DNA from: an uncultured Rickettsiales bacterium
GTDB taxonomy: Bacteria > Myxococcota_A > UBA796 > UBA9615 > CAYRNR01
NCBI GenBank assembly: GCA_964558555.1
Contig: CAZLEO010000005.1
Location: 10,968 to 74,967, forward strand
DNA: 64,000 bases
Direction of reading: 5' to 3'
Below the pieces are notes generated by a model. It was not told the DNA's origin and did not search any database. It saw only the letters and a program-made list of their open reading frames with translations. Of the stretch, positions 1 to 64,000 are shown one piece after another; within the stretch, counting starts at the first letter, position 1, and the number at the start of each line of letters is the position of its first letter. The position numbers and the translations under genes are program-made.

Positions 1-312
1 GCTGTAGTCGACCCCCACGACGCGGCCGCCCGGCCCCACCCGCCGCGCCGCGATCTGCGCGTCCAGGCCGGCGCCGCACCCCAGGTCGAGCACGCGCATC
101 CCCGGCGCCAGCAGCGCGATCTCGGCCACGTTGGACACCCCGGCGAAGGCGTCCACCGCCGCGTCGGGCGTGCGGTCCAGCTCCTCGGGTGTGTACCCCA
201 GGCTCTCGGCAAACCCCCGCCCCACGGGGAACGCGTGCTTGTCCGCCGGCCGATCGGCCGCGGCCGAGTAGGCCTCACGTACGCCCTCGCGCAGCTGCGC
301 TGTGGATTCCAT
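1..312 (-). CDS. SAM-dependent methyltransferase, arsenite methyltransferase (ArsM)-like, N-terminal part only; the 3' end lies outside the window
   Basis: Revcomp from ATG at 312 translates MESTAQLREGVREAYSAAADRPADKHAFPVGRGFAESLGYTPEELDRTPDAAVDAFAGVSNVAEIALLAPGMRVLDLGCGAGLDAQIAARRVGPGGRVVGVDYS. LDLGCGAG is a class I methyltransferase motif I and the N-terminus resembles ArsM. The gene is divergent from a LysR regulator. Confidence 0.7.
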   Translation of the reverse strand, partial: MESTAQLREGVREAYSAAADRPADKHAFPVGRGFAESLGYTPEELDRTPDAAVDAFAGVSNVAEIALLAPGMRVLDLGCGAGLDAQIAARRVGPGGRVVGVDYS

Positions 313-404
313 CGGCTCCGCCTCCGACCCCATTGTCGATGGCGCTCGGGCATCAGAGAAATGCATAATTTCGATGTGATTCATGCAAGAAACGAGGGCA
401 TGAG

Positions 405-1277
405 ATGAATCCCGAGCACCTCAAGACCTTCCTCGCCGTGACCCGCCACGGCAGCTTCACCCGCGCCGGCGAGGAGCGGCTGCTGTCCCAGCCCGCCGTG
501 TCGCGTCAGATCCAGCAGCTGGCCGACGGGCTGGGGCTACCCCTGTTCGAGAAGGTCGGCCGGATCCTGCACCTCACCGACGCGGGCCGCACGCTGGTCC
601 CCCTGGCCGAGGAGATCCTCGGCGGGATCGAGCGCGCCTCCGAGGCGGTCCAGCGCCACCGCTCCGCGGCCCACGGACGGTTGCGCGTCGGCGCGAGCTC
701 GACCCCGGGGATCCACCTGCTGCCTCCCCTGCTCGGCGCATTCCACCGCGAGTTCCCCGAGGTGGATCTGCACCTGGTCGTGGAGGACTCCCAGGGCATC
801 GAGCGCCGGCTCGTGCGCAACGAGATCGACCTGGGCTTCGTCGGCGCGCCCCCGACCCGGCCGGCCCTCGAGGCCCGCCACTTCGCCGACGACCAGATCG
901 TCTGCTTCGCCGCCACCGACGATCCCCTGGCCGCCCGGGAGCGCGTGGACCTCGTCGAGCTGTCCGATCGGCTGTGGATCACCCGCAAGCCCGGGTCGGC
1001 GACACGACAGCTGTTCGACACCTGGATCACCCGCGCCGGCGCGACCCCGCACCACACCATCGAGATCGACTCCCCCGAGGCCATCAGGGCCCTGGTGGCC
1101 GCCGGCGTGGGGCTCTCCTACCTGTCCCTGTCCGGGCTGCAGCGAGACATCGAAGACGGCCGCGTCGCCACGATCCCCGTCACCGGGGGCGACCTGATCC
1201 GGCCCATCTACCTCGTCAGGCACGCACACAAGCACACGTCGCCGGTGATGGACGCGTTCATCCACCTCGTCTCTTGA
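405..1277 (+). CDS. LysR family transcriptional regulator
   Basis: The N-terminal HTH (MNPEHLKTFLAVTRHGSFTRAGEERLLSQPAVSRQIQQLADGLGLPLFEK) is followed by a LysR substrate-binding fold. It is divergent from the methyltransferase gene. Confidence 0.9.
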   Translation: MNPEHLKTFLAVTRHGSFTRAGEERLLSQPAVSRQIQQLADGLGLPLFEKVGRILHLTDAGRTLVPLAEEILGGIERASEAVQRHRSAAHGRLRVGASSTPGIHLLPPLLGAFHREFPEVDLHLVVEDSQGIERRLVRNEIDLGFVGAPPTRPALEARHFADDQIVCFAATDDPLAARERVDLVELSDRLWITRKPGSATRQLFDTWITRAGATPHHTIEIDSPEAIRALVAAGVGLSYLSLSGLQRDIEDGRVATIPVTGGDLIRPIYLVRHAHKHTSPVMDAFIHLVS

Positions 1278-1338
1278 CCCGTGGTGTAGCCTGGAGGCAG
1301 GAAGGAGCGCGCCCATCGGACAGGAACCCACCCACGAC

Positions 1339-2490
1339 GTGATCGTGGTCGGCGCCGGACCGGCCGGCAGCACGGCCGCATTCCACGTGGCCGACGATCC
1401 GGCCCTCGACGTGCTGATCGTCGACCGGCAGTCGTTCCCCCGCCCCAAGACCTGCGGCGGCGCCCTCGTGGGCTGCCGGGACTGGAGCGCCGAGTTCCGC
1501 AACTACGAAGCTGCCGGGCCGGTCCCCACCGGCCACCCGGTGTCCTCGCTGCGCCTCTGCCTCGACCGGCGCACCTGGTGGGAGAGCCGGGGTGAGCACT
1601 TCTTCGATCACGTGCCGCGCGACGAGTTCGACGACCGGCTCCTGCGCGCGGCCCTGGCCCGGCCCGGCGTCTCCTTCCGCACCTTCCACGTCCGCTCCGC
1701 CCGGCGCGACGACGACGGCACCATCGCGCTGTCCGACGGCCACGAGACGCTGCGCGCGCGGGCGGTGGTGGGTGCGGACGGCGTGACCAGCCGCCTCGCC
1801 CGGTTCCTGGGCAATCCGCCGCGCGACCTCGCCAACGCCGGCGTCTGCCGCGTGCACCACCTCGCGTGTGATCGCGGCCACGAGACCGCGCACGTGTTCT
1901 ACCTGCTCGATGGACGCCCCGGGTACGGCTACCTGTTCCCCACCGCAGAGGGGTACTGCCTCGGCGTCGGCTTCCTCGGCGACGCCGGCAGGCACGCCAA
2001 GCAGCACCTCGCCGACCTGCTCGACCACTGCCTCGCGGAGGGGTTGATACCGGCCGACCACACCCTCCGACGGACGTCCGGCGCGCTGGCCCCGGCGAGC
2101 GCGGTGCGCCAGATCGCCGACCGGGGTGTCCTGCTCACCGGCGACGCCGCCGGCCTGCTGCACCAGCTCAGCGGCGAGGGCATCTACTACGCCATGCACA
2201 GCGGTCGCCTCGCCGGGACCGCCCTCGCCCAGGGGCTGTCTGGCGCCGACGATCGTTACCGCGAGGCCGTGCAGCCCCTGATCGACGAGGTGACCTACCT
2301 GCGGACCCTGCGGCCGCGGCTGCTCGGCGGCCTGCTCGCCACCACCTTCCGCGCCGCAGACCTCGCGCTGGTCCTCGGCCTGGACGCGCCCATCCGCAGC
2401 GCGCTGCTCAACCGCCTCTTCCGGCGGCCCGGGCGGATCGAGGGCAGCGCCTACGCCGCGCTCGACGGCCGGGGGCCGCGGCCCAGCTGA
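1339..2490 (+). CDS. FAD-dependent oxidoreductase (geranylgeranyl reductase / NAD(P)/FAD-dependent family)
   Basis: DVIVVGAGPAGS Rossmann motif at the N-terminus; 383 aa with high GC3. The annotated GTG start at 1339 sits inside the beta-strand of the FAD motif, so the real start may be non-canonical and slightly upstream (an RBS-like aaggag lies at 1302-1307). Confidence 0.75.
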   Translation: MIVVGAGPAGSTAAFHVADDPALDVLIVDRQSFPRPKTCGGALVGCRDWSAEFRNYEAAGPVPTGHPVSSLRLCLDRRTWWESRGEHFFDHVPRDEFDDRLLRAALARPGVSFRTFHVRSARRDDDGTIALSDGHETLRARAVVGADGVTSRLARFLGNPPRDLANAGVCRVHHLACDRGHETAHVFYLLDGRPGYGYLFPTAEGYCLGVGFLGDAGRHAKQHLADLLDHCLAEGLIPADHTLRRTSGALAPASAVRQIADRGVLLTGDAAGLLHQLSGEGIYYAMHSGRLAGTALAQGLSGADDRYREAVQPLIDEVTYLRTLRPRLLGGLLATTFRAADLALVLGLDAPIRSALLNRLFRRPGRIEGSAYAALDGRGPRPS

Positions 2491-5400
2491 TAGGCGAAGC
2501 TGTCCACCCGCCGCGCGTCCAGCGGCATGGCGTCGTCGTAGAAGAACAGGGTGGGTACGCGGCGCTGGTGGCGCAGCAGGCTCTCCTCGATCAGGCCGTT
2601 GTCGCAGCCCCAGCAGCTGGTCATCACCACACCCTGGACGGGCAGGGTGTCCACGTGGTGCAGCACGTTGCCCACGGCCAGCACGGAGGCGCCGTTGGTG
2701 GCGCGCGACAGGATGGGGTGGGCCCGCTTCAGGGCGGACCGCGTGTCCGGCACGGGCAGCCAGGGGTGGACCTTGCGGACCAGCCCGTACAGCTGGCCGC
2801 GGATCAGGGCCATGGAGGGGCGATAGGTCATCGGGACCAGACGCCCGGCGCTGCGGCCGAACAGCAGGTGCGGGTGGTCGATGGCCAGGTACTCGAGGAA
2901 GTCCCCCAGGGGCTCGGGGATCGCCCGCACGCCGAGGCCGGCGAGGTACTGGAACAGCCCGGCGTTGGCGAAGTCGTTGCCCTTGGTCAGGGCGTCGCCG
3001 GACACGAAGACGGTGCGCAGCGAGGTGTCGTCGCCCAGCGCTGCGAACTCCTCCGCGGCGGCGGCGAGCTCGCGGCGTGCGGCCCTCCACTGGCTCATCA
3101 CCTGCATACCGGCGAGGGGGCCACCGCGCACGGTGGCGCCGAAGATCTCCAGCAACGCCTCGCTGTGGCGGCGGTACAGGGCCTCGGCCTGATCTGCGTC
3201 CAGGGGCAGGTGGTAGCGGTACAGCTGGTGGACGATGTCCAGGGCGGTCACCCCGATCCAGATGCGCGTGGTCATGCCCATGCCGCCGGCGATGCGGATG
3301 GGCTGGACCGTGACCCGATCGGCGAGGCCGAGGTCGGCCACCGCGAGGCGGTCCTTGGTCACGAACATGCCGCCGCGGCACATCTGCCCGGCGATCTGCA
3401 TCAGGCGGACTTCCTTGTCGGTGGGGTTCGTCTCCAGGTACTCGCGGAAGCAGCCCCACAACAGCTGGTACGAGATGCACTCCTTGCCCGAGCAGTTACG
3501 ACGCCCGCGGTCCAGGTTCTCGTGGCTCATGGGCGGCGCCACGTCCGCGTCGAACCCGTAGGCGCGGTAGATCGCCGCGAACAGATCGCCCAGGTAGTCG
3601 GGACCGGAGAGGAAGACGTAACGCGCGTCCTTGTCGAGGTACGCGCCCGTGCGCGGGGTCGGTCCCACGTAGGCCTCGGCCCGCGCGGCCCGCTCCGAGG
3701 TCCCGGTGTCGTCGGCGCCGCCGTGCTGGGCGACCGAGTGCAGGAACGCCTGGATGCGCGTGACGTATCCGGCGGCGCCGCCGTGGCCGTCGCTCTCCAG
3801 CAGCGTGTGCGGGTGGCCGTCGAGCAGGCCCGAGAAGACGTGCTCGGTGAACGACGCCGGTCCACAGCCGAAGGAGCTGAGCAACAGCGGATAGACGTCG
3901 CCGTGCTGCCGCGCGGCGTGGGCGGCGCGCACCGCCCGGTTGGCGTCACCCCAGTAGACCTTGGCCAGCTCCGGGGTGTCGTCGCCGATGGCGAAGGCGT
4001 CCATGGGCACGGCCATGGCGCCGTTTTGCCTCACCAGGTGCGGGATGTCGGCGTTGATGGCCCGGTCGTGGATCACGTGGCGGTGGCCGCACACGAGCAC
4101 CGCAGGGATCTCGTGGGTCCGCGCAAACTCCAGGGCCTCGGCGCCCGCGTCGACCAGGGCCTCCTCGAACGTTGCCTGGGCGCGGCCGGCGGCGGCGACC
4201 GCGGCCGAGACGCGCGAGGTGTCGGCCGCGGGTAACCCTGCGTCGGCCATCGCCTCGGCCAGTGCCCTGCCCCGCTGCTCCTCGCCGCCGGCAAGATCCC
4301 GGTCGAAGGACAGCGACGGCCGGATCACCTTCACGTCGCGGCCCCGCACGCGCATGCCCCCCTCCACGAGCTGGGGCATGGCCTGCTGGGTGACGCAGCT
4401 CTGTCCGGAGTATCCGCGCCGCTCCCCCACCTCCCGGATCAGCGGGAACAGCAGCAGCGGACCGCTGGTGTCGCAGACCGCGTGGGCGATCTTGGTGGGG
4501 CCGCACGAGTCGAAGCTGTTGCACAGCTGCTCGCCGCGGGCCAGGGTCCCGCCGTCCGAGGTAAGGATCTCCACGCCGAAGCCCAGCTCGCCCACGAACG
4601 CGGCCAGCCACGGGATGTGGGGGCCCACCGCGCCGGTGAGGGGGATGCTGATGCGCGGGCCGTCCACGTCGCGCTGGTGCGCCAGCAGCAGGTCGACGCG
4701 CAGGGCAAAGGGGTCCGGCGCCCCCTTGGGCAGCCGCTTCGCCGATCGGCCGGCCACCTCGTACTTGGGGCACGCGCCGCCGGACAGCGCGATGCGCTCC
4801 TCGCCGTCCACGGCGATCACGGTGCGGTCGATGGGGCACAGGGTGGCGCAGGCCTTGTCGCGGCACTGGAACTCCGACCGCGAGACAATCTCGGCGTCGA
4901 GCACCGCCGCCAGATCCATCTGCGGCGCGTCCGCCGACAGCTCCTCGAGCGCCTGCAGCGCGATCCCCCATGCGCCCATGGCGCCGGGGTTGGGCGGCAC
5001 GGTGATCTCGGCGCCGGTCACGGCGGCCAGCGTCCACGCCAGGGAGGGATTGGACGCTGGTTTGCCCTGGAAGAACACCCGCGGCGCCAGGGTGCGCTGG
5101 CCCATCACGCGGTTGAGGTAGTTGTGGATGATGGAGTACTGGAACCCGGCGAACACGTCGCCGAGGTCGAAGTCCTCCCCCAGCGCCGCCGCGGCCGCGT
5201 CGGCCATGTACACGGTGCACATCTGGCCCAGGTCGGGCGGGCGTTCGGCGTCGCGGGCCAGCCCGACGACCTGCTCGATGTCGGTGACGTCGTACACCGC
5301 GGCCTGCTCCTCGAGGAACGATCCCGTGCCCGCGCTGCACGCCTGGTTCAGATCGCTGTCGACGATCCGACCGCCCTGGATGCGAATGTACTTGGCGTCC

Positions 5401-6668
5401 TGGCCGCCGATCTCGATCACCGACAGGTCGTCGCCGCCGGCCCCGTCCACCCGCATCGCCGCCGTCGCGTGGGCGGCGATCTCGTTGGCCACCACCACCT
5501 GCGCGTCTTCCCCGAACACGGCCTCGACCAGGGCCGCGGCAGCCACGCGCCCCGACCCGGTCAGCGCGACGGCGCGCACGTCGGGGGTGCAGCGGTCGAG
5601 CACCGCGCGCACCAGCCGCCGGGTCGCACCCACCGGATTGCCCCGCGTGCGGTCGTACACGTCCAGCACGGGTTCCCCGGTGTCCACGGACACCAGCACG
5701 GCCTTGGCGCCGGTGGAGCCCAGGTCCAGCCCCAGCACCACCGGCCGCTGACCCCAGTCCGCCGGTGGATCGGCGGCCTCGAGGATGCGGACCTGATCCG
5801 CGAACTGCCGGGCCGGCTCCAGCACCCGCAGCTGCTCGGTGACGGACTCGATCAGCGTTCCGGGATCGTCGGGCAGCGCGGCTGCTTCCTCCCCGCGCGC
5901 CTCCCCCGCCGCCAGCAGCGCCGCGCCCAGCGCCTCGAACACCGCGGCGTGCGCCGGTCTCCTCACCTCCGCCCCGACCCGCTCGGCAAAGGACCGGCGG
6001 AACGACTCGATCTCCGCGCAGCCGCCCACCAGGTAGACCGGCCCGTCCACCCGGTTGCGCTGCAGCAGCGCCACGGTGTTGTGGACCATGGACTCGAAGT
6101 AGCCGCGCATCAGCTCGGCGGTGGACTTGCCCTGATTGGCGTGGTGCGTCATCTCCGACTTGGTGAACACAGAACACCGCGCCGTGATCGGCACCCCGAG
6201 GTCCGCGGTCAGCGCCAGCTCGTCCGCCTGGGCCAGCGTCAGGCCGAACCGGCCTGCGATCTTGACCACGTTCTCGCCGGTGCCGGACGAGCACTTGTCG
6301 TTCTCGAGGTACTGCACTTGCCCGTCCGCCGACCGCGCGAGCACGCTGTAGCCCCGCGCTCCCACGCCGACCACGTGCAACGCGCCGCGCGGCACCTCGC
6401 GGACGACGGCCGCCTCCTGGCAGGCGTCCTCGGGCAGACGGATCACCGGACGAACGAGCTGGCCCGCGTGGACGCCCGTGGCCCCCAGCGCAACGCAGCC
6501 CGCGACGTCGGCGTCGCGATACCACTGCTCGAACCGCCCCATCGGATCGCCGTCGTGGAACACCACCTGCTCGTCGTCGACGACGAACCCTCCGTCCCCA
6601 TCGAGGTGCCCCACGACGAAGCACGCCGTGGCCTTGCCCAGATCACATCCAGCGATTCGCATGTTCAT
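2451..6668 (-). CDS. CoA-substrate-specific enzyme activase fusion: two BadF/BadG/BcrA/BcrD-type ATPase domains plus a 2-hydroxyacyl-CoA dehydratase (HgdB)-like domain, about 1405 aa
   Basis: From MNMRIAGCDLGKATACFVVG onward there are two acetate/sugar-kinase-fold ATPase modules (LGLDLGSTGAKAVLVS; DKCSSGTGENVVKIAGRFGL), a Cys-rich region and a long C-terminal domain. The start is set at ATG 6668 (MNMRIAG); the 627 nt upstream within the track ORF 2451..7295 is antisense to a well-coded + strand gene. Confidence 0.75.
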   Translation of the reverse strand: MNMRIAGCDLGKATACFVVGHLDGDGGFVVDDEQVVFHDGDPMGRFEQWYRDADVAGCVALGATGVHAGQLVRPVIRLPEDACQEAAVVREVPRGALHVVGVGARGYSVLARSADGQVQYLENDKCSSGTGENVVKIAGRFGLTLAQADELALTADLGVPITARCSVFTKSEMTHHANQGKSTAELMRGYFESMVHNTVALLQRNRVDGPVYLVGGCAEIESFRRSFAERVGAEVRRPAHAAVFEALGAALLAAGEARGEEAAALPDDPGTLIESVTEQLRVLEPARQFADQVRILEAADPPADWGQRPVVLGLDLGSTGAKAVLVSVDTGEPVLDVYDRTRGNPVGATRRLVRAVLDRCTPDVRAVALTGSGRVAAAALVEAVFGEDAQVVVANEIAAHATAAMRVDGAGGDDLSVIEIGGQDAKYIRIQGGRIVDSDLNQACSAGTGSFLEEQAAVYDVTDIEQVVGLARDAERPPDLGQMCTVYMADAAAAALGEDFDLGDVFAGFQYSIIHNYLNRVMGQRTLAPRVFFQGKPASNPSLAWTLAAVTGAEITVPPNPGAMGAWGIALQALEELSADAPQMDLAAVLDAEIVSRSEFQCRDKACATLCPIDRTVIAVDGEERIALSGGACPKYEVAGRSAKRLPKGAPDPFALRVDLLLAHQRDVDGPRISIPLTGAVGPHIPWLAAFVGELGFGVEILTSDGGTLARGEQLCNSFDSCGPTKIAHAVCDTSGPLLLFPLIREVGERRGYSGQSCVTQQAMPQLVEGGMRVRGRDVKVIRPSLSFDRDLAGGEEQRGRALAEAMADAGLPAADTSRVSAAVAAAGRAQATFEEALVDAGAEALEFARTHEIPAVLVCGHRHVIHDRAINADIPHLVRQNGAMAVPMDAFAIGDDTPELAKVYWGDANRAVRAAHAARQHGDVYPLLLSSFGCGPASFTEHVFSGLLDGHPHTLLESDGHGGAAGYVTRIQAFLHSVAQHGGADDTGTSERAARAEAYVGPTPRTGAYLDKDARYVFLSGPDYLGDLFAAIYRAYGFDADVAPPMSHENLDRGRRNCSGKECISYQLLWGCFREYLETNPTDKEVRLMQIAGQMCRGGMFVTKDRLAVADLGLADRVTVQPIRIAGGMGMTTRIWIGVTALDIVHQLYRYHLPLDADQAEALYRRHSEALLEIFGATVRGGPLAGMQVMSQWRAARRELAAAAEEFAALGDDTSLRTVFVSGDALTKGNDFANAGLFQYLAGLGVRAIPEPLGDFLEYLAIDHPHLLFGRSAGRLVPMTYRPSMALIRGQLYGLVRKVHPWLPVPDTRSALKRAHPILSRATNGASVLAVGNVLHHVDTLPVQGVVMTSCWGCDNGLIEESLLRHQRRVPTLFFYDDAMPLDARRVDSFAYQLGRGPRPSSAA

Positions 6669-6686
6669 GGGGGCGAATTGTACTCT

Positions 6687-7460
6687 GTGGGCGTGCGCAA
6701 CCCGGTCCCCCTGTTCGCCGCGATCACCGTGATCGCCTGTGGGTCGCCCGCGGTCGAGCCGCCGGCGGAGACCACCGAGGCGCTGGGCGTGGTCGAGATC
6801 GGCGGCCTGCGGGTCCACGGCGACGAGGCTCCCGAGACACTGCAGAGGCGGGCCGATGCCCTCGCAGCGGTCGCCGGCCGGCTGCGCGAGGACTTGTTCG
6901 ACCAGGCCCCCGAGCCACCCCTGGACGTCTGGCTGTTCAGCGATCCGGCCAGCACCACCGTGAACACACAGCGGCTGTTCGGTCGCGCCCCCGACCCGCC
7001 CGAGGGCTTCTACTCCGTGGCCGACCACGCCATCGTCGTGGATGTGTCCCAGGGGGATCGTGCGCCGGTGCACTTCCTCGTCCATGCCTTCATGCACGCG
7101 AACTTCCCGCAGTGCCCGGTGTGGTTCGACGAGGGACTGGCAGCCCTGTACGAGGGAGCCGCGGCGGTGCTGCCGCCGGACGGGGATCTTCCGAGCCTGC
7201 AGGCGTTGACCCAGCTCGACCAGGCCGGGTTCCACGGCGTGGGAAGGCCGGTCCACCGGGTGATGTCGCGCCGCGTGTGCGAATGGCTGGAACACCAGGG
7301 GCTGCTCCGCGCGTTCTACGATCAGCTACGCGCGAACCACGGCTCCGATCCGGGCGGGTATGCGACACTGCAGTCCGTCCTCGGCCACCCGCAGGCGGCC
7401 GATCTGCAGGCGGCGTGGGAGCGCTGGCTCCTCGCGCCCGACCAGGAGAACGTGCCATGA
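6687..7460 (+). CDS. hypothetical lipoprotein (probable GTG start; HAFMH-containing domain)
   Basis: Taking GTG at 6687 gives MGVRNPVPLFAAITVIAC, a signal peptide plus lipobox (VIAC). GC3 is very high along 6687..7460. The stop overlaps the next gene's start (ATGA at 7457-7460). Confidence 0.55.
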   Translation: MGVRNPVPLFAAITVIACGSPAVEPPAETTEALGVVEIGGLRVHGDEAPETLQRRADALAAVAGRLREDLFDQAPEPPLDVWLFSDPASTTVNTQRLFGRAPDPPEGFYSVADHAIVVDVSQGDRAPVHFLVHAFMHANFPQCPVWFDEGLAALYEGAAAVLPPDGDLPSLQALTQLDQAGFHGVGRPVHRVMSRRVCEWLEHQGLLRAFYDQLRANHGSDPGGYATLQSVLGHPQAADLQAAWERWLLAPDQENVP

Positions 7461-7933
7461 AGATCCTCCCTGGAATCGTCCTGCTGTGCCTCGCCCTGGC
7501 CGGACCCGCCGCGGCCGACGTGGTCGGACCACCCCCCGACCATTGCCCCAACGGCTCGATCCCGGACTCGTCCCACGCCGGGCCTACCTGCTGGCCCTCC
7601 GTGTGTACGACCAACAGCGACTGCTCCGGCGGCGAGGTCTGCGTGGAGCGCGCCCTGTGCGTGGAGCCCGTGAACGGGTTCAGCCACGGCGGTCAGTTCA
7701 CCCTGGACCACGCCGTGACCTCGTGCGACGGCGACAGGCTCTGCCCCCCGGGCGCCACCTGCCAGAGCGACCACCGCTGCATGCCCCGCGCCGCCACGCT
7801 GGTCAAGGACGTGCCCTACACCTCCCTCGCCATCGGCGGCGTGGTGATCGGTGCGGTGTTGCTGATCGGGCTGATCCTGGTCATCCTCATCGGCGTCGTC
7901 GTGTTCAGGCGACGCAACCGGAGGCCCCGTTGA
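7457..7933 (+). CDS. secreted Cys-rich type I membrane protein
   Basis: MKILPGIVLLCLALAGPAAADVV is a signal peptide. It is followed by a 12-Cys extracellular region, a C-terminal TM helix (IGGVVIGAVLLIGLILVILIGVVVF) and a basic tail RRRNRRPR. The start overlaps the upstream stop. Confidence 0.6.
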   Translation: MKILPGIVLLCLALAGPAAADVVGPPPDHCPNGSIPDSSHAGPTCWPSVCTTNSDCSGGEVCVERALCVEPVNGFSHGGQFTLDHAVTSCDGDRLCPPGATCQSDHRCMPRAATLVKDVPYTSLAIGGVVIGAVLLIGLILVILIGVVVFRRRNRRPR

Positions 7934-8742
7934 GCACCCACATCTACTACTTCACCGGCACCGGCAACTCCCTGTGGGCGGCCCGCACCCTGGTCGAGAA
8001 GCTGGACGACGTCACGCTGACGCCGATGGTGCTGGCCATGGCCGAGGGGGAGACCAGCCCGGTGGAGGACCGCGTCGTGCTGGTGTTCCCCGTGTACATG
8101 TACCGGATGCCCCACATCGTGGTGAAGTTCGTCGGCCGGCTGCAGACGCGGGCGCCGGTATCGGTGGTCGTGACCATGGGCGGCGCCACCGGCGATCTGT
8201 TCTCCGGGATGAAGCGCCTGTTCGACGAGCGCGGGCTGAAGCTCACCTACACCGCCAGGGTGAAGATGCAGTCCAACTACATCCCCTTCGGCGGCGCCCC
8301 CGACGACGACCGCCTCGCCGAGGGATTCCGGGGCGCCGAGGCCCGCATGGACGCCATCGCCGACGAGATCGGGCGTGGCGTGGAGCGGATCGACCTCGAC
8401 CACGCCTTCTTCAGCGCCAAGGTCCACCCCGGGATGCTGTACAAGCTGGGCTACAAGTACGCCGCCGTGACCGACAAGAGCTACCGCGTCAGCGACGCGT
8501 GCGACGGCTGCGGGATCTGCGCGCTGGTGTGCCCGGTGGACAACCTCGTCATGGCCGACGACCGCCCCACCTGGAACCAGCGCTGCGAACAGTGCATGGC
8601 CTGCCTGCAGTGGTGTCCGCAGGAGGCGATCGACGTCAAGACCAAGACCCAGGGGCTGCGTCGCTACCAACACCCTCAGGTGAAGTCCAAGGACATCGTC
8701 GCGCAGAAGAAGCGCAAGAAGAGTCGCGCCAAGAAGGCGTGA
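7930..8742 (+). CDS. EFR1-family ferredoxin (flavodoxin-like domain plus 2x[4Fe-4S])
   Basis: TTG start at 7930 has GGAGG 5 nt upstream and overlaps the previous stop (TTGA). STHIYYFTGTGNS is a flavodoxin-like start. The C-terminus carries CDGCGICALVCP and CEQCMACLQWCP ferredoxin motifs. Confidence 0.7.
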   Translation: MSTHIYYFTGTGNSLWAARTLVEKLDDVTLTPMVLAMAEGETSPVEDRVVLVFPVYMYRMPHIVVKFVGRLQTRAPVSVVVTMGGATGDLFSGMKRLFDERGLKLTYTARVKMQSNYIPFGGAPDDDRLAEGFRGAEARMDAIADEIGRGVERIDLDHAFFSAKVHPGMLYKLGYKYAAVTDKSYRVSDACDGCGICALVCPVDNLVMADDRPTWNQRCEQCMACLQWCPQEAIDVKTKTQGLRRYQHPQVKSKDIVAQKKRKKSRAKKA

Positions 8743-10311
8743 TCAGCGGCGGACGCCGAACTTGCCGAGGATCCGGTTCAGCGCGTAGCTGACCTCCTCC
8801 AGCCCCAGCACCCGCGCCACGGCGAAGTACACCACCCCGAACGCCGACAGCACGATCACCGCCACCGGGATCGGGTGCCAGTCCGGCAGCACGAACAGCA
8901 CGCCGCGCCCCACGGCGGCCGCCGCGACGGCCGCCGCCGCCATCTTCATCGTCGGCAGCAGGCCCGGGCTCACCGCGCCGATCTTCTTGCTCAGGGAGCG
9001 CCGCAGCAGGGTCCACTCCAGCCAGGCCGCCACCCCCGCGCCCAGGCTCAGCCCCAGCGCGCCCAGGGGCTTGCCCTCGATCAGCACCTGGTCGAGACGC
9101 CACATGATCGCCAGCGCGATCCCGGCCGACGTCAGCACCCGCACCAGCGCGATCCGCGCCGGCGTCTTGGTGTCGTGCAGCGCGAAGAACGCCGACGAGA
9201 ACAACCTCGATCCGGTGGATGCCACCAGTCCCACCGAGTACCCGGCCAGCACCAGGTGCACCAGGACGGTGTCTGCCCGGCCGAAGTCCCCTGACTGGTA
9301 CAGCGCCCCCACGATCACGTCGCCCAGCACCAGGTAGCCCAGGCACGACGGCACCACCAGGAACGCGATGCGCCGCAGGCTGGTGTTGATCCGGCTGCGC
9401 AGCACCTCGGCGGCCTCGCCCCGCTTGCGCGACAGCTCCGGCAGCTCGGCCGCGGCCACGGACATGCCGAACAGGCTCACGGGCAACACGTACAGGGTCT
9501 GGGCGTAGCCCAGCACCGCCACCGCGCCGTGGGCCAGCAGCGACGCCAGCACCAGGTCCAGCCACCCACCCACCTGCACCACACCGCGGCCGAGGATGGC
9601 CGGGCCAGCGTTGCGCACCGCCTCGCGCACCCCCTCGAGCTTGAGGTCCCAGCGGATCTTCAGGCTGCGCTCCAGCCGCAGCACCCACGGCACCTGCACC
9701 GCGAACTGCAGCAGCCCGCCCGCCAGCGCACCCCACGCCAGCGCCACCACCAGATCCGCCCGGTCCAGCCGCCCGCCCAGGGTCACCAGCACGCCGATCA
9801 TCGCGGCGTTCCACAGCACCGGCGCCACGTAGGGGATGAAGAACTTGCGGTGGCTGTTGAGGATGCCCAGCGACCACGCGGCCAGCGCCAGCGTGCCCGT
9901 CATGGGGAAGATGATCCGCGTACACGTGATCGTCAGCTCGCGCCGCTCGCCCTCGAACCCCGGCGCGAACACCGTCACGATCACCGGCGCTAGCCCCACC
10001 CCCACCAGCGTCAGCACCCCCACCACGGCGAGCAGCAGCGCGAAGATCGCCCCGGCCACCCGCCCGGCCTCCTCGTGGCGCTTCTGCTCCAGCAGCTCCG
10101 CGTACACCGGGATGAACGACGCGCTCAGCGTCCCCTCCCCCAGCAGGTTCTGCAGCACGTTGGGCATGCGCAGCGCCGCGCGGAACACGTCGGCGAACAT
10201 GGACGTGCCGAAGTAGTGGGCCAGCACGCGCTCGCGCACCAGCCCCGCGAGGCGGGACAGCAGGATCCCGGAAGCCACCATCACGGCGGCGAATCGGCCC
10301 CTCTTGGCCAT
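8743..10311 (-). CDS. murJ: lipid II flippase MurJ (MviN)
   Basis: 522 aa polytopic protein. MAKRGRFAAVMVASGILLSRLAGLVRERVLAHYFGTSMFADVFRAALRMPNVLQNLLGEGTLSASFIPVY is the canonical MurJ N-terminus. Confidence 0.9.
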   Translation of the reverse strand: MAKRGRFAAVMVASGILLSRLAGLVRERVLAHYFGTSMFADVFRAALRMPNVLQNLLGEGTLSASFIPVYAELLEQKRHEEAGRVAGAIFALLLAVVGVLTLVGVGLAPVIVTVFAPGFEGERRELTITCTRIIFPMTGTLALAAWSLGILNSHRKFFIPYVAPVLWNAAMIGVLVTLGGRLDRADLVVALAWGALAGGLLQFAVQVPWVLRLERSLKIRWDLKLEGVREAVRNAGPAILGRGVVQVGGWLDLVLASLLAHGAVAVLGYAQTLYVLPVSLFGMSVAAAELPELSRKRGEAAEVLRSRINTSLRRIAFLVVPSCLGYLVLGDVIVGALYQSGDFGRADTVLVHLVLAGYSVGLVASTGSRLFSSAFFALHDTKTPARIALVRVLTSAGIALAIMWRLDQVLIEGKPLGALGLSLGAGVAAWLEWTLLRRSLSKKIGAVSPGLLPTMKMAAAAVAAAAVGRGVLFVLPDWHPIPVAVIVLSAFGVVYFAVARVLGLEEVSYALNRILGKFGVRR

Positions 10312-10377
10312 CGACGGATCTTCCCCTGTTTCCCTTGTTCAGCGAAAGGGGGGCGGAGGTTATTCCGATCCGCGACA

Positions 10378-11370
10378 ATGGAGCCCATGCGTCGCTGGCT
10401 CATCGGTCTTGGTGTGGTCCTCGCGGGGGTCGTCGTGGCCCTCGCTGCGGTGTACTACGTCGTGCTGCACCCGTGGCTGGCCATGCCCGGCGGGGACCCG
10501 GCCGAGCTCGAGGACCAGTGGCGGGCTGTGGAGGCGTGGGCCCGGCCGGCGGACGCGTGCTACGGCAGCGCGGACCTGCTGATCATGGCGGCGCGGTCCA
10601 TGGAGGCCGTGGACGCGGACGTGCACGACGCGCTCACCGGCGCCGACGGCTGGCCGCCCCAGGTGGCCCACACGGACCTGCCGCCGGAGTTCGACCACGC
10701 GCTGATGAGCCTGCTGCAGTGGCACCTCGACGGCGGCGGCGTGGATCCGGTGGAGCTCGACGAGGCCGTGGGTGCGCTGGCGGTGTTCGAGCTGGGCAAG
10801 GCCGCGGTGGCGTCGGCGGGCTCGGTGGACCCCGCCCTGGTGGAGGAGGCGGTGCTGCGCCTGGGGTGGACCTACCGCGAGTGCGGCCAGATGATCCACG
10901 GCGCCGTCGGCTTCGAGCTGGCCGAGCTCGTCGCCGAGAACGCACAACAGCGCGGCACGTCCCCCACCGAGGTCCACCGCACGTACCGGCCGACCCAGGA
11001 GCAGGTCTTCGGCATCGCCGCCCGCGAGGCCGTGTTCACCCACGAGCTCGCCTCATCCGAGCTCAAGCGCTCCCTGAACTCCCACAACCTCAACGGCGCG
11101 CCGGGCATCGTCCCCGGCCTCGTGGACCCGGACCGGGAGCTGGCCATGCTGCGCCAGTTCTGGGGCTCACGCCTCGCCGCAGCGTCCGTTGATCCAACCG
11201 ACGGCGACCTGCTCGTGCGCCAGTTCGAGGCTGAGCAGGACGACCTGCCCCACTCCCTGGTGGTGCGGATCATCGGCCTGGGCACGGACCACATGCTGAG
11301 CAACCTCGTCGACGGGGTTGCCGAGTACGACGCGTTCTTGAAGGGAGCGGGCGGGCCGGCTCAGAAGTAG
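10378..11370 (+). CDS. hypothetical membrane-anchored protein
   Basis: ATG at 10378 gives MEPMRRWLIGLGVVLAGVVVALAAVYYVVL, an N-terminal TM, followed by a 300-aa soluble domain. GC3 is high. Confidence 0.6.
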   Translation: MEPMRRWLIGLGVVLAGVVVALAAVYYVVLHPWLAMPGGDPAELEDQWRAVEAWARPADACYGSADLLIMAARSMEAVDADVHDALTGADGWPPQVAHTDLPPEFDHALMSLLQWHLDGGGVDPVELDEAVGALAVFELGKAAVASAGSVDPALVEEAVLRLGWTYRECGQMIHGAVGFELAELVAENAQQRGTSPTEVHRTYRPTQEQVFGIAAREAVFTHELASSELKRSLNSHNLNGAPGIVPGLVDPDRELAMLRQFWGSRLAAASVDPTDGDLLVRQFEAEQDDLPHSLVVRIIGLGTDHMLSNLVDGVAEYDAFLKGAGGPAQK

Positions 11371-12062
11371 GTGCCGTCCGCCTCGACGTAGATGTCCGCG
11401 TCCACCCCGTCGTCATCGAGGGTGCCCCAGGCGAAGGGGGTTTCGGCGGCGTGGCTCCACCAGCTGCCCGAAGACTGGACCGGGGGGTCGTAGCACAGCG
11501 ACAGGCACAGCAGCTCGGGGTTCTCGCCGACCATCTCGATGGCCACGAACAGGTACTGGCCGCTGGTGATCTCGATCTCGGGGTAGATGTGCTCGTAGAT
11601 CTCGCGGTCGGACAGGTTGCCGGGGGAGTCCGGGACCTCCATCTCGAACACGGGCAACTCGTCCGCGGGGGGCGACGAGGACGAATCGACGTACAGCCGC
11701 AGGCGGTGGCCCAGGTCCGGGCGGCAGGTCACGCTGCCGGCGCTGCCGCCCTCGAGCAGGTAGCGGATGGACCGCACGCTGAAGGGGTAGCCCTCCGGCG
11801 TGAGCTTCACCGCCGCCCAGAAGCCCACGTCCGTGGTGCCGGGGTACAGGTAGCCCGGGTCGTAGCAGTAGTCGGGGCTGTTGGTCAGGGTGCCGCCGCC
11901 CTGGGGGCCGGTGTCGTCGTCGTCGTCGAGATCGGGCCACTCGTCGGCGGCGGAATCGTCGTCGTTCTCGTCGTCGTCGTTGAGCCAGCAGCCGGTCCCG
12001 GCGAGGCAGAGCAGGCCGGACAGGGCTGCGAGGATGGCGAGGTGTGAGGGCTGGCTGACCAT
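11361..12062 (-). CDS. acidic secreted lipoprotein with poly-Asp linker
   Basis: Start at ATG 12062 gives MVSQPSHLAILAALSGLLCLAGTGCW. It is followed by NDDDENDDDSAADEWPDLDDDDDTG and then a globular domain. Confidence 0.6.
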   Translation of the reverse strand: MVSQPSHLAILAALSGLLCLAGTGCWLNDDDENDDDSAADEWPDLDDDDDTGPQGGGTLTNSPDYCYDPGYLYPGTTDVGFWAAVKLTPEGYPFSVRSIRYLLEGGSAGSVTCRPDLGHRLRLYVDSSSSPPADELPVFEMEVPDSPGNLSDREIYEHIYPEIEITSGQYLFVAIEMVGENPELLCLSLCYDPPVQSSGSWWSHAAETPFAWGTLDDDGVDADIYVEADGTYF

Positions 12063-12292
12063 GGGCGTCAGTCTACCTGGCGTAGCGGAATCCTGCCCAG
12101 TTGGGGTTGTAGCCGTATGGATGATCAGGGGGGATCGCACTGGCCGAAGTTGGGGTACTCGCCCGGGGCGCCGTCCCCGCAGCCCCAGCACGCGAAGGCG
12201 CCGGCCGTGGTCAGACCGCAGCTGTGGTGGTCTGCGGCGGTTGACAGATTGTCTACCCTCCGGTAGGGAAAACAGTACCCCTGGGAAGGCAA

Positions 12293-12916
12293 ATGACCGC
12301 GCACAAGACCACCGGCGAGATGAAGGCCCGCATCCGGGACGAGGCGACCAAGCTGTTCGGGCAGCGTGGCTACTCGGAGACGCCGCTGGACGCGGTGGCC
12401 AAGGCCGTGGGCATCCGCAAGGCCTCGCTGCTGTACCACTTCAGCACCAAGGAGAAGCTGCGGGTCGAGGTGGTGCGCCAGATGATGGAGCAGTGGAAGG
12501 AGGAGATCCCCCGCCTGCTGACCACGGCCGCGCCCGCCCAGGACCGCTTCACCACCACCATCACCGCGGTGGTGGGCTACTTCGTGGAGAACCCCGACCG
12601 CGCACGCCTGTGCGTCCGCGAGGCCATGGACCGGCCCGAGCCGCTGCAGGAGCTGATCCGCGAGCACCTGCGCCCGTGGCTGATGCTGATGGCGGACTAC
12701 ATCCGGCTGGGCAAGCAGGGCGGCGGGATCGACGAGGACGTGGACGCGGAGGCCTACCTGATCCACGTGATGCTGATGGCCATCTCCATGGTGGCGTTCG
12801 CGCCGGTGGGGTCGGCCATCTCCGACACGCCCGAGCCCGAATCGGTGGCGCGCCAGAAGAAGGAGCTGGTGCGCATGGCCAAGCGGGCGCTGTTCACCCG
12901 CGTCAAGAAGGCCTGA
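12293..12916 (+). CDS. TetR/AcrR family transcriptional regulator
   Basis: RIRDEATKLFGQRGYSETPLDAVAKAVGIRKASLLYHFSTKEKL is a TetR HTH. TTGACA (12241-12246) and a GACAgatTGTC inverted repeat lie upstream. Confidence 0.9.
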   Translation: MTAHKTTGEMKARIRDEATKLFGQRGYSETPLDAVAKAVGIRKASLLYHFSTKEKLRVEVVRQMMEQWKEEIPRLLTTAAPAQDRFTTTITAVVGYFVENPDRARLCVREAMDRPEPLQELIREHLRPWLMLMADYIRLGKQGGGIDEDVDAEAYLIHVMLMAISMVAFAPVGSAISDTPEPESVARQKKELVRMAKRALFTRVKKA

Positions 12917-15680
12917 GCCGGCGCCACAGCGCCAGCAATCCCAGCAACCCCAGCGCTGACACACCGCCCGCCGAGGGCTCGTGGCCGCACGAGCAGCCGC
13001 CCTCTTCGCCCGACTCGGGCCGCCCGTCCGGGTCGACGCCGGGATCGGGGTCCTCAGGATCGAACTCCTCGCCGCCGCCGTCGTCCTCCTCCGGAGCGAC
13101 CATCTCGTACAGGCACACGTCGTCGAGGGTCCACCCGCCGAACTGCAGGTACTGATCGGACTCGATCTCCCAGCTCACCTGGACCCCGGACTGGCCGGCC
13201 CAGGCCGAGAGGTCCAGGTCCACCATGATCCACTCGTGGTCCTCGTGGTGGACCTCGCCGTCCGCCGGCGCGTTGGCCCAGACCTCGGTGCCGTTGACCA
13301 GGACGCGGGCGCGGTCGTAGATGCCGTCCTCCACCCCCAGCCAGCGGCGGAAGTGCAGGCGCACGCCCTCGTAGGCGCTCAGGTCCCACGTCGGCCCGTA
13401 CAGCACGTTGCTCTTCTCGTTCTGGTACATGCCGTCCCAGTCGGGATCCAGAGCCAGGTCGTTGCCCCAGGCGTAGCTGCCGCTGTACGCGCCCGACGGG
13501 TCCCCTCCCCCGCCCATGGGCTGGCCGCGCATCCAGTCGTCCGCCCCCTCGGCGTACTCACCGCTGAGCAGGGCGTGAGTCCAGGTCCCCGAGTCGGTCT
13601 CGAAGTCGTCGCAGACGATCTCCGACAGCCCGCCCACGTAGGTGTAGTACGCGGGATCGGCGGGGTTGCCCGGCAGGGTGAACACCGCGCCGCTGTCCGA
13701 GTCCTCGGCCTCGATGCGGTAGCGAACCAGCGTGCGATCCGGCACCGGCGGCAGGTCGTCGGTGTACACGCCGCCACCCTGCGGCTGCATGGTGCGACTC
13801 TTCCAGGAGACGCCGTCGTCGGTGGAGTACACCAGCCGCACCTCGCCCACCTGGCCGTCGGAGCACTCCGGCACGGAGATCGCCACCTCGATGGGCATGG
13901 GCACCATCGGCGAGGCCACGCGGGTGATGGGCTCGTGGTCCATCACCAGGGCGCTGAACTCGGTGCCCGTGGACAGGCCGTGCTGGCCGAAGGCGCGCTC
14001 GATGGCGCACACGTTGGGGGTGCCGTCGGCTAGATTGCCGTTGTCGTCGTCGGAGACCAGGGCCGCCTCGTACGTGGAAGGGATATCGGTGGAGATCTTG
14101 ACCATGCCGGTGAAGATCTCGCCGGCCGCGTCCTCGCCCGCGCCCTGGCCCAGGTCGTCCATCAGCTCGGTGCGCATGTCCCACACGGCGCCGCCGACGA
14201 TCAGCCCGTCGTGGTGGGACTGGCCGATGGTGTCCTCGGGGTAGACCTGATTCGGCTCCACGTCCCGCAGCGCGCCGCCGCTGGTGTAGAAGTACGGCCC
14301 GACGCGGCTGTCGCCGGTGTTCATGAACGACATGGAGTCCGCGTACCCCTCGCCCACGTCGCTGTAGAAGTCCCCCACCCCCCAGATGACGCTGGCGTAG
14401 TGAAATCCGTGGCCGAACTCGTGGTAGACGATGTCCGCGACCAGCGCCGTGTTGTTGCAGCCCGATCCGTACCGCAGGAAGGTGATGTCGCCGTCCCACC
14501 AGGCGTTACAGCTGCTGTAGTAGTTCGTGTACACGGTCAGCGTCTGGTCCAGCCAGCTCACGTCGTGCACGAAGCCCCTGGCGTAGTCGCGGGCGTCGGT
14601 GGCGAAGCGGTAGGCGTGCAGCTGGGCCTCGCTGGTCTCGCCGCTGGTCGACCAGGTGGCGGAGCCGCCGTCGGAGACCGAGCCGGCGCTCCAGGTCAGG
14701 TCGCCGCCGGCGAGGTTGTTGACGTTGGCGTAGTGGCCGCGGATCTCGGCGCTGAGGCTGGTCGAGCTGCCCGACGCCGTGAACTGCCCGCTGGCGTCTG
14801 TGTGGCTCGATCCGTCGCTGGTGGAGATGGCCAGGTACGGGGCCGGGGAGTCCACCGAGGCGCCGCCCGGGTTGCGATCGTTGTGGCGGATCTTCGCCGT
14901 GCCCGTCATGAACAGTCGATCGTCTCGCAGCGCCAGCAATCCGCCCTCGACGGCGTCCACGAACGCGGTCCAGCGCCCCTCGGCCGGCGCGTGCAGCCCC
15001 ACGACCCAGGCCAGCCGCAGGTCGATGCGGTCGGGAAACTCGAGAGGTACGAACGCCAGGTCCACCGACTCCACGTCGGCGGCGATCCCCCACGCGTCCA
15101 GCTCGTCCAGGGCCAGATCGACGGCGGCGACCTCGGCCACGCGCGGACGGCTCGGCCCGCGGTCGGGGGCGAAGCAGCGGGCGCCCAGCCAGAACAGCCG
15201 GCCGTCGCGGATGGCCACGAAGGTGCTCGCCCGCCACACCTCCACGCCGTCGATCCGCTGGGCGTGGCTGACGTAGCGCACGCCGCGGCTGGACACGTTG
15301 GACCAGACCTCCAGATCCTCCGGGTCCACCCCTGCGGGCAGCAGGTAGGCGTGCTCGCGCCAGAAGGCCTCGGCCGCCTCGACGGCCGCGGCCGGGTCCT
15401 GATCGGCCCCCGCGTCCACGGCGATCCCCTCCCCCCACAGGTGCACGAATTGCCCGTTGGGTCCAAACCGGCGCTGGGTCCACGCGTCCCCGTGCGCCTC
15501 GACGAAGGCGAGCGGCGCCGGGCCCACGTGGCTGGCTGGATCGGGATCCCCGTGACCGGCGATCCACAGCGCCTCGGTGGGCACGGACTCGACGCGGATC
15601 TCGGGCGCAACCGCCGCCTGCGCTGCGCTCCAGACGACCAGCGCCACGACCAGCGACATCCCCGGCAGAGCTCGTCTCAT
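12903..15680 (-). CDS. secreted zinc metalloprotease (HExxH) with pro-region, C-terminal beta-sandwich domain and MYXO-CTERM-like sorting tail
   Basis: Signal peptide MRRALPGMSLVVALVVWSAAQAA. VYHEFGHGFH is a zinc-binding motif. The C-terminus GGCSCGHEPSAGGVSALGLLGLLALWRRLRPS (Cys cluster, hydrophobic stretch, Arg-rich end) resembles MYXO-CTERM. Confidence 0.8.
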   Translation of the reverse strand: MRRALPGMSLVVALVVWSAAQAAVAPEIRVESVPTEALWIAGHGDPDPASHVGPAPLAFVEAHGDAWTQRRFGPNGQFVHLWGEGIAVDAGADQDPAAAVEAAEAFWREHAYLLPAGVDPEDLEVWSNVSSRGVRYVSHAQRIDGVEVWRASTFVAIRDGRLFWLGARCFAPDRGPSRPRVAEVAAVDLALDELDAWGIAADVESVDLAFVPLEFPDRIDLRLAWVVGLHAPAEGRWTAFVDAVEGGLLALRDDRLFMTGTAKIRHNDRNPGGASVDSPAPYLAISTSDGSSHTDASGQFTASGSSTSLSAEIRGHYANVNNLAGGDLTWSAGSVSDGGSATWSTSGETSEAQLHAYRFATDARDYARGFVHDVSWLDQTLTVYTNYYSSCNAWWDGDITFLRYGSGCNNTALVADIVYHEFGHGFHYASVIWGVGDFYSDVGEGYADSMSFMNTGDSRVGPYFYTSGGALRDVEPNQVYPEDTIGQSHHDGLIVGGAVWDMRTELMDDLGQGAGEDAAGEIFTGMVKISTDIPSTYEAALVSDDDNGNLADGTPNVCAIERAFGQHGLSTGTEFSALVMDHEPITRVASPMVPMPIEVAISVPECSDGQVGEVRLVYSTDDGVSWKSRTMQPQGGGVYTDDLPPVPDRTLVRYRIEAEDSDSGAVFTLPGNPADPAYYTYVGGLSEIVCDDFETDSGTWTHALLSGEYAEGADDWMRGQPMGGGGDPSGAYSGSYAWGNDLALDPDWDGMYQNEKSNVLYGPTWDLSAYEGVRLHFRRWLGVEDGIYDRARVLVNGTEVWANAPADGEVHHEDHEWIMVDLDLSAWAGQSGVQVSWEIESDQYLQFGGWTLDDVCLYEMVAPEEDDGGGEEFDPEDPDPGVDPDGRPESGEEGGCSCGHEPSAGGVSALGLLGLLALWRRLRPS

Positions 15681-15848
15681 GGTCCCTCCCGTGGTGGAAG
15701 AACGCGCCCACGAGGGCGCCTACCGATCATCTTGCGCATCTTTCTCTACCACATGGTAGTCAAAATATAATCAAGACTGCGCCGCACGACGTCGCATCAT
15801 TCCGTTTCTGATTTCAACGCCATACACTCGATCTCGGCGGCGAGGAGC
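15681..15848. promoter_or_regulatory. AT-rich divergent promoter region between the metalloprotease and C25-like peptidase genes
   Basis: 168 nt, much lower GC than the genome, containing caaaaTATAATcaag. It lies between divergent start codons at 15680 and 15849. Confidence 0.4.
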
Positions 15849-18755
15849 ATGAAGAATCTACGCACGAGATCAGGCCAGATCCGAACGAATGTTCGATCTA
15901 TTTCTACCGGCTGGTTGAAATTCTTGATCCTGCTCGTGGCGTTCGCGCCCCTGCCCGCCGCCGCGGACGCGATCGTGGACGTCGTCGAGGACTCGGGGGA
16001 CCGGATCGTCCTCGAGATCAGCGTCCACGACCTCCACCTCTCCCCCGTGGAGATCGACGGGGACGTCTACTTCGAGGTGTCCCTCGATGGCGAGAGTCCG
16101 CTCAAGCGGGCCGGCGCCCCGGAGCTGCCCACGGTGGCGCGCAGCGTGATCGTCCCATCTGACGGCCGCCTGGCCGTGCAGGTCCTGGACCACGACTCCT
16201 ACGAGATCCCCGACATCGACGTCGTCCCCTCCAAGGGGATCCTGTACCGCACGGTCGATCCGGCGGACGTACCCCACGAGTTCGGCGACGCCTACCTCGA
16301 AGACTCGGACTACCCCGGCGACCTGGTCGCCATGCGCCCCCCCTACGTGCTGCGCGACCGCCGCGGCGTGGTCGTGGAGGCCTACCCGCTGCAGTACAAC
16401 CCGGCCCAGCGGGTGCTCCGCGTGATCGACCGGATGACCGTCGAGGTCACGCGCATCGGCCCCGGCGGCGAGAATGCCCTGCTGGGCGCCCCCGAACGCC
16501 CCAGCGCCGCCTTCGACCGCATCTACGCGAACCACTTCGTCAACGCCGGCGACGAGGACGACGGCCGCTACGCGCCGCTGGACGAGGAAGGCGAGATGCT
16601 GATCATCGCCGCCGACGCGTACCTGTCCAGCGTCGAGCCGCTGGTGGCGCACAAGAACGGCATCGGCATCCCCACCACCGCCGTCGGCGTGGGCTCCATC
16701 GGCAACAGCTCGGGGGCCATCGGCGGGTACATCGCCGACCAGTACGCCTCGAGCAACCTCGCGTTCGTGCTGCTGGTGGGGGACGCGAACCAGGTGGCCA
16801 CGCCGTATGTGGGCTACGCCGCCGCCGACCCCACCTACGCCACCGTCTCGGGCAACGACAACTACCCCGACATCCTCGTGGGGCGGTTCTCCGCCGAGAG
16901 CACCTCCCAGGTGGACACGCAGGTCAGCCGCACCATCGAGTACGAGACGCTCCCCGCCACGGCCCAGTCGTGGTTCCTCAAGGGTATGGGCATCGGCTCG
17001 GAGGAGGGACCGGGCGACGACGGCGAGTACGACTGGGAGCACATCGACCGCATCCGCGGCGACCTGCTCGGCCACGGCTACTCCGAGGTGGACCAGTTCT
17101 ACGGCTACAGCGCCTCGGCCAGCGACGTCCGCAACGCCCTGAACGAGGGCCGCGGCATCGTCAACTACTGCGGCCACGGCTGGGACGGGGGCTGGGTCAC
17201 CACCGGCTTCTCCAACTCCGACGTGAACTCCCTGTCCAACGTCGGCCGCCTGCCGTTCATCGTCACGGTGGGCTGCAACGTGGGCGAGTTCGACCACACC
17301 ACCTGCTTTGCCGAGTCGTGGCTGCACGCCACCAGCGGCAGCTCGCCCACGGGCGCGATCGCGTTCTATGGATCCACCATCAGCCAGTCCTGGGACCCGC
17401 CCATGAGCGCCCAGGACGAGTTCAACGACCTGCTGGTGTCCGAGCAGTACGTCAGCTTCGGCGCCCTGGCCTTTGCCGGCGCGTGCCGGATGATGGACGA
17501 CTACGGCGGGTCCGGGGCCAACGAGTTCAACTACTGGACGATCTTCGGCGACCCGTCCCTGCGGGTGGTCGGGGCGGCCCAGCCCGCGGGTGGGCTGTCC
17601 GTCGAACCCGCCGACGGGTTCTTCACCGAGGGCAGCGCCGGGGGGCCGTTCTCGCCGCCGGACAGGACCTACACCCTGACCAACCACGGCGACCACGCCA
17701 TCGACTACGCGGTCAGCCACGGCCACGGCTGGCTCGAAGTCGACGCCTCGTCGGGGACGCTGCAACCGGGCAGCAGCCGGTCGGTGACGGTGTCCGCCGG
17801 CGGCGAGGCGTACACCCTGGGCAACGGCGCCTACGACGACACGCTGGAGTTCGTCAACACCACCGACCACGAGGGCGACACCAGCCGGACCGCAGCGCTG
17901 ACCATCGGCGTGCCCGAGATCCAGTACGTGTGGAACCTCAACGAGGACCCCGGCTGGACCACCGAGGGGGAGTGGGCCCTGGGCGAGCCGTCCGGCGCCG
18001 GCGGGGAGTACGGCAACCGCGATCCCACGGAGGGGTTCACCGGCCACAAGGTCTACGGGTACAACCTGCACGGCGACTACCCCAACGAGATGGCCGAGCA
18101 GCACCTCACGACCGCGGCCATCGACTGCTCGTTCCTCGACCAGGTGACCCTGCGGTTCTGGCGCTGGCTGGGGGTCGAGTCCAGCGAGTTCGACCACGCC
18201 TACGTCAAGGTCAGCCGCGACGGCCAGGCCTGGTCCACCGTGTGGCAGAACACCGACGAGCTCGCCGACTCCGAGTGGACCCCCCAGGAGATCGACATCT
18301 CCTCCATCGCCGACCGACAGAGCACCGTGTACATCCGCTGGACCATGGGCTCCACGGACGAGGGGTGGCGCTACTGCGGCTGGAACATCGACGACATCGA
18401 GCTGCTCGGCGTGGGCGACGCCGCGTGCTGGGACGCCGACCAGGACGGCTTCACGTCCTCGGAATGTGGCGGCGACGACTGCCAGGACGACGCCTACGAC
18501 ATCCGCCCGAACACCTACGAGGTCTGTGACGACCTCATGGACAACAACTGCGACGGCCTGGTGGACGCCATGGACCCGGGCTGCGGCGGTGGGGGCGGGG
18601 GCACCGAGGAGGGCGAGGCCGGGTACGAGGCCGGCTGCTCGTGCCGCGCCGACGACGACGCTCCGACGGCTCCCTGGGCCGCGATCGCCCTGGCGGCCGC
18701 ACTCACTGCAATCCGGCGGCGCCGCCACTCGACGGCAAGGGAGGAGGGGGGCTGA
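15849..18755 (+). CDS. clan CD cysteine peptidase, C25 (gingipain)-like, with propeptide, Ig-like/CARDB-type domains, Cys-rich metal-binding-type repeat and MYXO-CTERM-like tail
   Basis: IIAADAYLSSVEPLVAHKNGIGIPT, LLVGDANQVATPYVGY, YPDILVGRFSAES, VNYCGHGW and TVGCNVGEF resemble gingipain family blocks. The C-terminus has CWDADQDGF..CGGDDCQDD..CDDLMDNNCDGLVD and then GCSCRADDDAPTAPWAAIALAAALTAIRRRR. The alternative TTG start at 15915 gives a cleaner signal peptide (MKFLILLVAFAPLPAAADA). Confidence 0.65.
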   Translation: MKNLRTRSGQIRTNVRSISTGWLKFLILLVAFAPLPAAADAIVDVVEDSGDRIVLEISVHDLHLSPVEIDGDVYFEVSLDGESPLKRAGAPELPTVARSVIVPSDGRLAVQVLDHDSYEIPDIDVVPSKGILYRTVDPADVPHEFGDAYLEDSDYPGDLVAMRPPYVLRDRRGVVVEAYPLQYNPAQRVLRVIDRMTVEVTRIGPGGENALLGAPERPSAAFDRIYANHFVNAGDEDDGRYAPLDEEGEMLIIAADAYLSSVEPLVAHKNGIGIPTTAVGVGSIGNSSGAIGGYIADQYASSNLAFVLLVGDANQVATPYVGYAAADPTYATVSGNDNYPDILVGRFSAESTSQVDTQVSRTIEYETLPATAQSWFLKGMGIGSEEGPGDDGEYDWEHIDRIRGDLLGHGYSEVDQFYGYSASASDVRNALNEGRGIVNYCGHGWDGGWVTTGFSNSDVNSLSNVGRLPFIVTVGCNVGEFDHTTCFAESWLHATSGSSPTGAIAFYGSTISQSWDPPMSAQDEFNDLLVSEQYVSFGALAFAGACRMMDDYGGSGANEFNYWTIFGDPSLRVVGAAQPAGGLSVEPADGFFTEGSAGGPFSPPDRTYTLTNHGDHAIDYAVSHGHGWLEVDASSGTLQPGSSRSVTVSAGGEAYTLGNGAYDDTLEFVNTTDHEGDTSRTAALTIGVPEIQYVWNLNEDPGWTTEGEWALGEPSGAGGEYGNRDPTEGFTGHKVYGYNLHGDYPNEMAEQHLTTAAIDCSFLDQVTLRFWRWLGVESSEFDHAYVKVSRDGQAWSTVWQNTDELADSEWTPQEIDISSIADRQSTVYIRWTMGSTDEGWRYCGWNIDDIELLGVGDAACWDADQDGFTSSECGGDDCQDDAYDIRPNTYEVCDDLMDNNCDGLVDAMDPGCGGGGGGTEEGEAGYEAGCSCRADDDAPTAPWAAIALAAALTAIRRRRHSTAREEGG

Positions 18756-18756
18756 G

Positions 18757-21300
18757 ATGTCCAGGCTGATCCTCGCGTGGGCGGCGATGGCCCTGCTGCT
18801 GGGGTGCTCCGAGGACCCGGTCCTCGACGACGACGACACCACGGCTGGCGACGACGACGACAACCCCTGCGTCCCGGACGTGGAGGGGCTGATCCAGGAG
18901 TACGACCTGGCCGAAGAAGTGGAGGTCGTCTACGACGAGATGGGCGTGCCCCACATCTACGCCCAGAGCGACCTGGACCTGTTCTGGGCGGCGGGCTACC
19001 TCGTGGCCTCGGACCGCCTGTTCCAGATGGACATCCTGCGGCGGGCCTCGGTGGGCACCCTGGCCGAGGTGATCGGCGAGGAGGGCCTGGAGTCGGACTA
19101 CCAGGCCCGCACCCTCGACTTCGACCGCTACAGCTGCGAGATCCTGGCCATGCACGTCGAGGAGGGGGTGGACGACGTCAACGGCTCGGCCGCGTACATG
19201 TCGGGGATGAACCACTTCGTCGAGGAGGTGCTGGCCGGTGAGGCCGAACTGCCCGCCGGGTACACCACGCTGGACTTCGAGCCCACGCCGTTCGTCCGCG
19301 ACGACCTGGTGGCCCTGGGCATGCGGCTGAACTTCGCATTCTCCAACACCCTGTTCCCCGACCTGTTCTACGCCGCGTTCGACGTGCTCGCGCCGGCAGC
19401 GGGCGACCCCACGGTCCCGGTGTTCCGCCCGGCGACCGAGGACTTCGTCATGGTGGACGATCCCCCGCCCTCCCCTCCCCCGGCCGCCGGGGGGCCCCAC
19501 CCGGGCGCGGCGCGCGTGGCCACGGAGGATCCCGACGCCTGGCTGGCCATGCTCGACGCCGCCGCCCGCTTCAACCACCGCTGGGGTTTCAACCGCGGCT
19601 CCAACAACTGGGCCCTGGGCGGAGAACACACCGCCGACGGCAGGCCGATCATCGCCGGCGATCCCCACTCGTACCTCGCCGATCCCAGCTACCTGTACCT
19701 GCAGCACCTCAACTCCGCTGACGCGGGCGGCACCTACGACGTGATCGGCTACAGCTTCGCCGGCACCCCCGGGGTGCACCTGGGCCACAACCGCCACCTC
19801 GTGTGGGCCGCCACCACCAACTTCGCCGACGCGGTGGACGTGTGGGACGTGGTCGTTCAGGACGACGAGGTGCTCGTCGGCGACCAGTGGGTGGAGATGA
19901 CCAAGCGTACCGAGATCATCCACGTGCGCCAGGAGGACGGCTCGATGCACGAGCAGCCCTTCGTGGTGCGCACCGTCGGCGAGTACGGCACGCTCGTGCC
20001 CCAGGAGATGCTGCCGCTGCCCATGGAGCTGTTCGCCAACGGCGACCTGATGCTGAACTGGACCGGGTTCACCCCCACGTCGGGGCTCAAGCTGTACCTG
20101 AGCGCCAACCGCGCCGAGGACCTGGCCGACTTCGAGGCCGCGGTGGAGTACCAGAAATCCGGCATCCAGAACTGGGTCGGCGCCACGGCCGACGACATCC
20201 TCTACGTCACCCACGGCCTGGTCCCCGACCGCGGCGCGGTGACCCCGCCGGCCTACCAGGTGCTCGACGGCAGCGATCCCGACACCCTGTGGGAGGGCTG
20301 GCTGGGCGACGAGGTGATGCCGCGGCTCGACGGTTCCGACGGGTTCGTCTACACGGCCAACAACGATCCCTACGGCCACACCGCGGACAACGATCCCCTC
20401 GACGACGACTTCTACTACGGCAGCTGGTTCGCGCCGGGCTTCCGCGCCGGCCGTATTCGCCAGGAGATCGACGCGCTGGTGGACCAGGGCGACGTCACCC
20501 TGGAGCAGGTCATGGCCATGCAGACCTCCACGACCAGCGACGCGGCGGTGCGGATGGTGCCCGTCCTGGCCGAGGCCGTGGCTGCGATCCCCACCGATCC
20601 CGATCTGGCCGAGTACGTGGACCGCACCGACCTGATCGATGCGGCCGCGCGCCTGGAGGCCTGGGACCGCCAGATGACGCTGGACGCGTTCGAGCCGGCC
20701 CTGTTCCGCGCCTGGTTCACCACGCTGCAGCGATCCACCGTGTCCGACGATCTGGGGTTGCTGTTCGACGCCGTGGAGGAGCTCCAGCCGATCATCCTCG
20801 AAAAAGTCACCGTGCTGGCCTACGAGGACTCCATCGAGTCGGTGCTCGACGGCAGCCGCAACACGACCCTGGTCGCCGCCCTCGACGAGGCGCTGGAGTA
20901 CGTCGGGCGACGGGCCGAGGACCTCGGCGTCGACGAGGTCGCGTGGGGCGATCTGCACATCGCGTCCTTCGACACCGACTACGTCACCTACTACGACTTC
21001 GACTACGGCGACGACACGCGCATCGCCTGGGCCGGGGACGCCACGTCGATCAACGTGGCCGAATGCCACTTCTGGGACGGCAGCGATCTCGCCGATCACT
21101 GCGTGGGAGAGTTCGGCCCCATCTTCCGATCCGTCGCGCGCTTCGACGACGACGGCGTACCCGAGTACTGGACCAGCTGGCCCTTCGGCCACGACGGCGA
21201 CGCCACGTCGTGGGTCGAGGGCAGCTACACTCACCTGCCGTTCAGCCGGCAGGACGTGGACGCGCGGGCGGTCTCCACGGTGATCCTGGCGCCCGAATGA
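18757..21300 (+). CDS. penicillin acylase family Ntn-hydrolase (penicillin amidase / AHL-acylase-like) lipoprotein
   Basis: ATG 18757 follows AAGGGAGGAGGGGGG. Lipobox MSRLILAWAAMALLLGCSEDP, then a poly-Asp linker. GVPHIYAQSDLDLFWAAGYLVASDRLFQMD and the beta-subunit nucleophile block NRGSNNWALGGEHTADGRPIIAGDPH are S45/penicillin acylase hallmarks. Confidence 0.85.
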   Translation: MSRLILAWAAMALLLGCSEDPVLDDDDTTAGDDDDNPCVPDVEGLIQEYDLAEEVEVVYDEMGVPHIYAQSDLDLFWAAGYLVASDRLFQMDILRRASVGTLAEVIGEEGLESDYQARTLDFDRYSCEILAMHVEEGVDDVNGSAAYMSGMNHFVEEVLAGEAELPAGYTTLDFEPTPFVRDDLVALGMRLNFAFSNTLFPDLFYAAFDVLAPAAGDPTVPVFRPATEDFVMVDDPPPSPPPAAGGPHPGAARVATEDPDAWLAMLDAAARFNHRWGFNRGSNNWALGGEHTADGRPIIAGDPHSYLADPSYLYLQHLNSADAGGTYDVIGYSFAGTPGVHLGHNRHLVWAATTNFADAVDVWDVVVQDDEVLVGDQWVEMTKRTEIIHVRQEDGSMHEQPFVVRTVGEYGTLVPQEMLPLPMELFANGDLMLNWTGFTPTSGLKLYLSANRAEDLADFEAAVEYQKSGIQNWVGATADDILYVTHGLVPDRGAVTPPAYQVLDGSDPDTLWEGWLGDEVMPRLDGSDGFVYTANNDPYGHTADNDPLDDDFYYGSWFAPGFRAGRIRQEIDALVDQGDVTLEQVMAMQTSTTSDAAVRMVPVLAEAVAAIPTDPDLAEYVDRTDLIDAAARLEAWDRQMTLDAFEPALFRAWFTTLQRSTVSDDLGLLFDAVEELQPIILEKVTVLAYEDSIESVLDGSRNTTLVAALDEALEYVGRRAEDLGVDEVAWGDLHIASFDTDYVTYYDFDYGDDTRIAWAGDATSINVAECHFWDGSDLADHCVGEFGPIFRSVARFDDDGVPEYWTSWPFGHDGDATSWVEGSYTHLPFSRQDVDARAVSTVILAPE

Positions 21301-21323
21301 ACCCCGAACGAGGAGGAGGAACC

Positions 21324-22178
21324 ATGCGTACCTGGCCGCTGATGGCTCTGATGATCCTGGGACTGCTCTCTGCCTGCGGCACGGACAACGGCGGCGGCGG
21401 CGGCAACGGCCCACCCGGCCCCCAGGGGGACGACGACGACTTCATCGGCGACGACGACGACGACGATGTCGTGGGTGGGATGAACCTCACCGGCGTGTGG
21501 GCCCAGCGGTACTGCCAGAACGAGCACTACGACACGGCCCTGGGAGCGGATGACGGCACCCGCATCTCCCTGGCGCGCACCGACATGACCCAGGACGGCC
21601 GGCTGCTGTACGAGACCTCCGAGGTCTGCGACGTGTACGTGCCCCAGGTGGGATCGGTGGTCGTGGAGTTCCCCGACGCCCTGATCGACGCCATCCCCGT
21701 CATGGACACCGTCCGCGAGCTCGACGTCAACGCCGTCGGCGCCATCTACGAGAACAGCGACGATCCCCTCGTCCAGCTCATCGCCTGGCACCCCGACGGC
21801 AACGAGATGACCGATCCGCTGCCCACCGCCGCCCCGGACCCCCGCGTGTTCGACATGGACCACGACGGCCTGCCCGGCGCCACCGCCCTGATCGAGGTGC
21901 TCGGCATCCTGTCGGGCGAGATGTACGTGGTCGCCCGCACCATCATGTGGGTCGACGGCACCGTGGTCAGCGAGACCGAGATCTCCGGCTCCGTGGAGGC
22001 CGACTCCGAGCAGAACACCATCGGCGCCTCCGACGACATGTTCGACCAGTCCGCGGACGTGACCCAGCAGCCCGGTAGCACCTTCAAGAAGGTCAAGATC
22101 GACGCCGGCACCAACTGCCAGACCATCGTGGCCACCGCCGACTCGATCTTCGGCGGCCCCTGCCCGACGTTCCCGTAG
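21324..22178 (+). CDS. hypothetical lipoprotein with Gly/Asp-rich linker
   Basis: ATG 21324 follows aggaggagga. MRTWPLMALMILGLLSACGTDNGGGGGNGPPGPQGDDDDFIGDDDDDDVVGG is followed by a 220-aa domain. Confidence 0.6.
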   Translation: MRTWPLMALMILGLLSACGTDNGGGGGNGPPGPQGDDDDFIGDDDDDDVVGGMNLTGVWAQRYCQNEHYDTALGADDGTRISLARTDMTQDGRLLYETSEVCDVYVPQVGSVVVEFPDALIDAIPVMDTVRELDVNAVGAIYENSDDPLVQLIAWHPDGNEMTDPLPTAAPDPRVFDMDHDGLPGATALIEVLGILSGEMYVVARTIMWVDGTVVSETEISGSVEADSEQNTIGASDDMFDQSADVTQQPGSTFKKVKIDAGTNCQTIVATADSIFGGPCPTFP

Positions 22179-22447
22179 CAGCGTTCGGGGAAACTCGAAT
22201 CCCCTTGCTCCTACTCATCGGGACTCGGTCACGGCGCCACGACGCCACGCAGACTTCCCCGAACGATCCGGATTTCGGATCGAATCAGGCGGTCAGGATA
22301 GTAGACATGGTCCATTGATCCGGAAAGTGGATCGTTTGCGAGGATCTGGTGAGGGGAGGAGAGGCCGGCCCCACGGGATACCGCCCGAAAGTCACTTCCG
22401 AGTGGACTGATGACGAACGCTGCTAGCGGGTCATCCGTCCGTTCGAG

Positions 22448-24022
22448 CTATCCGTCCGAGGGCTCGAAGCGCACCAGCCCCAGCACCGGGCGCTGGTCCA
22501 CCGACAGCATGGTGATCAGCCCCAGCATGCCCACGTAGAGGCTGCCGTCCGGGCCCACCGTCACGGTGGCGGAGGCGTCGTCGGTGACCGGCTCGCTCCA
22601 CAGGATCTCGCCGGTGGATCGGTCCAGGGTCAGCGCCACGGTCTCGGCCGAGCCGGGGAAGTACAGGCCCATCACCTCGGTGTCGGACAGGGTCACGGTG
22701 GAGGCGGTGCCGACGATGTGGTCGCGGGTCACGGTGACCACCGACGTCCAGGTCATGTCGTCGGGCAGCACCACCTCCCACAGGGGACCGCCCGGGCCCA
22801 CGGCGCGCAGGTCCACCGCGTCGGCGCCGAAGGCGGCGAGGTTGGTGGTGGTCTCCCACAGGTAGACCGTCCCGTCGTCGCCCAGGGCCGGGCTGCCGGC
22901 GAGGGGGCCGCGCTCGAGATCGGTGGAGAACCACGCCGCGCAGATGGCCTCGTCGGCGTCGGCGTCGGTGTTGGCGTCGCAGGCGTCGATGTCGACCACC
23001 TTGACGGTGGCCTCGGCAGAGTGGGGATCGAGCATGGAGCCGGGCGCGGCGCCGTCGCCGACGGCCACGAGGCTGCCGTCGGACGTCACCGAAGGGGTAC
23101 AGGCGCTGCCGCCGTGCAGCGCCACGTACCAGCCGGGCTCGAGCGTCGGGGCCGTCGCACTGCCGCCGATGCGGATCTGGACCAGCGCCCCGGTCTCGCC
23201 GTCCGGTCCGCCGCCGACCACGAACAACTCGTTGCGCGGCGACACGGCGACGGTGTTGTCCGAGAACCCACCCCCCGCGCCGAAGAACGCGTTGACGAAC
23301 TCCTCGGACTCGGTGCCGAACACCGACTCGATGTCCTCGACCACCTCGTCGGGCGCCACGTCGGCGATGGACAGGCTCAGCGAGTCCGGCGCCACGAATC
23401 CCCACGTCGCGGCGATGTCGAGGCTGGCCAGCGACGCGCCGGCCTCGCGATCCAGCAGGTGCACCACCCCCGGCGTGGTCACCACGGCCACGTGCCCGTC
23501 CGGGGTGAAGTGCTGCCCCCACGGCGCGGCACCCTCCCCCAGCGACGTGGACCAGCGCTGCGATCCGTCCGGGTCCAGCGCGATCAGATCGTCCCCCGCG
23601 GCCACGTACAGCCCACCGTCGGCGTCCACCTCCACGGCGCTGCGCGCCACATCCTCGGCCAGGTCGAGACACCACACCGTGTGCCCCGACAACGCGTCCA
23701 GGGCGTGGACCCGGCAGCCGGCCGGATCGGGGTTCGTGGTGGTGACGTAGGTGACCGTCCCGTCCGGGCTGAACGTGTTGGGCTGGACCACCCCCAGCCC
23801 GTGCAGCTCGTGCCAGGCCTCGGTGAAGGCCGGAGCGACCTCGCAGTCCACCATGTCGCTGTTGCCCGGGCCGGCGTGGATACCCACGTAGGGGATCCCC
23901 TGGGGATAGGGGGCCGGCTGATCGGGCGTGCAGGGATACGACGAGGGTAGTTCCTCGGTCACCTCCTCGGCGGGACAGCCGAGCAGGCACACGGCGAGCA
24001 GCCACGGTCCGGGACTTCTCAC
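22448..24022 (-). CDS. PQQ-like beta-propeller repeat lipoprotein (BamB/outer-membrane-assembly-factor-like fold)
   Basis: GTG start at 24022 sits behind GGGAGG. VRSPGPWLLAVCLLGCPAEE is a lipobox. Repeated DGxxxW / DGTVYV-type blades run along 520 aa. Confidence 0.55.
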   Translation of the reverse strand: MRSPGPWLLAVCLLGCPAEEVTEELPSSYPCTPDQPAPYPQGIPYVGIHAGPGNSDMVDCEVAPAFTEAWHELHGLGVVQPNTFSPDGTVTYVTTTNPDPAGCRVHALDALSGHTVWCLDLAEDVARSAVEVDADGGLYVAAGDDLIALDPDGSQRWSTSLGEGAAPWGQHFTPDGHVAVVTTPGVVHLLDREAGASLASLDIAATWGFVAPDSLSLSIADVAPDEVVEDIESVFGTESEEFVNAFFGAGGGFSDNTVAVSPRNELFVVGGGPDGETGALVQIRIGGSATAPTLEPGWYVALHGGSACTPSVTSDGSLVAVGDGAAPGSMLDPHSAEATVKVVDIDACDANTDADADEAICAAWFSTDLERGPLAGSPALGDDGTVYLWETTTNLAAFGADAVDLRAVGPGGPLWEVVLPDDMTWTSVVTVTRDHIVGTASTVTLSDTEVMGLYFPGSAETVALTLDRSTGEILWSEPVTDDASATVTVGPDGSLYVGMLGLITMLSVDQRPVLGLVRFEPSDG

Positions 24023-24099
24023 GGCCACCTCCCTCGTGACGATTCTACATCGCCCTCGACGATCCCCGGCGTGGCGGTGACCAGCGATGCGGACGCCGG

Positions 24100-24336
24100 T
24101 CACAGGGAGATCTCGGCATGCTCCTTGATCGCGAGTATCACCTCGCGCAGCCCGTCATTCATCAGCTGGATCACATTCCAGGGGCCATGCTCGTCCGACG
24201 GCTGCCACCAGTAGGGGAATCCTGGTGAACCGGAATTCTCACGGATCACCAGGGCATCGTGGCGATTCGCGCGGATGGCGTAGGGTTTGAGTACGACCTC
24301 GAACCAGAGTCTCCCTTCATGCACGTACAGCCCCAT
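24100..24336 (-). CDS. small hypothetical protein (78 aa), last gene of the AAA+/polymerase operon
   Basis: MGLYVHEGRLWFEVVLKPYAIRANRHDALVIRENSGSPGFPYWWQPSDEHGPWNVIQLMNDGLREVILAIKEHAEISL has coding-like codon usage but lower GC than its flanks. It lies immediately downstream of the polymerase-like gene. Confidence 0.35.
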   Translation of the reverse strand: MGLYVHEGRLWFEVVLKPYAIRANRHDALVIRENSGSPGFPYWWQPSDEHGPWNVIQLMNDGLREVILAIKEHAEISL

Positions 24337-24362
24337 CCACGCCCAGTTGTCCCCTTCGTGTT

Positions 24363-27239
24363 TCAGATGGAAAAGGCTACCCCCAACACCTCCACTTCTC
24401 GACCGGCACGCTGCTCGGCCGACCACTCCTCCACCTCCGGCAGTACCGCATCGAGCTGTGTTGCCTTCACCTCGAACATCACCTCCTGCCCCGTCTCCCG
24501 ATCGTCGTACATCTTCTCGGCCACGGTGATCAGGCCGTCCACACCGGCGCTCACGGCCGCCCTGGTACAGCCAAAGACGTCAAGCGCTCCCGATGCGGCG
24601 AGGTTCGCCATCTGAGCGCGACCAAGACAGCCGGGAGTCACCTGCGAGAGCCAGGAGAGGAGCCCCTGCGCGACGTTTCCCTCCTCCCTTGCCAGCACCA
24701 GTGACTCGGCGGTCTTGTCGGTCACACCCCGGACCATGGCCAGGCCCAGACGTACACCGCCGTCCTCGACCGTGTTGTGCACGCCGCTTCGGATGACGTC
24801 CGGTGCGAGCAACTCGACGCCGGCCTTGCGCATGTCCTCGGCGACGCGGCGGACCTGCCGACGGTCGCGGGAAACACTCGAGAGGAGCGCGGCAAAGAAC
24901 GAGGCCGGGTGATGGGCCTTGTGCCAGGCCAGCTTGCAGGCCTTGAGGGCGAGGCTGGCGACCGAGGCGCGGGAGAGGGTGTAGCGGGTCCAGCGGCCGA
25001 GCCACTCCCACACACACCAGGCTGGTTCGGTGGCGACGTCGCGCCGCGAGGCCTGGCCGATGAACCGCTCGGCCGCGGCCTCGAGCTCCTCGCCTCGGCC
25101 GCGGCCGAGGGCGCGGACGATGGGCCACGTCTCGCCATGGTCGAGGCGGGCGAGGGAGGACAGGATCTCCATGGCCTGCTCCTGGTAGAGCAGGACACCG
25201 CGGGTGTGGTCGAGGGGGCCCGCGACGAGGTCGGTGGCAGGGCCGAGGTCGCCCAGGAGGCCGTCGCCGGTGGTGTAGGCCGCGAGGAGCCCGGCGTCGA
25301 TGGGGCCGCGGCGACCGAGCGCGACGGCGGCCATGAGTTCTTCGGTGTCCGTGGGGCCGATCGCGGTGAGGGCGCGGCGAGCGAGGGGATCGCCGAGGGA
25401 TGAGATACCCAGGGTGTTGCCGCGGCCGAGCAGCTCCTGGACGGCCGGGTCCGTCGGCAGCGCGACGGCACAGTCGTCCCAGCCCGGCACGGGCCCGCCA
25501 CGCTCGGCGAGGAGCGCATCGACGCGCGCGGTGAGCTCGACATCATCCTCGCCGACGAGCTCGAAGACGGCGTGGCGGGCTTGTACGAGGGAGCGGGGGT
25601 CGTACTCGACGAGGCCCGCGCCGGACTCCGATCGCCGCACCGGCAGCGGGGGCTCGACGGGGTGGTCCACCACGGCGAACGCCGACTCGTGTTCGTCGAT
25701 GCCGTACGGGCAGCCGTCCAGCGTCGCGAAGCGGCCGGTGATCTCGACGAGCTCTTGTAGCCGGTCGTGCACCCGGGCGATCGGGCGGCCGAAGGGACGG
25801 GCGCGGCCCGCGGCAGCCCGCCAGGACTCGGTCAGCGCCTCCAGGCGTAGGCCGACCTCGTCCGGCCCCAGGTCCAGCGCGGCCATGGCCCCATCCACGA
25901 GGCCGCGGCCGCCGAGGACGGACCTGCGCGCCGGCCGCACGACGCGAAATCCATACCCCAGCTCCCTCACGACACATTCGACGACGCGATCGATCTGCGA
26001 GGGATGGATGTCCAGGAGGATCGGCCTCGGTTCGTGCCCGGGGTCCAGGTAACGCTCCGACAGCAAGTCGTACATCCGAGGGTTCACGCCGGTCACGCCG
26101 AGGGCGTACAGGACCGCGGCGGAGACGCCGGGCCCCCTGCCGGGGCCGACGGGGATGCCGGCCTCGCGGCAGGCGCGCACCACGCGGTGGGCGAGGAGGA
26201 ATCGCGCGCCCTCGGGGGGTTCGACGAGGGCATCGAGTTCCCAGTCCAGCGCGGCCGAGAGGTCGGCGCTGACCTCCTCGAAACGGGACAGGGGGACATC
26301 CCTGCGCAGGGCCACGATGTGCTCCGACAACCCCTCGCGAGCGGCCCGCTCGAACGCCGCCAGCCGCTCCTTTCGTTGCCAGCACGGCCTGGGAGGGACG
26401 ATCAAGGCTTGTGAGGGCCGGAGCTGGCACCGTTCGACCAGTGCGTCGGTCGCCCGTAACGCGTCGGCGTCCTCGGCAAAGGCGAAGGCCATGTCCACCG
26501 GATCGCGCAGGAAGAAGCCGTGGCTGGGCATGACCGGGCTGTCCACGTCCCCGAGCCGGCGGCCCCGGTCGATACACGACATGACCTGGTAGCCGAGGGC
26601 GTCCTCGGGCCGGAGGTAGTGGACCGGGTTGGTCACCACGAGGCCCAGCCCCAGCCGCTCGGCGATCTGCCGCTGGCCCTCGTTGACCCCGTGCTGGTTG
26701 TACTCGCCCGTGACCTGGATCTCGAGGTGGACGTTGTGGCGCCCGAACACGTCGGACAGGGCGCGCGCGGCCAGGGTAGCGGCGCCGGGACGGTCCGCGC
26801 TGAGCAGCGCGCCGATCTCTCCGTGGACGTTCGCCGACAGCGCCAGCAACCCGTGTCGGTGGTCGCACAGCTGATCCCAGTCCACCGCGAGAGACGACTC
26901 CCACATCCCGCGGCGGGCCAGACCCACCAGCTCACACAGGCTGCGAAAGCCCCTCGGATTCCGCGCGATCAGCACCAGCGCGTAGCTCTTGCGGCGCCGG
27001 GAGGCGGGATCACGGGGCCGCACGCGGATCTCCATGCCGACGATGGGCTGGACGCCGATCTCCCGGGCGCAGCGCATGAACTCGGGGACGCCGGCCAGGC
27101 TCCACTCGTCGGTGACGGCCACGGCCCTCGAACCCTGCGCCGCCACGGCCGCCACCAGATCCTCGATGCGCACCGTGGACCTCATCCGCGAGTGGTGCGT
27201 GTGCACGTGCAGGTGGACGAAGCCACGGTCGGCGCTCAT
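24363..27239 (-). CDS. DNA polymerase III alpha (DnaE)-family PHP-domain protein, short (958 aa), lacking the C-terminal OB/tau-binding region
   Basis: The start MSADRGFVHLHVHTHHS is a PHP motif. GPGRGPGVSAAVLYALGVTGVNPRMYDLLSERYLDPGHEPRPILLDIHPSQ matches the DnaE GPGRGSAAGS...PDFDVDF palm region, but the catalytic Asp pair is replaced by LLDIHP. LLYQEQAMEIL and KACKLAWHKAHHPASFFAALLS are DnaE-like. The start codon overlaps the upstream stop (ATGA). Confidence 0.8.
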   Translation of the reverse strand: MSADRGFVHLHVHTHHSRMRSTVRIEDLVAAVAAQGSRAVAVTDEWSLAGVPEFMRCAREIGVQPIVGMEIRVRPRDPASRRRKSYALVLIARNPRGFRSLCELVGLARRGMWESSLAVDWDQLCDHRHGLLALSANVHGEIGALLSADRPGAATLAARALSDVFGRHNVHLEIQVTGEYNQHGVNEGQRQIAERLGLGLVVTNPVHYLRPEDALGYQVMSCIDRGRRLGDVDSPVMPSHGFFLRDPVDMAFAFAEDADALRATDALVERCQLRPSQALIVPPRPCWQRKERLAAFERAAREGLSEHIVALRRDVPLSRFEEVSADLSAALDWELDALVEPPEGARFLLAHRVVRACREAGIPVGPGRGPGVSAAVLYALGVTGVNPRMYDLLSERYLDPGHEPRPILLDIHPSQIDRVVECVVRELGYGFRVVRPARRSVLGGRGLVDGAMAALDLGPDEVGLRLEALTESWRAAAGRARPFGRPIARVHDRLQELVEITGRFATLDGCPYGIDEHESAFAVVDHPVEPPLPVRRSESGAGLVEYDPRSLVQARHAVFELVGEDDVELTARVDALLAERGGPVPGWDDCAVALPTDPAVQELLGRGNTLGISSLGDPLARRALTAIGPTDTEELMAAVALGRRGPIDAGLLAAYTTGDGLLGDLGPATDLVAGPLDHTRGVLLYQEQAMEILSSLARLDHGETWPIVRALGRGRGEELEAAAERFIGQASRRDVATEPAWCVWEWLGRWTRYTLSRASVASLALKACKLAWHKAHHPASFFAALLSSVSRDRRQVRRVAEDMRKAGVELLAPDVIRSGVHNTVEDGGVRLGLAMVRGVTDKTAESLVLAREEGNVAQGLLSWLSQVTPGCLGRAQMANLAASGALDVFGCTRAAVSAGVDGLITVAEKMYDDRETGQEVMFEVKATQLDAVLPEVEEWSAEQRAGREVEVLGVAFSI

Positions 27240-29374
27240 CCCCCGAACCCCACGCGCGGGCTCGACGGCCGCCGGTATCCCAGCTCCTGTTGCAGCTCGT
27301 CGGCGAGGACCTCGGGGCTGGACTCGCCGTGAATCTCCGCGCCCCGGCGGACCGCGGCGAAGTCGCCCGGCGTCAGCCCGTCCAGCGCCGCGATCCGCGG
27401 ACGCAGCCTGTCCAGCGCCCCCGCACTCGGTTCGATCGCCAGCTCGCCCAGCACACGCTCGAACATGCGCCAGCGCTGCTCGCCCGTGAGCGGATCGAAC
27501 CGCACCTTGATCGCGAAGCGTCGGAACACCGCCTGGTCGAGGTCGTCGATGAGGTTCGTCGCCGCCACGAACACCCCGTCGAATGCCTCGATCCCCACCA
27601 GCAACTCGTTCACCTGGGTGACCTGCCACGACGCCCTGGCGAGGCGGCGGTCGCGCAGGAAGGAGTCGGCCTCGTCCAGCAGCAGCACGCCGCCGTCGTC
27701 CCGAGCCTGCTCGAACATGCCGGCGATGGCCATCTCGGTCATGCCCACGTAGGGGCCGAGCAGATCCGAGGCGCGGCGGACCAGCAGCGGGCGGTCCAGG
27801 GTCCGAGCGAGCTCCCCCGCCCACATGGACTTACCCACTCCGGGCGGGCCGTAGAGGCACACCGATCCCCGCGCCCCACGGACCAGCCCCTGCGTCACCG
27901 CGGTCAGATCACACGAGGTGTTGACCAGCGCGTGGTCGAACCTACCGCTCGCGACCGCCCGAGGCGGTCGGGCGCGATGCCCCCGGGCCCGCAGGCTGCC
28001 GTCGACGATGCGCTCGAACGTGTCCTCGGCGATCGCGGCGTCCGAGGGCGCGATCCCGCCGAGGACCGCCGCCGCCCGTGCGATGTCCGCTGGCGCCAGC
28101 CGTTCATCCTCGGCGACCTCGTCGAGCCAGCGGTCGCGCACGGGCGCCTTGACGAGGGCGCGGCGGAGCATCTCGCGCCGCACCGACCGCGGCGGCTTGC
28201 GCACCTCCACGACCAGGTCGAAGCGCCTCACCACCGCGGGATCCATCTGGTCGATGCGGTTGCCCATCCACACCGTGGGGACGGGGTTGGTCTCGATCAG
28301 CCGGTTCACGAACGCCTTCTGGCGACTGCCGTTTTTCTGGGCCAGCAGGTGGATGTCGTCGAGGAAGATGTCCTCGAGCTCGTCGAAGAGCACGACCACG
28401 CCGCGGCGATCGCGCAGGATCTGCTGGCGCAGACGGTACGACGACAGCCGGGCCGTCCGCCCGGCGGCCTCCCCCCCCAGCGTCACCTCCGGGACCTCGA
28501 AGGCCCGCACACCGAGGTGTGTCGCCAGGGCACGAGAAATCTGGGTCTTTCCCACGCCGGGATCACCGAAGAGCAGCACGTTGACCCCCGGACGCCCCTC
28601 ACGCGTGGCTGCAGCGAGGTAGTCGCACAGGGTCTCGACGTCGCGGCGCAGGTGGGGGAACCGTTCCAGGGGCACCTCGGGCGGAGGAGCCTCCTGGAGC
28701 AGGCGCGCCTCGAGCTCGGTCGGAGACGTCGCCTCGTTCTCCAGGGCTGCCTGGAGCTGGTCCGTCAGGGCCAGGTGGATGTCCGTCGAGTACAGCGAGT
28801 ACTCGACCTCGATCAGGCCGGCATTGAGCAGCGTCCCTTCGGGGCGCAGCGCCGCCGAGATCTCCTTGGCCGGACGGGAGAGCATGATCGAGGTCATCTC
28901 GACCAGCCCGCGGACACCGTTGCGGCCCAGCTCGCCGTAGGACTGCAGGCAGCTGTTCACCCCCGGCTCCACATACGCCATCGCCGCCAGGGCGAAGATG
29001 TCGCGATCCACACCACCCAGCTGCAGGGCGTCGGCGAGCCACTGGGCGTTGCGCTCCACCGTGGCCAGCGCATCGCCACGGGCGCCGGCCGGCAGGAGGG
29101 GGAGCTCTCCGCGGGAGGCCAGCCTCTCCAGCTTCGACAGGCGCCGCGCCACCGCGCGCCGGACGCGATCCGGCTCCTCTAGGGCGTCGAGGGACCGCAT
29201 GTCCACGCCTGCGGTCAGCCAGACCTCGAGGCGCAGGGCGTGCCGGGGGCCGCTGAGGATGCGGCACAGCTTCTCGTGGTGGATCGCCCGCAGGATCCAC
29301 AGGGCGATCCGATGCAGCCCGCCCTGCCAGCGAATTCGAGTCTGGACACCCTTGCTCCTGGTCTTCGCGGCCAT
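27236..29374 (-). CDS. tandem AAA+ ATPase (two AAA modules; the second is classic AAA with SRH)
   Basis: VNVLLFGDPGVGKTQ followed by VVVLFDELEDIF; then VCLYGPPGVGKSM followed by VLLLDEADSFL and VFVAATNLIDDLDQAVFRRF. The start is taken at ATG 29374 (MAAKTRSKG) with GGAG upstream; an alternative GTG lies at 29392. Confidence 0.8.
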   Translation of the reverse strand: MAAKTRSKGVQTRIRWQGGLHRIALWILRAIHHEKLCRILSGPRHALRLEVWLTAGVDMRSLDALEEPDRVRRAVARRLSKLERLASRGELPLLPAGARGDALATVERNAQWLADALQLGGVDRDIFALAAMAYVEPGVNSCLQSYGELGRNGVRGLVEMTSIMLSRPAKEISAALRPEGTLLNAGLIEVEYSLYSTDIHLALTDQLQAALENEATSPTELEARLLQEAPPPEVPLERFPHLRRDVETLCDYLAAATREGRPGVNVLLFGDPGVGKTQISRALATHLGVRAFEVPEVTLGGEAAGRTARLSSYRLRQQILRDRRGVVVLFDELEDIFLDDIHLLAQKNGSRQKAFVNRLIETNPVPTVWMGNRIDQMDPAVVRRFDLVVEVRKPPRSVRREMLRRALVKAPVRDRWLDEVAEDERLAPADIARAAAVLGGIAPSDAAIAEDTFERIVDGSLRARGHRARPPRAVASGRFDHALVNTSCDLTAVTQGLVRGARGSVCLYGPPGVGKSMWAGELARTLDRPLLVRRASDLLGPYVGMTEMAIAGMFEQARDDGGVLLLDEADSFLRDRRLARASWQVTQVNELLVGIEAFDGVFVAATNLIDDLDQAVFRRFAIKVRFDPLTGEQRWRMFERVLGELAIEPSAGALDRLRPRIAALDGLTPGDFAAVRRGAEIHGESSPEVLADELQQELGYRRPSSPRVGFGG

Positions 29375-29422
29375 GGTCCGTCTCCGCTTCACCCTGGGTT
29401 CGGACCTAGCGTAGCCGCGCTA

Positions 29423-29441
29423 TTGGACACATAATGTCCAA
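29423..29441. promoter_or_regulatory. perfect inverted repeat TTGGACA-cataa-TGTCCAA in the divergent promoter region; candidate WYL-regulator operator
   Basis: tattggacacataatgtccaaaac is a 7-bp perfect inverted repeat with a 5-nt spacer containing CATAAT. It lies between the AAA+ operon start and the WYL gene start at 29460. Confidence 0.5.
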
Positions 29442-29459
29442 AACGAATGGAGTGTCCCC

Positions 29460-30389
29460 ATGCCCCACGAAGAGAGCGTCCGTAGGAGTGTGGACGTCCT
29501 GCTCCGTGCTCAGGAGACAGGTCCTGGCGGCATACTCCTGCACGCTCTCGCCTCGGAGTGGGACGTCCACGAACGCACCGTCCGCCGCCTGGCCGCGGCC
29601 GCCGTGGAAGCCTCGGAGCGCCACACCTCGGCCGGACGCCTCGCCCGCGTCGGACGCGGCCGCACCGCTCGCCTCGTCTGGACCCCTGCCCTACCCTCCC
29701 GCGACGTGCACGCCACCGAGGCGTTGGCCTTGCTGGCCGCCACCGGTCCCTGGCGAAGTCTGGGCCACGACGACATCGCCGACACCCTCGACCGCCTCCT
29801 CGCCGCAGCCAGCCGGGACGCTCGAGCGGTGCGACGACGCGACCTGGATCGCCTCGCCCGCACCGGCTTCTGGTACCAGCCCTTCGGCCGCCGCCCCCAC
29901 CTCGATCCCGACGCCCTCGACCAGGTACTGAGCGCCCTGCTGTACAGCGCCGTCCTCCACGTGGGCCGCTACAGCTCCCCCGAAGAGCCCGCTCGCTCGC
30001 TGGATCTGGAGGTCCACAGCGTCGTCCACGCGTACGACGGCATTTACGTCCTCGGCCCCGAGATCGGCTCCGATCGCGGCCCCCAGATGTGGGCCGTGCA
30101 CCGCATGACCGATACCCGCTTCGACCGCAGCCGCCGCTACACCGTCCCTCCCGACCACGATCCCGCCACCTACCTCGGCCACGGCTACGGCCCCTTCCTC
30201 GGCACGGAGGGCGAGACCGAACTGTTCGTGCCCGACGACGAGGCCGACTACGTGATGGAGTACGAGCTGCCGTCGCAGATCGGAGCGCCCCGCCGCGTCG
30301 ACGGGGGCTGGGAGGTCACCCTGGACACCGGCGTGACGTGGGGGATGCGGCTGTGGTGCCGGTGGATGGGGGTGGAGATCGTGGGCTAG
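29460..30389 (+). CDS. WYL domain transcriptional regulator (wHTH-WYL-WCX; BrxR/CapW/PafBC-like)
   Basis: N-terminal HTH (LHALASEWDVHERTVRRL). The WYL-like core is ARSLDLEVHSVVHAYDGIYVLG...VHRMTDTRFDRS. The C-terminal WCX-like block is WEVTLDTGVTWGMRLWCRWMGVEIVG. Confidence 0.7.
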   Translation: MPHEESVRRSVDVLLRAQETGPGGILLHALASEWDVHERTVRRLAAAAVEASERHTSAGRLARVGRGRTARLVWTPALPSRDVHATEALALLAATGPWRSLGHDDIADTLDRLLAAASRDARAVRRRDLDRLARTGFWYQPFGRRPHLDPDALDQVLSALLYSAVLHVGRYSSPEEPARSLDLEVHSVVHAYDGIYVLGPEIGSDRGPQMWAVHRMTDTRFDRSRRYTVPPDHDPATYLGHGYGPFLGTEGETELFVPDDEADYVMEYELPSQIGAPRRVDGGWEVTLDTGVTWGMRLWCRWMGVEIVG

Positions 30390-30418
30390 GCGCGGCGCGG
30401 ACCTCGCTAGGCGACCGC

Positions 30419-31021
30419 TCAGCGGACGGGGATCTCGACGGTATCCGACGTGATGACGCGCCCGTCTTCGGGGACGGTCTCTCCCCGGGCCAGCGCGAGC
30501 GTGCGGTCGGGGCGATACTCCGCGTACACGCCCAGCGTGTCCCCCGATCCCATCAACAGGCCCATCATCATCGGCGAGAGGTCGGCCGTGGTCGTGAGGC
30601 TCGCCCCGGGCGCGAGCGGTGCCATGTCCGCCTCGTCCGTCGAGGGCTCGAGGCCACCGACGGTGCCCACCGGGAAGGGCTCCTGACCCGACAGGCTGAC
30701 GAACAGGCGCAGGTCGTACCCCGCCACGAAGCCCGCCCGGTGCAGCGGCACGGGCTCGGCGGTGCCGTTGGCGAAGCGGATCTTGATGGGGCACGGCTTG
30801 CCGCTGGTCATCGCGGCGCACTCGGGGATCAGCTTCAGCTCCAGGGTGTCCGTGGGCATGGGGGGGTCCTCCTGGGGGGCCGACGTCTGTGCGGGCGTCG
30901 GGGACTCGGCTGGCGGCGGGGCTTCGGTCACCTGCGGCGCCGCGGGAGTGGCGGGGCTGGACGGGCAGCCGAGCAGGTGGGAGACCAGCAGGAGCGTCAC
31001 GCAGATCCGTGGAGTGGTCAT
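30419..31021 (-). CDS. hypothetical lipoprotein (Pro/Ala-rich linker)
   Basis: ATG 31021 gives MTTPRICVTLLLVSHLLGCPSSPATPAAPQ. Confidence 0.55.
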   Translation of the reverse strand: MTTPRICVTLLLVSHLLGCPSSPATPAAPQVTEAPPPAESPTPAQTSAPQEDPPMPTDTLELKLIPECAAMTSGKPCPIKIRFANGTAEPVPLHRAGFVAGYDLRLFVSLSGQEPFPVGTVGGLEPSTDEADMAPLAPGASLTTTADLSPMMMGLLMGSGDTLGVYAEYRPDRTLALARGETVPEDGRVITSDTVEIPVR

Positions 31022-31041
31022 GGCGGCTTCCTGGCCCGGCG

Positions 31042-31836
31042 CTACCAGGCGAACGCGTCGGTCTCGGACGTGCACACCTGGGCGTCGTCCTGCGGCGTGC
31101 GATCACGGCACACACGCTGGTCGTCGTCCCACACGACGCCGCCCTCGTACGCGGCGTGGGCCTGACGCAGGTACTCCCACTCGGCGTCGGGGCCGACCGG
31201 GTTGGAGTGGTCGGAGATGGCGCCCGAGGCGGTGTTGAACACCGCAGCTGCGGCCCGCAAGACGGTGTTGTAGTTGGCCTCGGCCTCTGCGCGAGTCGCA
31301 AACCCGCCGGTGATGCCCGCGCGCACGGTGGCCTCGAAGGTGTTCCACAGCGCGGCGGTGCCGTTGATCTCGGCGATCTCGTGGGTGCGCGATCCCTCGC
31401 GGGTGTTGAACGAGTGGTCGTACGAGCCGCCCGGGAAGTCGCGGATGTGGTTCCACACCGTGTCCGAGTTGAGCCAGTACTCGAAGTCCATGTCGAACCG
31501 CGTCAGCGAGACGAACCACTCCTCGCCGCGCTTGTCGGCGCGCGCCTGGATGGTCGGCGTCCCCTCCCACCGGGCGTTGGCGCCGGACAGGGACCTCTCG
31601 CCGCCGTCGGTGGTGGTCGTGCTCGTGCCCACCACCACCGGGACCTCCACCGCGGCCTCGACCGGGCCGGGCTTCTCCTCGGTCTGCCCTTCCTCGGCGG
31701 ACTGCTGCAGCGGGTCGGTCAGGGGATCGGCGAGCTGCTGGACGGCGAGGGGATCGTCGCGGACGGCGGAGGCGCACTGCACGGCACCGGAGCTGGACGT
31801 GGCCTCGCGGCCGACGGTCGTCGTTCGGGTGTTCAC
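31042..31836 (-). CDS. hypothetical protein
   Basis: GTG 31836 sits behind GGAGGGAGGG. 264 aa with high GC3 and no signal peptide. Just upstream of lipoprotein 30419..31021 on the same strand, so the two are probably co-transcribed. Confidence 0.5.
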   Translation of the reverse strand: MNTRTTTVGREATSSSGAVQCASAVRDDPLAVQQLADPLTDPLQQSAEEGQTEEKPGPVEAAVEVPVVVGTSTTTTDGGERSLSGANARWEGTPTIQARADKRGEEWFVSLTRFDMDFEYWLNSDTVWNHIRDFPGGSYDHSFNTREGSRTHEIAEINGTAALWNTFEATVRAGITGGFATRAEAEANYNTVLRAAAAVFNTASGAISDHSNPVGPDAEWEYLRQAHAAYEGGVVWDDDQRVCRDRTPQDDAQVCTSETDAFAW

Positions 31837-31969
31837 CAGTCCCTCCCTCCGCTGCCATCCCTCTTCAACGTATCAGTCGAACAGCCCCCACACCAGAACT
31901 GCGCGCGGGGCGGGATGGGTTTCGATTACCCTGTGGGGACCCCGCATTGCGGGCGCTCCTTGGAGGCCG

Positions 31970-32722
31970 ATGATGCTTGCCCCGTCCGACTCTAGACTCG
32001 ACTTCGGCTACTCGTTCCTGTGGAGCCACGGCCACGGCCTGCTCGCCGGTGGGCTGGCCCTGCTGGCGTTTTTCCTGGTGGCATTCGGGGTGACGGGTCC
32101 GGTGATCGCGCTGTTCGCGATCCTGGCCGTCTGGGCCTGGGTGGCCTACCTGATCATTCGCCTGGGATTTCGCGCGCACCTGCCGCTGAAGATGCCGACG
32201 CCGCGGTTCATGGAGGCCAACGAGGGCGAGGTGGTCGACCTGGGCTGCGGATCGGGGCGCACGTCGATCATGGTGGGCCAGGCGCGGCCGGGCGTGAGCG
32301 TGACCGCGCTGGACAACTTCTCGGCCGACTACATCCGCAACCACGGCGAGGTGCGGCTGTTCCGCAACCTCGAGATCGCCGGGGTGAAGGACCGCGTCGA
32401 GCTGCAGCGCGGCAACATGCTGGACCTGCCGTTCGAGGAAGGGGCGTTCGACGGCGCGGTCAGCTCGTTCGCGCTGGACCACCTCAAGGGTGCCATCCCC
32501 CGCGCCCTGTCCGAGGTCCACCGCGTGCTGCGGCCCCACGGCCAGTTCCTGTTGATGGTGATCCTGCCCGACGCCTTCATGCACGTGTGCTACCCGGGGC
32601 TGGTGGCCCTGGCGTTCATCAGCCGCGATCGCTGGCTCGCGCTGTTCCGGGAGATCGGCTTCGAGATCGTGGAGGAGCAGACGAACGCGGGCGGCGGGTG
32701 GTTCTTGCTGCGGAAGGTCTAG
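31970..32722 (+). CDS. membrane-anchored class I SAM-dependent methyltransferase
   Basis: ATG 31970 follows GGAGG. Two N-terminal TM helices are followed by VVDLGCGSGRTS (motif I) and an acidic motif II. Convergent with the M28 gene; the stops overlap. Confidence 0.75.
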   Translation: MMLAPSDSRLDFGYSFLWSHGHGLLAGGLALLAFFLVAFGVTGPVIALFAILAVWAWVAYLIIRLGFRAHLPLKMPTPRFMEANEGEVVDLGCGSGRTSIMVGQARPGVSVTALDNFSADYIRNHGEVRLFRNLEIAGVKDRVELQRGNMLDLPFEEGAFDGAVSSFALDHLKGAIPRALSEVHRVLRPHGQFLLMVILPDAFMHVCYPGLVALAFISRDRWLALFREIGFEIVEEQTNAGGGWFLLRKV

Positions 32723-33735
32723 CGGTTCCAGGGCTGGGTCGCGGTGAGGTGGGCGGCGCCGGCGACCAGGGCCTGGGTCGCCTCGGCGTGGAACTCCAGG
32801 TTCAGGGTGTCGATCGTGTCGGTGGAGTGATCCCAGTGGGGGTTCTCCAGCTCGTAGTCCTCGATGATGAACATGGCGTCGTACCCTTCTGACCAGAAGG
32901 GGCCCTCGTCGCCTCACCCACAGTGGTCGTCGATGCGCGCCACCGTCTGGGTCCCCGTGTACGCCTCCACCCCCTCGAGGAAGCCGGCGGCCAGCCAGGA
33001 CATGGCGGTCTTGGTCGCCACGTCCAGGTCCTCGCCGGGCGGGCCGAACGCCACCATGTCCACGGCGATCATGCCGGTGATGTCCTCGTCGGCGGCCACG
33101 GCGTCCGCGGCGTAGGCCTCCGAGCCCACCGTGCCGATCTCCTCGTTGGTGAAGAACACGAAGTCGATGCGGGTGTCCAGGTCGCACTGGGAGAGGATGC
33201 GGATCGTCTCGAGCACGGCGGCCACGCCGCTGGCGTTGTCGTCCGCGCCCGGGGCGAGCTGAGCGCCGTTCTCGGACGTGGAGTCCACGTGGGCGCCGAT
33301 GACCAGGTGCGGCACCTCGGGCGCCAGGTCCGCGTCCACCGGCACCGTGGCGATGAGGTTGCGGTGGTTCGCGCCCGCGTGCGCGTACTGATGGAAATCC
33401 ACGTCCAGCCCGAAGTCCTCGATCTGCGTGGCCAGCTCGTCGAGGATCTGGTCCTGCTCGGCGAACCCGTCCCGACGCGGGAACGACGTGAGGTACTCCA
33501 TCGTCTCCATCATCCGATCGGGGTCCACCTCGGCCGCGGCCAGCGCGAAGTCCTCGCAGGGTGATCCGCCCGTGTCGTCGTCATCGCCAGTCACGTCGTC
33601 GTCGTCGTCGTCGCCGACCACGTCGTCGTCGTCACCCGCCGAGTCGTCGTCGTCCACATCCCCGGGGCAACCGCACATCGCGACCCCGCAGACCAGCACC
33701 CAGAGCCACAGCAAAAATCGATTCATGGCGTCCAC
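32719..33735 (-). pseudogene. M28 family zinc aminopeptidase lipoprotein interrupted by an in-frame TGA (codon about 274 of 338)
   Basis: MDAMNRFLLWLWVLVCGVAMCGC lipobox, then a poly-Asp linker, then GADDNASGVAAVLE (M28). After ...ARIDDHCG comes TGA, and the same frame continues as GDEGPFWSEGYDAMFIIEDYELENPHWDHSTDTIDTL, which carries the conserved final His (HxDT) motif. The ORF without read-through is 32914..33735. Confidence 0.6.
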
Positions 33736-33800
33736 TCCTGTCGTCCGGACAAGGTAGCATCCTATCTCGTTCAGCCGACCCCGAATCGGAGGTTCTGATC

Positions 33801-34733
33801 GTGCACGTCGCTGTCTTCGCCGACCTCGAAGGCGCCTTCGGTATCTGGCGCATGCGCCAGTGTCGGACCGGCACCGCCGAGTGGCAGTACGGCCGCGAGT
33901 GCCTCACCGCCGACGTCAACGCCGTGGTCCGCGGCGCCTTCGACGGCGGCGCCGACCGCGTCACCATCACCGACACCCACGACACCGGCTTCAACTGCAT
34001 CCGATCCCGGCTCGACCCCCGCGCCCGCTACGTGGGCGGCCACCACATCCGCCCCACCTTCTTCGGCGATCTGCGCGGCGTGGATCTGGTGCTGTACGTG
34101 GCGATCCACGCGGCCTCGGGCACGCCCGACGCGTTCTTCCCGCACACGCACTACGGGGTATTCGCCCGGTTGAGCATCAACGGCCGGGCCATCTGCGAGA
34201 TGGACCTGTACGGCGGCGTGCTGGGCGAGCTGGGGATCCCCGTGGGGTTCGTATCCGGCGAGGACATCGCCGTCGAGCAGGCCATGGAGGCGCTGCCCTG
34301 GGCCAGGTCGGTGACGGTGGACAAGCGCAGGCAGACCTACACCGGACCGGGCGCCCCCGACGTGCTGCGCAACGGCCACGCCCGCCTGGCGACCGAAGCC
34401 GCCGACGCCGTGCTCCACACCTCGACCATGCGACCGCTGATCCTCGACGGCCCCCTGCACTTCGAGGCGGTCTTCCGGACCGAGGAGTTCGCCGCGCGGT
34501 TCAACACCTGGGATTTCGACGCCGACGGCCCCGCCGTACGCTTCGACGCGCCGAACATGACCGAGGGCTTCGAGCTGCTCAACAAGCTCACGTTCTTCCC
34601 CCGCCGCATCTACCCGATCCGCCGCACGGTGCTCGCGGCGATGCGGGCCCGCCACAGCATCTCCAGCCGCTTCTTCGCGTCGGCTCCGAATCGGGAAGGG
34701 GCTCCGGATCCGGGCAACCTCCCGCGCTCCTAG
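33801..34733 (+). CDS. M55 family D-aminopeptidase (DppA-like)
   Basis: GTG 33801 is 8 nt after GGAGG. VHVAVFADLEGAFGIW matches the DppA start (MKIxISADxEGVxG). The GGADRVTITDTHDTG block is also DppA-like. Confidence 0.65.
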   Translation: MHVAVFADLEGAFGIWRMRQCRTGTAEWQYGRECLTADVNAVVRGAFDGGADRVTITDTHDTGFNCIRSRLDPRARYVGGHHIRPTFFGDLRGVDLVLYVAIHAASGTPDAFFPHTHYGVFARLSINGRAICEMDLYGGVLGELGIPVGFVSGEDIAVEQAMEALPWARSVTVDKRRQTYTGPGAPDVLRNGHARLATEAADAVLHTSTMRPLILDGPLHFEAVFRTEEFAARFNTWDFDADGPAVRFDAPNMTEGFELLNKLTFFPRRIYPIRRTVLAAMRARHSISSRFFASAPNREGAPDPGNLPRS

Positions 34734-35575
34734 CCCCCCACCCGCTCCTCGCTGAGTTCCCACACCCTCCTCGCCAGCCCCTCGTCCCGCGCCAGGGCCG
34801 AGACCTCCTCGCGCCTGCACTTGACGAAGTACTCCCCGCTCACCCCGTCCACCTCGGTGGAGCTGGCCAGGTACACCGACGTCCGCGCGCCCTTGTCCGG
34901 CCCGGGCAGGAACCACTTCATCACCGCAAAGCCGATCTCGGTGATGCCGCCGAGGTCGCCGTCGCCCCCGAAGCCCGTGTCGATCACCCCCGGATGCAGG
35001 CAGTTGGCGGTCACGCCGGTGCCCTCCTGGCGACGGGCCAGCTCCCGCGTGAACAGGATGTTGCACAGCTTGGAGCGCGCGTAGGCGTCCTTCCAGTCGA
35101 AGCGTTCGGGGTTGACCAGGTCCCCCACGTCCAGCTCCTTGACCATGGCGTACATGCCCGAGGACACCGTGACGATCCTCGCCGGGGCCGAGGCCTCGAG
35201 CAGCGGCAACAGCTCGCGGGTGAGCAGGAACGGCGCCAGGTGATTCACCGCAAAGTTCAGCTCCACCCCATCTGCCGTGGTGACCTCGCGGCCCACGCCG
35301 ACCCCGGCGTTGTTGACCAGCACGTCCAGTCGGTCCGTGGATTCGCGAATCGCTGCGGCGAGCCCGCGGACCTCTTCCATCGACGACAGGTCGGCCAGCA
35401 GCGGCTCGACCGCGTCGTTGCCCGTGACCGTCCGGATCGCCGCCACGGCCTCGTCGAGCTTGGCCCGGTCGCGGCCGCAGGCGATCACCCGCGCCCCCAT
35501 GCCGGCCAGCGCCTGGGCCGTGGATCGACCGATGCCTGAGCTCGCGCCCGTCACCACAACCACCTTGCCGTCCAT
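34730..35575 (-). CDS. short-chain dehydrogenase/reductase (SDR)
   Basis: MDGKVVVVTGASSGIGRSTAQAL is a TGxxxGxG motif. NNAG and YARSKLCNILF (YxxxK) are present. Start at ATG 35575 with a GGGAGAGG RBS. Confidence 0.85.
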   Translation of the reverse strand: MDGKVVVVTGASSGIGRSTAQALAGMGARVIACGRDRAKLDEAVAAIRTVTGNDAVEPLLADLSSMEEVRGLAAAIRESTDRLDVLVNNAGVGVGREVTTADGVELNFAVNHLAPFLLTRELLPLLEASAPARIVTVSSGMYAMVKELDVGDLVNPERFDWKDAYARSKLCNILFTRELARRQEGTGVTANCLHPGVIDTGFGGDGDLGGITEIGFAVMKWFLPGPDKGARTSVYLASSTEVDGVSGEYFVKCRREEVSALARDEGLARRVWELSEERVGG

Positions 35576-35728
35576 CGTCGCCTCTCCCGCGCTTCGCATC
35601 ATGTCCTCCTCGGCCGGTCGGGCCGTCCCCTCCCCTCCCCCCCCTGTCGAACCCGCCCCTGTAACATCGATCACCAACTGCGAGACTTCAGATCCTCGGC
35701 GGGCCCTTCCCGCAGAACGGAGCACACC

Positions 35729-36202
35729 ATGCGCGCGACCCGGCTCCCGCCATCGCTGATCGCCGCCCTCGCCCTCCTCCTGCTGGCCCTCATCGGCTGC
35801 CGCGCCCACCCCACCCCCCTCGTCGCCACCACCTCCACCCTCCCCGCCCTCACCGTCGACCTCGACGGCGACGGCCGCGACGACACCCTCCAGCCCGTGC
35901 TCCACGAGGGCTACTTCGTCCTCGAGGTCGCCTGGGACGACGGCACCACCGCGTTCATCCGCGAGGTCCCCATCCACGAAGAGGGCGAGTACCACGAGAC
36001 CACCACCGACTTCTCCTGGCTCGTCGGCTGGTCCGCCCTTCCGAACACGGGCGACGGCTACGACGTCCCCGTCCTCGGCCAGCCCGTACACTTCTCCATC
36101 CCCGCCGCCCTGGGAGACGGGGTGATGTGCAGCTCCATGGATGTGGCGGTGCTGCTGTACTACACGCCGGTGGGGTGGAAGATGGAGCACCTGGGGTTCT
36201 GA
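35729..36202 (+). CDS. hypothetical lipoprotein
   Basis: MRATRLPPSLIAALALLLLALIGCRAHPTP is a lipobox (LIGC). Confidence 0.6.
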   Translation: MRATRLPPSLIAALALLLLALIGCRAHPTPLVATTSTLPALTVDLDGDGRDDTLQPVLHEGYFVLEVAWDDGTTAFIREVPIHEEGEYHETTTDFSWLVGWSALPNTGDGYDVPVLGQPVHFSIPAALGDGVMCSSMDVAVLLYYTPVGWKMEHLGF

Positions 36203-36212
36203 GAGGTGGGGG

Positions 36213-36911
36213 TCAAGCCGAGTAGGCCACCTTCAGTAACGCGAGTTCCGTCGTGAACTCCCAATCGTAGTCGTTCCCCAGCCTCTCCCAGGGCAATGCC
36301 AGGATCTCGTCCGCGGCCAGCGAGATGCCTTCACCCATGGCATGCCGGTGGATGGCTTCCTGGAGGGTCTCGGGCTTCGGACCTCCCCCGGAAGCATCCT
36401 CGTCGTACCGCCAGGTCCGCTTCATCCAGAACAGATATCGGTTGGCGGGGGGAGTTATCGTCCGGAGTTTCTCGACGTCTTCGCCGAGCCGCGCCGCCGA
36501 GTACCCTGTCTTTGCCTCGATCCAGTTCTTGGTGGCGCCCGGCCTCCTCTCCCACATGACGATGTCACAACGCCTCGCCGTGGAATCCGGATAGGACTGT
36601 TCGACGAGTAGATTCCAGCCGTGGAATCGATAGGACGTCTGAAGAGCTTCGACCACGGAGAGCACGGAACTCGTCTCCGGAAGGCTCCTCTCATCCAGTC
36701 TCTGACGGTAGTACTGGCTCAGGTGGGGGGCGCCGAACATGATGCACATCCGCGCGTGCTCCCTCATGAGAGCCCACCGAGCGATCTCGAGAAAATCCGT
36801 CGTCCAGGTTTCGCTGCCCACGGTCCTGCGTCCCCCCCGCCTCTGGAAACCGAGGCTCCTGCCATTCACCGTCCTGAGTATTTTGTAACGCCCCAGTAAC
36901 AAGGTCCGCAA
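36213..36911 (-). CDS. hypothetical protein, lower-GC, with possible PD-(D/E)xK-like motif
   Basis: 232 aa with GC visibly below its flanks. RCDIVMWERRPGATKNWIEAKTGY fits D...ExK spacing. No signal peptide. Confidence 0.45.
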   Translation of the reverse strand: MRTLLLGRYKILRTVNGRSLGFQRRGGRRTVGSETWTTDFLEIARWALMREHARMCIMFGAPHLSQYYRQRLDERSLPETSSVLSVVEALQTSYRFHGWNLLVEQSYPDSTARRCDIVMWERRPGATKNWIEAKTGYSAARLGEDVEKLRTITPPANRYLFWMKRTWRYDEDASGGGPKPETLQEAIHRHAMGEGISLAADEILALPWERLGNDYDWEFTTELALLKVAYSA

Positions 36912-36983
36912 ACACGGAACATAAGTCTTGCTGATTTGTCCTCGGACCTAGCGAGCAACCCTACCACCGAGGAGACCCCCGAG

Positions 36984-37715
36984 ATGACCACCAGACTGAC
37001 GCTACTGGCCGTCGCCCTGCTGTCCCTACTCGTCTTCGCTTGCGCGGCGGCGCCGCCTACCCAGGGCACCAACCACGACCGCACCATCTCCGTCACCGGC
37101 ACCGCCGTCACCCGCACCACGCCGGACATCGTGGTGTGGCACGTCACGACCACGGCGGAGCACAAGGACCTGGTCCGGGCCAAGGAGAACAGCGACAACC
37201 AGATGCACGCGATCCTCACCACGGCGCGGGAGCTGGGGGTGGCGGACGAGGACCTGCAGACGGGGTATCTGAACGTGAGCAAGGAGTACGAGCACGACAA
37301 CTATGGCAACGTGGGGGCGTTCAAGCACTTCGATGTGACGCGGCAGATCACCATCAAGGAGCGGGACACTTCGCGTTTCGACGAGTTCCTCACGGGGCTG
37401 GTGCGGAGCGCGGACATGGAGGTGCGGTACACGCTGGAGTCGTCGCGGATCCACGAGATCCGGGCGGAGACGCGGTTGAAGTCGGTGGGGATCGCGCGGG
37501 AGAAGGCCGCGGCCATGGCCGAGGAGTTGGGGGCGGGCCTGGGGGAGGTGCTGACGGTGAACGAGCAGGTGGACCGGGGGTACGGGTCGATGATGGCGAA
37601 CAACTGGTCGTGGGACGACCAGGGCGCGCCGGATATCGACACGACGACGGGGACGTTCGCGCCGGGGTCCATCGAGGTGCGGGTGTCGGTGGGGACGGTG
37701 TTCGCGCTGCGGTGA
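36984..37715 (+). CDS. SIMPL domain (DUF541/YggE-like) lipoprotein
   Basis: ATG 36984 gives MTTRLTLLAVALLSLLVFACAAAPPTQ. The SIMPL-like blocks are ISVTGTA...TTAEHKDLVRAKENSDNQMHAILTTARELGVADEDLQTGYLNVS...FKHFDVTRQITIK. Confidence 0.7.
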   Translation: MTTRLTLLAVALLSLLVFACAAAPPTQGTNHDRTISVTGTAVTRTTPDIVVWHVTTTAEHKDLVRAKENSDNQMHAILTTARELGVADEDLQTGYLNVSKEYEHDNYGNVGAFKHFDVTRQITIKERDTSRFDEFLTGLVRSADMEVRYTLESSRIHEIRAETRLKSVGIAREKAAAMAEELGAGLGEVLTVNEQVDRGYGSMMANNWSWDDQGAPDIDTTTGTFAPGSIEVRVSVGTVFALR

Positions 37716-37807
37716 GGGCGCCTCCGAGCGGCCGCACGCCCCTGGACAGGGATCGAAGGCAGTGAGAGGGTAGTCTCCTGGGGTCTGAGGAACTCGGGGA
37801 GACGACC

Positions 37808-39691
37808 TTGTCGAACGCGCCCATCGAGGCGCTGCTGGACAGCCTGACCGTGGGAGCGGCGTGGCTGGACGGCGGCCACGTGTTTCAGCACTGCAACCGG
37901 GTGCTGGAGGGGTGGCTCGGCCGACAGCGGGCCGAGATCCTCGGACGGACCGTGAGTGAGATCCTGGGGGACGACACGGCCCGGGAGGTGGCCCCCCGGC
38001 TCGACCAGGCCCTGGCCGGGGAGACCGCGTCTCACCAGATCCACGTGACGGACCGCACCGGCGACCGCCGCGCCTTGATGCTGCGATACCGCCCGTACCG
38101 CGATGACGACGGGGCCGTCGTGGGCGTCTTCGTGGCCGCGGAGCTGCTCCGCGACGAGGGCGAGGAGGCGCGTAGCCGGCGGCGACACGAGCTCGAGGAG
38201 GTCCAGCGCATCGCCAGGCTCGGCACGTACCACACCGATCTGAAGCGGGGCACGTGGACCGCATCGGAGGAGTTCTGCCGCATCTTCGGCTTCGAGCCAG
38301 GCGGCGTGTACACACGGGAGGAGTTCCAGGAGATCGTCCACCCGGCCGACCTCGACGCGATGATGGCCCACTTCGACGAGTGCGTGACCCACCGATGGCC
38401 CTTCGACATGGAGTACCGCTGCATCGCGCGCGACACCGGCGAGGTCATCGACGTGCGGTCGATCTCCCAGATCTTCTTCGACGACACGGGCGCGCCCGAC
38501 CGCATCATCGGCATCAAGCAGGACATCACCGAGCAGAAGGTCCTCGAGCGCAAGTTCCTCGCCGCGCAGCGCCTCGAGGCGGTGGGCAGCCTCGCCGGGG
38601 GTGTGGCCCACGACTTCAACAACCTGCTCACCGCCATCTCGGGCTTCGCCGAGCTGGCCGAGTTCGAGGCCGATGAGGGCTCCGGCCAGGCAGGCCACCT
38701 CGCTCAGGTCATCGACGCGGCCGACCGCGCGCGCAACCTCACGAGCCAGCTGCTGGCGTTCTCGCGCCGCCAGATCGTCCAGCCCGAGACCATCAACCTC
38801 AACGCCGCGGTCCACGGTCTCGACCACCTGCTGCGCCGCCTCATCGGCGAGCACATCGACCTGCACACCCAGCTCGCCACCAACCTGTGGAACACCCGCG
38901 TGGACCCCGGCGCGGTCGAGCAGGTGCTGGTCAACCTCGCGGTCAATGCCCGCGACGCCATGCCCGCCGGCGGCGCGCTGACCATGGAGACCCGGAACAA
39001 GGTCTTCGACGAGCCCGTCGAACCGGGCACCGACCGCGCGCTCCCCGCGGGCGAGTACGTGGTCCTCGCCGTGAGCGACAGCGGCACCGGCATCGACGAG
39101 GAGGACCTGCCGCACATCTTCGAGCCCTTCTACACCACCAAGCCCGAGGGCCAGGGCACCGGCCTGGGGCTGGCCACCTGCTACGGCCTGGTCGCGCAGG
39201 CGTCGGGGCAGATCGCCGTGCACAGCGAGGGCGGCCGCGGCACCACCTTCAGGATCTTCCTGCCCCGCGTGGACGACACCATCGACGAGACCGAGGACGA
39301 GCCCAGCCTGGCCGGGCCGCTGGGCACCGAGCGCATCCTCGTCGTCGAGGACGACGACGCCGTGCGCGACTACACCGTCACCGTCCTGCGGCAGCTCGGC
39401 TACGACGTCCTGCAGGCCAACGACGGCATCGACGCCCTCGACGTGCTGCGCGCCCAGCGCGATCCCGTCGACCTGCTGCTCACCGATGTGGTCATGCCCC
39501 AGATGAGCGGCCGCGAGCTCGCCAGCACCGTCCGCGAGCACTTCCCCACGGTCAAGGTGCTGTACATGTCCGGGTACACCGGCGACGCCACCGTCCACCG
39601 CGGCGAGCTCGACCAGGGCTCCACCCTGCTGGAGAAACCCTTCACACAGGACGTGCTCGGCGCCGCGGTCCGCCGATTGATCGACCACTGA
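37808..39691 (+). CDS. PAS-domain hybrid sensor histidine kinase / response regulator
   Basis: Two PAS regions are followed by HisKA (LEAVGSLAGGVAHDFNNLLTAISGFAELA), HATPase_c (NLAVNARDAMPAGG...DSGTGI...GTGLGLA) and a C-terminal receiver (ILVVEDDDAVR...DLLLTDVVMP). TTG start at 37808. Confidence 0.9.
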   Translation: MSNAPIEALLDSLTVGAAWLDGGHVFQHCNRVLEGWLGRQRAEILGRTVSEILGDDTAREVAPRLDQALAGETASHQIHVTDRTGDRRALMLRYRPYRDDDGAVVGVFVAAELLRDEGEEARSRRRHELEEVQRIARLGTYHTDLKRGTWTASEEFCRIFGFEPGGVYTREEFQEIVHPADLDAMMAHFDECVTHRWPFDMEYRCIARDTGEVIDVRSISQIFFDDTGAPDRIIGIKQDITEQKVLERKFLAAQRLEAVGSLAGGVAHDFNNLLTAISGFAELAEFEADEGSGQAGHLAQVIDAADRARNLTSQLLAFSRRQIVQPETINLNAAVHGLDHLLRRLIGEHIDLHTQLATNLWNTRVDPGAVEQVLVNLAVNARDAMPAGGALTMETRNKVFDEPVEPGTDRALPAGEYVVLAVSDSGTGIDEEDLPHIFEPFYTTKPEGQGTGLGLATCYGLVAQASGQIAVHSEGGRGTTFRIFLPRVDDTIDETEDEPSLAGPLGTERILVVEDDDAVRDYTVTVLRQLGYDVLQANDGIDALDVLRAQRDPVDLLLTDVVMPQMSGRELASTVREHFPTVKVLYMSGYTGDATVHRGELDQGSTLLEKPFTQDVLGAAVRRLIDH

Positions 39692-39734
39692 CGCCACTCT
39701 GGCGCACGCCACCACGGCGACCTATCCTCCAGAC

Positions 39735-39941
39735 GTGCCCCGCGACAATTCCAGAACCCGCAAGATCGCCGGACGGGTGCTGATCCTCGTGGGTGTGGCC
39801 GTCTGGATTCCCTACGCGGTCCTGCTGCTGACCGGCCGGGATCCCGAGGTGGGGAGGTTCCTGCCGTTCCACCTGGCCGGGGTCGTGCCGGGGGCGATCC
39901 TGGCGCGGTGGGACTGGATACGCAAGACGTTGCGGTTCTGA
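39735..39941 (+). CDS. small two-TM membrane protein (68 aa)
   Basis: GTG start. VLILVGVAVWIPYAVLLLTG and HLAGVVPGAILARW are hydrophobic segments. GC3 is high. Confidence 0.4.
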   Translation: MPRDNSRTRKIAGRVLILVGVAVWIPYAVLLLTGRDPEVGRFLPFHLAGVVPGAILARWDWIRKTLRF

Positions 39942-40006
39942 TCAAGCGCTGTCTCCCCGCGGCCGTAGGGGGTACGATTTTCATCCCACCGAGAGGAGGG
40001 CCTCCC

Positions 40007-40420
40007 GTGCCCATCGAGGACATCCGCTTCATCGTCGAGCGTGCCGTGAGCGCCACCCTGGCCACCTGCGTGGACGGCCAGCCGCGCACCCGGCCCATGT
40101 CTTTCTCGCTGACCGCCGAGGGCCGGCTGCTGTCGTCTACCCGCGACACCAGCGGCAAGATGGCCGAGTTCGCGGCCAACCCGCGCGTGGAGCTGTGCAT
40201 CGTGGACGCGGACAAGAACCACGTGCGGATCGAGGGTTTGATCGACGTCTCGGGGGGTGACCAGGACAAGGTGGCGCTGCTGGAGAACCATCCCCCTGCG
40301 AGGCGCCACTTCGGCGAGCCCGATCACCCGAACCTGGTGCACGTGGAGGTGATCCCGAAGTACGTGCGGTACAAGCCGCCGGGGTTCTGCGAGTACACGA
40401 TGGTGGAGTTGATCGACTGA
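40007..40420 (+). CDS. pyridoxamine 5'-phosphate oxidase family protein (PPOX / general stress protein 26-like)
   Basis: GTG 40007 is 7 nt after GGAGG. IRFIVERAVSATLATCVDGQPRTRPMSF...NPRVELCIVDADKNHVRIEG matches the split-barrel FMN-binding fold. Confidence 0.65.
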   Translation: MPIEDIRFIVERAVSATLATCVDGQPRTRPMSFSLTAEGRLLSSTRDTSGKMAEFAANPRVELCIVDADKNHVRIEGLIDVSGGDQDKVALLENHPPARRHFGEPDHPNLVHVEVIPKYVRYKPPGFCEYTMVELID

Positions 40421-40429
40421 AGCAGCGGC

Positions 40430-41032
40430 TCAGCTCGAGGACACTCCGCGGGCTCGCAGCGTGTGCGCGACCATGAGGTCGAGCAGCGCGTCGAGGCCGT
40501 GCTGGACATCGGGCGACTCCAGTATCCCCAACGCCCGCGCGATCGCCTCGAGGGTCGACAGACCCCGGCCGGGATTCTCGGCGCGCAGCTGGTAGCGGCT
40601 GCCGGGACCGGGCGGCAGGCACACCTGCTCGAGCCGATCGAGGCCGGGGATACGCCGCCCGAACTTGCGCGCCTGGCGCCAGCTGCCGTCGGGCACGATC
40701 AGGGTCACGGGGCGGGGATCTTCACGGACGAGTTCCCGCGACAGGATCGTCGCATCCTCCCCGGGGAACAGCAGAAGCAGCCGCGAGGCCTCGCCGTCGA
40801 GGCGGGACAGGTCCAGCGGGGCGGCCTCGTCACCGTGGATGACCAGCTCGCTGTTGGGCAGGGCCTGCACCGCCAGGTTGCCTGTGGACGTGCTCTTGAA
40901 GGTCTCGGCGCGGTGCATGATCAGCAGCACTCGCGTGCGCGTCTCGAGTCGGGGGATGGCGTCGCACACGCACACCTTCAGCGGCATGCGACAGCGCACA
41001 CAGCGGGTCGAGCTCCGGGTCTTTCGTCCCAT
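40430..41032 (-). CDS. DTW domain protein (tRNA-uridine aminocarboxypropyltransferase TapT-like)
   Basis: MGRKTRSSTRCVRCRMPLKVCVCDAIP is a CxxC...CxC zinc ribbon. RVLLIMH is present, and LIVPDGSWRQARK is the D-x-S/T-W motif. Confidence 0.7.
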   Translation of the reverse strand: MGRKTRSSTRCVRCRMPLKVCVCDAIPRLETRTRVLLIMHRAETFKSTSTGNLAVQALPNSELVIHGDEAAPLDLSRLDGEASRLLLLFPGEDATILSRELVREDPRPVTLIVPDGSWRQARKFGRRIPGLDRLEQVCLPPGPGSRYQLRAENPGRGLSTLEAIARALGILESPDVQHGLDALLDLMVAHTLRARGVSSS

Positions 41033-41046
41033 GAAGGTCCGTTCGC

Positions 41047-41838
41047 TCAGTCGCCGGTCGGCTCGTCGATCTCGAACCGGCCCCAGTGGTTCTTCAGCGC
41101 GCTGCGCGCGGCCTGCCAGTCCACGATGTCGCCCGCGTGAAAGCCCATGTACCGCAGGAATAGCGCCACGGCGCGGCTCTGGTCCGCGTCGAAGGCCGCG
41201 AAACGCTTCAGCGCCCACTCGCGCAGGTCGTCGCTCTTGCCCTCGAGGTCGAGCGCGTACAGGGTGAAGTCCGGTGTGCACGACCTCGAGGTCTCGGCGT
41301 GGTCCATCGACCAGGTCATGTACGCGGCCATGTGGAACCGCAGCCCCGGCGGGTCGAAGAAGCTCAGCACCGAGTAGAACTCCTCGATCACCTCGCCCGG
41401 GATCGCCTGCCAGCGCTGGTAGTCGAGATCCCGGATGGCCGCGGCCCGCTCGCTCTCGTGGCCGTAGTCGTCAGCGAGTTCGGCGTCGTAGATCCGCATC
41501 CCGTCACCGCGCCTCAGGTCCCCGAATGCGTCCTCGATGGCGGCCCGCGCCGCCTCACGGGCCGACTCCCGCGCCCCGGCCACCGTCTGCCAGCCCGGCA
41601 TCCGCACGTCGTCGCCGGTCGGCGCCCGCGCCACGTCCTGCCAGCCCTCCTCGCACATGCCGATGGCCGCGAAGTTCTCCTGGGCCTGCTCCAGCGTGAC
41701 GGCGTTGGAGTCCGACCAGTCGTCGTCCCACGGCGAGTCCTCCCAGCAGCAGATGGGGCACAGCTCGTAGCTGCCCGGTGAAGGCGCGGGCAGGGTCAGG
41801 TAGCCGCAGCAGGGGCAGGGGTGGCGCTGGGGAGGCAT
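41047..41838 (-). CDS. CPCC-family cysteine-rich domain protein fused to a domain of unknown function
   Basis: Starts at ATG 41838 after GGAGG, 263 aa. MPPQRHPCPCCGYLTLPAPSPGSYELCPICCWEDSPWDDDW. Confidence 0.6.
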   Translation of the reverse strand: MPPQRHPCPCCGYLTLPAPSPGSYELCPICCWEDSPWDDDWSDSNAVTLEQAQENFAAIGMCEEGWQDVARAPTGDDVRMPGWQTVAGARESAREAARAAIEDAFGDLRRGDGMRIYDAELADDYGHESERAAAIRDLDYQRWQAIPGEVIEEFYSVLSFFDPPGLRFHMAAYMTWSMDHAETSRSCTPDFTLYALDLEGKSDDLREWALKRFAAFDADQSRAVALFLRYMGFHAGDIVDWQAARSALKNHWGRFEIDEPTGD

Positions 41839-41876
41839 GGTCGTATCGTATCGCCCGCTGGATCGCGGGGCCACGG

Positions 41877-42665
41877 TCACCCCTCGGGCTGGGCTCGCCG
41901 GCCGATGGAGCGCAGCCTCGACAGCGCGTCCTCGTCGGGCTGGACGTCGCGCGCCTGGGCGACGAGTTCGCGCAGCTTGGCCAGGAATCCGTCGGAGGAC
42001 TGGACATCCATGGGCAGCCGCAGCTCGGTCAGTTTCCCGGATTCGTCGGTGATGCACAGCCAGCGGCATCTGGCGCCCCGCGGCAGGTGCTCGCTGATGT
42101 CCACGTCGACCAATACCTCGATCTCCTCGATCTCGTGCAGCAAGAAGCGATGGCGGCGCCTGGGCGACCCATCCCCGGCGCTGTCCCGCCACACCTCGAG
42201 GGAGTGCTCGGTCAACCGCAGCTCGGTCGTCCGCTGCAACTGCTCGGCTGCGATGCGTCCCGCCACCGCGACCCCCACCGACGCCAGGGACAGCACCGCG
42301 GCCAGCGCCCACAGGTCGCCCACCGCCGCCACCGCGAATGCCGCCAGTGCCACCACGAACGCCACAGCCGCCGAACCGTGGGCTCCGCCCCAGCTCTCGG
42401 TCTGCACCACCAGCCCCTCGGGTACCGACGACACGGGCTCCGCGATGGGAGCCTGGGGCGCGAGCAGCAGCTGCCGCGACAGGTGGAGCGATGCCAGGAT
42501 CACCATGGCGATCACGGGCGGGACGCACGCCATCACCCAGATTCCGTGTATCCACCCCAGCACCAGCACCATCGCCGCGATCTCGAGGACCACCGCGTAG
42601 ATCAGGACCGCCCGCCCGGCCTCGGCCGCCAGCCCCAACCAGCCCTGGATACGGGCCTTCTTCAC
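41877..42665 (-). CDS. membrane protein, paralog B (TM helices plus cytoplasmic PH-like domain)
   Basis: Shares ESWGG, SELRLTEHSLEVW, RRHRFLLHEIEEIEV and LRELVAQARDVQPDEDALSRLR blocks with the upstream paralog. Overlaps the upstream gene by 4 nt. Confidence 0.6.
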   Translation of the reverse strand: MKKARIQGWLGLAAEAGRAVLIYAVVLEIAAMVLVLGWIHGIWVMACVPPVIAMVILASLHLSRQLLLAPQAPIAEPVSSVPEGLVVQTESWGGAHGSAAVAFVVALAAFAVAAVGDLWALAAVLSLASVGVAVAGRIAAEQLQRTTELRLTEHSLEVWRDSAGDGSPRRRHRFLLHEIEEIEVLVDVDISEHLPRGARCRWLCITDESGKLTELRLPMDVQSSDGFLAKLRELVAQARDVQPDEDALSRLRSIGRRAQPEG

Positions 42666-43495
42666 TCGGTCGTCCTGGCCCTGTGGCTCATACGGCGCAG
42701 CTTGTCGACCGCCTCATCGTCGGGCTGAACGGCCCGAGCCTCCGCGACCAGCTCGCGCACCCTGGCCACGAATCGATCGCCGTGGTGGACGCGCATGGGC
42801 AAGGGCAGCTCGAGACGCCAGCCGTGCTCCTGCCAGACGAGCAGCCGCCGCCACTTGCCCCCGGACGGCGCGCGCTTGCTGCGCAGGTCGTCCTCGATGA
42901 CCTCCATGCGATCCACCTCGTGAAGGCCAATCCGGTGGCGCCGCTTCAGGTCTCCGAAGGGCCGGCGCGGCTCCCACAGCTCCAGCGCGTGGACGGTCAG
43001 CCGCAGCTCGCTGGGTCGGTGCAGCCGCGCCGCGTCCCGCCTCACCAGCGCTGCCCCGGCCAGCGCCGCGCTCGACACGGCGCCCACGATCCAGACCGAG
43101 GCGCCGAGCAAGCCCAGCGCGATCCCCGCCACCGCCATCGACGCCCCCGCCAGCACCACCCCCAAACCGCCACCCCAGCTCTCCGCCCGCGCGACCGGCC
43201 CCTCGGGCAGGTCCGACACGGGATCCTCCAGCGGCTTTTGCGGCGACAGGATCAGCCCGCCGCTGAGCCCCGCCGCCGCCAGCAACACCGCCGCGATGAA
43301 GGCCGGCAGGCAGGTCCACAACCGATCGGGGCCCACCAGGAGCAGGTAGACCACGATCATGTTCACGCCGATGGTCAACGCCGACATCGAGAACAGGAAC
43401 ACCCGGCCAATCCACTCGTTCGATTGCCCTCCTGACGTTCCCTCGGCCACCCCGCGCCTCCAGACCTCCACTATACAGACCGCCGCCGGCTCCAT
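42662..43495 (-). CDS. membrane protein, paralog A
   Basis: Shares ESWGG, SELRLTVHALELW, RRHRIGLHEVDRMEV and VRELVAEARAVQPDDEAVDKLR blocks with 41877..42665. Has 3-4 predicted TM helices. Confidence 0.6.
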   Translation of the reverse strand: MEPAAVCIVEVWRRGVAEGTSGGQSNEWIGRVFLFSMSALTIGVNMIVVYLLLVGPDRLWTCLPAFIAAVLLAAAGLSGGLILSPQKPLEDPVSDLPEGPVARAESWGGGLGVVLAGASMAVAGIALGLLGASVWIVGAVSSAALAGAALVRRDAARLHRPSELRLTVHALELWEPRRPFGDLKRRHRIGLHEVDRMEVIEDDLRSKRAPSGGKWRRLLVWQEHGWRLELPLPMRVHHGDRFVARVRELVAEARAVQPDDEAVDKLRRMSHRARTTE

Positions 43496-43523
43496 TCCGC
43501 ACCCGCGCCCACGGTCCCGCGCG

Positions 43524-44480
43524 TCAGAACCAGCGGTAGCACTGCCACGAGCTGTCGATCTCCAGCGCCACCTGGTGGCCGTCGCCCAGATTCGCGACGC
43601 CCATGTGGTAGCGCGTGAGGATGAACAGCCCGTGGAAGTCCTCGAGCCCCCCCAGGAACTCGTCCACCAGCGCCGCGGGGACCGTCAGGGAGCCGTCGTC
43701 GTCGCTGTCACAGTAGATGCGATCGCGCGCGCCGCCGTGGTTCCAGGGGATCACCTCCAGCCGGACGCGATCCTCCCCCGCGGCAGTCCAGGTGACCTCG
43801 AAGTCCTCCCCGGGCCGGAGCAGGTGCGCCGGATCGCAGACCATGTCGTGCTCCAGCGGGTGCACCGCCCGGGCCGACACCGCGAACGCAGGCGTCGCCC
43901 CGCCGGTGGCGGAGAGCTCGACGGTGTCCCCGGCGGTGAGCGCGCCGGCCGGCACCTCCTGGGGCCAGTACGGGTCGGAGTCCCACTGCAGCGACAGCGA
44001 GGGCCCTGTCAGCGACAGCGCCCCTGCAGGGGCGAGCTCCGGGTACGCCTTGCACACCCCGTCGTCGGTATCGCAGTACTCATCACCCGGAGCGCAGTCC
44101 TCGTCGCAGACCGACCGCTCGAAGTGCAGCCAGCCGCACTCCCCGTCCTCGTCCTCCACCGCCCACTGGGTCGCCCCGTCGAAGGGCGAGTAGACCATGC
44201 CGAAGATCTCCCCCGGCCACGGCTGCTCGTAGAAACCCCACACCATCGCGCCATGGGCCGGGATCGGCTCGCCTTCGTAGGCCTCGTCGATGCGGTCGTT
44301 GATCTGCACGCCGCCGATGATCCCGGCCATGTCGACCACATCGTCGTCGTCGTCCGCCGCGTCATCGTCGTCGTCCGCCACGTCATCGTCATCGGCCGCG
44401 TCATCGTCGTCGGCAGCATCGGGACACCCGAGCGTCAGCAGGATCATCATCCACAGGGCCAGGACAGGAGCCGTCTTCAT
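43524..44480 (-). CDS. hypothetical lipoprotein with long poly-Asp linker
   Basis: ATG 44480 is 7 nt after GGAGG. MKTAPVLALWMMILLTLGCPDAADDDDAADDDDVADDDDDAADDDDDVVD, then a Cys-containing domain. Confidence 0.65.
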   Translation of the reverse strand: MKTAPVLALWMMILLTLGCPDAADDDDAADDDDVADDDDDAADDDDDVVDMAGIIGGVQINDRIDEAYEGEPIPAHGAMVWGFYEQPWPGEIFGMVYSPFDGATQWAVEDEDGECGWLHFERSVCDEDCAPGDEYCDTDDGVCKAYPELAPAGALSLTGPSLSLQWDSDPYWPQEVPAGALTAGDTVELSATGGATPAFAVSARAVHPLEHDMVCDPAHLLRPGEDFEVTWTAAGEDRVRLEVIPWNHGGARDRIYCDSDDDGSLTVPAALVDEFLGGLEDFHGLFILTRYHMGVANLGDGHQVALEIDSSWQCYRWF

Positions 44481-44593
44481 GGTCATTCCTCCTTGGGGTA
44501 CTCGATCAAGCATCCCACGTGCCCACGAGCGGGGTCTGTACATGCCCTGATCCTCGCCAGACCCATTCTCCGCACCGGTGTTACCCTCCCCCC

Positions 44594-45028
44594 ATGTCCT
44601 CCCTCGAACGCGCCATCGAGCTCGCCGCCGCCTGCCATGCCGGACAGACCGACAAGGCCGGCCAGCCGTACATCCTTCACCCCCTGCGCGTGATGATGTC
44701 CCTGGATTCGGACGACGCCCGCATCACCGCGATGCTCCACGACACCGTCGAGGACGGGGACTGGACCCTCCGCGGCCTGTCCGAGGAGGGCTTCGACCCC
44801 GTCGTCGTCGCCGCCATCGACGCCCTGACCCACCGCGAAGACGAGACCTACATGGACTACGTCCGCCGCGCCGCCGCCAACCCCATCGCCGTGGCGGTCA
44901 AGCGCGCCGACCTGACCGACAACCTCGATCTGTCGCGTATCCCGGACCCCACCCGGAAGGACCAAGACCGCGCCGACAAGTACCGCCGCGCCCTGGCCTT
45001 GATCGACGAGCTGACCCGCGACTCCTAG
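44594..45028 (+). CDS. HD-domain small alarmone hydrolase-like protein (RelA/SpoT hydrolase domain only)
   Basis: ELAAACHAGQTDKAGQPYILHPLRVMMSL...AMLHDTVEDG matches the (p)ppGpp hydrolase HD motif. 144 aa. Confidence 0.65.
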   Translation: MSSLERAIELAAACHAGQTDKAGQPYILHPLRVMMSLDSDDARITAMLHDTVEDGDWTLRGLSEEGFDPVVVAAIDALTHREDETYMDYVRRAAANPIAVAVKRADLTDNLDLSRIPDPTRKDQDRADKYRRALALIDELTRDS

Positions 45029-45489
45029 AGAACCCCCGCGGCCCTCAACGACGCCACCAACACCAGCGCGCACAGCACCCACGGCAACGCAAACGCCACC
45101 GCCAGGATGATCACCACCGTCGGCGCGTTGAACCTGTCCAGCTCCACCAGCGCCGTCTCCGGCCGCCCCGGGATCACCAGCACGTCCAGCGGCGTGCCCA
45201 CCATGTCGTCCCACATCTCGCTACCGCGCGTGCACCCCACCTCGTGCAAGCTCCCGTCCCGGTCCTGCCACCGCACGATCGGGTGATACACGTAGTGCCC
45301 CACCCCCGACTCCCCCGCCCTCGTGCGCCGCACCCCGATGCACTTGCCCTCGATGGTCACCGCCCGGCGCAGGAAGATGAAGCGGCGACCCCACAGGTAG
45401 ATGGCGAGACCCCATACGAGCAGATCGACCAGGCCGAAGATGGCGATGCCGATGCTCGAGATGATGATCTGTTCCATCTCGGGGGCCAT
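45025..45489 (-). CDS. membrane protein (two TM helices flanking a small domain; DUF3592-like architecture)
   Basis: ATG 45489 sits behind GGAGGGGA. MAPEMEQIIISSIGIAIFGLVDLLVWGLAIYLW ... VVIILAVAFALPWVLCALVLV. Confidence 0.5.
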   Translation of the reverse strand: MAPEMEQIIISSIGIAIFGLVDLLVWGLAIYLWGRRFIFLRRAVTIEGKCIGVRRTRAGESGVGHYVYHPIVRWQDRDGSLHEVGCTRGSEMWDDMVGTPLDVLVIPGRPETALVELDRFNAPTVVIILAVAFALPWVLCALVLVASLRAAGVL

Positions 45490-45662
45490 GGGTTCTCCCC
45501 TCCGGTCTCCTCGTTCCCACGGTTCCCGTGGGAACGGATCAACCTCGCCGACGCTTTGCGTCGGCACAACTATCCTACCCCTGCGGGCACCCCCGCCTCC
45601 CCCCACCTGGCACGCCCGTTGCTTTGCTCCCCCTCCCGTGTGGGCTCGCGAATGGGATCGTC

Positions 45663-46130
45663 ATGACTCGCTACATTCCGTCATTCGCCCTCTTCACCGC
45701 CGTGATCACCGCGGCCATCCTCGCCGGCTGCTCCTACGGCCAGGGCATCATCGCCACCGTGACCGTGTCCGAGGACGTGGTCGCCCTGTACACCGCCGAC
45801 GCCCCCGGCATCGTCGTGGTCGAGCACGACGGGTACGGCCAGTTCATCGCCGTGCGCACCCTGTGCGGCGACGACGACGGCGAGGTCCAGTTCACCACCG
45901 AGTACACCCTGTCGGGCTGCGCCGAGGCCCACGAGGCCCGCGCGTACACCGCCCCCATGCCCGCGGACATCACTTGCAACGACGACCTCGTCGCCAATCC
46001 CACCGGCTTCGCCGAGGACGAGTGGGCCATCGACGTGGCCGGCGACTGGGTGCCGGTGTACGAGAATCACACCGATGACGATGGTTGCTTCGCCGAGGAG
46101 GGCGAGGGGGAGATCGCTCTGACCATCTGA
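45663..46130 (+). CDS. hypothetical lipoprotein
   Basis: MTRYIPSFALFTAVITAAILAGCSYG is a lipobox (LAGC). Confidence 0.55.
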   Translation: MTRYIPSFALFTAVITAAILAGCSYGQGIIATVTVSEDVVALYTADAPGIVVVEHDGYGQFIAVRTLCGDDDGEVQFTTEYTLSGCAEAHEARAYTAPMPADITCNDDLVANPTGFAEDEWAIDVAGDWVPVYENHTDDDGCFAEEGEGEIALTI

Positions 46131-46161
46131 TCGCTTCCCCCCGGCCTGCTACCCTCCCCCG

Positions 46162-47028
46162 GTGACCTGGGTCCTCCTCTCCCTGCTCGCCGGCCTGGCC
46201 GACGCCACCGTCTACGCAGCCATGAAGAAGCTGCGCGAGGTGCCCCCGCACATCACCCTGTGGTGGCGCTTCACCCTGGCGTTGCCCGTCCTCGCCATCT
46301 TCCTGGCCCTCGACGGCATCCCCGAGTTCCAGCCCGGCCTGATCCCGGTGCTCCTCGTCTTCTCGGTCATGATCGCCGCGGGCAGCCTCCTGATCATCCG
46401 CGCCACCCAGGTCTCCCCCCTGTCCACGTCCATGCCCGTGCTGTCCTTCACCCCGGCGTTCCTGCTGTTCACATCGTGGGTGATGCTCGGCGAGCGCACC
46501 GGCCCCCTGGGCACCGTCGGCGTGCTGACGATCGTCCTGGGCGCCTACGTTCTCAACGTCCACCGCGCGTCGGTGGGCCTGCTCGCCCCCCTGAAGTCCC
46601 TCTTCACCACACCCGGATCGCTGTACGTCCTGGGCACTGCCCTCATCTACGCCATCACCTCGAACCTCGGGAAGATGGGCATCGAGCGGTCCTCGGCCAC
46701 CTTCTTCATCGCCGCGTCCTACCTCGTCGTCTGCGTCGTCGTCCTGCCCTTCATGATCCGCGCGACGGCCAGGCACGGCGGCGTCTTCCGCGCCAACGTC
46801 CGTCCCCTGCTGATCATGGGCATCGCCGCCGCGGTGATGATGATCTGCTACGCCGTGGCCGTGCAACTGACGCTGGTGCCGTATGTGATCGCCCTGAAAC
46901 GGACGAATGGGCTGTTCAGCGTGCTGTTCGGGGTGCTGCTGTTCGGGGAGGGGCGGATCAAGCAGAGCCTGCTGGGGGCGGGGATCATGTTCGTGGGGGT
47001 GTTGTTGATCACGTGGGCGGGGACGTAG
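46162..47028 (+). CDS. EamA/DMT family transporter
   Basis: 10-TM profile with two EamA-like halves, 288 aa. Confidence 0.8.
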   Translation: MTWVLLSLLAGLADATVYAAMKKLREVPPHITLWWRFTLALPVLAIFLALDGIPEFQPGLIPVLLVFSVMIAAGSLLIIRATQVSPLSTSMPVLSFTPAFLLFTSWVMLGERTGPLGTVGVLTIVLGAYVLNVHRASVGLLAPLKSLFTTPGSLYVLGTALIYAITSNLGKMGIERSSATFFIAASYLVVCVVVLPFMIRATARHGGVFRANVRPLLIMGIAAAVMMICYAVAVQLTLVPYVIALKRTNGLFSVLFGVLLFGEGRIKQSLLGAGIMFVGVLLITWAGT

Positions 47029-47053
47029 TCGCGCTACGGGCCAGCGACGAGCT

Positions 47054-49222
47054 TCACATTCCCTCGCCGAGGATCAAGTACGCAGCGCCTGCGTGGCCGC
47101 CAGCGAGGTGGTTCCCATAGGCGCCGATCAGGATGTCTGCGCCCAGACTGCCATCGATCTCGCCCGCAGGAGAGACCGATGCTCCTGCGTACTCATCGGA
47201 CCCTGTTCCGACCAGTCGGGCGTCAGCGAAACCGAGGGCCACATCCCCGGAGATGGGGCCGTACAGCAGATAGGCGATCCCGGAGTCGTTCGCAGATGCA
47301 TCATGCAAGGGCGCTCCGACGAGAACATCCATGAAGCCGTCACCGTTGAGGTCACCTGCACTCGAAACCGAGGTTCCGGCGCCATCACCCACGGCCTCCC
47401 CTTGCAACGTGGCATCTGCTCCAGAGAGGTCGAAGGTGCCCTGGACCGGCCCGAGCACCAGATAGGCGATTCCCTCTCCAGCACCACCGGGCGCGGTCAT
47501 CGCACCAACGAGGATATCGTCGTAGCCGTCGCCGTTGGTGTCACCACCCGAGGCAACAGAACATCCCGCGAGGTCGCCCTGGCTCTCTCCCATCAGCTTG
47601 GCGTCGGCGTTGGCGAGGGCGACCTGCCCCAGTAGAGGGCCCAGGAGCAGATACGCGGCACCCGCGTAGATTCCCGCTGTTCCTTCTCCAACTGCTCCTA
47701 CCAGTACGTCGCCGAAGCCATCACCGTTGACGTCGCCGCCCGATGCCACGGAGCTGCCGGCCATATCCTCGGCAGATTCCCCCCAGAACTTGGCCGTGTA
47801 GGTCGCGCTCAGTTGCACGGCCCCTGGAGGAGGTTCAGAGAGCAGGTACACGGTCCCGGAGTCTTCGCCGCCGAAATCGCTCTGGTAGGCCCCGATCAAG
47901 AAATCTGAAGCGCCGTCACCATCTACGTCGCCGGCCGAGGCAACCGCCCGACCCGCTGAGTCTCCGGCGGCCTCGCCGATGAACTTGGTGCTGGCCTGGG
48001 ACAGGTCCAGGGTCCCCGTGATGGAGCCCAACCATAGATACGCAGCCCCTGCCTCGACTCCTCCAGTCCCCTCGCCGGGGGCGCCGACCAGCACGTCAGC
48101 GAATCCGTCGCCGTTCACATCCCCAGCGCCAGCCACGGATGTGCCCGCCTCGTCGCCGGCAGCTTCACCCACGAACTCGACACTCGCGTCATCGAGGTCC
48201 ACTACCCCCGTGACTGGTCCTCTCACCACGTAGGCTGCGCCCGCGCCAGTGCCACCGGAGCTCCCCCCCGGCGCACCGATGATGATGTCACCAAAGCCAT
48301 CGTCGTCGACGTCACCAGCCGCAGAGACGGCGAACCCTGCCCAATCATCCGCGGCCTCTCCGTACAAGTTGGCATCAGCGGCGGACAGGCTGAGCGAACC
48401 GTAGATCCCACACGTGTTGGCCGTACCATCGCAGTCGTTGTCCGCGGCGTCGCCGCAGACTTCGACACCGGATGGATTCACGTCCTCCATCTCATCGTCA
48501 CAGTCCCCGTCGCAGCTGCTGTATCCGTCTCCGTCTCCATCCGCCGGAGTCAGCGACGCGTCACCGTCGTCACAGTCCCCATCGCAGACCAGGAACCCAT
48601 CCCCGTCGGCGTCCACCTCGTCGTCGGCGATGAGGCCGTCACAGTCGTTGTCCTGGCCGTCGCAGGCCTCCTCGGCGCCGGGGTACACGCTCGAATCCGC
48701 GTCGTCGCAATCGGCGTCCGACGATTTCCAGGTCTCGGCCCAGTACGCGCCATCGCCGTCGGCATCGACCAGACCGGTTCCGGAGAGGGTGACGATATGC
48801 GCTTCCCCGGGCTCGTACCGGTGATCCGAGGAGAAGATCTCCAGGTTCGCCGTCCACACCCCCGCCCCTGGCGGGTCGAAGGTAACGGACACCGGAGACA
48901 GGACATTGATGGTGTCTGGGGGGAGAGTGAACGGGGCCTGATGCTCCACCGTGAACACGCCCTCGTCGCAGCCGGTCACCACGATGGCCAGCAGTTCCAG
49001 GGGCACTGCTCCCCTGTTCCGGATCTCCACGTCCAGGGTGGTGGGTTCATCATCACGGACGTATCCAAAGTTCAACTCGTCGTCCGCGAAGATCTCCCCG
49101 CCAGTTCCCGGATCTGTCGTGTCGTCGTCATCGGCCGAATCGTCGTCATTGCTCTCGTTGGGACATCCAATGAGCAAGAGGAGCAACCCGACAAGCGCGA
49201 TCCTCAGGGCGGTCGAAGACAT
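47054..49222 (-). CDS. FG-GAP repeat lipoprotein with N-terminal Cys-rich 'putative metal-binding motif' repeats
   Basis: MSSTALRIALVGLLLLLIGCPNESNDDDSADDDD. Repeated CDDADSSVYPGAEEACDGQDNDCDG / DGDGY..CDGDCDD units. At least six DVxGDGFxDxLxGAP FG-GAP repeats. Confidence 0.8.
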   Translation of the reverse strand: MSSTALRIALVGLLLLLIGCPNESNDDDSADDDDTTDPGTGGEIFADDELNFGYVRDDEPTTLDVEIRNRGAVPLELLAIVVTGCDEGVFTVEHQAPFTLPPDTINVLSPVSVTFDPPGAGVWTANLEIFSSDHRYEPGEAHIVTLSGTGLVDADGDGAYWAETWKSSDADCDDADSSVYPGAEEACDGQDNDCDGLIADDEVDADGDGFLVCDGDCDDGDASLTPADGDGDGYSSCDGDCDDEMEDVNPSGVEVCGDAADNDCDGTANTCGIYGSLSLSAADANLYGEAADDWAGFAVSAAGDVDDDGFGDIIIGAPGGSSGGTGAGAAYVVRGPVTGVVDLDDASVEFVGEAAGDEAGTSVAGAGDVNGDGFADVLVGAPGEGTGGVEAGAAYLWLGSITGTLDLSQASTKFIGEAAGDSAGRAVASAGDVDGDGASDFLIGAYQSDFGGEDSGTVYLLSEPPPGAVQLSATYTAKFWGESAEDMAGSSVASGGDVNGDGFGDVLVGAVGEGTAGIYAGAAYLLLGPLLGQVALANADAKLMGESQGDLAGCSVASGGDTNGDGYDDILVGAMTAPGGAGEGIAYLVLGPVQGTFDLSGADATLQGEAVGDGAGTSVSSAGDLNGDGFMDVLVGAPLHDASANDSGIAYLLYGPISGDVALGFADARLVGTGSDEYAGASVSPAGEIDGSLGADILIGAYGNHLAGGHAGAAYLILGEGM

Positions 49223-49346
49223 GGTTCATCCCCTCCAGATCCAAGCAGTTGGATTCTACCATCGTGACTGGCCTGAGCGAGAGACCCACAAGGGGGGCAG
49301 TGGTAGGAATCGGCGGTGTGGGGCATCGGGAGCTCCCGGCCGAAAG

Positions 49347-50603
49347 TCACTGCCAGCCGAATGCCAGGCGCACCCGGCCGCCCAGGGAGAAGAACTGACT
49401 CCGCCCTTCGGACCGCGTGGGGACGATGGCTTGCGCGCGTTCCAGAGAGCGGAAGAGCTTGCTGACGGTTCCTTGCGTGAGTCCGAGGTGACGGATCACG
49501 TCCGCTTGTCTGAACTCATCCAGTCCAGATCCCACCAGAGTTGCGAGGTGACTGATCTCGGCGTCCGAGAGAGACCCCTGGAGTTGCTCGGTGTACAAGG
49601 GCGCCAGCACGACTCGAGCTTCTTCGATGCCTAGCGGCTCGGCGCCCAGAGCCCCCAGCGCGCGAAAGCACGCCTCGTCCAGCGCGCCGAACATGCCCCT
49701 CAGGTCTCCGCGGAAGAGCCCATAGATCTCACGGACGAGCGACTCCTGGACCGGCGGGACTACCTCCCCGTCTGGGAGTCGTAGCGCATCGAGACGCTTG
49801 TGAAGCAACAGCACCAGGTCGTCCAGGGACAGGGGTTCGAGGCGAACGGGTGGTGGAAAGATGCTCCTCACCTGGGCGTGAGTGTTCAGGATCCCTCCCC
49901 GGAACCCGTCGGTCGCCCCGAGCAACACGTGTACGCCCGGCACGAGGAAATAGTCTCGCGCATCACGGAACAACATGGCCGCCTCGGAAGGGTCGTCCTC
50001 CAGGTTCTCGAGGTTGTTGAGATGCACGACGATTCCGGTGATTCCCTCCGCGAGCGCCCCTTCGACGAGCCCGGCCAGCGCGTCGTGGAACTGGCTGGGT
50101 AGAAACGCCGGGCGCTCCCGCGGCTTGCTCCCACCGAACCCGCCACCGCTGCCCAGGACGGACACGCTCCACTGAAACGCGACGCGTTCGGTCTCCTCGA
50201 CAAGCCTCCGCACCTCGCCGTACCCGGACACCGACTCGGGCTTCCCCGAGGGCAGCGAGAGACGAATGCTCCGTAGGATCCCCCTCAACATCTCCACGCC
50301 CAACATGGTAGCGGACAGATCGTGAGGAACCCTGCAATGCTGCGACGAGACGGCCATCCCGTGTTCTTCGTGCAGCCTCGCCTTGACCTGCTGGATGAAC
50401 GTCGTCTTGCCGACTCCCGGCGGCCCGGAGATCACCATCCGGCTCGAGTCGCTCCCCAGAATCCGCTTCAAGACCTGTTCGGTCTCCTCAGCCCTGCCCA
50501 CGAAGAGGTCGATCGGGCGTGTGCTCGTTGGAGACAGGTCGAGCGCTTCCTGGAAGAACGGGCTGGTCCGGATACCGAACGAATTCCAGATATTGGCGGT
50601 CAT
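49347..50603 (-). CDS. ORC/Cdc6-like (AAA_16-type) P-loop ATPase with C-terminal winged-helix
   Basis: FVGRAEETEQVLKRILGSDSSRMVISGPPGVGKTTF is Walker A. ITGIVVHLNNLENLEDD is Walker B-like. The C-terminal LGLTQGTVSKLFRSLERAQAIVPTRSEGRSQFFSL is a wHTH. GC is about 60%, against about 70% for the surroundings. Start at ATG 50603 after GGGAGGG. Confidence 0.6.
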   Translation of the reverse strand: MTANIWNSFGIRTSPFFQEALDLSPTSTRPIDLFVGRAEETEQVLKRILGSDSSRMVISGPPGVGKTTFIQQVKARLHEEHGMAVSSQHCRVPHDLSATMLGVEMLRGILRSIRLSLPSGKPESVSGYGEVRRLVEETERVAFQWSVSVLGSGGGFGGSKPRERPAFLPSQFHDALAGLVEGALAEGITGIVVHLNNLENLEDDPSEAAMLFRDARDYFLVPGVHVLLGATDGFRGGILNTHAQVRSIFPPPVRLEPLSLDDLVLLLHKRLDALRLPDGEVVPPVQESLVREIYGLFRGDLRGMFGALDEACFRALGALGAEPLGIEEARVVLAPLYTEQLQGSLSDAEISHLATLVGSGLDEFRQADVIRHLGLTQGTVSKLFRSLERAQAIVPTRSEGRSQFFSLGGRVRLAFGWQ

Positions 50604-50746
50604 CATTCCCTCCCGTCGCACTGTAACGAATATTCACTGATTCGTGAACATTCGTCAAGGCCGGTCATCGGGAATGTTCTCGCGCCGCGCTCCTAAAACC
50701 ACGACGAGCTGGACAGGGCGAGCGCGAGCAGGGATTCGCGCCGGTG

Positions 50747-50782
50747 AAACCAGGAGCAAAACCAGGAGCAAAACCAGGAGGA
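50747..50782. repeat. 3 x 12-nt tandem direct repeat (A)AAACCAGGAGC upstream of the ATPase gene
   Basis: gtgAAACCAGGAGCAAAACCAGGAGCAAAACCAGGAGGatg, seen directly in the sequence. It lies about 145-180 nt upstream of the 50603 start on the opposite strand. Confidence 0.6.
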
Positions 50783-50822
50783 TGTCAGACGGTGGTGAAG
50801 CCCGTCCGAGTCAGAGCGTTCC

Positions 50823-51287
50823 TCACTCGTCGTCATCACCGACGTAGATGATGTAGATCATGATGCCGTGCTCGCCTTCCGCCTCCACGGTCTCGGCGAG
50901 TTCCAGCAGCTCCAGCTGGCACGCCTTGATGCTCTTGCCCTCCACCTCGAGCTCCCGCGGGATGCCAGTCACCGTCACGCGACTCATCGGGCGGCCGTCC
51001 TCGTCGATCTCCTCGAGCACCACCGTCGGCGCCGCAGCCCGCCCGGCCAGCGCGTCCGCCCACGCCTCGAGCAGCCTCACCGAGATCTGACCGTCGTACA
51101 GCGTCACGCTTCCGGCCTTCTCGTCCACCGCCGCGGCCTCGAACTCACCATCCTCGCCGCCGCTGGCCCCCACCGTGATCACGAACTCCCCGGCCTCGGC
51201 CTTCAGCGACTGGGCCATGGCAGCCGGGCACAGCGCCACGAGGGTGAACAGAGCGACAGAAACGCCGACGATCGTCTTGTGAGTCAT
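50823..51287 (-). CDS. small secreted protein (154 aa)
   Basis: ATG 51287 with GGAG 6 nt upstream. MTHKTIVGVSVALFTLVALCPAAMAQ is a signal peptide. The C-terminus is acidic (GDDDE). Confidence 0.55.
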   Translation of the reverse strand: MTHKTIVGVSVALFTLVALCPAAMAQSLKAEAGEFVITVGASGGEDGEFEAAAVDEKAGSVTLYDGQISVRLLEAWADALAGRAAAPTVVLEEIDEDGRPMSRVTVTGIPRELEVEGKSIKACQLELLELAETVEAEGEHGIMIYIIYVGDDDE

Positions 51288-51416
51288 GGAATCTCCTGGA
51301 ATGTGATTGCTTGCTCCCACGATTTCAGGATGCCCCGCAGGGCGGTGGTGGGCACTCACGCGGGTGGCACATGAAGTACAGTCGACCTCCTCCCCGCGAC
51401 CGCGTAGGGTCATCCC

Positions 51417-51770
51417 ATGCGCAAGCGCGACAGGCCACGCGTCCGCGTCGACCGCGACCACCAGCTCGGCTACTGGCCGCGAAAGCGGGTCGTGGCTTAC
51501 CGCAAGGCCGACACTCCCGATCAACCGTTCAAGGGCGTGCGCGAAGCCTGGATCCTCTGCCGCATCCCCTCCTTCACCGACGACTGGACCATCGAGTCCA
51601 TCGACACGAACCTGTTCATCTACGACTTCGTGCTCGCCGATGGGGATCGGCGCATCGAGGTCAAGGACGCGTGGGTGGACTTCTGGTCGAAGGAGTCGCG
51701 GCGAGGGAAGAGCCGGGAGGAACTCGAAGAGAGTGCCGCCAGGAACGGCTACCACCCCGTCCGCCCATGA
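51417..51770 (+). CDS. hypothetical protein (117 aa)
   Basis: GC3 is about 85% with basic N-terminus MRKRDRPRVRVDRDHQLGYWPRK. The stop overlaps the next start (ATGA). Confidence 0.45.
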   Translation: MRKRDRPRVRVDRDHQLGYWPRKRVVAYRKADTPDQPFKGVREAWILCRIPSFTDDWTIESIDTNLFIYDFVLADGDRRIEVKDAWVDFWSKESRRGKSREELEESAARNGYHPVRP

Positions 51771-51943
51771 TCTCCACGGAGACCCACCCCATGTTCCTCT
51801 TCGACATCCTCCAGCTCCACCACCCCGACCTCCAGCCCCACCGCTGCAAGCTCCACCTCGCCGTCCATACCGGCGAGGACGATCCCCAGGAGCACTGGAA
51901 GCGGGTGCTGGGGAGTCGGGAGTTCGGGTACAACCGGAATTGA
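51767..51943 (+). CDS. small hypothetical protein (58 aa), translationally coupled to the upstream ORF
   Basis: MISTETHPMFLFDILQLHHPDLQPHRCKLHLAVHTGEDDPQEHWKRVLGSREFGYNRN. ATG overlaps the upstream TGA. Confidence 0.35.
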   Translation: MISTETHPMFLFDILQLHHPDLQPHRCKLHLAVHTGEDDPQEHWKRVLGSREFGYNRN

Positions 51944-52114
51944 GCAGGCTCTCCGGCTTCCACCCTCGGCGCCGCAAGTCCCGGATGAGCCAGCCCACGA
52001 TCGCGGTCCCGGCACTGGCCTGGGCCTGAAAGAGAATCGTCAGAATCGGCTGAGCGACGGTGAAGACGAGGCCGATGATCACGAGTAGAGCGTCCACGGT
52101 ATCCTCCTGGCGTC

Positions 52115-52834
52115 TCAAGCCGATCCGATCGGTCCTTCGTAGATCTCCTCGGCGAACAGGGTCGCCTTGACCTGCTCGAACATCTCCCCCGTGCCACGGA
52201 TGAGTTCCTCCCGGTCGGCCAGCCTGCGCTCGAGCATGTCCTCGGAGAGCGCCCTGAACCGCTGAAGGCATTCGTCGCGTGGCCCCACCTCGACCTCGCC
52301 GTCCACGAACGTGGGGATTCGCCCCGGGCTGACCTTGTGCAGCGTGGCCCATGTCGAGCCGCCCAGTACGACCCGGTTGAGCAGCAAGACGATGTGGTGC
52401 TCATCCCCGATCACGCACTCGGACTTGAGGACCACCGGCCAGCGGGTGCGGCCGAAGAAGTAGCCCTCTGCAGGCCCGAAGTAGCGGTCCCAGATCCCAT
52501 CCCCTTCCTCGACCAGGGGGCCCGGCATGCACTGCATCCGGGGAATGTGGCACAGCACCCATCCCAGATCGTGGGACCGTGAGTGCACCGGCATGCGTCC
52601 GGAGGCCGGCTTCTCGTCTGTCCCCGGGACCTCGGCCCCGAGCTCCTCGATTACCCAGGTGCACCAGTCCAGCCAGTGCATGGTCTCCCTGGGCATCTGA
52701 AGGCCCATCTGAGCGCAGAAGGACGCTCGATGGATCGAGACGTAGCCCGTGCATGCGCTGAGGAACAGGTCCCCCCAGGTCATGTCGTCCCAGTCCAGGT
52801 CGGTGTCGTCGGTAACGATGAAGGGTCTGGTCAT
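52115..52834 (-). CDS. hypothetical protein (239 aa)
   Basis: ATG 52834 sits behind GGAGAGGA. MTRPFIVTDDTDLDWDDMTWGDLF... No recognisable motifs. Confidence 0.5.
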   Translation of the reverse strand: MTRPFIVTDDTDLDWDDMTWGDLFLSACTGYVSIHRASFCAQMGLQMPRETMHWLDWCTWVIEELGAEVPGTDEKPASGRMPVHSRSHDLGWVLCHIPRMQCMPGPLVEEGDGIWDRYFGPAEGYFFGRTRWPVVLKSECVIGDEHHIVLLLNRVVLGGSTWATLHKVSPGRIPTFVDGEVEVGPRDECLQRFRALSEDMLERRLADREELIRGTGEMFEQVKATLFAEEIYEGPIGSA

Positions 52835-53166
52835 GATTCGAATCCTCTCCGGAGCCGGTTCAGCCCGACGTCCAGGTCCAGGACATCGCGAATCGAGGGA
52901 TCGATCAACGCCGATATTTGTTACCGCCGGCACTTGCGAACGGCCGACGGTACTCGTGCTGGCGGTACTGGGGTTACCGCCGGTTCGAGGGCACGATCTG
53001 GCCCGCACCTTGCATCGGATTGGCCCCCTCCAGAGCGAGGCCATGCCAAGGCCAAAACGACGGAAATGGCAGCCGGCCAAGAAATCTGATCACGAAACAC
53101 ACATGTCGCGTTCTACTAAGGAAGGACAGCAACCTTCCCGCCCAGCTGTCGCGAGGAGAAACGACC

Positions 53167-54327
53167 ATGCGCACCATCCATGTCCCGAAGCCGTCCTCCG
53201 CCTGGCACGTACTCGTCCATGGCCATCAGGACGGCTGGCAGGCGCTGTCCGACCTGCTACGGCCACCGACGCGAACCGCTCAGGAGCGACACTATGCGCA
53301 GCTCGTCAAGGCGCTGACACGGGCTGTCGGACTGGAACACAACTCGGCCGAAGACGGGGGATGGGCCACGGTGTGGACATCCAACTCCATCGAGGGAACC
53401 GACCTTGGAGAGCAACACTGGCGGACATGGATCTCCGTGGATGACGATCAAGGTGGCGAGCGGATGTTCGGTGCGCTGCTCAGGGCGCTCGACGAGCAGG
53501 ACATCCCGTTCGACTCTGCCGCGTGCCGGGAGATGCTGCCGCCCGAGAGTCACCCCGTGCATGCTCGGTGGGGGACATGGTGCTTCGGTCCGCAGCGAGG
53601 GAGCATCAAGGCCTCGCTCCAGCCCGAGCACGGCGTAGTCGGGGTCGAAGTGGTGCGAGAAGCACCGCTCCCTTCCCTGAAGTGCCTCGCGTGCGAAGCG
53701 ACGGCGAGCCCCATCCCTCGAATCCTCGGGTACCCCAGTCCTGAAGGCGAGCTCGGTGTCCTGCTCGGAGAGCTCGTCTACGGAACGTGCGTGGTGGGTG
53801 GGCCCATGGCCACGGCCGAATGCGGCGCGTGTGGGAAGGGGCTCGTGCCGGGCTCGGCTGACGAGGAAGAAGTCGTGGGATCGGTGACCGGTGGGTTCGC
53901 CCATCAGGCTCGGGTCGAGCGGTTCAGGCGCCTGATCGTGGGAGGACGGGCGGGCACCCTGGTCTGGACGCCCTACGCCACGCAGCGCAACGGCTGGTGG
54001 ATGTTCTCCCTGAGCGCGGCCGTGAGGCAACGGCTCTCCGCTGCCTCCAACGCCGTTGTTGCTCTGAGACCTCGCGGGCTCCCGGCGCTGTTCGTTCCCT
54101 GGGCGCACATCGAGCCGATGACCGTGGACGACGAGCGCGAACGGATGGCGCTGCGCGTATCGAAGCGCGAACCCACGACGGTGAAACTCGGCAAGGCGAC
54201 GGTGGACGCCGTGACCCACCCGGAGCGACTCACACCTCCACCACCCGCCCCCACGGCGCATCGCCATGGCGCTTCGGCGCGACCCACAAGACCGGATACG
54301 GAGGTCTGCGCGTGGGAAAGTGGCTGA
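53167..54327 (+). CDS. hypothetical protein (386 aa), GC-atypical
   Basis: ATG 53167 with GAGGAG 8 nt upstream. Preceded by a 330-nt lower-GC intergenic region. The C-terminal 98 nt overlap the convergent VWA gene. Confidence 0.45.
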   Translation: MRTIHVPKPSSAWHVLVHGHQDGWQALSDLLRPPTRTAQERHYAQLVKALTRAVGLEHNSAEDGGWATVWTSNSIEGTDLGEQHWRTWISVDDDQGGERMFGALLRALDEQDIPFDSAACREMLPPESHPVHARWGTWCFGPQRGSIKASLQPEHGVVGVEVVREAPLPSLKCLACEATASPIPRILGYPSPEGELGVLLGELVYGTCVVGGPMATAECGACGKGLVPGSADEEEVVGSVTGGFAHQARVERFRRLIVGGRAGTLVWTPYATQRNGWWMFSLSAAVRQRLSAASNAVVALRPRGLPALFVPWAHIEPMTVDDERERMALRVSKREPTTVKLGKATVDAVTHPERLTPPPPAPTAHRHGASARPTRPDTEVCAWESG

Positions 54328-55516
54328 ACAGATCGGTGAGCCCCACGAACAGGTCCGGGCGGAGGCGTCGCTCGTCGAGCCACCGGAACACGGGGCGGTG
54401 GTCCGTGCCGCCACCCCCGCGGAACCGGGCGTGGCGCAAGAATGACGCGATCTCCACGTCGTCCACGGCCTGCTGCACCCTGGCGTCGGCGACGAGCAAG
54501 GTCATCTCCTCGACCTCCTGCGACAGGGCGTGCAGCTCGGCGGCGATGTCGTCGAGCAGCTCGTCAGAGATGCTGCCCGAGGTGTCCACGGCCACGACCA
54601 CGCAGCCCGCGCGCTCCGAGTGGATTCCAGGGACCAGCAGATCCTGCTCGAGGTACCGCCGGTTGGGCCGCGACAGGGCGTAGTCGTCCCGAGCGGTGGC
54701 CTGGCCGGCGTAGCTGCGGAAGAGCCGCTGCCAGGGTACGCGACGGCGACCTGCCCCCTGGATATCCCGCACCAGAGCCCCGGGCAGGTGCCCGGCCTGG
54801 TCCTGTCGCGACCAGGCCTCCACCGCCGCAGCGACGCGGCCGTGCAGCTCCTCGCGCTCGGCCGAGGAGAGCCCCCGGGGGAGGTGGACGTCGATCCCAC
54901 CGCCGTGATCGGTCACGTTGGGGACGACGACGCGGCCCGGCAGCACGGTGTTCTCGCCGCCGCCACCAGATCCGCCCGACTGGATTTCCAGCGTGAGCGT
55001 CACGCTCACCGGCTCGGGCAGCTCCTCGGCGGCGAGGTACTCGTAGATGGCCTCGGCGATCTTGCCGTCCCAGCGGGTGTCCAGGAGGATCTGGATGTCG
55101 CCAAGTCCCTCGATCTTGCCTTGAGGGGGGTCGTACAGCGCCCGGCCCGGCCGCGCCGGGTGCTGGATCTGCGACACGATCCGGTTGATGGCGTAGTCGG
55201 TGGCGCAGTTCCACAGCTGGGGGTTGCGGCCGCGCTCGCGGTCCTGGGTGGCGTAGAGCTGGTGCCCGACCTCGTGGGCGAGCACGAAGCCGAGCTGCTC
55301 GTGGCTCAGGTGCCGTGTCTTGAGCGGGTTGAACCAGATGTGACGCACGCAGTCGGTCGCCGCGATGCCCTCCAGCTCCGGGGCCGGCACCACGTGGACC
55401 TGCAGCAGCAGGTATCCCCAGAACGGGTGCATCTGGAGCATCTGCATCCGCAGCATCGACACGCGCTTCTCCTCGGCGGCGATGACGGCGTCGAGGTCGG
55501 GCGCAGCGCGGCTCAT
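54230..55516 (-). CDS. VWA-like domain protein with N-terminal putative metallopeptidase domain (DUF2201_N/DUF2201-type; MoxR-associated vWA protein)
   Basis: FVLAHEVGHQLYATQDRERGRNPQLWNCATDYAINRIV has HExxH and DxxxN motifs. The C-terminal VWA is VVVAVDTSGSISDELLD...GGGTD. ATG 55516 overlaps the MoxR stop (ATGA). Confidence 0.75.
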   Translation of the reverse strand: MSRAAPDLDAVIAAEEKRVSMLRMQMLQMHPFWGYLLLQVHVVPAPELEGIAATDCVRHIWFNPLKTRHLSHEQLGFVLAHEVGHQLYATQDRERGRNPQLWNCATDYAINRIVSQIQHPARPGRALYDPPQGKIEGLGDIQILLDTRWDGKIAEAIYEYLAAEELPEPVSVTLTLEIQSGGSGGGGENTVLPGRVVVPNVTDHGGGIDVHLPRGLSSAEREELHGRVAAAVEAWSRQDQAGHLPGALVRDIQGAGRRRVPWQRLFRSYAGQATARDDYALSRPNRRYLEQDLLVPGIHSERAGCVVVAVDTSGSISDELLDDIAAELHALSQEVEEMTLLVADARVQQAVDDVEIASFLRHARFRGGGGTDHRPVFRWLDERRLRPDLFVGLTDLFSHFPTRRPPYPVLWVAPKRHGDAPWGRVVEV

Positions 55517-56595
55517 GCGTACAGCCCTGCGTGGACACCCGCGAGCTGCGACGCCAGGGCCCGGTACTCCGGGACCCCCTTGAGCCGGGAGCGCAGCTCG
55601 GCGTCCACCTGGCGCAGGAACAGGAACACGTACTCCATGTCCAGCCCAGGCGACCGCAGGAACTTGACCACGTTGGGCAGGTCCCGGTCGCGCGCCTTGC
55701 CCTCGTGGTTGAGCCAGGCGGCCACGGCGTAGATGGCCGCGTACACGTACGAGGGCTCGGCCTTCTTGCCCTTGCGGAAGTCCTGGGCGTGGCCCTTGCG
55801 GATGATCCGCGCGGCGTTGACCCGGCGGTAGATCCGCAGGTAGCTGTCGAGCTTCTCCGCCGCCACCACCCCCACGCACGCGGCCACGGCCCGCTTGCGC
55901 AGCTCTTCGGGGCTGCGACGATAGACCTCGCTGGCCATGGCCCAGCTACGCGGCGTGGGGAACGCCATCTCGCCGTCGTTGTCGTACAGGGCCGGCTCCC
56001 CGTGGCGGCCGATGTAGGCCAGGACCGCCTCGTGGACCCCCTGCTCGGCGCCCCACTCCAGCCACGACCGCGCGTCCACGCGTAGCGTGAAATGCGCGAA
56101 GCGGTTGCACAGCGCCGAGGACAGCTGCGTGACGATGGCGTTGTCCTCTTCGAGGTTCCCCGCCGCCATCACCACCGTCCCCGGGTGGAACCGGAACGGC
56201 CCGACCCGCTTCTCCAGCACGATCTGGTAGGCCGCGGCCTGGTGCAGCCGCGTCACCGCGGCGTTGACCTCGTCGAGGAAGACCATCACCGGCTCCTCGC
56301 TGGCCTGCCGCACCCAGTCGGGCGGGAACAGCGACAGCACCTTCTTCCTGCGGTCGGGGAAGTACACTCCACCGAGCTCGGCCGGGTCCCGCTGGGCCAG
56401 CCGGATGTCCACCATCGGCAGGTCCATCTTCTCGGCCAGGCCAGCCGCGAGAGTCGACTTGCCCACTCCCGGGTGTCCCCGCAACAGCACCGAGATCCCG
56501 GCGCTCAGCGTCGCCTCGATCAGCGGCCCCAGCTCCGCGTGGGTGTACCCCTCGACGAGCTGCGGCGCGGCCTTCTTCTTCTTCCTCGCAGGCAT
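55513..56595 (-). CDS. MoxR-like AAA+ ATPase
   Basis: SVLLRGHPGVGKSTLA is Walker A and VMVFLDEVNAA is Walker B. MoxR/CbbQ-type C-terminal helical domain. ATG 56595 after AGGAGA. Confidence 0.8.
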   Translation of the reverse strand: MPARKKKKAAPQLVEGYTHAELGPLIEATLSAGISVLLRGHPGVGKSTLAAGLAEKMDLPMVDIRLAQRDPAELGGVYFPDRRKKVLSLFPPDWVRQASEEPVMVFLDEVNAAVTRLHQAAAYQIVLEKRVGPFRFHPGTVVMAAGNLEEDNAIVTQLSSALCNRFAHFTLRVDARSWLEWGAEQGVHEAVLAYIGRHGEPALYDNDGEMAFPTPRSWAMASEVYRRSPEELRKRAVAACVGVVAAEKLDSYLRIYRRVNAARIIRKGHAQDFRKGKKAEPSYVYAAIYAVAAWLNHEGKARDRDLPNVVKFLRSPGLDMEYVFLFLRQVDAELRSRLKGVPEYRALASQLAGVHAGLYA

Positions 56596-56603
56596 GGCGT
56601 CTC

Positions 56604-57212
56604 CTAGAGCATCACGTCGAGCAGCTGGTACTTCAGGTCCTCGTGCTTGAGCAGCACCGCGATCACGTGCTTGCAGTACCCCCCCGTCACGTCCTTGCGG
56701 TGTTCCGCGTCCGGGCACGTGCAGCTCGGCGGTCCCGACCAGTCCTCGAACACCCGCACCTCGTAGGGCCGGGTCCCACCTTCGAGCGCAAACACCTGCA
56801 CCCCCTCGGCCACCCCCTTCACCTCGATCCGATACCGCTTGATCACGTCGTGCGCCGCGCGCAGGAACCGCTGGTCCCGCGCACGGATGTCGATGGTCAC
56901 CTGCCTGTCCGTCATGCCCTGGCCTCCGTTTCCCAGCACGTTCACGGGCGCCCGATATCGGACCCCGTCCACCCAGACCACACCCTCGGCGCAGCGCTGG
57001 TTCAGCCACTGCGTCCACTCGACCAGCAGATACCGCTGAACGCTGGCCTGTCGGCCGAACCAGACCGACGCGTACACGTAGAAGCTGCGACTGTTCACCT
57101 CGCGCACCCGATACACCGCTCCCAGCGCCCACTTGTTCAGCGGCGAGGCTCCGGGCGAGTAGTCCGCCCGGTCGAGTACGAACACGATCATCCCGCGCTG
57201 AGGTGCCTTCAT
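56604..57212 (-). CDS. SWIM zinc-finger protein
   Basis: The C-terminus SCTCPDAEHRKDVTGGYCKHVIAVLL is a CxC...CxH SWIM finger. It is the first gene of a three-gene operon with the MoxR and VWA genes. Confidence 0.7.
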   Translation of the reverse strand: MKAPQRGMIVFVLDRADYSPGASPLNKWALGAVYRVREVNSRSFYVYASVWFGRQASVQRYLLVEWTQWLNQRCAEGVVWVDGVRYRAPVNVLGNGGQGMTDRQVTIDIRARDQRFLRAAHDVIKRYRIEVKGVAEGVQVFALEGGTRPYEVRVFEDWSGPPSCTCPDAEHRKDVTGGYCKHVIAVLLKHEDLKYQLLDVML

Positions 57213-57248
57213 CTCGCCCTCTTTCACGACTGGTTCTACCGTCTGGGC

Positions 57249-57264
57249 TGGACAGCGGTTGTCA
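57249..57264. promoter_or_regulatory. inverted repeat TGGACA-gcggt-TGTCA in the SWIM/WYL divergent promoter region; candidate operator
   Basis: ctggacagcggttgtcacc shares the GGACA-N5-TGTC core with the palindrome at 29423-29441. Confidence 0.4.
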
Positions 57265-57305
57265 CCGACAGGCCGTTCCCGCACAATCTCCCCTCGGAGG
57301 TCCCC

Positions 57306-58319
57306 ATGCCCGGTACCAAGCCCACGTACTCCGACGGCATCCAGATGGTGCAGATGCTCCAGTGGCTCGAGGCCAGCTCCAACCGTCAATTGCGGATCAA
57401 CGCCATTGCCGAGCGGATGGAGGTCCACCGCCGCACCGTGATCCGCTATGTGGACGCCCTCAACGCCTCGGTGGACAACGACCTGGGTGAGCCCATCGTC
57501 GAGCGGGTGGGCACCGGCGTGCGGGCCGTGGCCAAGCTGGGCCAGCGGGTCCAGCCCCTGTCCGCGCGCATCTTCCAGTTCGCGGCCGTCTACGCGGCCA
57601 CCCGATCACAGGAATCCGGTGGGGGTTCCCTGCTCAGCGACGCCACGGGCCCTCTCCTGGAACAGATGGAGGCTGGCTTCGAGATGAACCTCCGGCCCAT
57701 CGCCCGGCGCGTCCACGATGCATTCCACCACGTGCCGTTCGGACCCAAGGACTACCGGGCCAACCAGGACGCCCTCGACGCCGTGGTCCGCGGCGCCCTG
57801 TACCACCGGCCGGTGACGATCCGGTACCGCACCCTCGACGGATGGAAGATCACCAAGAAGATCGAGCCGTTCACCCTGCTGACCTACCGCGACGGCCTGT
57901 ACGTTCTGGCGCGACAAAAGGTGAAGAAGGGCCCGCGCATGCGGCTGTACGCGGTGGATCGCATCCTCGAGGCGGACCTGCACCGGAAAGAGGAGTTCAA
58001 GGTCCCGGCCGGCTACCGGCCCGAGGACTTCTTCCGCGGATCGCTGGGCCTGTGGCAGACCGACAAGCGCGCCCAGCGCATCCGGATCGCGTTCGACGCC
58101 GACGTGGTCGCCGTGGTCAAGGAGCGCCAGTGGCCGGGCATCGAGGGGTGGGAGGAGCTCGACGACGGGCGCTGGGCCCTGGATCTCAAGGTGCCCGTCA
58201 CCCCCGAGGTCGTCACATGGATCATCACCTGGGGCCGCGCCGCCGAGGTGCTCGCGCCCAAGACGTTGCGGCGGCGAGTGCAGGGTGAGCTGAAGGCCGC
58301 GCTGGCCCAGTACAGCTAG
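57306..58319 (+). CDS. WYL domain transcriptional regulator (wHTH-WYL-WCX, BrxR/CapW-like)
   Basis: N-terminal HTH (LRINAIAERMEVHRRTVIRYVDAL). The WYL core is HRPVTIRYRTLDGWKITKKIEPFTLLTYRDGLYVLARQ...LYAVDRI. The WCX is VTPEVVTWIITWGRAAEVLAPKTLRRRV. ATG 57306 with GGAGG 6 nt upstream. Confidence 0.85.
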   Translation: MPGTKPTYSDGIQMVQMLQWLEASSNRQLRINAIAERMEVHRRTVIRYVDALNASVDNDLGEPIVERVGTGVRAVAKLGQRVQPLSARIFQFAAVYAATRSQESGGGSLLSDATGPLLEQMEAGFEMNLRPIARRVHDAFHHVPFGPKDYRANQDALDAVVRGALYHRPVTIRYRTLDGWKITKKIEPFTLLTYRDGLYVLARQKVKKGPRMRLYAVDRILEADLHRKEEFKVPAGYRPEDFFRGSLGLWQTDKRAQRIRIAFDADVVAVVKERQWPGIEGWEELDDGRWALDLKVPVTPEVVTWIITWGRAAEVLAPKTLRRRVQGELKAALAQYS

Positions 58320-59800
58320 AAAGGGATGTCGCCGTCCGAGGCGTCATCACCAGGCGTCCACTCCCAGGTTCGCTTCGCCACCCCGCAGAGATCGCTGTCC
58401 TGGTCGAACCACGGACCGAACAGCACCAGGTACACCTCGAGACGAGCGTCCCGTGCACGCCCGACGAGCCCCTCGTCCACCCCACCGTACCCGTCGGTCA
58501 ACACCAGGATCCTCCGATACCGCTGCTCCAGCGCGTGGTCGAGGATGCAGTCGAAGTCGGTCCCGCCCGTGGTCTCGTACCTGCCCTCGGCCAGGTCCCC
58601 CAGCAGCGCCGTGGACACCTGGTTCGAGAACACGTGCACCCGGTCCCCCACGTGATCCTCCAGGGCCGTGCACAGCCGAAACAAGAAAGGCAGCTGCTCG
58701 TCCATGGACCCCGATCCGTCCACGTACAGCTGGACCCGCTGGTCGTCCTCGATCTCCTGCTCCAGCGGCGCGGTCCAGAACAGCGGCGTGCAGCCCAGGG
58801 CCAGGCTCAGCGCCTCGGACCGTCCGAGGCGGCCCACCACCCCCCGTTCCGCCGTGAGCGCCTTGCGCGTGACGGGATGATCCGGGTCGGCGTCCATGGC
58901 CAGCCGGATGGCCGCGAGCAGTGGGGCGGGATCGGGCTGGCCGTCGTCGAGCTGGAGTTCCTGCAGGCGCAGGAACTTGCCGTGGCCGCCGTGGATGCCG
59001 AAGACCTCGGACAGGATGCGGGCGTCGCCCTTCCACTGGACATCCCTCAGCTCGTGGTCGCCCAGCAGAATGGGGACATTGCCCAGGACCAGCGGGAGCT
59101 CCTCGGCCATGGCGTCGCAGAACTGCGGCCAGAACTCGGCAAACCCCTGCGAATCCAGCCAGGCGTTGAGGTACAGCTCGGCCACGGCCGATGGTCGCCG
59201 TACCCCCACGCGGTTGAGCGCGTCCTTGAGCAGCCCGTGAAGCTGGGAACGTGCGGCATAGGTCGGCCCGAAGCGGCCGGTGCGGGGGTCGACAGCGAGC
59301 AGGTCCTCGACCTCTGCGCAGCCGTGCTCCCGCAGCAGCACGATGGGCGGCAGGAGCAGCATCTCCGGGAATGCGTTGGGCCGATACAGCCGCTGCAGAT
59401 ACGGTGCCCCCTCGCCGTCGAACCACATCCGCTCCAGCTGGGCGTCCACGAACATGTCCAGGGCCAGGCCCAGCAGGGTCCTGGTGGTGAAGTCCAGGTG
59501 CACGAACCGCGACAGGTCACCGCGGACACGATGCAGGATCTCGTGGGCGAGCAGGTGCAGCGCAGAGTCGTCCTCGAGGACCTTCTCCGCCACGAACTCC
59601 GGGTCCACCTCGATCACCGCGCCACGGCTCGACGCCCTCAGCCGCGCCGAGCCCACACCGGGCGCCTCTTGCACGCGCAGGCAACCACCGTCACTGTCCA
59701 GCAACCACATCAGCAGGTTCAGCGCCCGGCGGCCGCGCGGATGATCCATCCGACGTCGCGCGGCCTGCAGCGCAGCAGGCAGGAACTCGGCAAACCTCAC
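58316..59800 (-). CDS. VWA domain protein with N-terminal HExxH metallopeptidase-like domain (second MoxR-associated vWA protein)
   Basis: LLAHEILHRV is an HExxH motif. The C-terminal VWA is LYVDGSGSMDEQL...TTGGTDF. GTG 59800 overlaps the upstream stop (GTGA) and has GAGGTG 5 nt upstream. Confidence 0.7.
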   Translation of the reverse strand: MRFAEFLPAALQAARRRMDHPRGRRALNLLMWLLDSDGGCLRVQEAPGVGSARLRASSRGAVIEVDPEFVAEKVLEDDSALHLLAHEILHRVRGDLSRFVHLDFTTRTLLGLALDMFVDAQLERMWFDGEGAPYLQRLYRPNAFPEMLLLPPIVLLREHGCAEVEDLLAVDPRTGRFGPTYAARSQLHGLLKDALNRVGVRRPSAVAELYLNAWLDSQGFAEFWPQFCDAMAEELPLVLGNVPILLGDHELRDVQWKGDARILSEVFGIHGGHGKFLRLQELQLDDGQPDPAPLLAAIRLAMDADPDHPVTRKALTAERGVVGRLGRSEALSLALGCTPLFWTAPLEQEIEDDQRVQLYVDGSGSMDEQLPFLFRLCTALEDHVGDRVHVFSNQVSTALLGDLAEGRYETTGGTDFDCILDHALEQRYRRILVLTDGYGGVDEGLVGRARDARLEVYLVLFGPWFDQDSDLCGVAKRTWEWTPGDDASDGDIPF

Positions 59801-60864
59801 GCCGTCACCTCGGGCGTCGGGAGCGCTCCGACGAGCAGCGAAGCGCCCGGCGGCTCCACGTGGGCGACGGGCGGGTTCTGCGGCAGGTAGGTCCCGCCCA
59901 CGGTCCTCGACAGCACCGCGCGCACGGCGGCGGGGTCGTCGATCACGGGGAGGTCCGTGGACAGTCGCGTCGGATCGGACAGCAACCCCGGCTCCACCAG
60001 GAAGCACGGCGGGAGGCTCTCGTCCACGTCAGCAACAACGTCGTTGCACTCCATGTGATCCGGGACACGCAGCACGAATCTCGGCCACAACTCGGCCATG
60101 GGCACGCGCCCGCGGGCCGAAGAGGAACACGCCGTACCATGCTCGTCGAACCGCCTGTAGACCGCGTCAGGCAGCCTGTCGTATGCGCTGTACCTGCGTG
60201 TGACCCCGCGATCGACGTGGATCACCTGGCTGTTGTGCCCCGATCCCACGATGAGCCACTCGCAGTAGGGGACCGTCAGATCGCCCACCGCCAGCGTCCG
60301 CTCGATGGCCACGGCCAGGGCCTCGCTGCGCGACCGGCAGTAGTACGCGTGCCCGGGCCGGTCCAGGCGCACCCAGCCGTGGTTTTCCAGGTCCAGATTG
60401 TCGGCTTCCACCAGCGGCAGCGCCGGGCCGGGCCCGCACGTGTCGCCCTTGTCGACGAACGCCTCGAGCGCGACCCGCCGCTGCGCCACGGTCGTGCGAC
60501 CACGCTGGATCTCCCGCAAGCGCTCGTCCAGCGCGCTGCTCCCCACCGGCGCCCACCGGGCCAGCAGGAAGTCGATCAACGCCGAGCGGGACGCGTACGC
60601 GATCAGACCATCGAAGCTCTCGGTGCCGTCGTCTCCTCGCAGGGACACACGGCCCGGTACCGGGTCGTACAGCCGACGACGGCGCCTGAACCTCCTCCCG
60701 CGCCGGCGACAGAGATAGCGCCCATCCGCCGCAACCGCCGAGGACTCCTCCAGCGCCCCGAACTCCTCCTCGACCGCGTGGGCGAGGGACACATCCACAC
60801 ACGCCGCCTCCAGCACGTCCACGTAGGGCCTACGCTCCCTGAGCCTGTAGCACGTGATCTTCAT
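59797..60864 (-). CDS. hypothetical protein (355 aa), middle gene of the second MoxR-VWA operon
   Basis: ATG 60864 follows AAGGAGGGGAGG and overlaps the MoxR stop (ATGA). MKITCYRLRERRPYVDVLEAAC... No recognisable domain. Confidence 0.55.
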   Translation of the reverse strand: MKITCYRLRERRPYVDVLEAACVDVSLAHAVEEEFGALEESSAVAADGRYLCRRRGRRFRRRRRLYDPVPGRVSLRGDDGTESFDGLIAYASRSALIDFLLARWAPVGSSALDERLREIQRGRTTVAQRRVALEAFVDKGDTCGPGPALPLVEADNLDLENHGWVRLDRPGHAYYCRSRSEALAVAIERTLAVGDLTVPYCEWLIVGSGHNSQVIHVDRGVTRRYSAYDRLPDAVYRRFDEHGTACSSSARGRVPMAELWPRFVLRVPDHMECNDVVADVDESLPPCFLVEPGLLSDPTRLSTDLPVIDDPAAVRAVLSRTVGGTYLPQNPPVAHVEPPGASLLVGALPTPEVTA

Positions 60865-62393
60865 GACGGCCTCCCCTCCTTGCCGGTCAGGCCTTCGCTC
60901 ACCTCGGCCCGCTTCTTCCCGGCCATGTCCACGTCCGCCCGATCGTCCACGTCCCCCACCCGGTCCCGCGACAGCTCGATGGCCGCCCGCGAGGCCAGCC
61001 AGTCCAGGTCTCCGGAGAACGCGCGCGGATCCTTCGCCACCTCCTGGGCCAGGTCCGCCACCTCGTCCCAGTCCGAGCTGTGCAGCCCGGACACCGCCCG
61101 CCACGAGTCGAAGATGCGGCTGACCACGTCCAGGGGCATCCGCGCGTGGTGCCTCGCCGCCACCTCCACCAGCCGCCTCAGCGCCGGCACCGACTCCCCC
61201 CAGCGCCGGGCGCTGACGCCGGCCTCCTCCCCCAGCGGCCGCACCACCCGGCTGACCACCTCGTGGTGGTCCTCCTCCCCGAGGTCACCGAGCGCATCCT
61301 CGTACTGCTCCACCATCTGTTCCAGCGACGTCTGAGCGAACACCGAGCACGCCGCCTGGCTCCCCGCGCCCTTCGCCCCTTCTTCCCCGGCAAAGCTCTG
61401 CTCCCACGCCGCCAGGTGCACCGGGTACAGCACCGTGCTCGGCACCGCCTCGTCCAGCGCCGGCCCCGGCAGCAGATGTCGCACACAATCGAACAGCGCG
61501 CCCTCGTCCGGCACGTCCTTGCCCCGCACCCGGTCCACCGCCATGCCCGCGGCCAGCGCGCGATACATCAACGACAGCCGCCTGCCGTCCAGGTCGATCT
61601 TCTGGGCCCTCAACAGCGCCTGGAAGCTCCTCACGTAATCCACCAGGGGCGGGCCGTACTCCTCGACCACCTCCCCCAGTACGACCCTGGACTCCTCCAC
61701 CACCCGCGCGATCCCCTCCCCCGCCTCGATCCGGTCGCCCTGCCCGTTCCAGACCTCCTTGCACCCCGGCGCGTCCGCCGCCGTCACCGTGCGGATCACC
61801 GCATCCACCTGCTGCGCGGTCATGTCCTTCACCGTCGGCATCGTCACGATGTAGGCGAACCGCCCCACCAGCGCCGGGTCCAGCGTCCTCGCCCCCAGGT
61901 AGCCGGGGGGGTTCATCGCCCCGAACACCATCTTCAGCGACTCCACCGCCTGCCCCATCACCCGCCGCGATCGGACGACCTCCAGCCACTTGTTCTGCAT
62001 CGCAGGTGCGGCACGCGACAGTTCGTCCACCAGCACGAACTCGACACCCCAGATGGAGATCTCGGTGGGGACGTAGCCGAGCTTGCCCTCGCCGAGATCC
62101 CGAGGGTTCGGGAAGCCGATGATGTCCTCGAACAGCGCCTTGGACGCGTCGTACGCGCGGAAGCGCATCGCCAGGGCGTCGGCAAGGGCCTCGGCCATCG
62201 CGGTCTTGGCGGTACCGTGCGCGCCCACCAGCAAGAGCGGATCGCCCGTGACCAGCGACGCCAGCACGGGCGTGGCAATGGTCTCCATCCCGTACAGGCC
62301 GACGGCCTCCAGGGGATCACGGCGGATACGCTCGGAAAGGGACTGTGACACGGGGGCCACGGCCACGGGCGCCGTTGCGGTGTCCTCGAACAT
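60861..62393 (-). CDS. MoxR-like AAA+ ATPase with long C-terminal extension (510 aa)
   Basis: PLLLVGAHGTAKTAMAEALA is Walker A and VEFVLVDELSRAAPAMQNKWLEVV is Walker B. AAA_3/5-like. Confidence 0.75.
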   Translation of the reverse strand: MFEDTATAPVAVAPVSQSLSERIRRDPLEAVGLYGMETIATPVLASLVTGDPLLLVGAHGTAKTAMAEALADALAMRFRAYDASKALFEDIIGFPNPRDLGEGKLGYVPTEISIWGVEFVLVDELSRAAPAMQNKWLEVVRSRRVMGQAVESLKMVFGAMNPPGYLGARTLDPALVGRFAYIVTMPTVKDMTAQQVDAVIRTVTAADAPGCKEVWNGQGDRIEAGEGIARVVEESRVVLGEVVEEYGPPLVDYVRSFQALLRAQKIDLDGRRLSLMYRALAAGMAVDRVRGKDVPDEGALFDCVRHLLPGPALDEAVPSTVLYPVHLAAWEQSFAGEEGAKGAGSQAACSVFAQTSLEQMVEQYEDALGDLGEEDHHEVVSRVVRPLGEEAGVSARRWGESVPALRRLVEVAARHHARMPLDVVSRIFDSWRAVSGLHSSDWDEVADLAQEVAKDPRAFSGDLDWLASRAAIELSRDRVGDVDDRADVDMAGKKRAEVSEGLTGKEGRPS

Positions 62394-62502
62394 GACTCAC
62401 CTCCATGAGATGGGGTGAGTGTAGGGGTGGGGCTGGACAGGGGTTGTCCAGGAAGAGCCGGAAGGTTCGTGTAGGATTCACGAACACGAGGGAGCCGAGC
62501 CC

Positions 62503-63006
62503 ATGCGATATGTCTTCGTCCGCCACGGCCTCTACAAGTACGAAGGGATGCCCGATTCCGAGAAGGACGACAAGGCGCTGGAACCCCACGGGGTGAAGGG
62601 CGCACTCGGAGCGGCGGACTACCTCGCAGGCGAGCACATCGTGCCCGACCTCATCCTCGTGACCCTCAAGCGACGCACGGCCCACACCGCCGAGATCATC
62701 CGCGACGCGCTTCAGCTGCCGGACGTGCCCCTCCATCGCACGAGGTCCGGGCACAGAGGCCGCAAGACCGTTCCCAGGAAGCTCGAGGAGTGGATCGACC
62801 ATCACGACATCGGCGAGTCGCAGACCCTGATGTTCGTCGGCCACGGCAACAGCCAGAACGCCCTGCGGTCCTTCTTCGACGAGGGCGCCAAGCCCCCATC
62901 CGACGGGGTCAGTCACTGCGCCGTGCTGATCCTGGACGTCCGCGGGCGCGGCAAGGAGATGCAGATCCGCGGCAAGACGTTCGATTCCGGGCTACCCGTC
63001 CCCTGA
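62503..63006 (+). CDS. histidine phosphatase family protein (SixA/phosphoglycerate-mutase-like)
   Basis: MRYVFVRHG has the RHG motif. ...LMFVGHGNSQNAL contains the second His. Confidence 0.65.
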   Translation: MRYVFVRHGLYKYEGMPDSEKDDKALEPHGVKGALGAADYLAGEHIVPDLILVTLKRRTAHTAEIIRDALQLPDVPLHRTRSGHRGRKTVPRKLEEWIDHHDIGESQTLMFVGHGNSQNALRSFFDEGAKPPSDGVSHCAVLILDVRGRGKEMQIRGKTFDSGLPVP

Positions 63007-63016
63007 CACCCCGCCC

Positions 63017-63916
63017 CTAGGAATCCTTGCTGGAGCTTGCCTCGCCATTCTCTCCGGCTGCCTTCCTCGCCTTCTGCCTGATCTGGTACATCTGCAGCGC
63101 CAGCCCACCCGCGAAGTACTCCAGCCACTCCGTGTAGTCCCCCGTCCGGTCCGCAGTGCGCAGCGTGGCGTAGTAGTTGTCTCGATTCTTGTTGTAGTAG
63201 CTCGCCAGGTCGAACAGGTACTTGTAGTCGTACCCGCGCTGGTACAACAACGCTGTCGTGAGCATCCTCGCGGTCCGGCCGTTGCCGTCGACGAAGGGAT
63301 GGATCCACACGAGGCGGTGCTGCAAGATCCCCGCGACCAGCACCGGGTGCGTCCAGCCGTCGACGACCCCCCGGCGGACCTGCGCCGGCGTCGGCTTGTG
63401 CTTGCAGCCATCGACCCAATCGAGCAGCTCGCGCAGCTCGTCCTCGACCCGGCCCCAGGGTGGCGGCTGGTGGTGGACGACCGTCTCCTCGCCCTGCACA
63501 TCCCCTACACACACGTCTTCGCGTCGGATCTGGCCGGCGAAGCGGTCCCCGCCACGGACGCCCTCTACCAGGCGACGATGGATATCCCGGAGATCACTGA
63601 TCCGGAACGTGTACTCGCGCGCACCGCGGAGATCCTCGATGGCGCCGAAAACACCGAGGTAGTTCAGGAACTCCTTCTCCGAGTCACGCAGCTCCCGTTC
63701 TCTCGGCTCCTTGATCAGCTCGAACGCCATCTCCAGCGTCAGGGAGTTCCCCTCGATCTGCACGCTCGCAAGGGCGTCCTCGACCCGCACGGCCTGGCGT
63801 AGCTCACCGACCCATTCGGGCCGCATGCGTACGGCCGAGAGCATGCCGCGGGTGCGTTCGATCGCGACCAGCTGGCGCTGGATGCGGGGAGTCAGTCGAT
63901 AGGTGGGTTCGAACAT
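63017..63916 (-). CDS. Fic/DOC family protein (Fido domain)
   Basis: HPFVDGNGRTARML matches the Fic motif HPFx[D/E]GNGRxxR. 299 aa. Confidence 0.85.
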   Translation of the reverse strand: MFEPTYRLTPRIQRQLVAIERTRGMLSAVRMRPEWVGELRQAVRVEDALASVQIEGNSLTLEMAFELIKEPRERELRDSEKEFLNYLGVFGAIEDLRGAREYTFRISDLRDIHRRLVEGVRGGDRFAGQIRREDVCVGDVQGEETVVHHQPPPWGRVEDELRELLDWVDGCKHKPTPAQVRRGVVDGWTHPVLVAGILQHRLVWIHPFVDGNGRTARMLTTALLYQRGYDYKYLFDLASYYNKNRDNYYATLRTADRTGDYTEWLEYFAGGLALQMYQIRQKARKAAGENGEASSSKDS

Positions 63917-64000
63917 GTCGTGGTCCTCGTAGGGAAGTGCATCGCGTACGCTACTCCGGTACGCTCTCGTTCTCCACCTCGGGCACAGGGGACACCCCTG

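What the first reader, a model, noticed from the sequence alone, without database searches (positions are those of the whole stretch)
54230..58319. SWIM – MoxR – VWA(HExxH) ternary system under a divergent WYL regulator
The operon (56604..57212, 55513..56595, 54230..55516) is tightly packed; the MoxR stop and VWA start share ATGA. The VWA protein carries a putative metallopeptidase N-domain (HEVGHQLY...ATDYAIN). MoxR–vWA ternary systems with an associated third component have been proposed as NTP-dependent conflict or defense systems, enriched in multicellular bacteria such as myxobacteria. The adjacent WYL regulator (57306..58319), a hallmark of defense-island regulation, strengthens that reading.
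Basis: partly seen in the sequence, partly recalled or inferred. Interest (0 to 1): 0.7.

Follow-up and report, generated by a model that had tools for sequence, protein, structure and literature searches.

The report
WYL-controlled SWIM–MoxR–protease/VWA operon
A real, widely conserved three-gene ATPase/protease module under a DNA-damage-type (WYL) switch that has not been described before; in relatives it is repeatedly built into operons with the DNA-end-processing enzymes RecBCD/AddAB, so it may serve DNA-break handling as much as phage defence.

Summary
The four genes exist exactly as described, and the domain calls hold: SWIM, a MoxR-type AAA+ ATPase, DUF2201_N zincin plus DUF2201 VWA, and HTH-WYL-WCX.

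The SWIM–MoxR–VWA triad is conserved in 56 of 57 evaluable related loci from Myxococcota, Lentisphaerota, Planctomycetota and others.

It is not one of the four published MoxR–vWA ternary classes. It matches no PADLOC system. Most relatives have no defence-island context.

The recurrent partners are:
- a divergent WYL regulator, in about one third of loci;
- a Cdc48/VCP-like double-AAA protein, in 25 of 65 loci;
- RecBCD or AddAB, in 13 of 65 loci. These occur in at least seven arrangements, three of them tightly packed on the same strand.

The ATPase–VWA pair alone is a core gene pair of N4-like and jumbo phages, and it also occurs on conjugative plasmids.

The WYL/SWIM intergenic region carries a palindrome, GGACA-N5-TGTCC, placed as a −26 element. 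The geometry, TGTCca-N10-TAnnnT, matches the PafBC "sigma adaptation" promoter. The same promoter precedes a neighbouring bpMoxR–vWA operon. It also precedes a double-AAA/DnaE2-like polymerase operon 28 kb away.

Best reading: an ssDNA-induced ATP-dependent remodeller/protease that works with DNA-end processing. Dedicated anti-phage defence remains a serious rival.

The parts
57306..58319 (+). HTH_11-WYL-WCX transcription factor (WYL1), divergent from the operon
   Evidence: Pfam WCX 6.6e-13, WYL 5e-9, HTH_11 3.6e-7. The only solved relative is DriD 8TP8, a weak full-length match with E 0.0096. A divergent WYL gene is found in about 19 of ~53 evaluable related loci.
57233..57264 (-). Operator and activator-type promoter for the SWIM operon. 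The palindrome GGACAGCGGTTGTCA lies at 57250-57264. Its promoter-proximal half-site TGTCC is followed by 11 nt and then TAGAAC (57238-57233).
   Evidence: The motif is conserved upstream of SWIM in L011, L014, L015, L029, L036, L061, L069 and L072. GACA-N5-TGTC-N12-TA occurs 3 times in the window against 0.03 expected. The geometry equals the PafBC consensus tGTCgg(N10)tA(N3)T (PMC8635444).
57259..57287 (+). Sigma-70-like promoter of the WYL gene (TTGTCA-17-CACAAT). Its -35 hexamer overlaps the operator.
   Evidence: Consensus scan. The overlap suggests autoregulation; this is an inference.
56604..57212 (-). Adaptor protein with an N-terminal SH3/Tudor-like beta-barrel (res ~8-86), a disordered linker, a helix plus SWIM zinc finger (res ~109-190), and an invariant C-terminal tail QLLDVxL
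55513..56595 (-). MoxR-type AAA+ ATPase
   Evidence: Pfam AAA/AAA_5. PHROG 1297, full length, 1.7e-66. Midasin and NVL AAA domains are the best solved matches. Walker A/B, sensor-1 and Arg are conserved.
54230..55516 (-). Two-domain protein: an N-terminal zincin-like metallopeptidase (HExxH) and a C-terminal VWA domain with a complete MIDAS
58316..62449 (-). Neighbouring second MoxR-vWA operon with its own copy of the promoter (62418-62449). It comprises bpMoxR 60861-62393, an unknown 355-aa protein at 59797-60864, and a 494-aa protein at 58316-59800 with a DUF2201-like VWA/MIDAS at its C-terminus. It is probably in the same regulon.
   Evidence: Pfam bpMoxR 2.5e-7 and AAA_5. hhalign to A1 gives E 2.9e-4, 40% probability, over the MIDAS region. 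The P-loop GAHGTAKT resembles the GXXXTAKS variant described in PMC7159879 sec. 22. Promoter. Syntenic in L069.
24363..30389 (.). Distant operon with the same promoter type. It comprises a double-AAA protein at 27236-29392(-), a DnaE2-like Pol III alpha at 24363-27824(-) whose true start is probably near 27239, the palindrome GGACACATAATGTCC at 29425-29439, and a WYL paralogue at 29460-30389(+).
   Evidence: Pfam PHP/DNA_pol3_alpha/HHH_6 and 2x AAA. The WYL paralogue has BLASTP E 8e-9 to WYL1. The double-AAA is 30% identical to the WHD-AAA2 of L069. Promoter.
63017..63916 (-). Fic-domain protein, SoFic-like. It recurs near the triad in relatives, and membership in the system is uncertain.
   Evidence: Pfam Fic 9.8e-19. 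PADLOC SoFic 1.9e-45. Homologues at E<=1e-110 lie near the triad in L011, L028, L029, L037, L039 and L069, and a weaker Fic hit (7e-10) lies near it in L038.

Best explanation
This is an inducible ATP-dependent protein-remodelling/protease module that belongs to a small WYL regulon and works alongside DNA-end processing.

Proposed steps:
1. Single-stranded DNA binds the WYL domain of the HTH-WYL-WCX dimer. The ssDNA could come from break resection, stalled replication or an invading replicon.
2. The dimer occupies the palindrome GGACA-N5-TGTCC. The promoter-proximal half-site sits at about -26 and replaces a -35 element. Transcription of the SWIM-MoxR-VWA operon is therefore activated in a PafBC-like way. 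The regulator's own promoter overlaps the same site.
3. The operon supplies three proteins:
   - an adaptor (SH3-like barrel + SWIM finger);
   - a hexameric MoxR ATPase;
   - a VWA protein whose MIDAS site grips an acidic peptide and whose fused HExxH zincin cuts.
4. The MIDAS ligand may be the adaptor's invariant C-terminal QLLDV tail, or it may be the target itself.
5. The target is proposed to be a protein sitting on DNA or DNA ends that hinders RecBCD/AddAB. Candidates are a covalent or tight DNA-protein adduct, an end-blocking protein or a nuclease inhibitor.
6. In many relatives a Cdc48/VCP-like double-AAA unfoldase is an extra partner.

Shown: the gene set, intact catalytic motifs, conservation of the triad, the shared promoter motif, and the recurrent physical linkage to WYL, double-AAA and RecBCD/AddAB genes.

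Inferred: the inducer, activation rather than repression, the adaptor-MIDAS contact, proteolysis, and the identity of the target.
For: - Triad conservation with the same order in 56/57 evaluable loci.
- Invariant HExxH and MIDAS and an intact ATPase.
- RecBCD or AddAB lies within 10 kb in 13 of 65 loci, and in 11 of the 33 loci with at least 15 kb.
- The arrangements differ. They include tightly packed same-strand arrays: L063 SWIM-MoxR-VWA-AAA2-RecC-RecB-RecD with gaps of 15 bp or less; L030 VWA-RecCBD with a 16-bp gap; L046 VWA-AddB-AddA.
- RecBCD is also adjacent in the closest relative L069, in L071 and in L076.
- Linkage to two different end-resection complexes, RecBCD and AddAB, argues for function rather than inherited synteny.
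- A VCP/Cdc48-like WHD-double-AAA is present in 25 of 65 loci.
- A DnaE2-like polymerase lies directly downstream of the triad in a Lentisphaeria locus, L043.
- In the window, a DnaE2-like polymerase sits behind the same promoter type.
- Promoter: GACA-N5-TGTC-N12-TA occurs 3 times against 0.03 expected in the window. All three copies lie 16-25 bp upstream of the start codons of minus-strand operons.
- The motif occurs 20 times in 1.1 Mb of loci, almost only before SWIM, bpMoxR or double-AAA genes.
- The geometry is identical to tGTCgg(N10)tA(N3)T of PafBC.
- ssDNA is the effector of DriD, CapW and PafBC.
- DriD is the only solved relative of the window WYL.
Against: - No experiment exists for any member.
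- All related chromosomal loci come from MAGs, so the phylogenetic independence of the RecBCD linkage cannot be fully assessed. It is seen only in the Myxococcota-like part of the family.
- Lentisphaerota/Victivallales loci carry the bare triad among glycosidases and other housekeeping genes.
- The window itself has no RecBCD/AddAB and no adjacent double-AAA. Synteny with L069 stops at the VWA stop codon.
- The DnaE2-like operon is next to its own WYL paralogue with a different spacer, so co-regulation with the triad is not proven.
- Defence genes are present in several loci (GmrSD, AbiE, MmeI RM, TerY-P-like, SoFic-like Fic).
- The ATPase-VWA pair is a core gene pair of lytic phages and is present on plasmids. 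This fits a conflict role at least as well.
- The peptidase fold assignment rests on Pfam plus only a weak Foldseek match.
Confidence: 0.4

Rival explanations
1. It is a dedicated anti-phage or anti-mobile-element conflict system. The WYL regulator senses infection-derived ssDNA. The MoxR-VWA couple acts as a thresholding switch. The zincin is the effector or activator protease, causing abortive infection or destroying a phage protein. The SWIM protein is the sensor.
For: - Defence genes flank the triad in several relatives: GmrSD, HNH, YhcG, AbiEii/AbiEi and a second AAA-DUF2201 set in L003; an MmeI-type RM in L069; a TerY-P-like set in L071.
- A SoFic-like Fic (PADLOC 1.9e-45) recurs near the triad in L011, L028, L029, L037, L039 and L069 and is in the window; a weaker Fic hit (7e-10) lies near it in L038.
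- The associated double-AAA is IetA-like, 5.6e-56. IetA pairs with a protease in the Iet defence system (recalled from memory).
- A bpMoxR-vWA operon of the type described as a conflict system lies next door under the same promoter.
- The distribution is patchy across phyla, with two paralogous copies in one MAG (L034/L054).
- GC3 is lower (0.80-0.83) than in core genes of the window (0.9-0.97).
- Homologues occur in phages and plasmids.
- CapW/BrxR-type WYL regulators control immune systems (PMC11662680).
Against: - No PADLOC hit for SWIM, MoxR or VWA beyond generic AAA similarity.
- A census of 117 immediate neighbours shows few defence genes (about 10) and many housekeeping genes.
- The architecture is fixed, with no variable effector.
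- Operon-level fusion with RecBCD/AddAB is not typical of known defence systems.
- The promoter type is that of a DNA-damage activator.
Confidence: 0.3
2. It is a classical MoxR-VWA chaperone/maturase, like NorQD, CbbQO, RavA-ViaA or CoxDE. Its client would be a DNA-metabolism enzyme such as RecBCD/AddAB or a damage-inducible polymerase. It would assemble, reactivate or release the client from DNA, and the HExxH domain would serve binding rather than proteolysis.
For: - Recurrent adjacency and co-orientation with one class of enzyme complex.
- The MoxR-VWA couple generally remodels a bound client (PMC7159879 sec. 8).
Against: - HExxH and a downstream Asp are invariant across 20 diverse homologues. 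This points to catalysis.
- Most loci have the triad without any candidate client nearby.
- Phages and plasmids carry the pair without RecBCD.
Confidence: 0.12
3. It is a domesticated or still selfish mobile-element module. The AAA-DUF2201 pair evolved in phages and conjugative elements to help incoming DNA establish itself, for example by neutralising host nucleases. The chromosomal copies would be remnants or cargo with a similar element-serving role.
For: - Both proteins match phage families over their full length, PHROG 1297 and 1314, each 1.7e-66.
- 282 phage records carry a homologue, mostly N4-like Schitoviridae and jumbo phages, with the same ATPase-then-VWA order.
- 96 plasmids carry one, e.g. 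pBMC401 next to T4SS/PRTRC genes.
- Codon usage in the window is atypical.
Against: - No integrase, tRNA, phage structural or conjugation genes lie near the triad in the window or in most loci.
- Phage and plasmid homologues are only 24-32% identical and lack the SWIM partner.
- The chromosomal clade has its own host-type regulator and promoter.
Confidence: 0.08

Closest known systems
MoxR-vWA-centric ternary conflict systems (Kaur, Burroughs, Iyer, Aravind 2020, PMC7159879)
   Same: An adjacent MoxR AAA+ and vWA(MIDAS) couple plus a conserved third protein. It is frequent in Myxococcota. The neighbouring operon at 58316-62393 has a bpMoxR-type ATPase (PF20030) with the unusual GxxxTAKT P-loop.
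   Different: The third component is a SWIM protein, not VMAP, iSTAND, an FtsH-type double AAA or a beta-propeller. The vWA protein has a fixed N-terminal zincin instead of variable C-terminal effectors. The triad's MoxR does not match PF20030. DUF2201 and SWIM are not mentioned in that paper.
N4-like (Schitoviridae) and jumbo-phage ATPase + DUF2201 'metallopeptidase/VWA' gene pair (PHROG 1297 + 1314)
   Same: Same two families over their full length and the same gene order.
   Different: 24-28% identity. The phages have no SWIM partner and no WYL. The phage pair sits among early/DNA-metabolism genes. Its function is also unknown, and PHROG mislabels it 'HNH endonuclease'.
PafBC / DriD WYL regulons of the DNA-damage response
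   Same: HTH-WYL-WCX architecture. The promoter has a GTC-containing element at about -26, a canonical -10, no -35, and the same spacing as tGTCgg(N10)tA(N3)T. A DnaE2-like polymerase lies behind the same promoter type. DriD is the only solved relative.
   Different: The site here is a palindrome (a homodimer, as for DriD), whereas the PafBC motif is non-palindromic. The organism is a Myxococcota MAG, not an actinobacterium. Sequence similarity to DriD is marginal (E 0.0096). The regulon seen is tiny and contains MoxR-vWA modules.
E. coli yehLMPQ (MoxR YehL, VWA YehP, SWIM YehQ; uncharacterised)
   Same: The same three domain types occur in one operon.
   Different: No detectable pairwise similarity to the triad proteins. 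The gene order and sizes differ: YehQ is 614 aa and there is an extra YehM. YehP is not annotated with a zincin domain; its domain content was not scanned here.
Eukaryotic Cdc48/p97 with the metalloproteases Wss1/SPRTN in DNA-protein crosslink repair (compared from memory)
   Same: An HExxH protease combined with a Cdc48/VCP-like double-AAA unfoldase, linked to DNA repair genes.
   Different: Analogy only. No homology between DUF2201_N and Wss1/SPRTN was tested or shown. The MoxR and VWA parts have no counterpart there. The window itself lacks the adjacent double-AAA.
IetAS (Gao_Iet) ATPase + protease defence system
   Same: The associated double-AAA is strongly IetA-like, PADLOC 5.6e-56. The logic of an ATPase plus a protease is shared.
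   Different: IetS is a serine protease. The triad proteins themselves give only weak generic AAA hits to IetA, about 1e-6.

Membership tests
MoxR-vWA ternary conflict systems (PMC7159879) | Adjacent MoxR AAA+ ATPase and vWA protein with MIDAS | tested here: met
MoxR-vWA ternary conflict systems (PMC7159879) | Third conserved component is VMAP, iSTAND, an FtsH-type double AAA, or a beta-propeller fused to vWA | tested here: not met
   The third gene is an SH3-like + SWIM protein. The class definitions were read. A double-AAA does occur in 25 of 65 relatives, but both of its AAA domains keep P-loops and it carries a WHD, unlike the FtsH class as described.
MoxR-vWA ternary conflict systems (PMC7159879) | Variable effector domains fused to the vWA component, or a hypervariable third component | tested here: not met
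   All 120 listed homologues have the same PF13203+PF09967 architecture and similar length.
Known anti-phage defence systems (PADLOC-DB 2.0) | Component proteins match system-specific models | tested here: not met
   The VWA protein has no hit. SWIM gives only PDC-S62 at 0.0014. MoxR gives only generic TRIP13/IetA AAA hits. Only the neighbouring Fic matches SoFic.
Defence-island residents (guilt by association) | Homologues are predominantly flanked by known defence genes | tested here: inconclusive
   The context is clearly defence-like in L003, L069 and L071. In the census of 117 nearest neighbours only a few match defence families, and many are housekeeping. No formal defence score could be computed.
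PafBC/DriD-type WYL DNA-damage regulon | wHTH-WYL-WCX regulator | tested here: met
   Pfam. Full-length but weak match to DriD 8TP8.
PafBC/DriD-type WYL DNA-damage regulon | Hybrid promoter with a regulator-specific element at -23..-28, a canonical -10, and no -35 | tested here: met
   TGTCca-N10-TA(N3)T/C upstream of three operons in the window and before orthologous genes in 8 other loci. The consensus was read in PMC8635444. This is sequence evidence only.
PafBC/DriD-type WYL DNA-damage regulon | Activation by ssDNA binding to the WYL domain; induction by DNA damage | not testable with these tools
   Needs EMSA, in vitro transcription or expression data.
PafBC/DriD-type WYL DNA-damage regulon | Regulon contains DNA repair/tolerance genes | tested here: inconclusive
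   A DnaE2-like polymerase operon carries the same promoter type but sits next to a WYL paralogue. RecBCD/AddAB are linked in relatives, but no motif was seen directly before them.
MoxR-VWA chaperone/client pairs (NorQD, CbbQO, RavA-ViaA, CoxDE) | Conserved genomic linkage to a client enzyme | tested here: inconclusive
   RecBCD/AddAB are linked in 13 of 65 loci, with three operon-like fusions. There is none in the window or in Lentisphaerota loci.
Phage ATPase + DUF2201 pair (PHROG 1297/1314) | Both proteins match the two PHROG profiles end to end and are adjacent in that order | tested here: met
   1.7e-66 for each, covering 10-349/356 and 10-389/394 of the profiles. Order confirmed in KpCHEMY26. 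Membership is at the protein-family level. The window locus shows no phage or integrase genes or tRNAs.
E. coli YehLMPQ | Sequence homology of the components | tested here: not met
   No significant BLASTP or phmmer match between the triad and YehL/P/Q.

The most novel reading that the evidence does not exclude
The triad, with the Cdc48/VCP-like double-AAA found in relatives, is a bacterial counterpart of the eukaryotic p97-SPRTN/Wss1 pathway. It would be an ssDNA-induced, ATP-driven protease that strips covalently or tightly bound proteins from DNA ends so that RecBCD/AddAB can load. Such proteins could include phage end-protection proteins or RecBCD inhibitors. It would be switched on by PafBC-like sigma adaptation outside the Actinobacteria. 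The phage and plasmid versions of the ATPase-protease pair would then be the offensive mirror image, acting on host end-processing factors.
Probability: 0.15. Interest if true: 0.9.

Novelty: new variant of a known kind. Interest (0 to 1): 0.68.

Why it matters
DUF2201 is a large family with no assigned function. It has about 8,600 cluster representatives at E<=1e-10. It is a core gene pair of N4-like phages and is common on large plasmids.

This locus gives it a defined partner set: a SWIM adaptor, a MoxR ATPase, a WYL switch and often a Cdc48-like ATPase. It also gives it a concrete, testable functional neighbourhood in RecBCD/AddAB.

If the RecBCD link is functional, it would reveal either a new accessory pathway for double-strand-break processing or a new layer of RecBCD-centred immunity.

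The promoter finding suggests that PafBC-style −26 hybrid promoters, so far described in actinobacteria, also operate with homodimeric WYL regulators in Myxococcota. That would give a simple sequence handle for mapping such regulons.

Tried and rejected
- Exact-sequence look-up of the VWA protein and of its 100% cluster representative found no contig. The SWIM protein did find one and showed only that the source is an environmental metagenome.
- NCBIfam gave no specific family for any of the genes.
- Literature searches found nothing describing this system. The terms tried were DUF2201, SWIM+VWA+anti-phage+AAA, yehLPQ, MoxR+RecBCD, and N4-like+von Willebrand+ATPase.
- The idea that the triad is homologous to E. 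coli YehLMPQ was rejected, as there is no similarity.
- The idea that the triad is the FtsH-class ternary system was considered because of the double-AAA partner. It was rejected after reading the class definition.
- A prophage or integrative-element origin for the window locus was considered. No tRNA, integrase or phage structural genes were found.
- The one-mismatch version of the operator pattern is not enriched, 17 against 19 expected. Only the exact and extended patterns are enriched.
- The middle protein of the second operon gave no family or PDB match.
- The automated presence/absence table under-calls SWIM and WYL because of overlapping stop-to-stop ORFs. For those two features the counts were used instead.

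Full report
**1. What is in the sequence**

Their Pfam hits are:

| Coordinates | Strand | Pfam result |
|---|---|---|
| 56604-57212 | − | SWIM finger at residues 161-189, 1.7e-7 |
| 55513-56595 | − | AAA 2.3e-8, AAA_5 2.1e-5 |
| 54230-55516 | − | DUF2201_N "putative metallopeptidase" 4.8e-25 plus DUF2201 VWA 6.5e-26 |
| 57306-58319 | + | HTH_11 + WYL + WCX |

- The MoxR stop and the VWA start share ATGA.
- The SWIM stop is followed by 8 nt containing GGAG, then the MoxR ATG.
- Catalytic residues are intact and conserved. HExxH (H81/E82/H85), D107 and the MIDAS set D311-x-S313-x-S315, T371 and D395 are invariant in 20 homologues.
- In the ATPase, Walker A, Walker B (D108 E109), N147 and R165 are conserved in at least 95% of 60 sequences.
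- The window is 65-73% G+C, so many long spurious ORFs overlap these genes. Codon-position G+C supports the four frames.

**2. The SWIM protein**

- Homologues come in two forms. A long form of about 200 aa aligns with the window protein from residue 2-3. A short form of about 105 aa corresponds to residues ~100-202. The proposed start at 57212 therefore stands.
- The AlphaFold model (pLDDT 85.7) shows a small beta-barrel (residues 8-86), a disordered linker, and a helix + sheet + SWIM finger.
- The C-terminal heptad QLLDVxL is nearly invariant. MIDAS sites bind an acidic residue of a ligand peptide. I therefore suggest, as an inference only, that this tail docks on the VWA domain.

**3. The VWA-zincin protein**

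- The helical N-domain gives only a weak Foldseek match (E ~0.05) to the minimal metallopeptidase selecase (prob 0.92-0.97).
- No solved relative exists by sequence apart from a marginal Ro60 VWA hit.

**4. Conservation elsewhere**

- The VWA protein has 573 homologues at E<=1e-10 in a capped search. All 120 listed share the same two-domain architecture.
- In the exhaustive library there are 8,567 cluster representatives at E<=1e-10 and 979 at E<=1e-30.
- Sixty-two genome loci were fetched and a few more by exact look-up. All are MAGs. They are labelled Myxococcota/"Deltaproteobacteria", Lentisphaerota/Victivallales, Planctomycetota, Bradymonadia, Rifleibacterium and others.
- A SWIM gene lies directly upstream of the MoxR gene in 56 of the 57 loci where upstream sequence is available. 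The triad is therefore a real, conserved unit.

**5. Relatives on mobile elements**

- Both the ATPase and the VWA protein match phage families end to end (PHROG 1297 and 1314, each 1.7e-66). PHROG 1314 is mislabelled "HNH endonuclease".
- tblastn finds the VWA protein in 282 phage records. Most are N4-like Schitoviridae. Jumbo phages G, PA5oct and Atu_ph07 also carry it.
- In Klebsiella phage KpCHEMY26 the ATPase gene directly precedes the "DUF2201 metallopeptidase" gene.
- Ninety-six plasmids carry homologues at 27-32% identity. On Burkholderia pBMC401 the gene lies next to T4SS and PRTRC genes.
- No phage encodes a relative of the SWIM protein. The SWIM-linked clade is chromosomal and distinct.

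**6. Is it a known defence system or ternary system?**

- PADLOC gives no system-specific hit for the three proteins. NCBIfam gives none either.
- The paper that defined MoxR-vWA ternary conflict systems lists four classes: VMAP, iSTAND, FtsH and beta-propeller. It mentions neither DUF2201 nor SWIM.
- The triad has the MoxR-vWA couple. It lacks the defining third components and the variable effectors.
- E. coli yehLMPQ combines the same three domain types but shows no sequence similarity. It is an analogue, not a relative.

**7. Genomic context of relatives**

I clustered the four genes on each side of the triad in all loci and annotated the recurrent clusters.

The recurrent neighbours are:
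- (a) A divergent WYL regulator, in about 19 of ~53 evaluable loci.
- (b) A protein of about 750 aa with an N-terminal winged-helix domain (PF22977) and two classical AAA domains. It is VCP/Cdc48-like by sequence. It occurs in 25 of 65 loci and 16 of the 33 loci of at least 15 kb. It is often the next gene after the VWA gene, or sits directly before SWIM.
- (c) RecB/RecC/RecD, or AddA/AddB-like helicase-nucleases, in 13 of 65 loci and 11 of the 33 long ones.
- (d) A Fic protein, in six loci.

The remaining 117 nearest neighbours are heterogeneous:
- a few defence families (YhcG/DUF1016 x3, GmrSD x2, AbiEi, REase-ARP, HEC-06);
- two transposases;
- many housekeeping genes (DXP synthase, SurE, amidase, glycosidases, MFS).

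A defence-island context is obvious in some loci:
- L003 has GmrSD, HNH, YhcG, AbiE and ADP-ribosylglycohydrolase.
- L069 has an MmeI-type RM.
- L071 has a TerY-P-like trio.

It is not the rule.

**8. The RecBCD/AddAB link**

The arrangements differ:

| Loci | Arrangement |
|---|---|
| L015, L076 | RecC>RecB>RecD> <WYL triad> |
| L069 | triad>AAA2> <RecD<RecB<RecC |
| L071 | <RecB<RecC AAA2>triad> |
| L030 | triad>RecC>RecB>RecD, 16-bp gap |
| L063 | SWIM>MoxR>VWA>AAA2>RecC>RecB>RecD, all gaps 15 bp or less |
| L046 | triad>AddB>AddA |
| L019, L025 | <AddA<AddB upstream |

- The link involves two different end-resection machines.
- The gene orders differ, and three arrays are operon-like.
- The VWA proteins at these loci are only 33-82% identical to the window's.
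- Together these points argue for a functional connection rather than inherited synteny.
- The caveats are that all of these are MAGs and that they belong to the Myxococcota-like part of the family.
- The window itself lacks this segment. DNA synteny with the 82%-identical relative L069 runs from Fic to the VWA stop codon and ends there.

**9. The regulator and its promoter**

- Aligning WYL-SWIM intergenic regions revealed a palindrome GGACA-N5-TGTCC.
- The exact core GGACA-N5-TGTC gives 5 strand hits at three places in the 64-kb window, against 0.55 expected.
- The extended form GACA-N5-TGTC-N12-TA occurs 3 times against 0.03 expected, with 0 of 100 shuffles reaching 3.
- All three copies are on the minus strand, 16-25 bp upstream of the start codons of minus-strand operons:
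  - the SWIM operon (57233-57263);
  - the adjacent bpMoxR operon (62418-62448);
  - a double-AAA/DnaE2-like polymerase operon (29408-29438) that is divergent from a WYL paralogue.
- In 1.1 Mb of related loci the motif occurs 20 times. Almost all copies lie directly before SWIM, bpMoxR or double-AAA genes. L069 has three copies.
- The geometry is TGTCca-N10-TA(N3)T/C. This is the same as the PafBC consensus tGTCgg(N10)tA(N3)T, a -26 element plus a -10 without a -35, which works by sigma adaptation (PMC8635444; PMC11804915).
- On the other strand, a sigma-70-like promoter for the WYL gene uses the other half-site as its -35: TTGTCA-17-CACAAT.
- The only solved relative of the WYL protein is DriD (8TP8), with a weak E of 0.0096 over the full length.
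- DriD, CapW and PafBC all use ssDNA as effector.
- I therefore infer that the operon is activated when ssDNA accumulates. Nothing here tests that.

**10. Neighbouring genes in the window**

- Beyond the WYL gene lies a second MoxR-vWA operon.
  - bpMoxR is at 60861-62393 (PF20030 2.5e-7). Its P-loop is GAHGTAKT, close to the GxxxTAKS variant noted for the beta-propeller/FtsH classes.
  - A 355-aa protein without any match follows.
  - A 494-aa protein follows whose C-terminus aligns with the DUF2201 MIDAS region (hhalign E 2.9e-4, 40% probability).
- Next comes a His_Phos_1 gene.
- Then comes a Fic protein that matches the SoFic defence model at 1.9e-45.
- On the other side of the triad, the region from 47 to 54 kb has lower G+C (0.646). 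It holds orphan ORFs, an AAA_16 STAND-like ATPase with a C-terminal HTH, and an FG-GAP/MopE repeat protein.
- There is no tRNA and no integrase.
- GC3 of the triad, WYL and the second operon is 0.80-0.84. Most other genes of the window are at 0.9-0.97. This suggests horizontal acquisition.

**11. Interpretation**

Shown:
- a conserved three-gene unit with intact ATPase, MIDAS and HExxH motifs;
- a divergent WYL regulator in the window and about a third of relatives;
- a shared PafBC-like promoter on three operons of the window;
- recurrent linkage to a Cdc48-like ATPase and to RecBCD/AddAB;
- homologous two-gene pairs in lytic phages and plasmids.

Inferred:
- ssDNA induction;
- activation by a sigma-adaptation-like mechanism;
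- the SWIM protein as adaptor docking on the MIDAS;
- ATP-driven remodelling followed by cleavage of a protein on DNA or DNA ends.

I rate this "DNA-end proteostasis" reading at about 0.4. I rate a dedicated anti-phage/anti-MGE system at about 0.3. The two overlap, because RecBCD is both a repair enzyme and an anti-phage nuclease and because ssDNA signals both damage and infection. A non-proteolytic chaperone role (0.12) and a mobile-element-serving role (0.08) remain possible.

**12. Novelty**

No paper in the searchable library describes this gene set.

- The kind of system, a MoxR-vWA couple with a third component under a WYL regulator, is known.
- The combination of SWIM adaptor, zincin-VWA, Cdc48-like partner and RecBCD/AddAB linkage appears undescribed.
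- So does a PafBC-type hybrid promoter outside the actinobacteria.

I class it as a new variant of a known kind, with moderately high interest.

Noticed in passing
window 58316-62449 (-): A second MoxR-vWA operon lies directly beyond the WYL gene. It has a bpMoxR-type ATPase (P-loop GAHGTAKT), an unmatched 355-aa protein, and a 494-aa protein with a DUF2201-like VWA/MIDAS C-terminus. It has its own copy of the GGACA-N5-TGTCC / -26-type promoter. It is syntenic with the triad in L069 and lies near it in L003-type loci.
   Followed up: partly
window 24363-30389: A double-AAA protein (27236-29392, -) is followed by a DnaE2-like Pol III alpha (24363-27824, -; true start probably near 27239). Both are divergent from a WYL paralogue (29460-30389, +). 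The intergenic region holds a perfect palindrome GGACACATAATGTCC and the same promoter geometry. A Cdc48-like ATPase in place of ImuA/ImuB next to an error-prone-type polymerase is unusual.
   Followed up: partly
window 63017-63916 (-): A Fic-domain protein matches the PADLOC SoFic model (1.9e-45). Close homologues (E<=1e-110) recur within a few kb of the triad in L011, L028, L029, L037, L039 and L069, and a weaker Fic hit (7e-10) lies near it in L038.
   Followed up: partly
window 47054-54327: This is a lower-GC stretch (0.646 against about 0.70). It holds an FG-GAP/MopE repeat protein (47054-49222), an AAA_16 STAND-like ATPase with a C-terminal HTH (49347-50621), a small secreted-looking protein, and two orphan ORFs (about 52115-52831 on the minus strand and about 53167-54327 on the plus strand). 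It replaces the WHD-AAA2 + RecDBC segment found after the VWA gene in the 82%-identical relative L069. Synteny ends exactly at the VWA stop.
   Followed up: partly
window 62503-63006 (+): A 167-aa histidine-phosphatase-family (His_Phos_1) gene is inserted between the bpMoxR promoter and the Fic gene. It is absent at that position in L069.
   Followed up: no
L003 1-2842 and 8578-12057: One Myxococcota MAG carries two AAA-DUF2201 sets within 10 kb. One is followed by a stand-alone 226-aa WHD (PF22977) protein. The other has a short SWIM gene upstream and an extra long SWIM-like gene downstream. Its WYL intergenic region has a different repeated motif (CGGACAT-N5-TGACCGATACCCC, twice).
   Followed up: partly
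L076 17027-21266; L071 18470-21148: Other candidate conflict modules lie near the triad in relatives. L076 has a ThiF/E1-like protein, an AAA protein and a giant TPR/STAND protein. L071 has a TerY-P-like VWA + PP2C phosphatase + Ser/Thr kinase trio.
   Followed up: no
PHROG 1314 / phage records (e.g. NC_027381.1, NC_020849.1): The phage DUF2201 metallopeptidase-VWA family is widely annotated as 'HNH endonuclease' in PHROGs and GenBank phage records. No HNH domain was detected in the window homologue (Pfam), so this looks like an annotation error that has propagated.
   Followed up: partly

Follow-up and report, generated by a model that had tools for sequence, protein, structure and literature searches.

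A gene for a MoxR-type ATPase and a gene for a VWA protein with an HExxH motif are separated, in the 64,000-nucleotide stretch of DNA analysed here (the window), by a gene for a 355-aa protein to which no domain had been assigned. This raises the question of whether the middle protein is a true third component of the system, and of what such a three-gene unit may do beside a WYL regulator and another MoxR–VWA system.

Gene organization of the trio

The three genes, which we call A, B and C, follow one another on the minus strand:

60861–62393, minus strand: gene A, MoxR-family AAA+ ATPase (510 aa, ATG start)
59797–60864, minus strand: gene B, unannotated family (355 aa, ATG start)
58316–59800, minus strand: gene C, zincin-like and VWA protein (494 aa, GTG start)

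Direct reading of the sequence places a 4-nt overlap between A and B (ATGA, 60861–60864) and another between B and C (GTGA, 59797–59800), and a Shine-Dalgarno sequence precedes each start codon (GGAGGTGA 4 nt ahead of A, AGGAGG 9 nt ahead of B and GAGGTGA 4 nt ahead of C), in agreement with the overlaps and strong ribosome-binding sites noted in an earlier, sequence-only reading of this DNA. The same 4-nt overlap is found in 15 of 17 independent loci for A/B and in 14 of the 17 for B/C, and given this recurrence it is more than a local accident. Such overlaps suggest that translation of the three genes is coupled.

Gene B encodes a conserved family between A and C

B gave no match in Pfam, NCBIfam, PADLOC or PHROGs, and its predicted fold (AF2 model, pLDDT 72; a mixed fold in which beta-hairpins abound and residues 32–64 form a disordered, Arg-rich loop) found no structural match in the PDB or BFVD, so that the earlier description of a 355-aa protein with no recognisable domain holds. 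A profile search recovered a family that forms 174 clusters at 50% identity. Its members are, with few exceptions, 340–380 aa long, and share a conserved N-terminus and the motifs FLLRVP and LPVIDDP...RT..G.YLP. The conserved positions are mainly G, P, L and hydrophobic residues, together with D297 and R320, and none of them is of catalytic type. In every comparison B is the least conserved of the three proteins, and it evolves faster than A and C.

The 17 independent loci with enough flanking DNA belong to MAGs of Myxococcales, Deltaproteobacteria, Planctomycetota and Oligoflexia, all loci being metagenomic, and B is the middle gene in every one of them. The A-B-C order persists down to 25–35% identity, and is also present around a distant B that was recovered solely by profile search. 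Three MAGs carry at least two paralogous trios each, namely JACRCX01 (L014, L015), CAIZWN01 (L018, L019) and CAZYLP01 (L016, L020). B is not present in the more distant two-gene A/C pairs of bacteria and large phages. The trio is thus a real and widely conserved operon, and a B that fails to accompany the MoxR/VWA pair in other genomes, which the sequence-only reading would have taken as the mark of a spurious or lineage-specific ORF, is not what these loci contain.

Long spurious ORFs are common in a genome of ~70% GC, and one public annotation of B (P0001, 341 aa) takes an internal GTG as the start; both points could favour the view that B is such an ORF and that the real unit is a two-gene MoxR–VWA pair. 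To this view we give practically no weight, and it is rejected on the conservation data: the clusters are uniform in length, the protein sequence is conserved down to 25% identity in genes that invariably lie between A and C, and the N-terminus and motifs are kept across the family. In addition, all homologues keep the N-terminal MK(I/T)..., and this favours the ATG at 60864 as the start of B. B is a real protein family with no known relatives. The earlier suggestion that it is a system-specific third component fits its absence from the A/C pairs, its fast evolution and the lack of catalytic-type residues among its conserved positions.

The flanking proteins

A carries an unusual P-loop of the type GxxGxAKT (variant Walker A GAHGTAKT) and a Walker B VLVDE; its sensor 1 reads AMNP and its arginine finger lies in GRF. 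Of 16 loci, 15 or all 16 keep these motifs. Two Pfam matches are over their cut-offs, AAA_5 (1.2e-7) and bpMoxR (30.4 bits, cut-off 27), and among PDB sequences A matches midasin and the MoxR-like entry 2r44. From its sequence we identify A as a MoxR AAA+ ATPase, as had been proposed; it is of the bpMoxR type, and its ATPase motifs are intact.

C combines an N-terminal zincin-like domain, which has an HExxH motif (H86, E87 and H90) and, further on, D115, in columns that are invariant in the alignment, with a VWA domain at its C-terminal end in which the MIDAS is complete (D361xS363GS365, T411/T414 and D436). Its fold matches VWA domains with a Foldseek E-value of 3e-4 (the CLCA1 VWA domain, the MDN1 MIDAS and TFIIH p44), which upholds the VWA(HExxH) assignment made earlier. 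Against Pfam, C scores under the gathering thresholds, the sub-threshold matches among C members being to VWA_CoxE, DUF2201 and DUF2201_N.

The WYL gene, system 1 and other neighbours

The genes around the trio are the following:

57306–58319, plus strand: WYL regulator, HTH_11–WYL–WCX (337 aa; three Pfam domains over cut-off)
54230–57212, minus strand: system 1, the operon as a whole
56604–57212, minus strand: system 1, SWIM zinc-finger protein (Pfam)
55513–56592, minus strand: system 1, AAA/AAA_5 ATPase (Pfam)
54230–55516, minus strand: system 1, DUF2201_N + DUF2201 zincin-VWA protein (Pfam)
62503–63006, plus strand: histidine-phosphatase-like gene (Pfam His_Phos_1, 9e-6)
63017–63916, minus strand: Fic-domain protein with the motif HPFVDGNGRTAR (Pfam Fic, 1e-18)

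The trio and system 1 therefore flank one WYL gene, as the sequence-only reading had it. The WYL gene is convergent with C and ends in the palindrome CTAG (58316–58319). The stop codons of both genes lie in this palindrome, and the 4-nt overlap claimed between the genes is therefore real; it is also found in L001 and L005, L007 having a 168-nt gap instead. The arrangement of system 1 is the same in L001, L005, L031 and L032, and in L010, L012 and L016, where system 1 is missing, the WYL gene still accompanies the trio. Among the distant trio loci, about half had no WYL gene in the fetched DNA.

C matches PHROG 1314 at 8e-9, and the system-1 DUF2201 protein matches the same PHROG at 1.7e-66; in profile-profile comparison the two proteins match with a probability of 58–73%, covering the MIDAS region only. 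From these matches we regard C as DUF2201-like, a divergent relative of the system-1 protein, a kinship that the sequence-only reading did not mention.

On the other side of the trio, the His_Phos_1 gene is divergent from A, sharing with it an operator-containing intergenic region (see below), and has an orthologue in the same position in L002. Orthologues of the Fic gene (62–76% identity) adjoin the trio or the WYL gene in four different arrangements, making it a recurrent neighbour of this module.

A common operator upstream of both operons

Three operator sites are present in the window, against 0.13 expected by chance:

62433–62451, minus strand: operator upstream of A, perfect 19-bp palindrome CTGGACAACCCCTGTCCAG
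62418–62423, minus strand: -10-like hexamer TACACT (sequence read directly)
57248–57265, minus strand: second operator GTGACAACCGCTGTCCAG, facing the SWIM operon
29424–29440, unstranded: third operator-type palindrome TGGACACATAATGTCCA
27236–29392, minus strand: tandem-AAA+ ATPase (Pfam)
24363 to about 27242, minus strand: PHP/DNA-polymerase-III-alpha (DnaE-like) gene (Pfam), downstream of the tandem-AAA+ gene

The operator upstream of A reads CTGGACA-N5-TGTCCAG and is kept in eight other loci (L002, L003, L005, L007, L031, L032, L015 and L021), and the TACACT hexamer lies exactly 9 nt 3' of the palindrome, at about 25 nt 5' of the A start codon. The second operator is likewise followed, after 9 nt, by TAGAAC (57233–57238), and its plus-strand half-site forms the -35 element TTGTCA (57259–57264) of a sigma-70-like promoter of the WYL gene (CACAAT, 57282–57287), which suggests autoregulation. 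The third palindrome reads TGTCCAA-N9-TACGCT on the minus strand and faces the double-AAA+ gene, so that the tandem-AAA+/DnaE-like operon (24363–29392, minus strand) is a probable regulon member; in L032 a comparable double-AAA+ gene with the operator follows system 1. Every operator-bearing promoter listed has a TAnnnY hexamer at this 9-nt spacing, and the layout GACA-N5-TGTCC-N11-TAnnnY recurs in about 18 promoter instances, including the trio promoters of the distant L015 and L021. That the trio shares its operator with the SWIM-AAA-DUF2201 operon and with further genes points to one putative WYL regulon. That both MoxR–VWA operons have this operator in common is a point absent from the sequence-only reading.

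By sequence, the nearest solved relatives of the WYL protein are DriD (8tp8/9pfq, E 0.01, over the full length), followed by PafC. The operator lies at the -35 position and always 9 nt from the -10, a layout that matches DriD, SiwR and similar WYL activators; the palindromes of DriD and SiwR overlap the -35 at a fixed distance from the -10, and both proteins are activated by ssDNA (PMC13004042, PMC10693628, PMC10853764). By this analogy the WYL protein would bind the operator, and would activate rather than repress.

Comparison with known systems

MoxR-vWA ternary conflict systems, including the beta-propeller (bpMoxR) and FtsH subsystems, were described by Kaur, Burroughs, Iyer & Aravind 2020 (eLife 9:e52696), who reported a GxxxTAK[ST] P-loop variant in the bpMoxR and FtsH-type systems, and peptidases that are mainly caspase-like or trypsin-like, with a metallopeptidase only "on rare occasions". 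The trio resembles these systems, and above all the two subsystems named, in having three components built on a MoxR ATPase and a vWA protein, in the bpMoxR score and GxxxTAK[ST]-type P-loop of A, in a vWA protein that bears the presumed effector (here a predicted peptidase), in a variable third component whose fold has no known match, and in the lineages concerned, which overlap (Planctomycetes, Proteobacteria and myxobacteria). It differs in that C has no beta-propeller after the vWA, because the vWA is its C-terminal end, and has an N-terminal DUF2201_N-like zincin instead of the usual peptidases; B lacks TPRs, a beta-propeller and a transmembrane region, and is not a VMAP, iSTAND or FtsH protein; and neither a WYL link nor a common operator is described in that paper.

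A second resemblance is to the AAA_5 + DUF2201_N/DUF2201 pairs (PF13203 + PF09967; PHROG 1314) such as system 1, in which a MoxR-like ATPase lies beside an HExxH...D protein with a VWA-like MIDAS, encoded by overlapping genes. C and the system-1 protein share the PHROG, and the two operons share the operator. In contrast, C is about 65 aa longer, A belongs to a different MoxR clade (bpMoxR-like, 510 aa versus 359 aa), and gene B is an addition in the trio, system 1 having a SWIM protein instead. No published function for DUF2201 proteins was found in the literature.

The regulator has the HTH-WYL-WCX architecture of DriD (Caulobacter), SiwR and PafBC (mycobacteria), DriD being its best PDB sequence match, and as in those systems it is divergent from a target operon and a DNA-polymerase gene lies behind the same type of operator. 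The similarity to DriD is weak, the operator here has a GC-rich spacer and the form 7-N5-7, whereas the DriD site is 7-N7-7, and the candidate targets are MoxR–VWA operons, unlike those of DriD, SiwR and PafBC.

In eukaryotic DNA-protein crosslink repair, the AAA+ unfoldase Cdc48/p97 works with the HExxH metalloproteases Wss1/SPRTN. The trio is comparable in pairing an AAA+ protein with a predicted HExxH protease in what may be a DNA-damage context, the operator-marked set here also holding the tandem-AAA+ ATPase and the DnaE-like polymerase. However, A is a MoxR and not a Cdc48, and the comparison is one of possible function. None of the three trio proteins has a recognised DNA-binding domain, and the SWIM finger is that of system 1.

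Possible function and mechanism

A role in anti-phage abortive infection, of the conflict type of Kaur et al. 2020, is conceivable but rather unlikely in our view: a BrxR/CapW-type WYL repressor would silence the trio until infection, B would sense a phage component, and the MoxR-VWA pair would free the peptidase, so that the cell is killed or arrested. Ternary systems with a vWA-fused peptidase and a variable "sensor" have indeed been proposed to act against invaders (Kaur et al. 2020), B is the fastest-evolving part, more than one paralogous trio is present in several MAGs, some loci have defence-type neighbours (Fic and an MmeI-like methylase/restriction enzyme in L032, AbiEi/AbiEii directly upstream of the trio in L015), and BrxR-family WYL regulators co-localise with defence islands (PMC9122601). 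However, PADLOC models match neither B nor C, and A at the P-loop level only; the neighbourhoods are not consistently defence islands, that of L009 holding arsenic, redox and cytochrome genes; the promoters look like those of activator-type WYL proteins; and neither BrxR nor CapW is among the PDB sequence matches of the WYL protein at E ≤ 1. The same operator type before a DnaE-like polymerase operon also counts against it, and fits a DNA-damage response.

A housekeeping maturation chaperone of the CoxD/CoxE/CoxF, NorQ/NorD, CbbQ/CbbO or RavA/ViaA type, in which MoxR and VWA proteins insert a cofactor into, or assemble, a client enzyme with B as assembly factor, appears improbable. All characterised MoxR–VWA pairs are ATP-dependent remodelling or assembly machines, and the weak VWA_CoxE matches of C agree with this, but no candidate client enzyme is conserved beside the trio, whose flanking genes vary by locus, and the stress-type WYL operator, the multiple paralogues per genome and the two-gene relatives in phages do not suit such a role. 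The invariant HExxH of C suggests a hydrolytic output rather than pure chaperoning.

The explanation that we favour, with some reserve, is that the trio is an undescribed MoxR-vWA ternary variant, a single coupled operon with a WYL-dependent promoter that would form a WYL-induced, ATP-gated protease module. The WYL protein (HTH-WYL-WCX), as a dimer, would bind the 19-bp palindrome in place of the -35, at its fixed 9 nt from the -10, and control the trio, the SWIM-AAA-DUF2201 operon and the other operator-bearing genes, its own included, as a single regulon. By analogy with DriD, SiwR and PafBC, its WYL domain would sense a nucleic-acid signal, most likely ssDNA from damage or from invading DNA, and the signal-bound protein would then activate transcription, so that the three proteins of the trio are made together. 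C would be the output, a zincin-type HExxH peptidase whose VWA MIDAS site grips an acidic peptide, and A, as a MoxR hexamer, would remodel the C/B complex at the expense of ATP, gating the peptidase or delivering substrate, with B as an adaptor or sensor that sets specificity, or itself the first substrate. Several points count against this ternary-variant explanation, namely the sub-threshold Pfam scores of C and its match to the system-1 protein limited to the MIDAS region, the alignment of A216 of the WYL protein with R207 of DriD (one ssDNA-contact arginine thus being missing), and the absence of a WYL gene from the fetched DNA around about half of the distant trios; that some WYL regulators (BrxR, CapW) are repressors counts against activation. 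The biological role of the trio may be in the DNA-damage response or in anti-phage defence.

Organization of the operon

Three overlapping minus-strand genes encode a MoxR ATPase (A), a protein of an unannotated family (B) and an HExxH/VWA protein (C). A convergent WYL gene separates this trio from a neighbouring SWIM-AAA-DUF2201 operon, which we call system 1.

Genes of the trio, the WYL gene and system 1
60861-62393, minus strand: gene A, 510 aa, ATG start
59797-60864, minus strand: gene B, 355 aa, ATG start
58316-59800, minus strand: gene C, 494 aa, GTG start
57306-58319, plus strand: WYL gene, convergent with C
56604-57212, minus strand: SWIM gene of system 1
55513-56592, minus strand: AAA/AAA_5 ATPase of system 1
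54230-55516, minus strand: DUF2201_N + DUF2201 protein of system 1

In this window of about 70% G+C, the ATGA at 60861-60864 is common to the stop of A and the start of B, the GTGA at 59797-59800 to the stop of B and the start of C, and a Shine-Dalgarno sequence precedes every start, namely GGAGGTGA for A, AGGAGG for B and GAGGTGA for C. The sequence-only reading had described three overlapping minus-strand ORFs with such ribosome-binding sites, and they were recovered at exactly the coordinates it had assigned. The 4-nt overlap it had reported between the converging WYL gene and C is the CTAG palindrome at 58316-58319, which contains both stop codons, and the other MoxR-VWA system that it placed beyond the WYL gene corresponds to the AAA/AAA_5 and DUF2201_N/DUF2201 operon. 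No intrinsic terminators were predicted across 57000-62700. In one public annotation of the identical sequence (B record P0001, 341 aa), B begins at an internal GTG, 14 codons downstream; since the N-terminus is conserved among the homologues, the ATG at 60864 is the real start.

Conservation of the trio

We collected contigs carrying homologues of B or C, together with 20 loci of named MAGs obtained from a contig scan with C, and ran local profile HMMs of the three proteins against all of them. Seventeen independent loci have the A-B-C order (the window, L002, L005, L007, L009, L010, L012-L019, L021, L022 and L032, where L numbers denote loci fetched for comparison), so that the non-conservation of B with the MoxR/VWA pair, which had been named beforehand as the result that would count against the middle gene, did not materialize. 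A spurious B is excluded. The MAGs are labelled Myxococcales, Deltaproteobacteria, Planctomycetota, Oligoflexia and Proteobacteria, and two labels, Rickettsiales and Enterobacterales, are doubtful automated assignments. The 4-nt overlap is kept between A and B in 15 of the 17 loci and between B and C in 14, and several MAGs hold two trios (L014/L015, L018/L019, L016/L020). Next to a distant B found by profile search alone (P0100), an A-like fragment lies upstream and a C-like fragment downstream. B is the least conserved of the three in every comparison with the window proteins, the identities to A, B and C being 84, 68 and 82% in L002, 46, 35 and 46% in L010, and 37, 28 and 34% in L013.

More distant C-like proteins occur in two-gene A-C or C-A pairs without B in L023-L030, from Elusimicrobia, Zixibacteria and Planctomycetota, and none of 80 viral loci has B. 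Five large IMG/VR contigs of 100-190 kb (L034-L038) do encode a bpMoxR-like ATPase paired with a zincin-VWA protein, again without B. Given these two-gene relatives without B, the trio is a distinct sub-branch of a wider bpMoxR-like plus zincin-VWA family that gained a third gene.

In L015 (261-3866), a second B-like gene (approximately 917-2062) overlaps by 4 nt an upstream 219-aa ORF that is not A-like. AbiEi/AbiEii genes come after this second B-like gene, which may be either the remnant of another trio or a B in a different context.

The ATPase and the zincin-VWA protein

The Pfam profiles AAA_5, AAA_3 and bpMoxR all match protein A above their cut-offs (30.4 bits against 27 for the last), bpMoxR being the MoxR domain of the MoxR-vWA-beta-propeller ternary systems, and among solved proteins its sequence is closest to midasin and the MoxR-like entry 2r44. 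The Walker B (VLVDE), sensor 1 (AMNP) and arginine finger (GRF) motifs are kept in all 16 loci of the comparison. Its Walker A, GAHGTAKT, is unusual in that Ala replaces the Gly before Lys (15 of 16 loci), and a GxxxTAK[ST] variant of the P-loop has been reported for the MoxR of the FtsH and beta-propeller ternary systems (Kaur et al. 2020). Profile and P-loop variant agree in placing A with the bpMoxR-clade MoxR AAA+ ATPases.

Protein C by itself has no Pfam match, the window protein reaching 12.4 bits for DUF2201, where the threshold is 26.4, with no DUF2201_N match at all. In an alignment of 15 homologues (34-88% identity), H86-E87-x-x-H90, V92, G94 and D115 are invariant, with D115, downstream of HExxH, representing the conserved Asp-containing-helix feature of the DUF2201_N type, and a complete MIDAS signature is present (D361-x-S363-G-S365, T411/T414-D415, D436), its DxSGS...T...D likewise invariant. 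The Foldseek matches of its AlphaFold model (pLDDT 74.6) are the CLCA1 VWA (E 3e-4), the MDN1 MIDAS and TFIIH p44. Members of the C family give weak, sub-threshold Pfam matches to VWA_CoxE (9/15), DUF2201 (8/15) and DUF2201_N (5/15); the protein of L030, a more distant two-gene relative, lies above the DUF2201_N gathering score; PHROG 1314 is matched both by C (8e-9) and, over its full length, by the system-1 DUF2201 protein (1.7e-66); and in hhalign profile-profile comparison the MIDAS region alone aligns between these two proteins (probability 58-73%). On these grounds we regard C as a divergent superfamily relative of the DUF2201_N/DUF2201 zincin-VWA proteins, outside the families as Pfam delimits them; for this homology the PHROG and Pfam-member evidence is more informative than hhalign.

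PHROG 1314, which is matched by the viral zincin-VWA proteins and by the DUF2201 proteins, is labelled 'HNH endonuclease'. This looks like a mis-annotation, because of their HExxH and MIDAS content.

The middle protein

That the middle protein has no recognisable domain, as originally proposed, holds for B itself, which has no match in Pfam, NCBIfam, PADLOC or PHROGs, and for its family, since 60 diverse members show no consistent Pfam match. A word-indexed search of 5.8 billion clustered proteins returned 6 relatives by single sequence and 8 more by profile, and an exhaustive profile search of 1.84 billion representatives gave 174 clusters with E-values of 1e-3 or lower, of which 107 reach 1e-10 or lower; nearly every cluster is 340-380 aa long. 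A pattern drawn from a small alignment gave no confirmed match in the genome contigs. When the B profile was compared by hhalign with the alignments of A, C, WYL and DUF2201, no relationship was detected (all probabilities <1%), and therefore B is not derived from a partner gene.

Where at least 60% of these 60 members agree, the residue is nearly always Gly, Pro, Leu or hydrophobic; the few polar exceptions include D297 (53/60) and R320 (52/60), and no catalytic-type constellation was seen among the conserved positions. In the moderate-confidence model of B, beta-hairpins dominate the predicted secondary structure, residues 32-64 form a disordered loop, and a P-loop alpha/beta core is not seen. 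Foldseek searches with this model gave best E-values of 0.3 against the PDB and 0.17 against BFVD. The best PDB sequence match of the profile, to GH3 enzymes (E 0.045), was judged to be chance, and a fold likeness to PafBC and BrxR, among low-ranked Foldseek matches with TM ~0.09, is not meaningful.

A shared operator and the WYL regulator

When the sequences preceding A were aligned, a perfect 19-bp palindrome came to light, CTGGACAACCCCTGTCCAG (62433-62451), 9 nt upstream of TACACT (62418-62423) and approximately 25 nt upstream of the A start. A near-identical sequence, GTGACAACCGCTGTCCAG (57248-57265), lies between the WYL and SWIM genes, 9 nt upstream of a SWIM-facing TAGAAC. The GACA-N5-TGTCCA core is found at 3 places in the window, against 0.13 expected from shuffles, and the layout of palindrome, N9 and a TAnnnY -10 box recurs across loci with exact spacing.

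Genes preceded by the palindrome-N9-TAnnnY layout
Trio: window/L031, L002/L003, L005, L007, L032 and the distant L015 and L021
SWIM operon: window/L031, L001, L005, L007, L032
Conserved 177-182-aa protein, operator always upstream: L001 (8342-8890, minus strand), L005 (1656-2189, minus strand), L032 (749-1288, plus strand)
PTP + ADP-ribosylglycohydrolase gene: L032
Tandem-AAA+ gene: L032

The clearest picture of the putative regulon is L032 694-18046, where five promoters in about 17 kb carry this layout and precede, respectively, the 179-aa protein, the PTP + ADP-ribosylglycohydrolase gene, the trio, the SWIM-AAA-DUF2201 operon, and the gene of a WHD + tandem-AAA+ protein. The 177-182-aa protein is 48-62% identical between loci, gives one weak match to the DUF6293_C winged helix, and is absent from the window.

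The third palindrome of the window, TGGACACATAATGTCCA at 29424-29440, presents on its minus strand TGTCCAA-N9-TACGCT, facing a tandem-AAA+ gene.

Genes around the third palindrome
24363 to about 27242, minus strand: PHP/DNA-polymerase-III-alpha (DnaE-like) gene, directly after the tandem-AAA+ gene
27236-29392, minus strand: tandem-AAA+ ATPase
29460-30389, plus strand: second WYL-like gene, divergent from the tandem-AAA+ gene, no Pfam match, 24% identical to the first

With the palindrome between its divergent genes, the region 24363-30389 looks like a paralogous regulator/operator pair, which possibly cross-talks with the trio regulon.

On the plus strand, a half-site of GTGACAACCGCTGTCCAG serves as the -35 (TTGTCA) of a sigma-70-like promoter for the WYL gene, the sole promoter of this type predicted there, with a 17-nt spacer and a CACAAT -10 box, ending 19 nt before the WYL start. 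This use of an operator half-site as the -35, which is kept in related loci, suggests autoregulation of the WYL gene. In the WYL protein, the HTH_11, WYL and WCX domains each exceed the Pfam cut-off. Among solved proteins its sequence is nearest to DriD (8tp8/9pfq, E 0.01, end to end) and then to PafC, and BrxR and CapW are not among its PDB sequence matches at E<=1. In the alignment, Y192, R204 and an aromatic at W206 of DriD are kept, and R207 is not. The palindrome stands at both promoters adjoining the WYL gene, conserved across loci and at fixed spacing to the -10 box, and we infer that the WYL protein binds it. The WYL gene remains beside the trio in L007/L008, whose system 1 is degraded, and in L010, L012 and L016, which lack system 1. 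In about half of the distant trio loci the DNA fetched holds no WYL gene, and at least two of these, L015 and L021, keep the operator.

DriD binds a 7-N7-7 pseudo-palindrome, set at constant spacing from the -10 and overlapping the -35 position of promoters that have no -35 box; once switched on by ssDNA, it activates the operon divergent from its own gene (PMC13004042, PMC10853764). SiwR, which also responds to ssDNA, binds a 19-bp imperfect palindrome between the -35 and -10 of the adjacent divergent operon (PMC10693628). The operator layout of the window matches the promoter layout of these two WYL activators. As background, the mycobacterial RecA-NDp motif resembles TGTC-N12-TAnnnT, a likeness given no weight here.

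Gene neighbourhood

A His-phosphatase-like gene is divergent from A in the window and L002. Orthologous Fic proteins (62-76% identity, intact HPFxDGNGRxxR) accompany the trio/WYL module in four gene arrangements (window 63017-63916, minus strand; L010 5360-6250; L032 6412-7260; L031 1427-2326), none of the four genes having its own operator copy. AddAB/UvrD-like helicase-nucleases flank the trio in L005 and L032, an MmeI-type methylase/restriction enzyme lies beside it in L032, and in L015 AbiEi/AbiEii toxin-antitoxin genes are inserted just before the operator and complete trio; the flanks of L009 hold arsenic, redox and cytochrome genes. Since the flanking genes vary by locus, the context is mixed, with defence or DNA-repair genes at some loci and no consistent defence island.

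Farther along the window, 49347-50621 (minus strand) encodes a 424-aa protein with an AAA_16/STAND-like P-loop and a C-terminal MarR-like winged helix (ORC/Cdc6-like architecture), and the ORFs at 50.8-54.4 kb have no Pfam match. The products of the minus-strand genes 47054-49222 and 43524-44543 are predicted to be secreted proteins or lipoproteins and contain long linkers rich in Asp; one of the two, of 722 aa, has FG-GAP/integrin-alpha-like repeats as judged by eye. These proteins suggest a myxobacteria-like or deltaproteobacterial lifestyle.

Comparison with known systems

Of the very common MoxR-VWA pairs, few have been assigned a function, and the proposed ternary conflict systems rest almost wholly on comparative genomics. 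The trio would work like the ternary systems, the MoxR-vWA three-component systems of Kaur et al. 2020 (eLife 9:e52696), and has their bpMoxR-type ATPase, but it fails the defining features of each subsystem described there. Unlike in the beta-propeller system (subsystem 4), C carries no propeller, its VWA/MIDAS occupying residues ~355-485 of 494 and the AF2 secondary structure of its end being alpha/beta Rossmann-like, and B is not a TPR/propeller protein (355 aa, no Pfam repeats, model without a propeller). Nor is B, from its moderate-confidence model, a VMAP or inactive STAND NTPase, as in the VMAP and iSTAND systems (subsystems 1 and 2), or an FtsH, as in the FtsH system. The trio is related to the unstudied AAA_5 + DUF2201 pairs, from which it differs by greater divergence and one additional gene. 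A literature search found no publications on DUF2201 proteins or the trio.

Proposed mechanism

The comparison shows a conserved overlapping operon, intact MoxR, HExxH and MIDAS motifs, a faster-evolving B and, at a fixed promoter position, an operator shared with the neighbouring MoxR-VWA operon and other genes. We lean towards reading these features as a single package, in which the adjacent WYL protein would bind the operator and activate transcription on a nucleic-acid signal such as ssDNA. The MIDAS site of the C VWA would then grip an acidic peptide, belonging to B itself or to a client that B presents, and the MoxR hexamer would remodel the C complex with ATP, as in all characterised MoxR-VWA pairs. 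The output would be proteolysis by the HExxH domain, with B as the specificity subunit, be it adaptor, sensor or first substrate.

In the main alternative, the same molecular core would serve an abortive-infection system in which WYL is a BrxR-type repressor; this we find rather doubtful, as B and C have no match in PADLOC-DB v2 and A only weak, P-loop-level ones (IetA, mad8). A housekeeping maturation chaperone is less likely still, because there is no conserved client gene and the peptidase motif is invariant. A further proposal, which we consider a long shot, is that the operator-marked genes form an ssDNA-triggered protein-removal regulon, with the trio analogous to the Cdc48-Wss1/SPRTN pair; it draws on the DriD-like regulator and on the DnaE-like polymerase and tandem-AAA+ genes behind the same operator type. 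Its members may comprise the two MoxR-VWA-zincin operons, the tandem-AAA+ gene, the DnaE-like polymerase, the PTP/ADP-ribosylglycohydrolase and the small winged-helix-like protein. B would recognise a stalled complex or a DNA-trapped or DNA-crosslinked protein, which the VWA MIDAS would grip, MoxR unfold and the HExxH domain degrade.

Our preferred reading remains the WYL-activated package with B as specificity subunit. To the ternary systems, the trio adds a clearly delimited third-component family without annotation in the databases searched, a zincin peptidase as putative vWA-linked output, and, unusually for such systems, a regulatory handle, the 19-bp operator of two MoxR-VWA operons and other genes. 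This link between operator and regulon is the most useful new element. It makes the regulon definable by motif scanning, and it opens the question of whether DUF2201-type VWA-metallopeptidases act in the DNA-damage response or in phage defence. Should the protein-removal proposal be true, the regulon would represent a protease pathway for DNA-protein crosslinks or stalled complexes, controlled by a WYL protein that senses damage.
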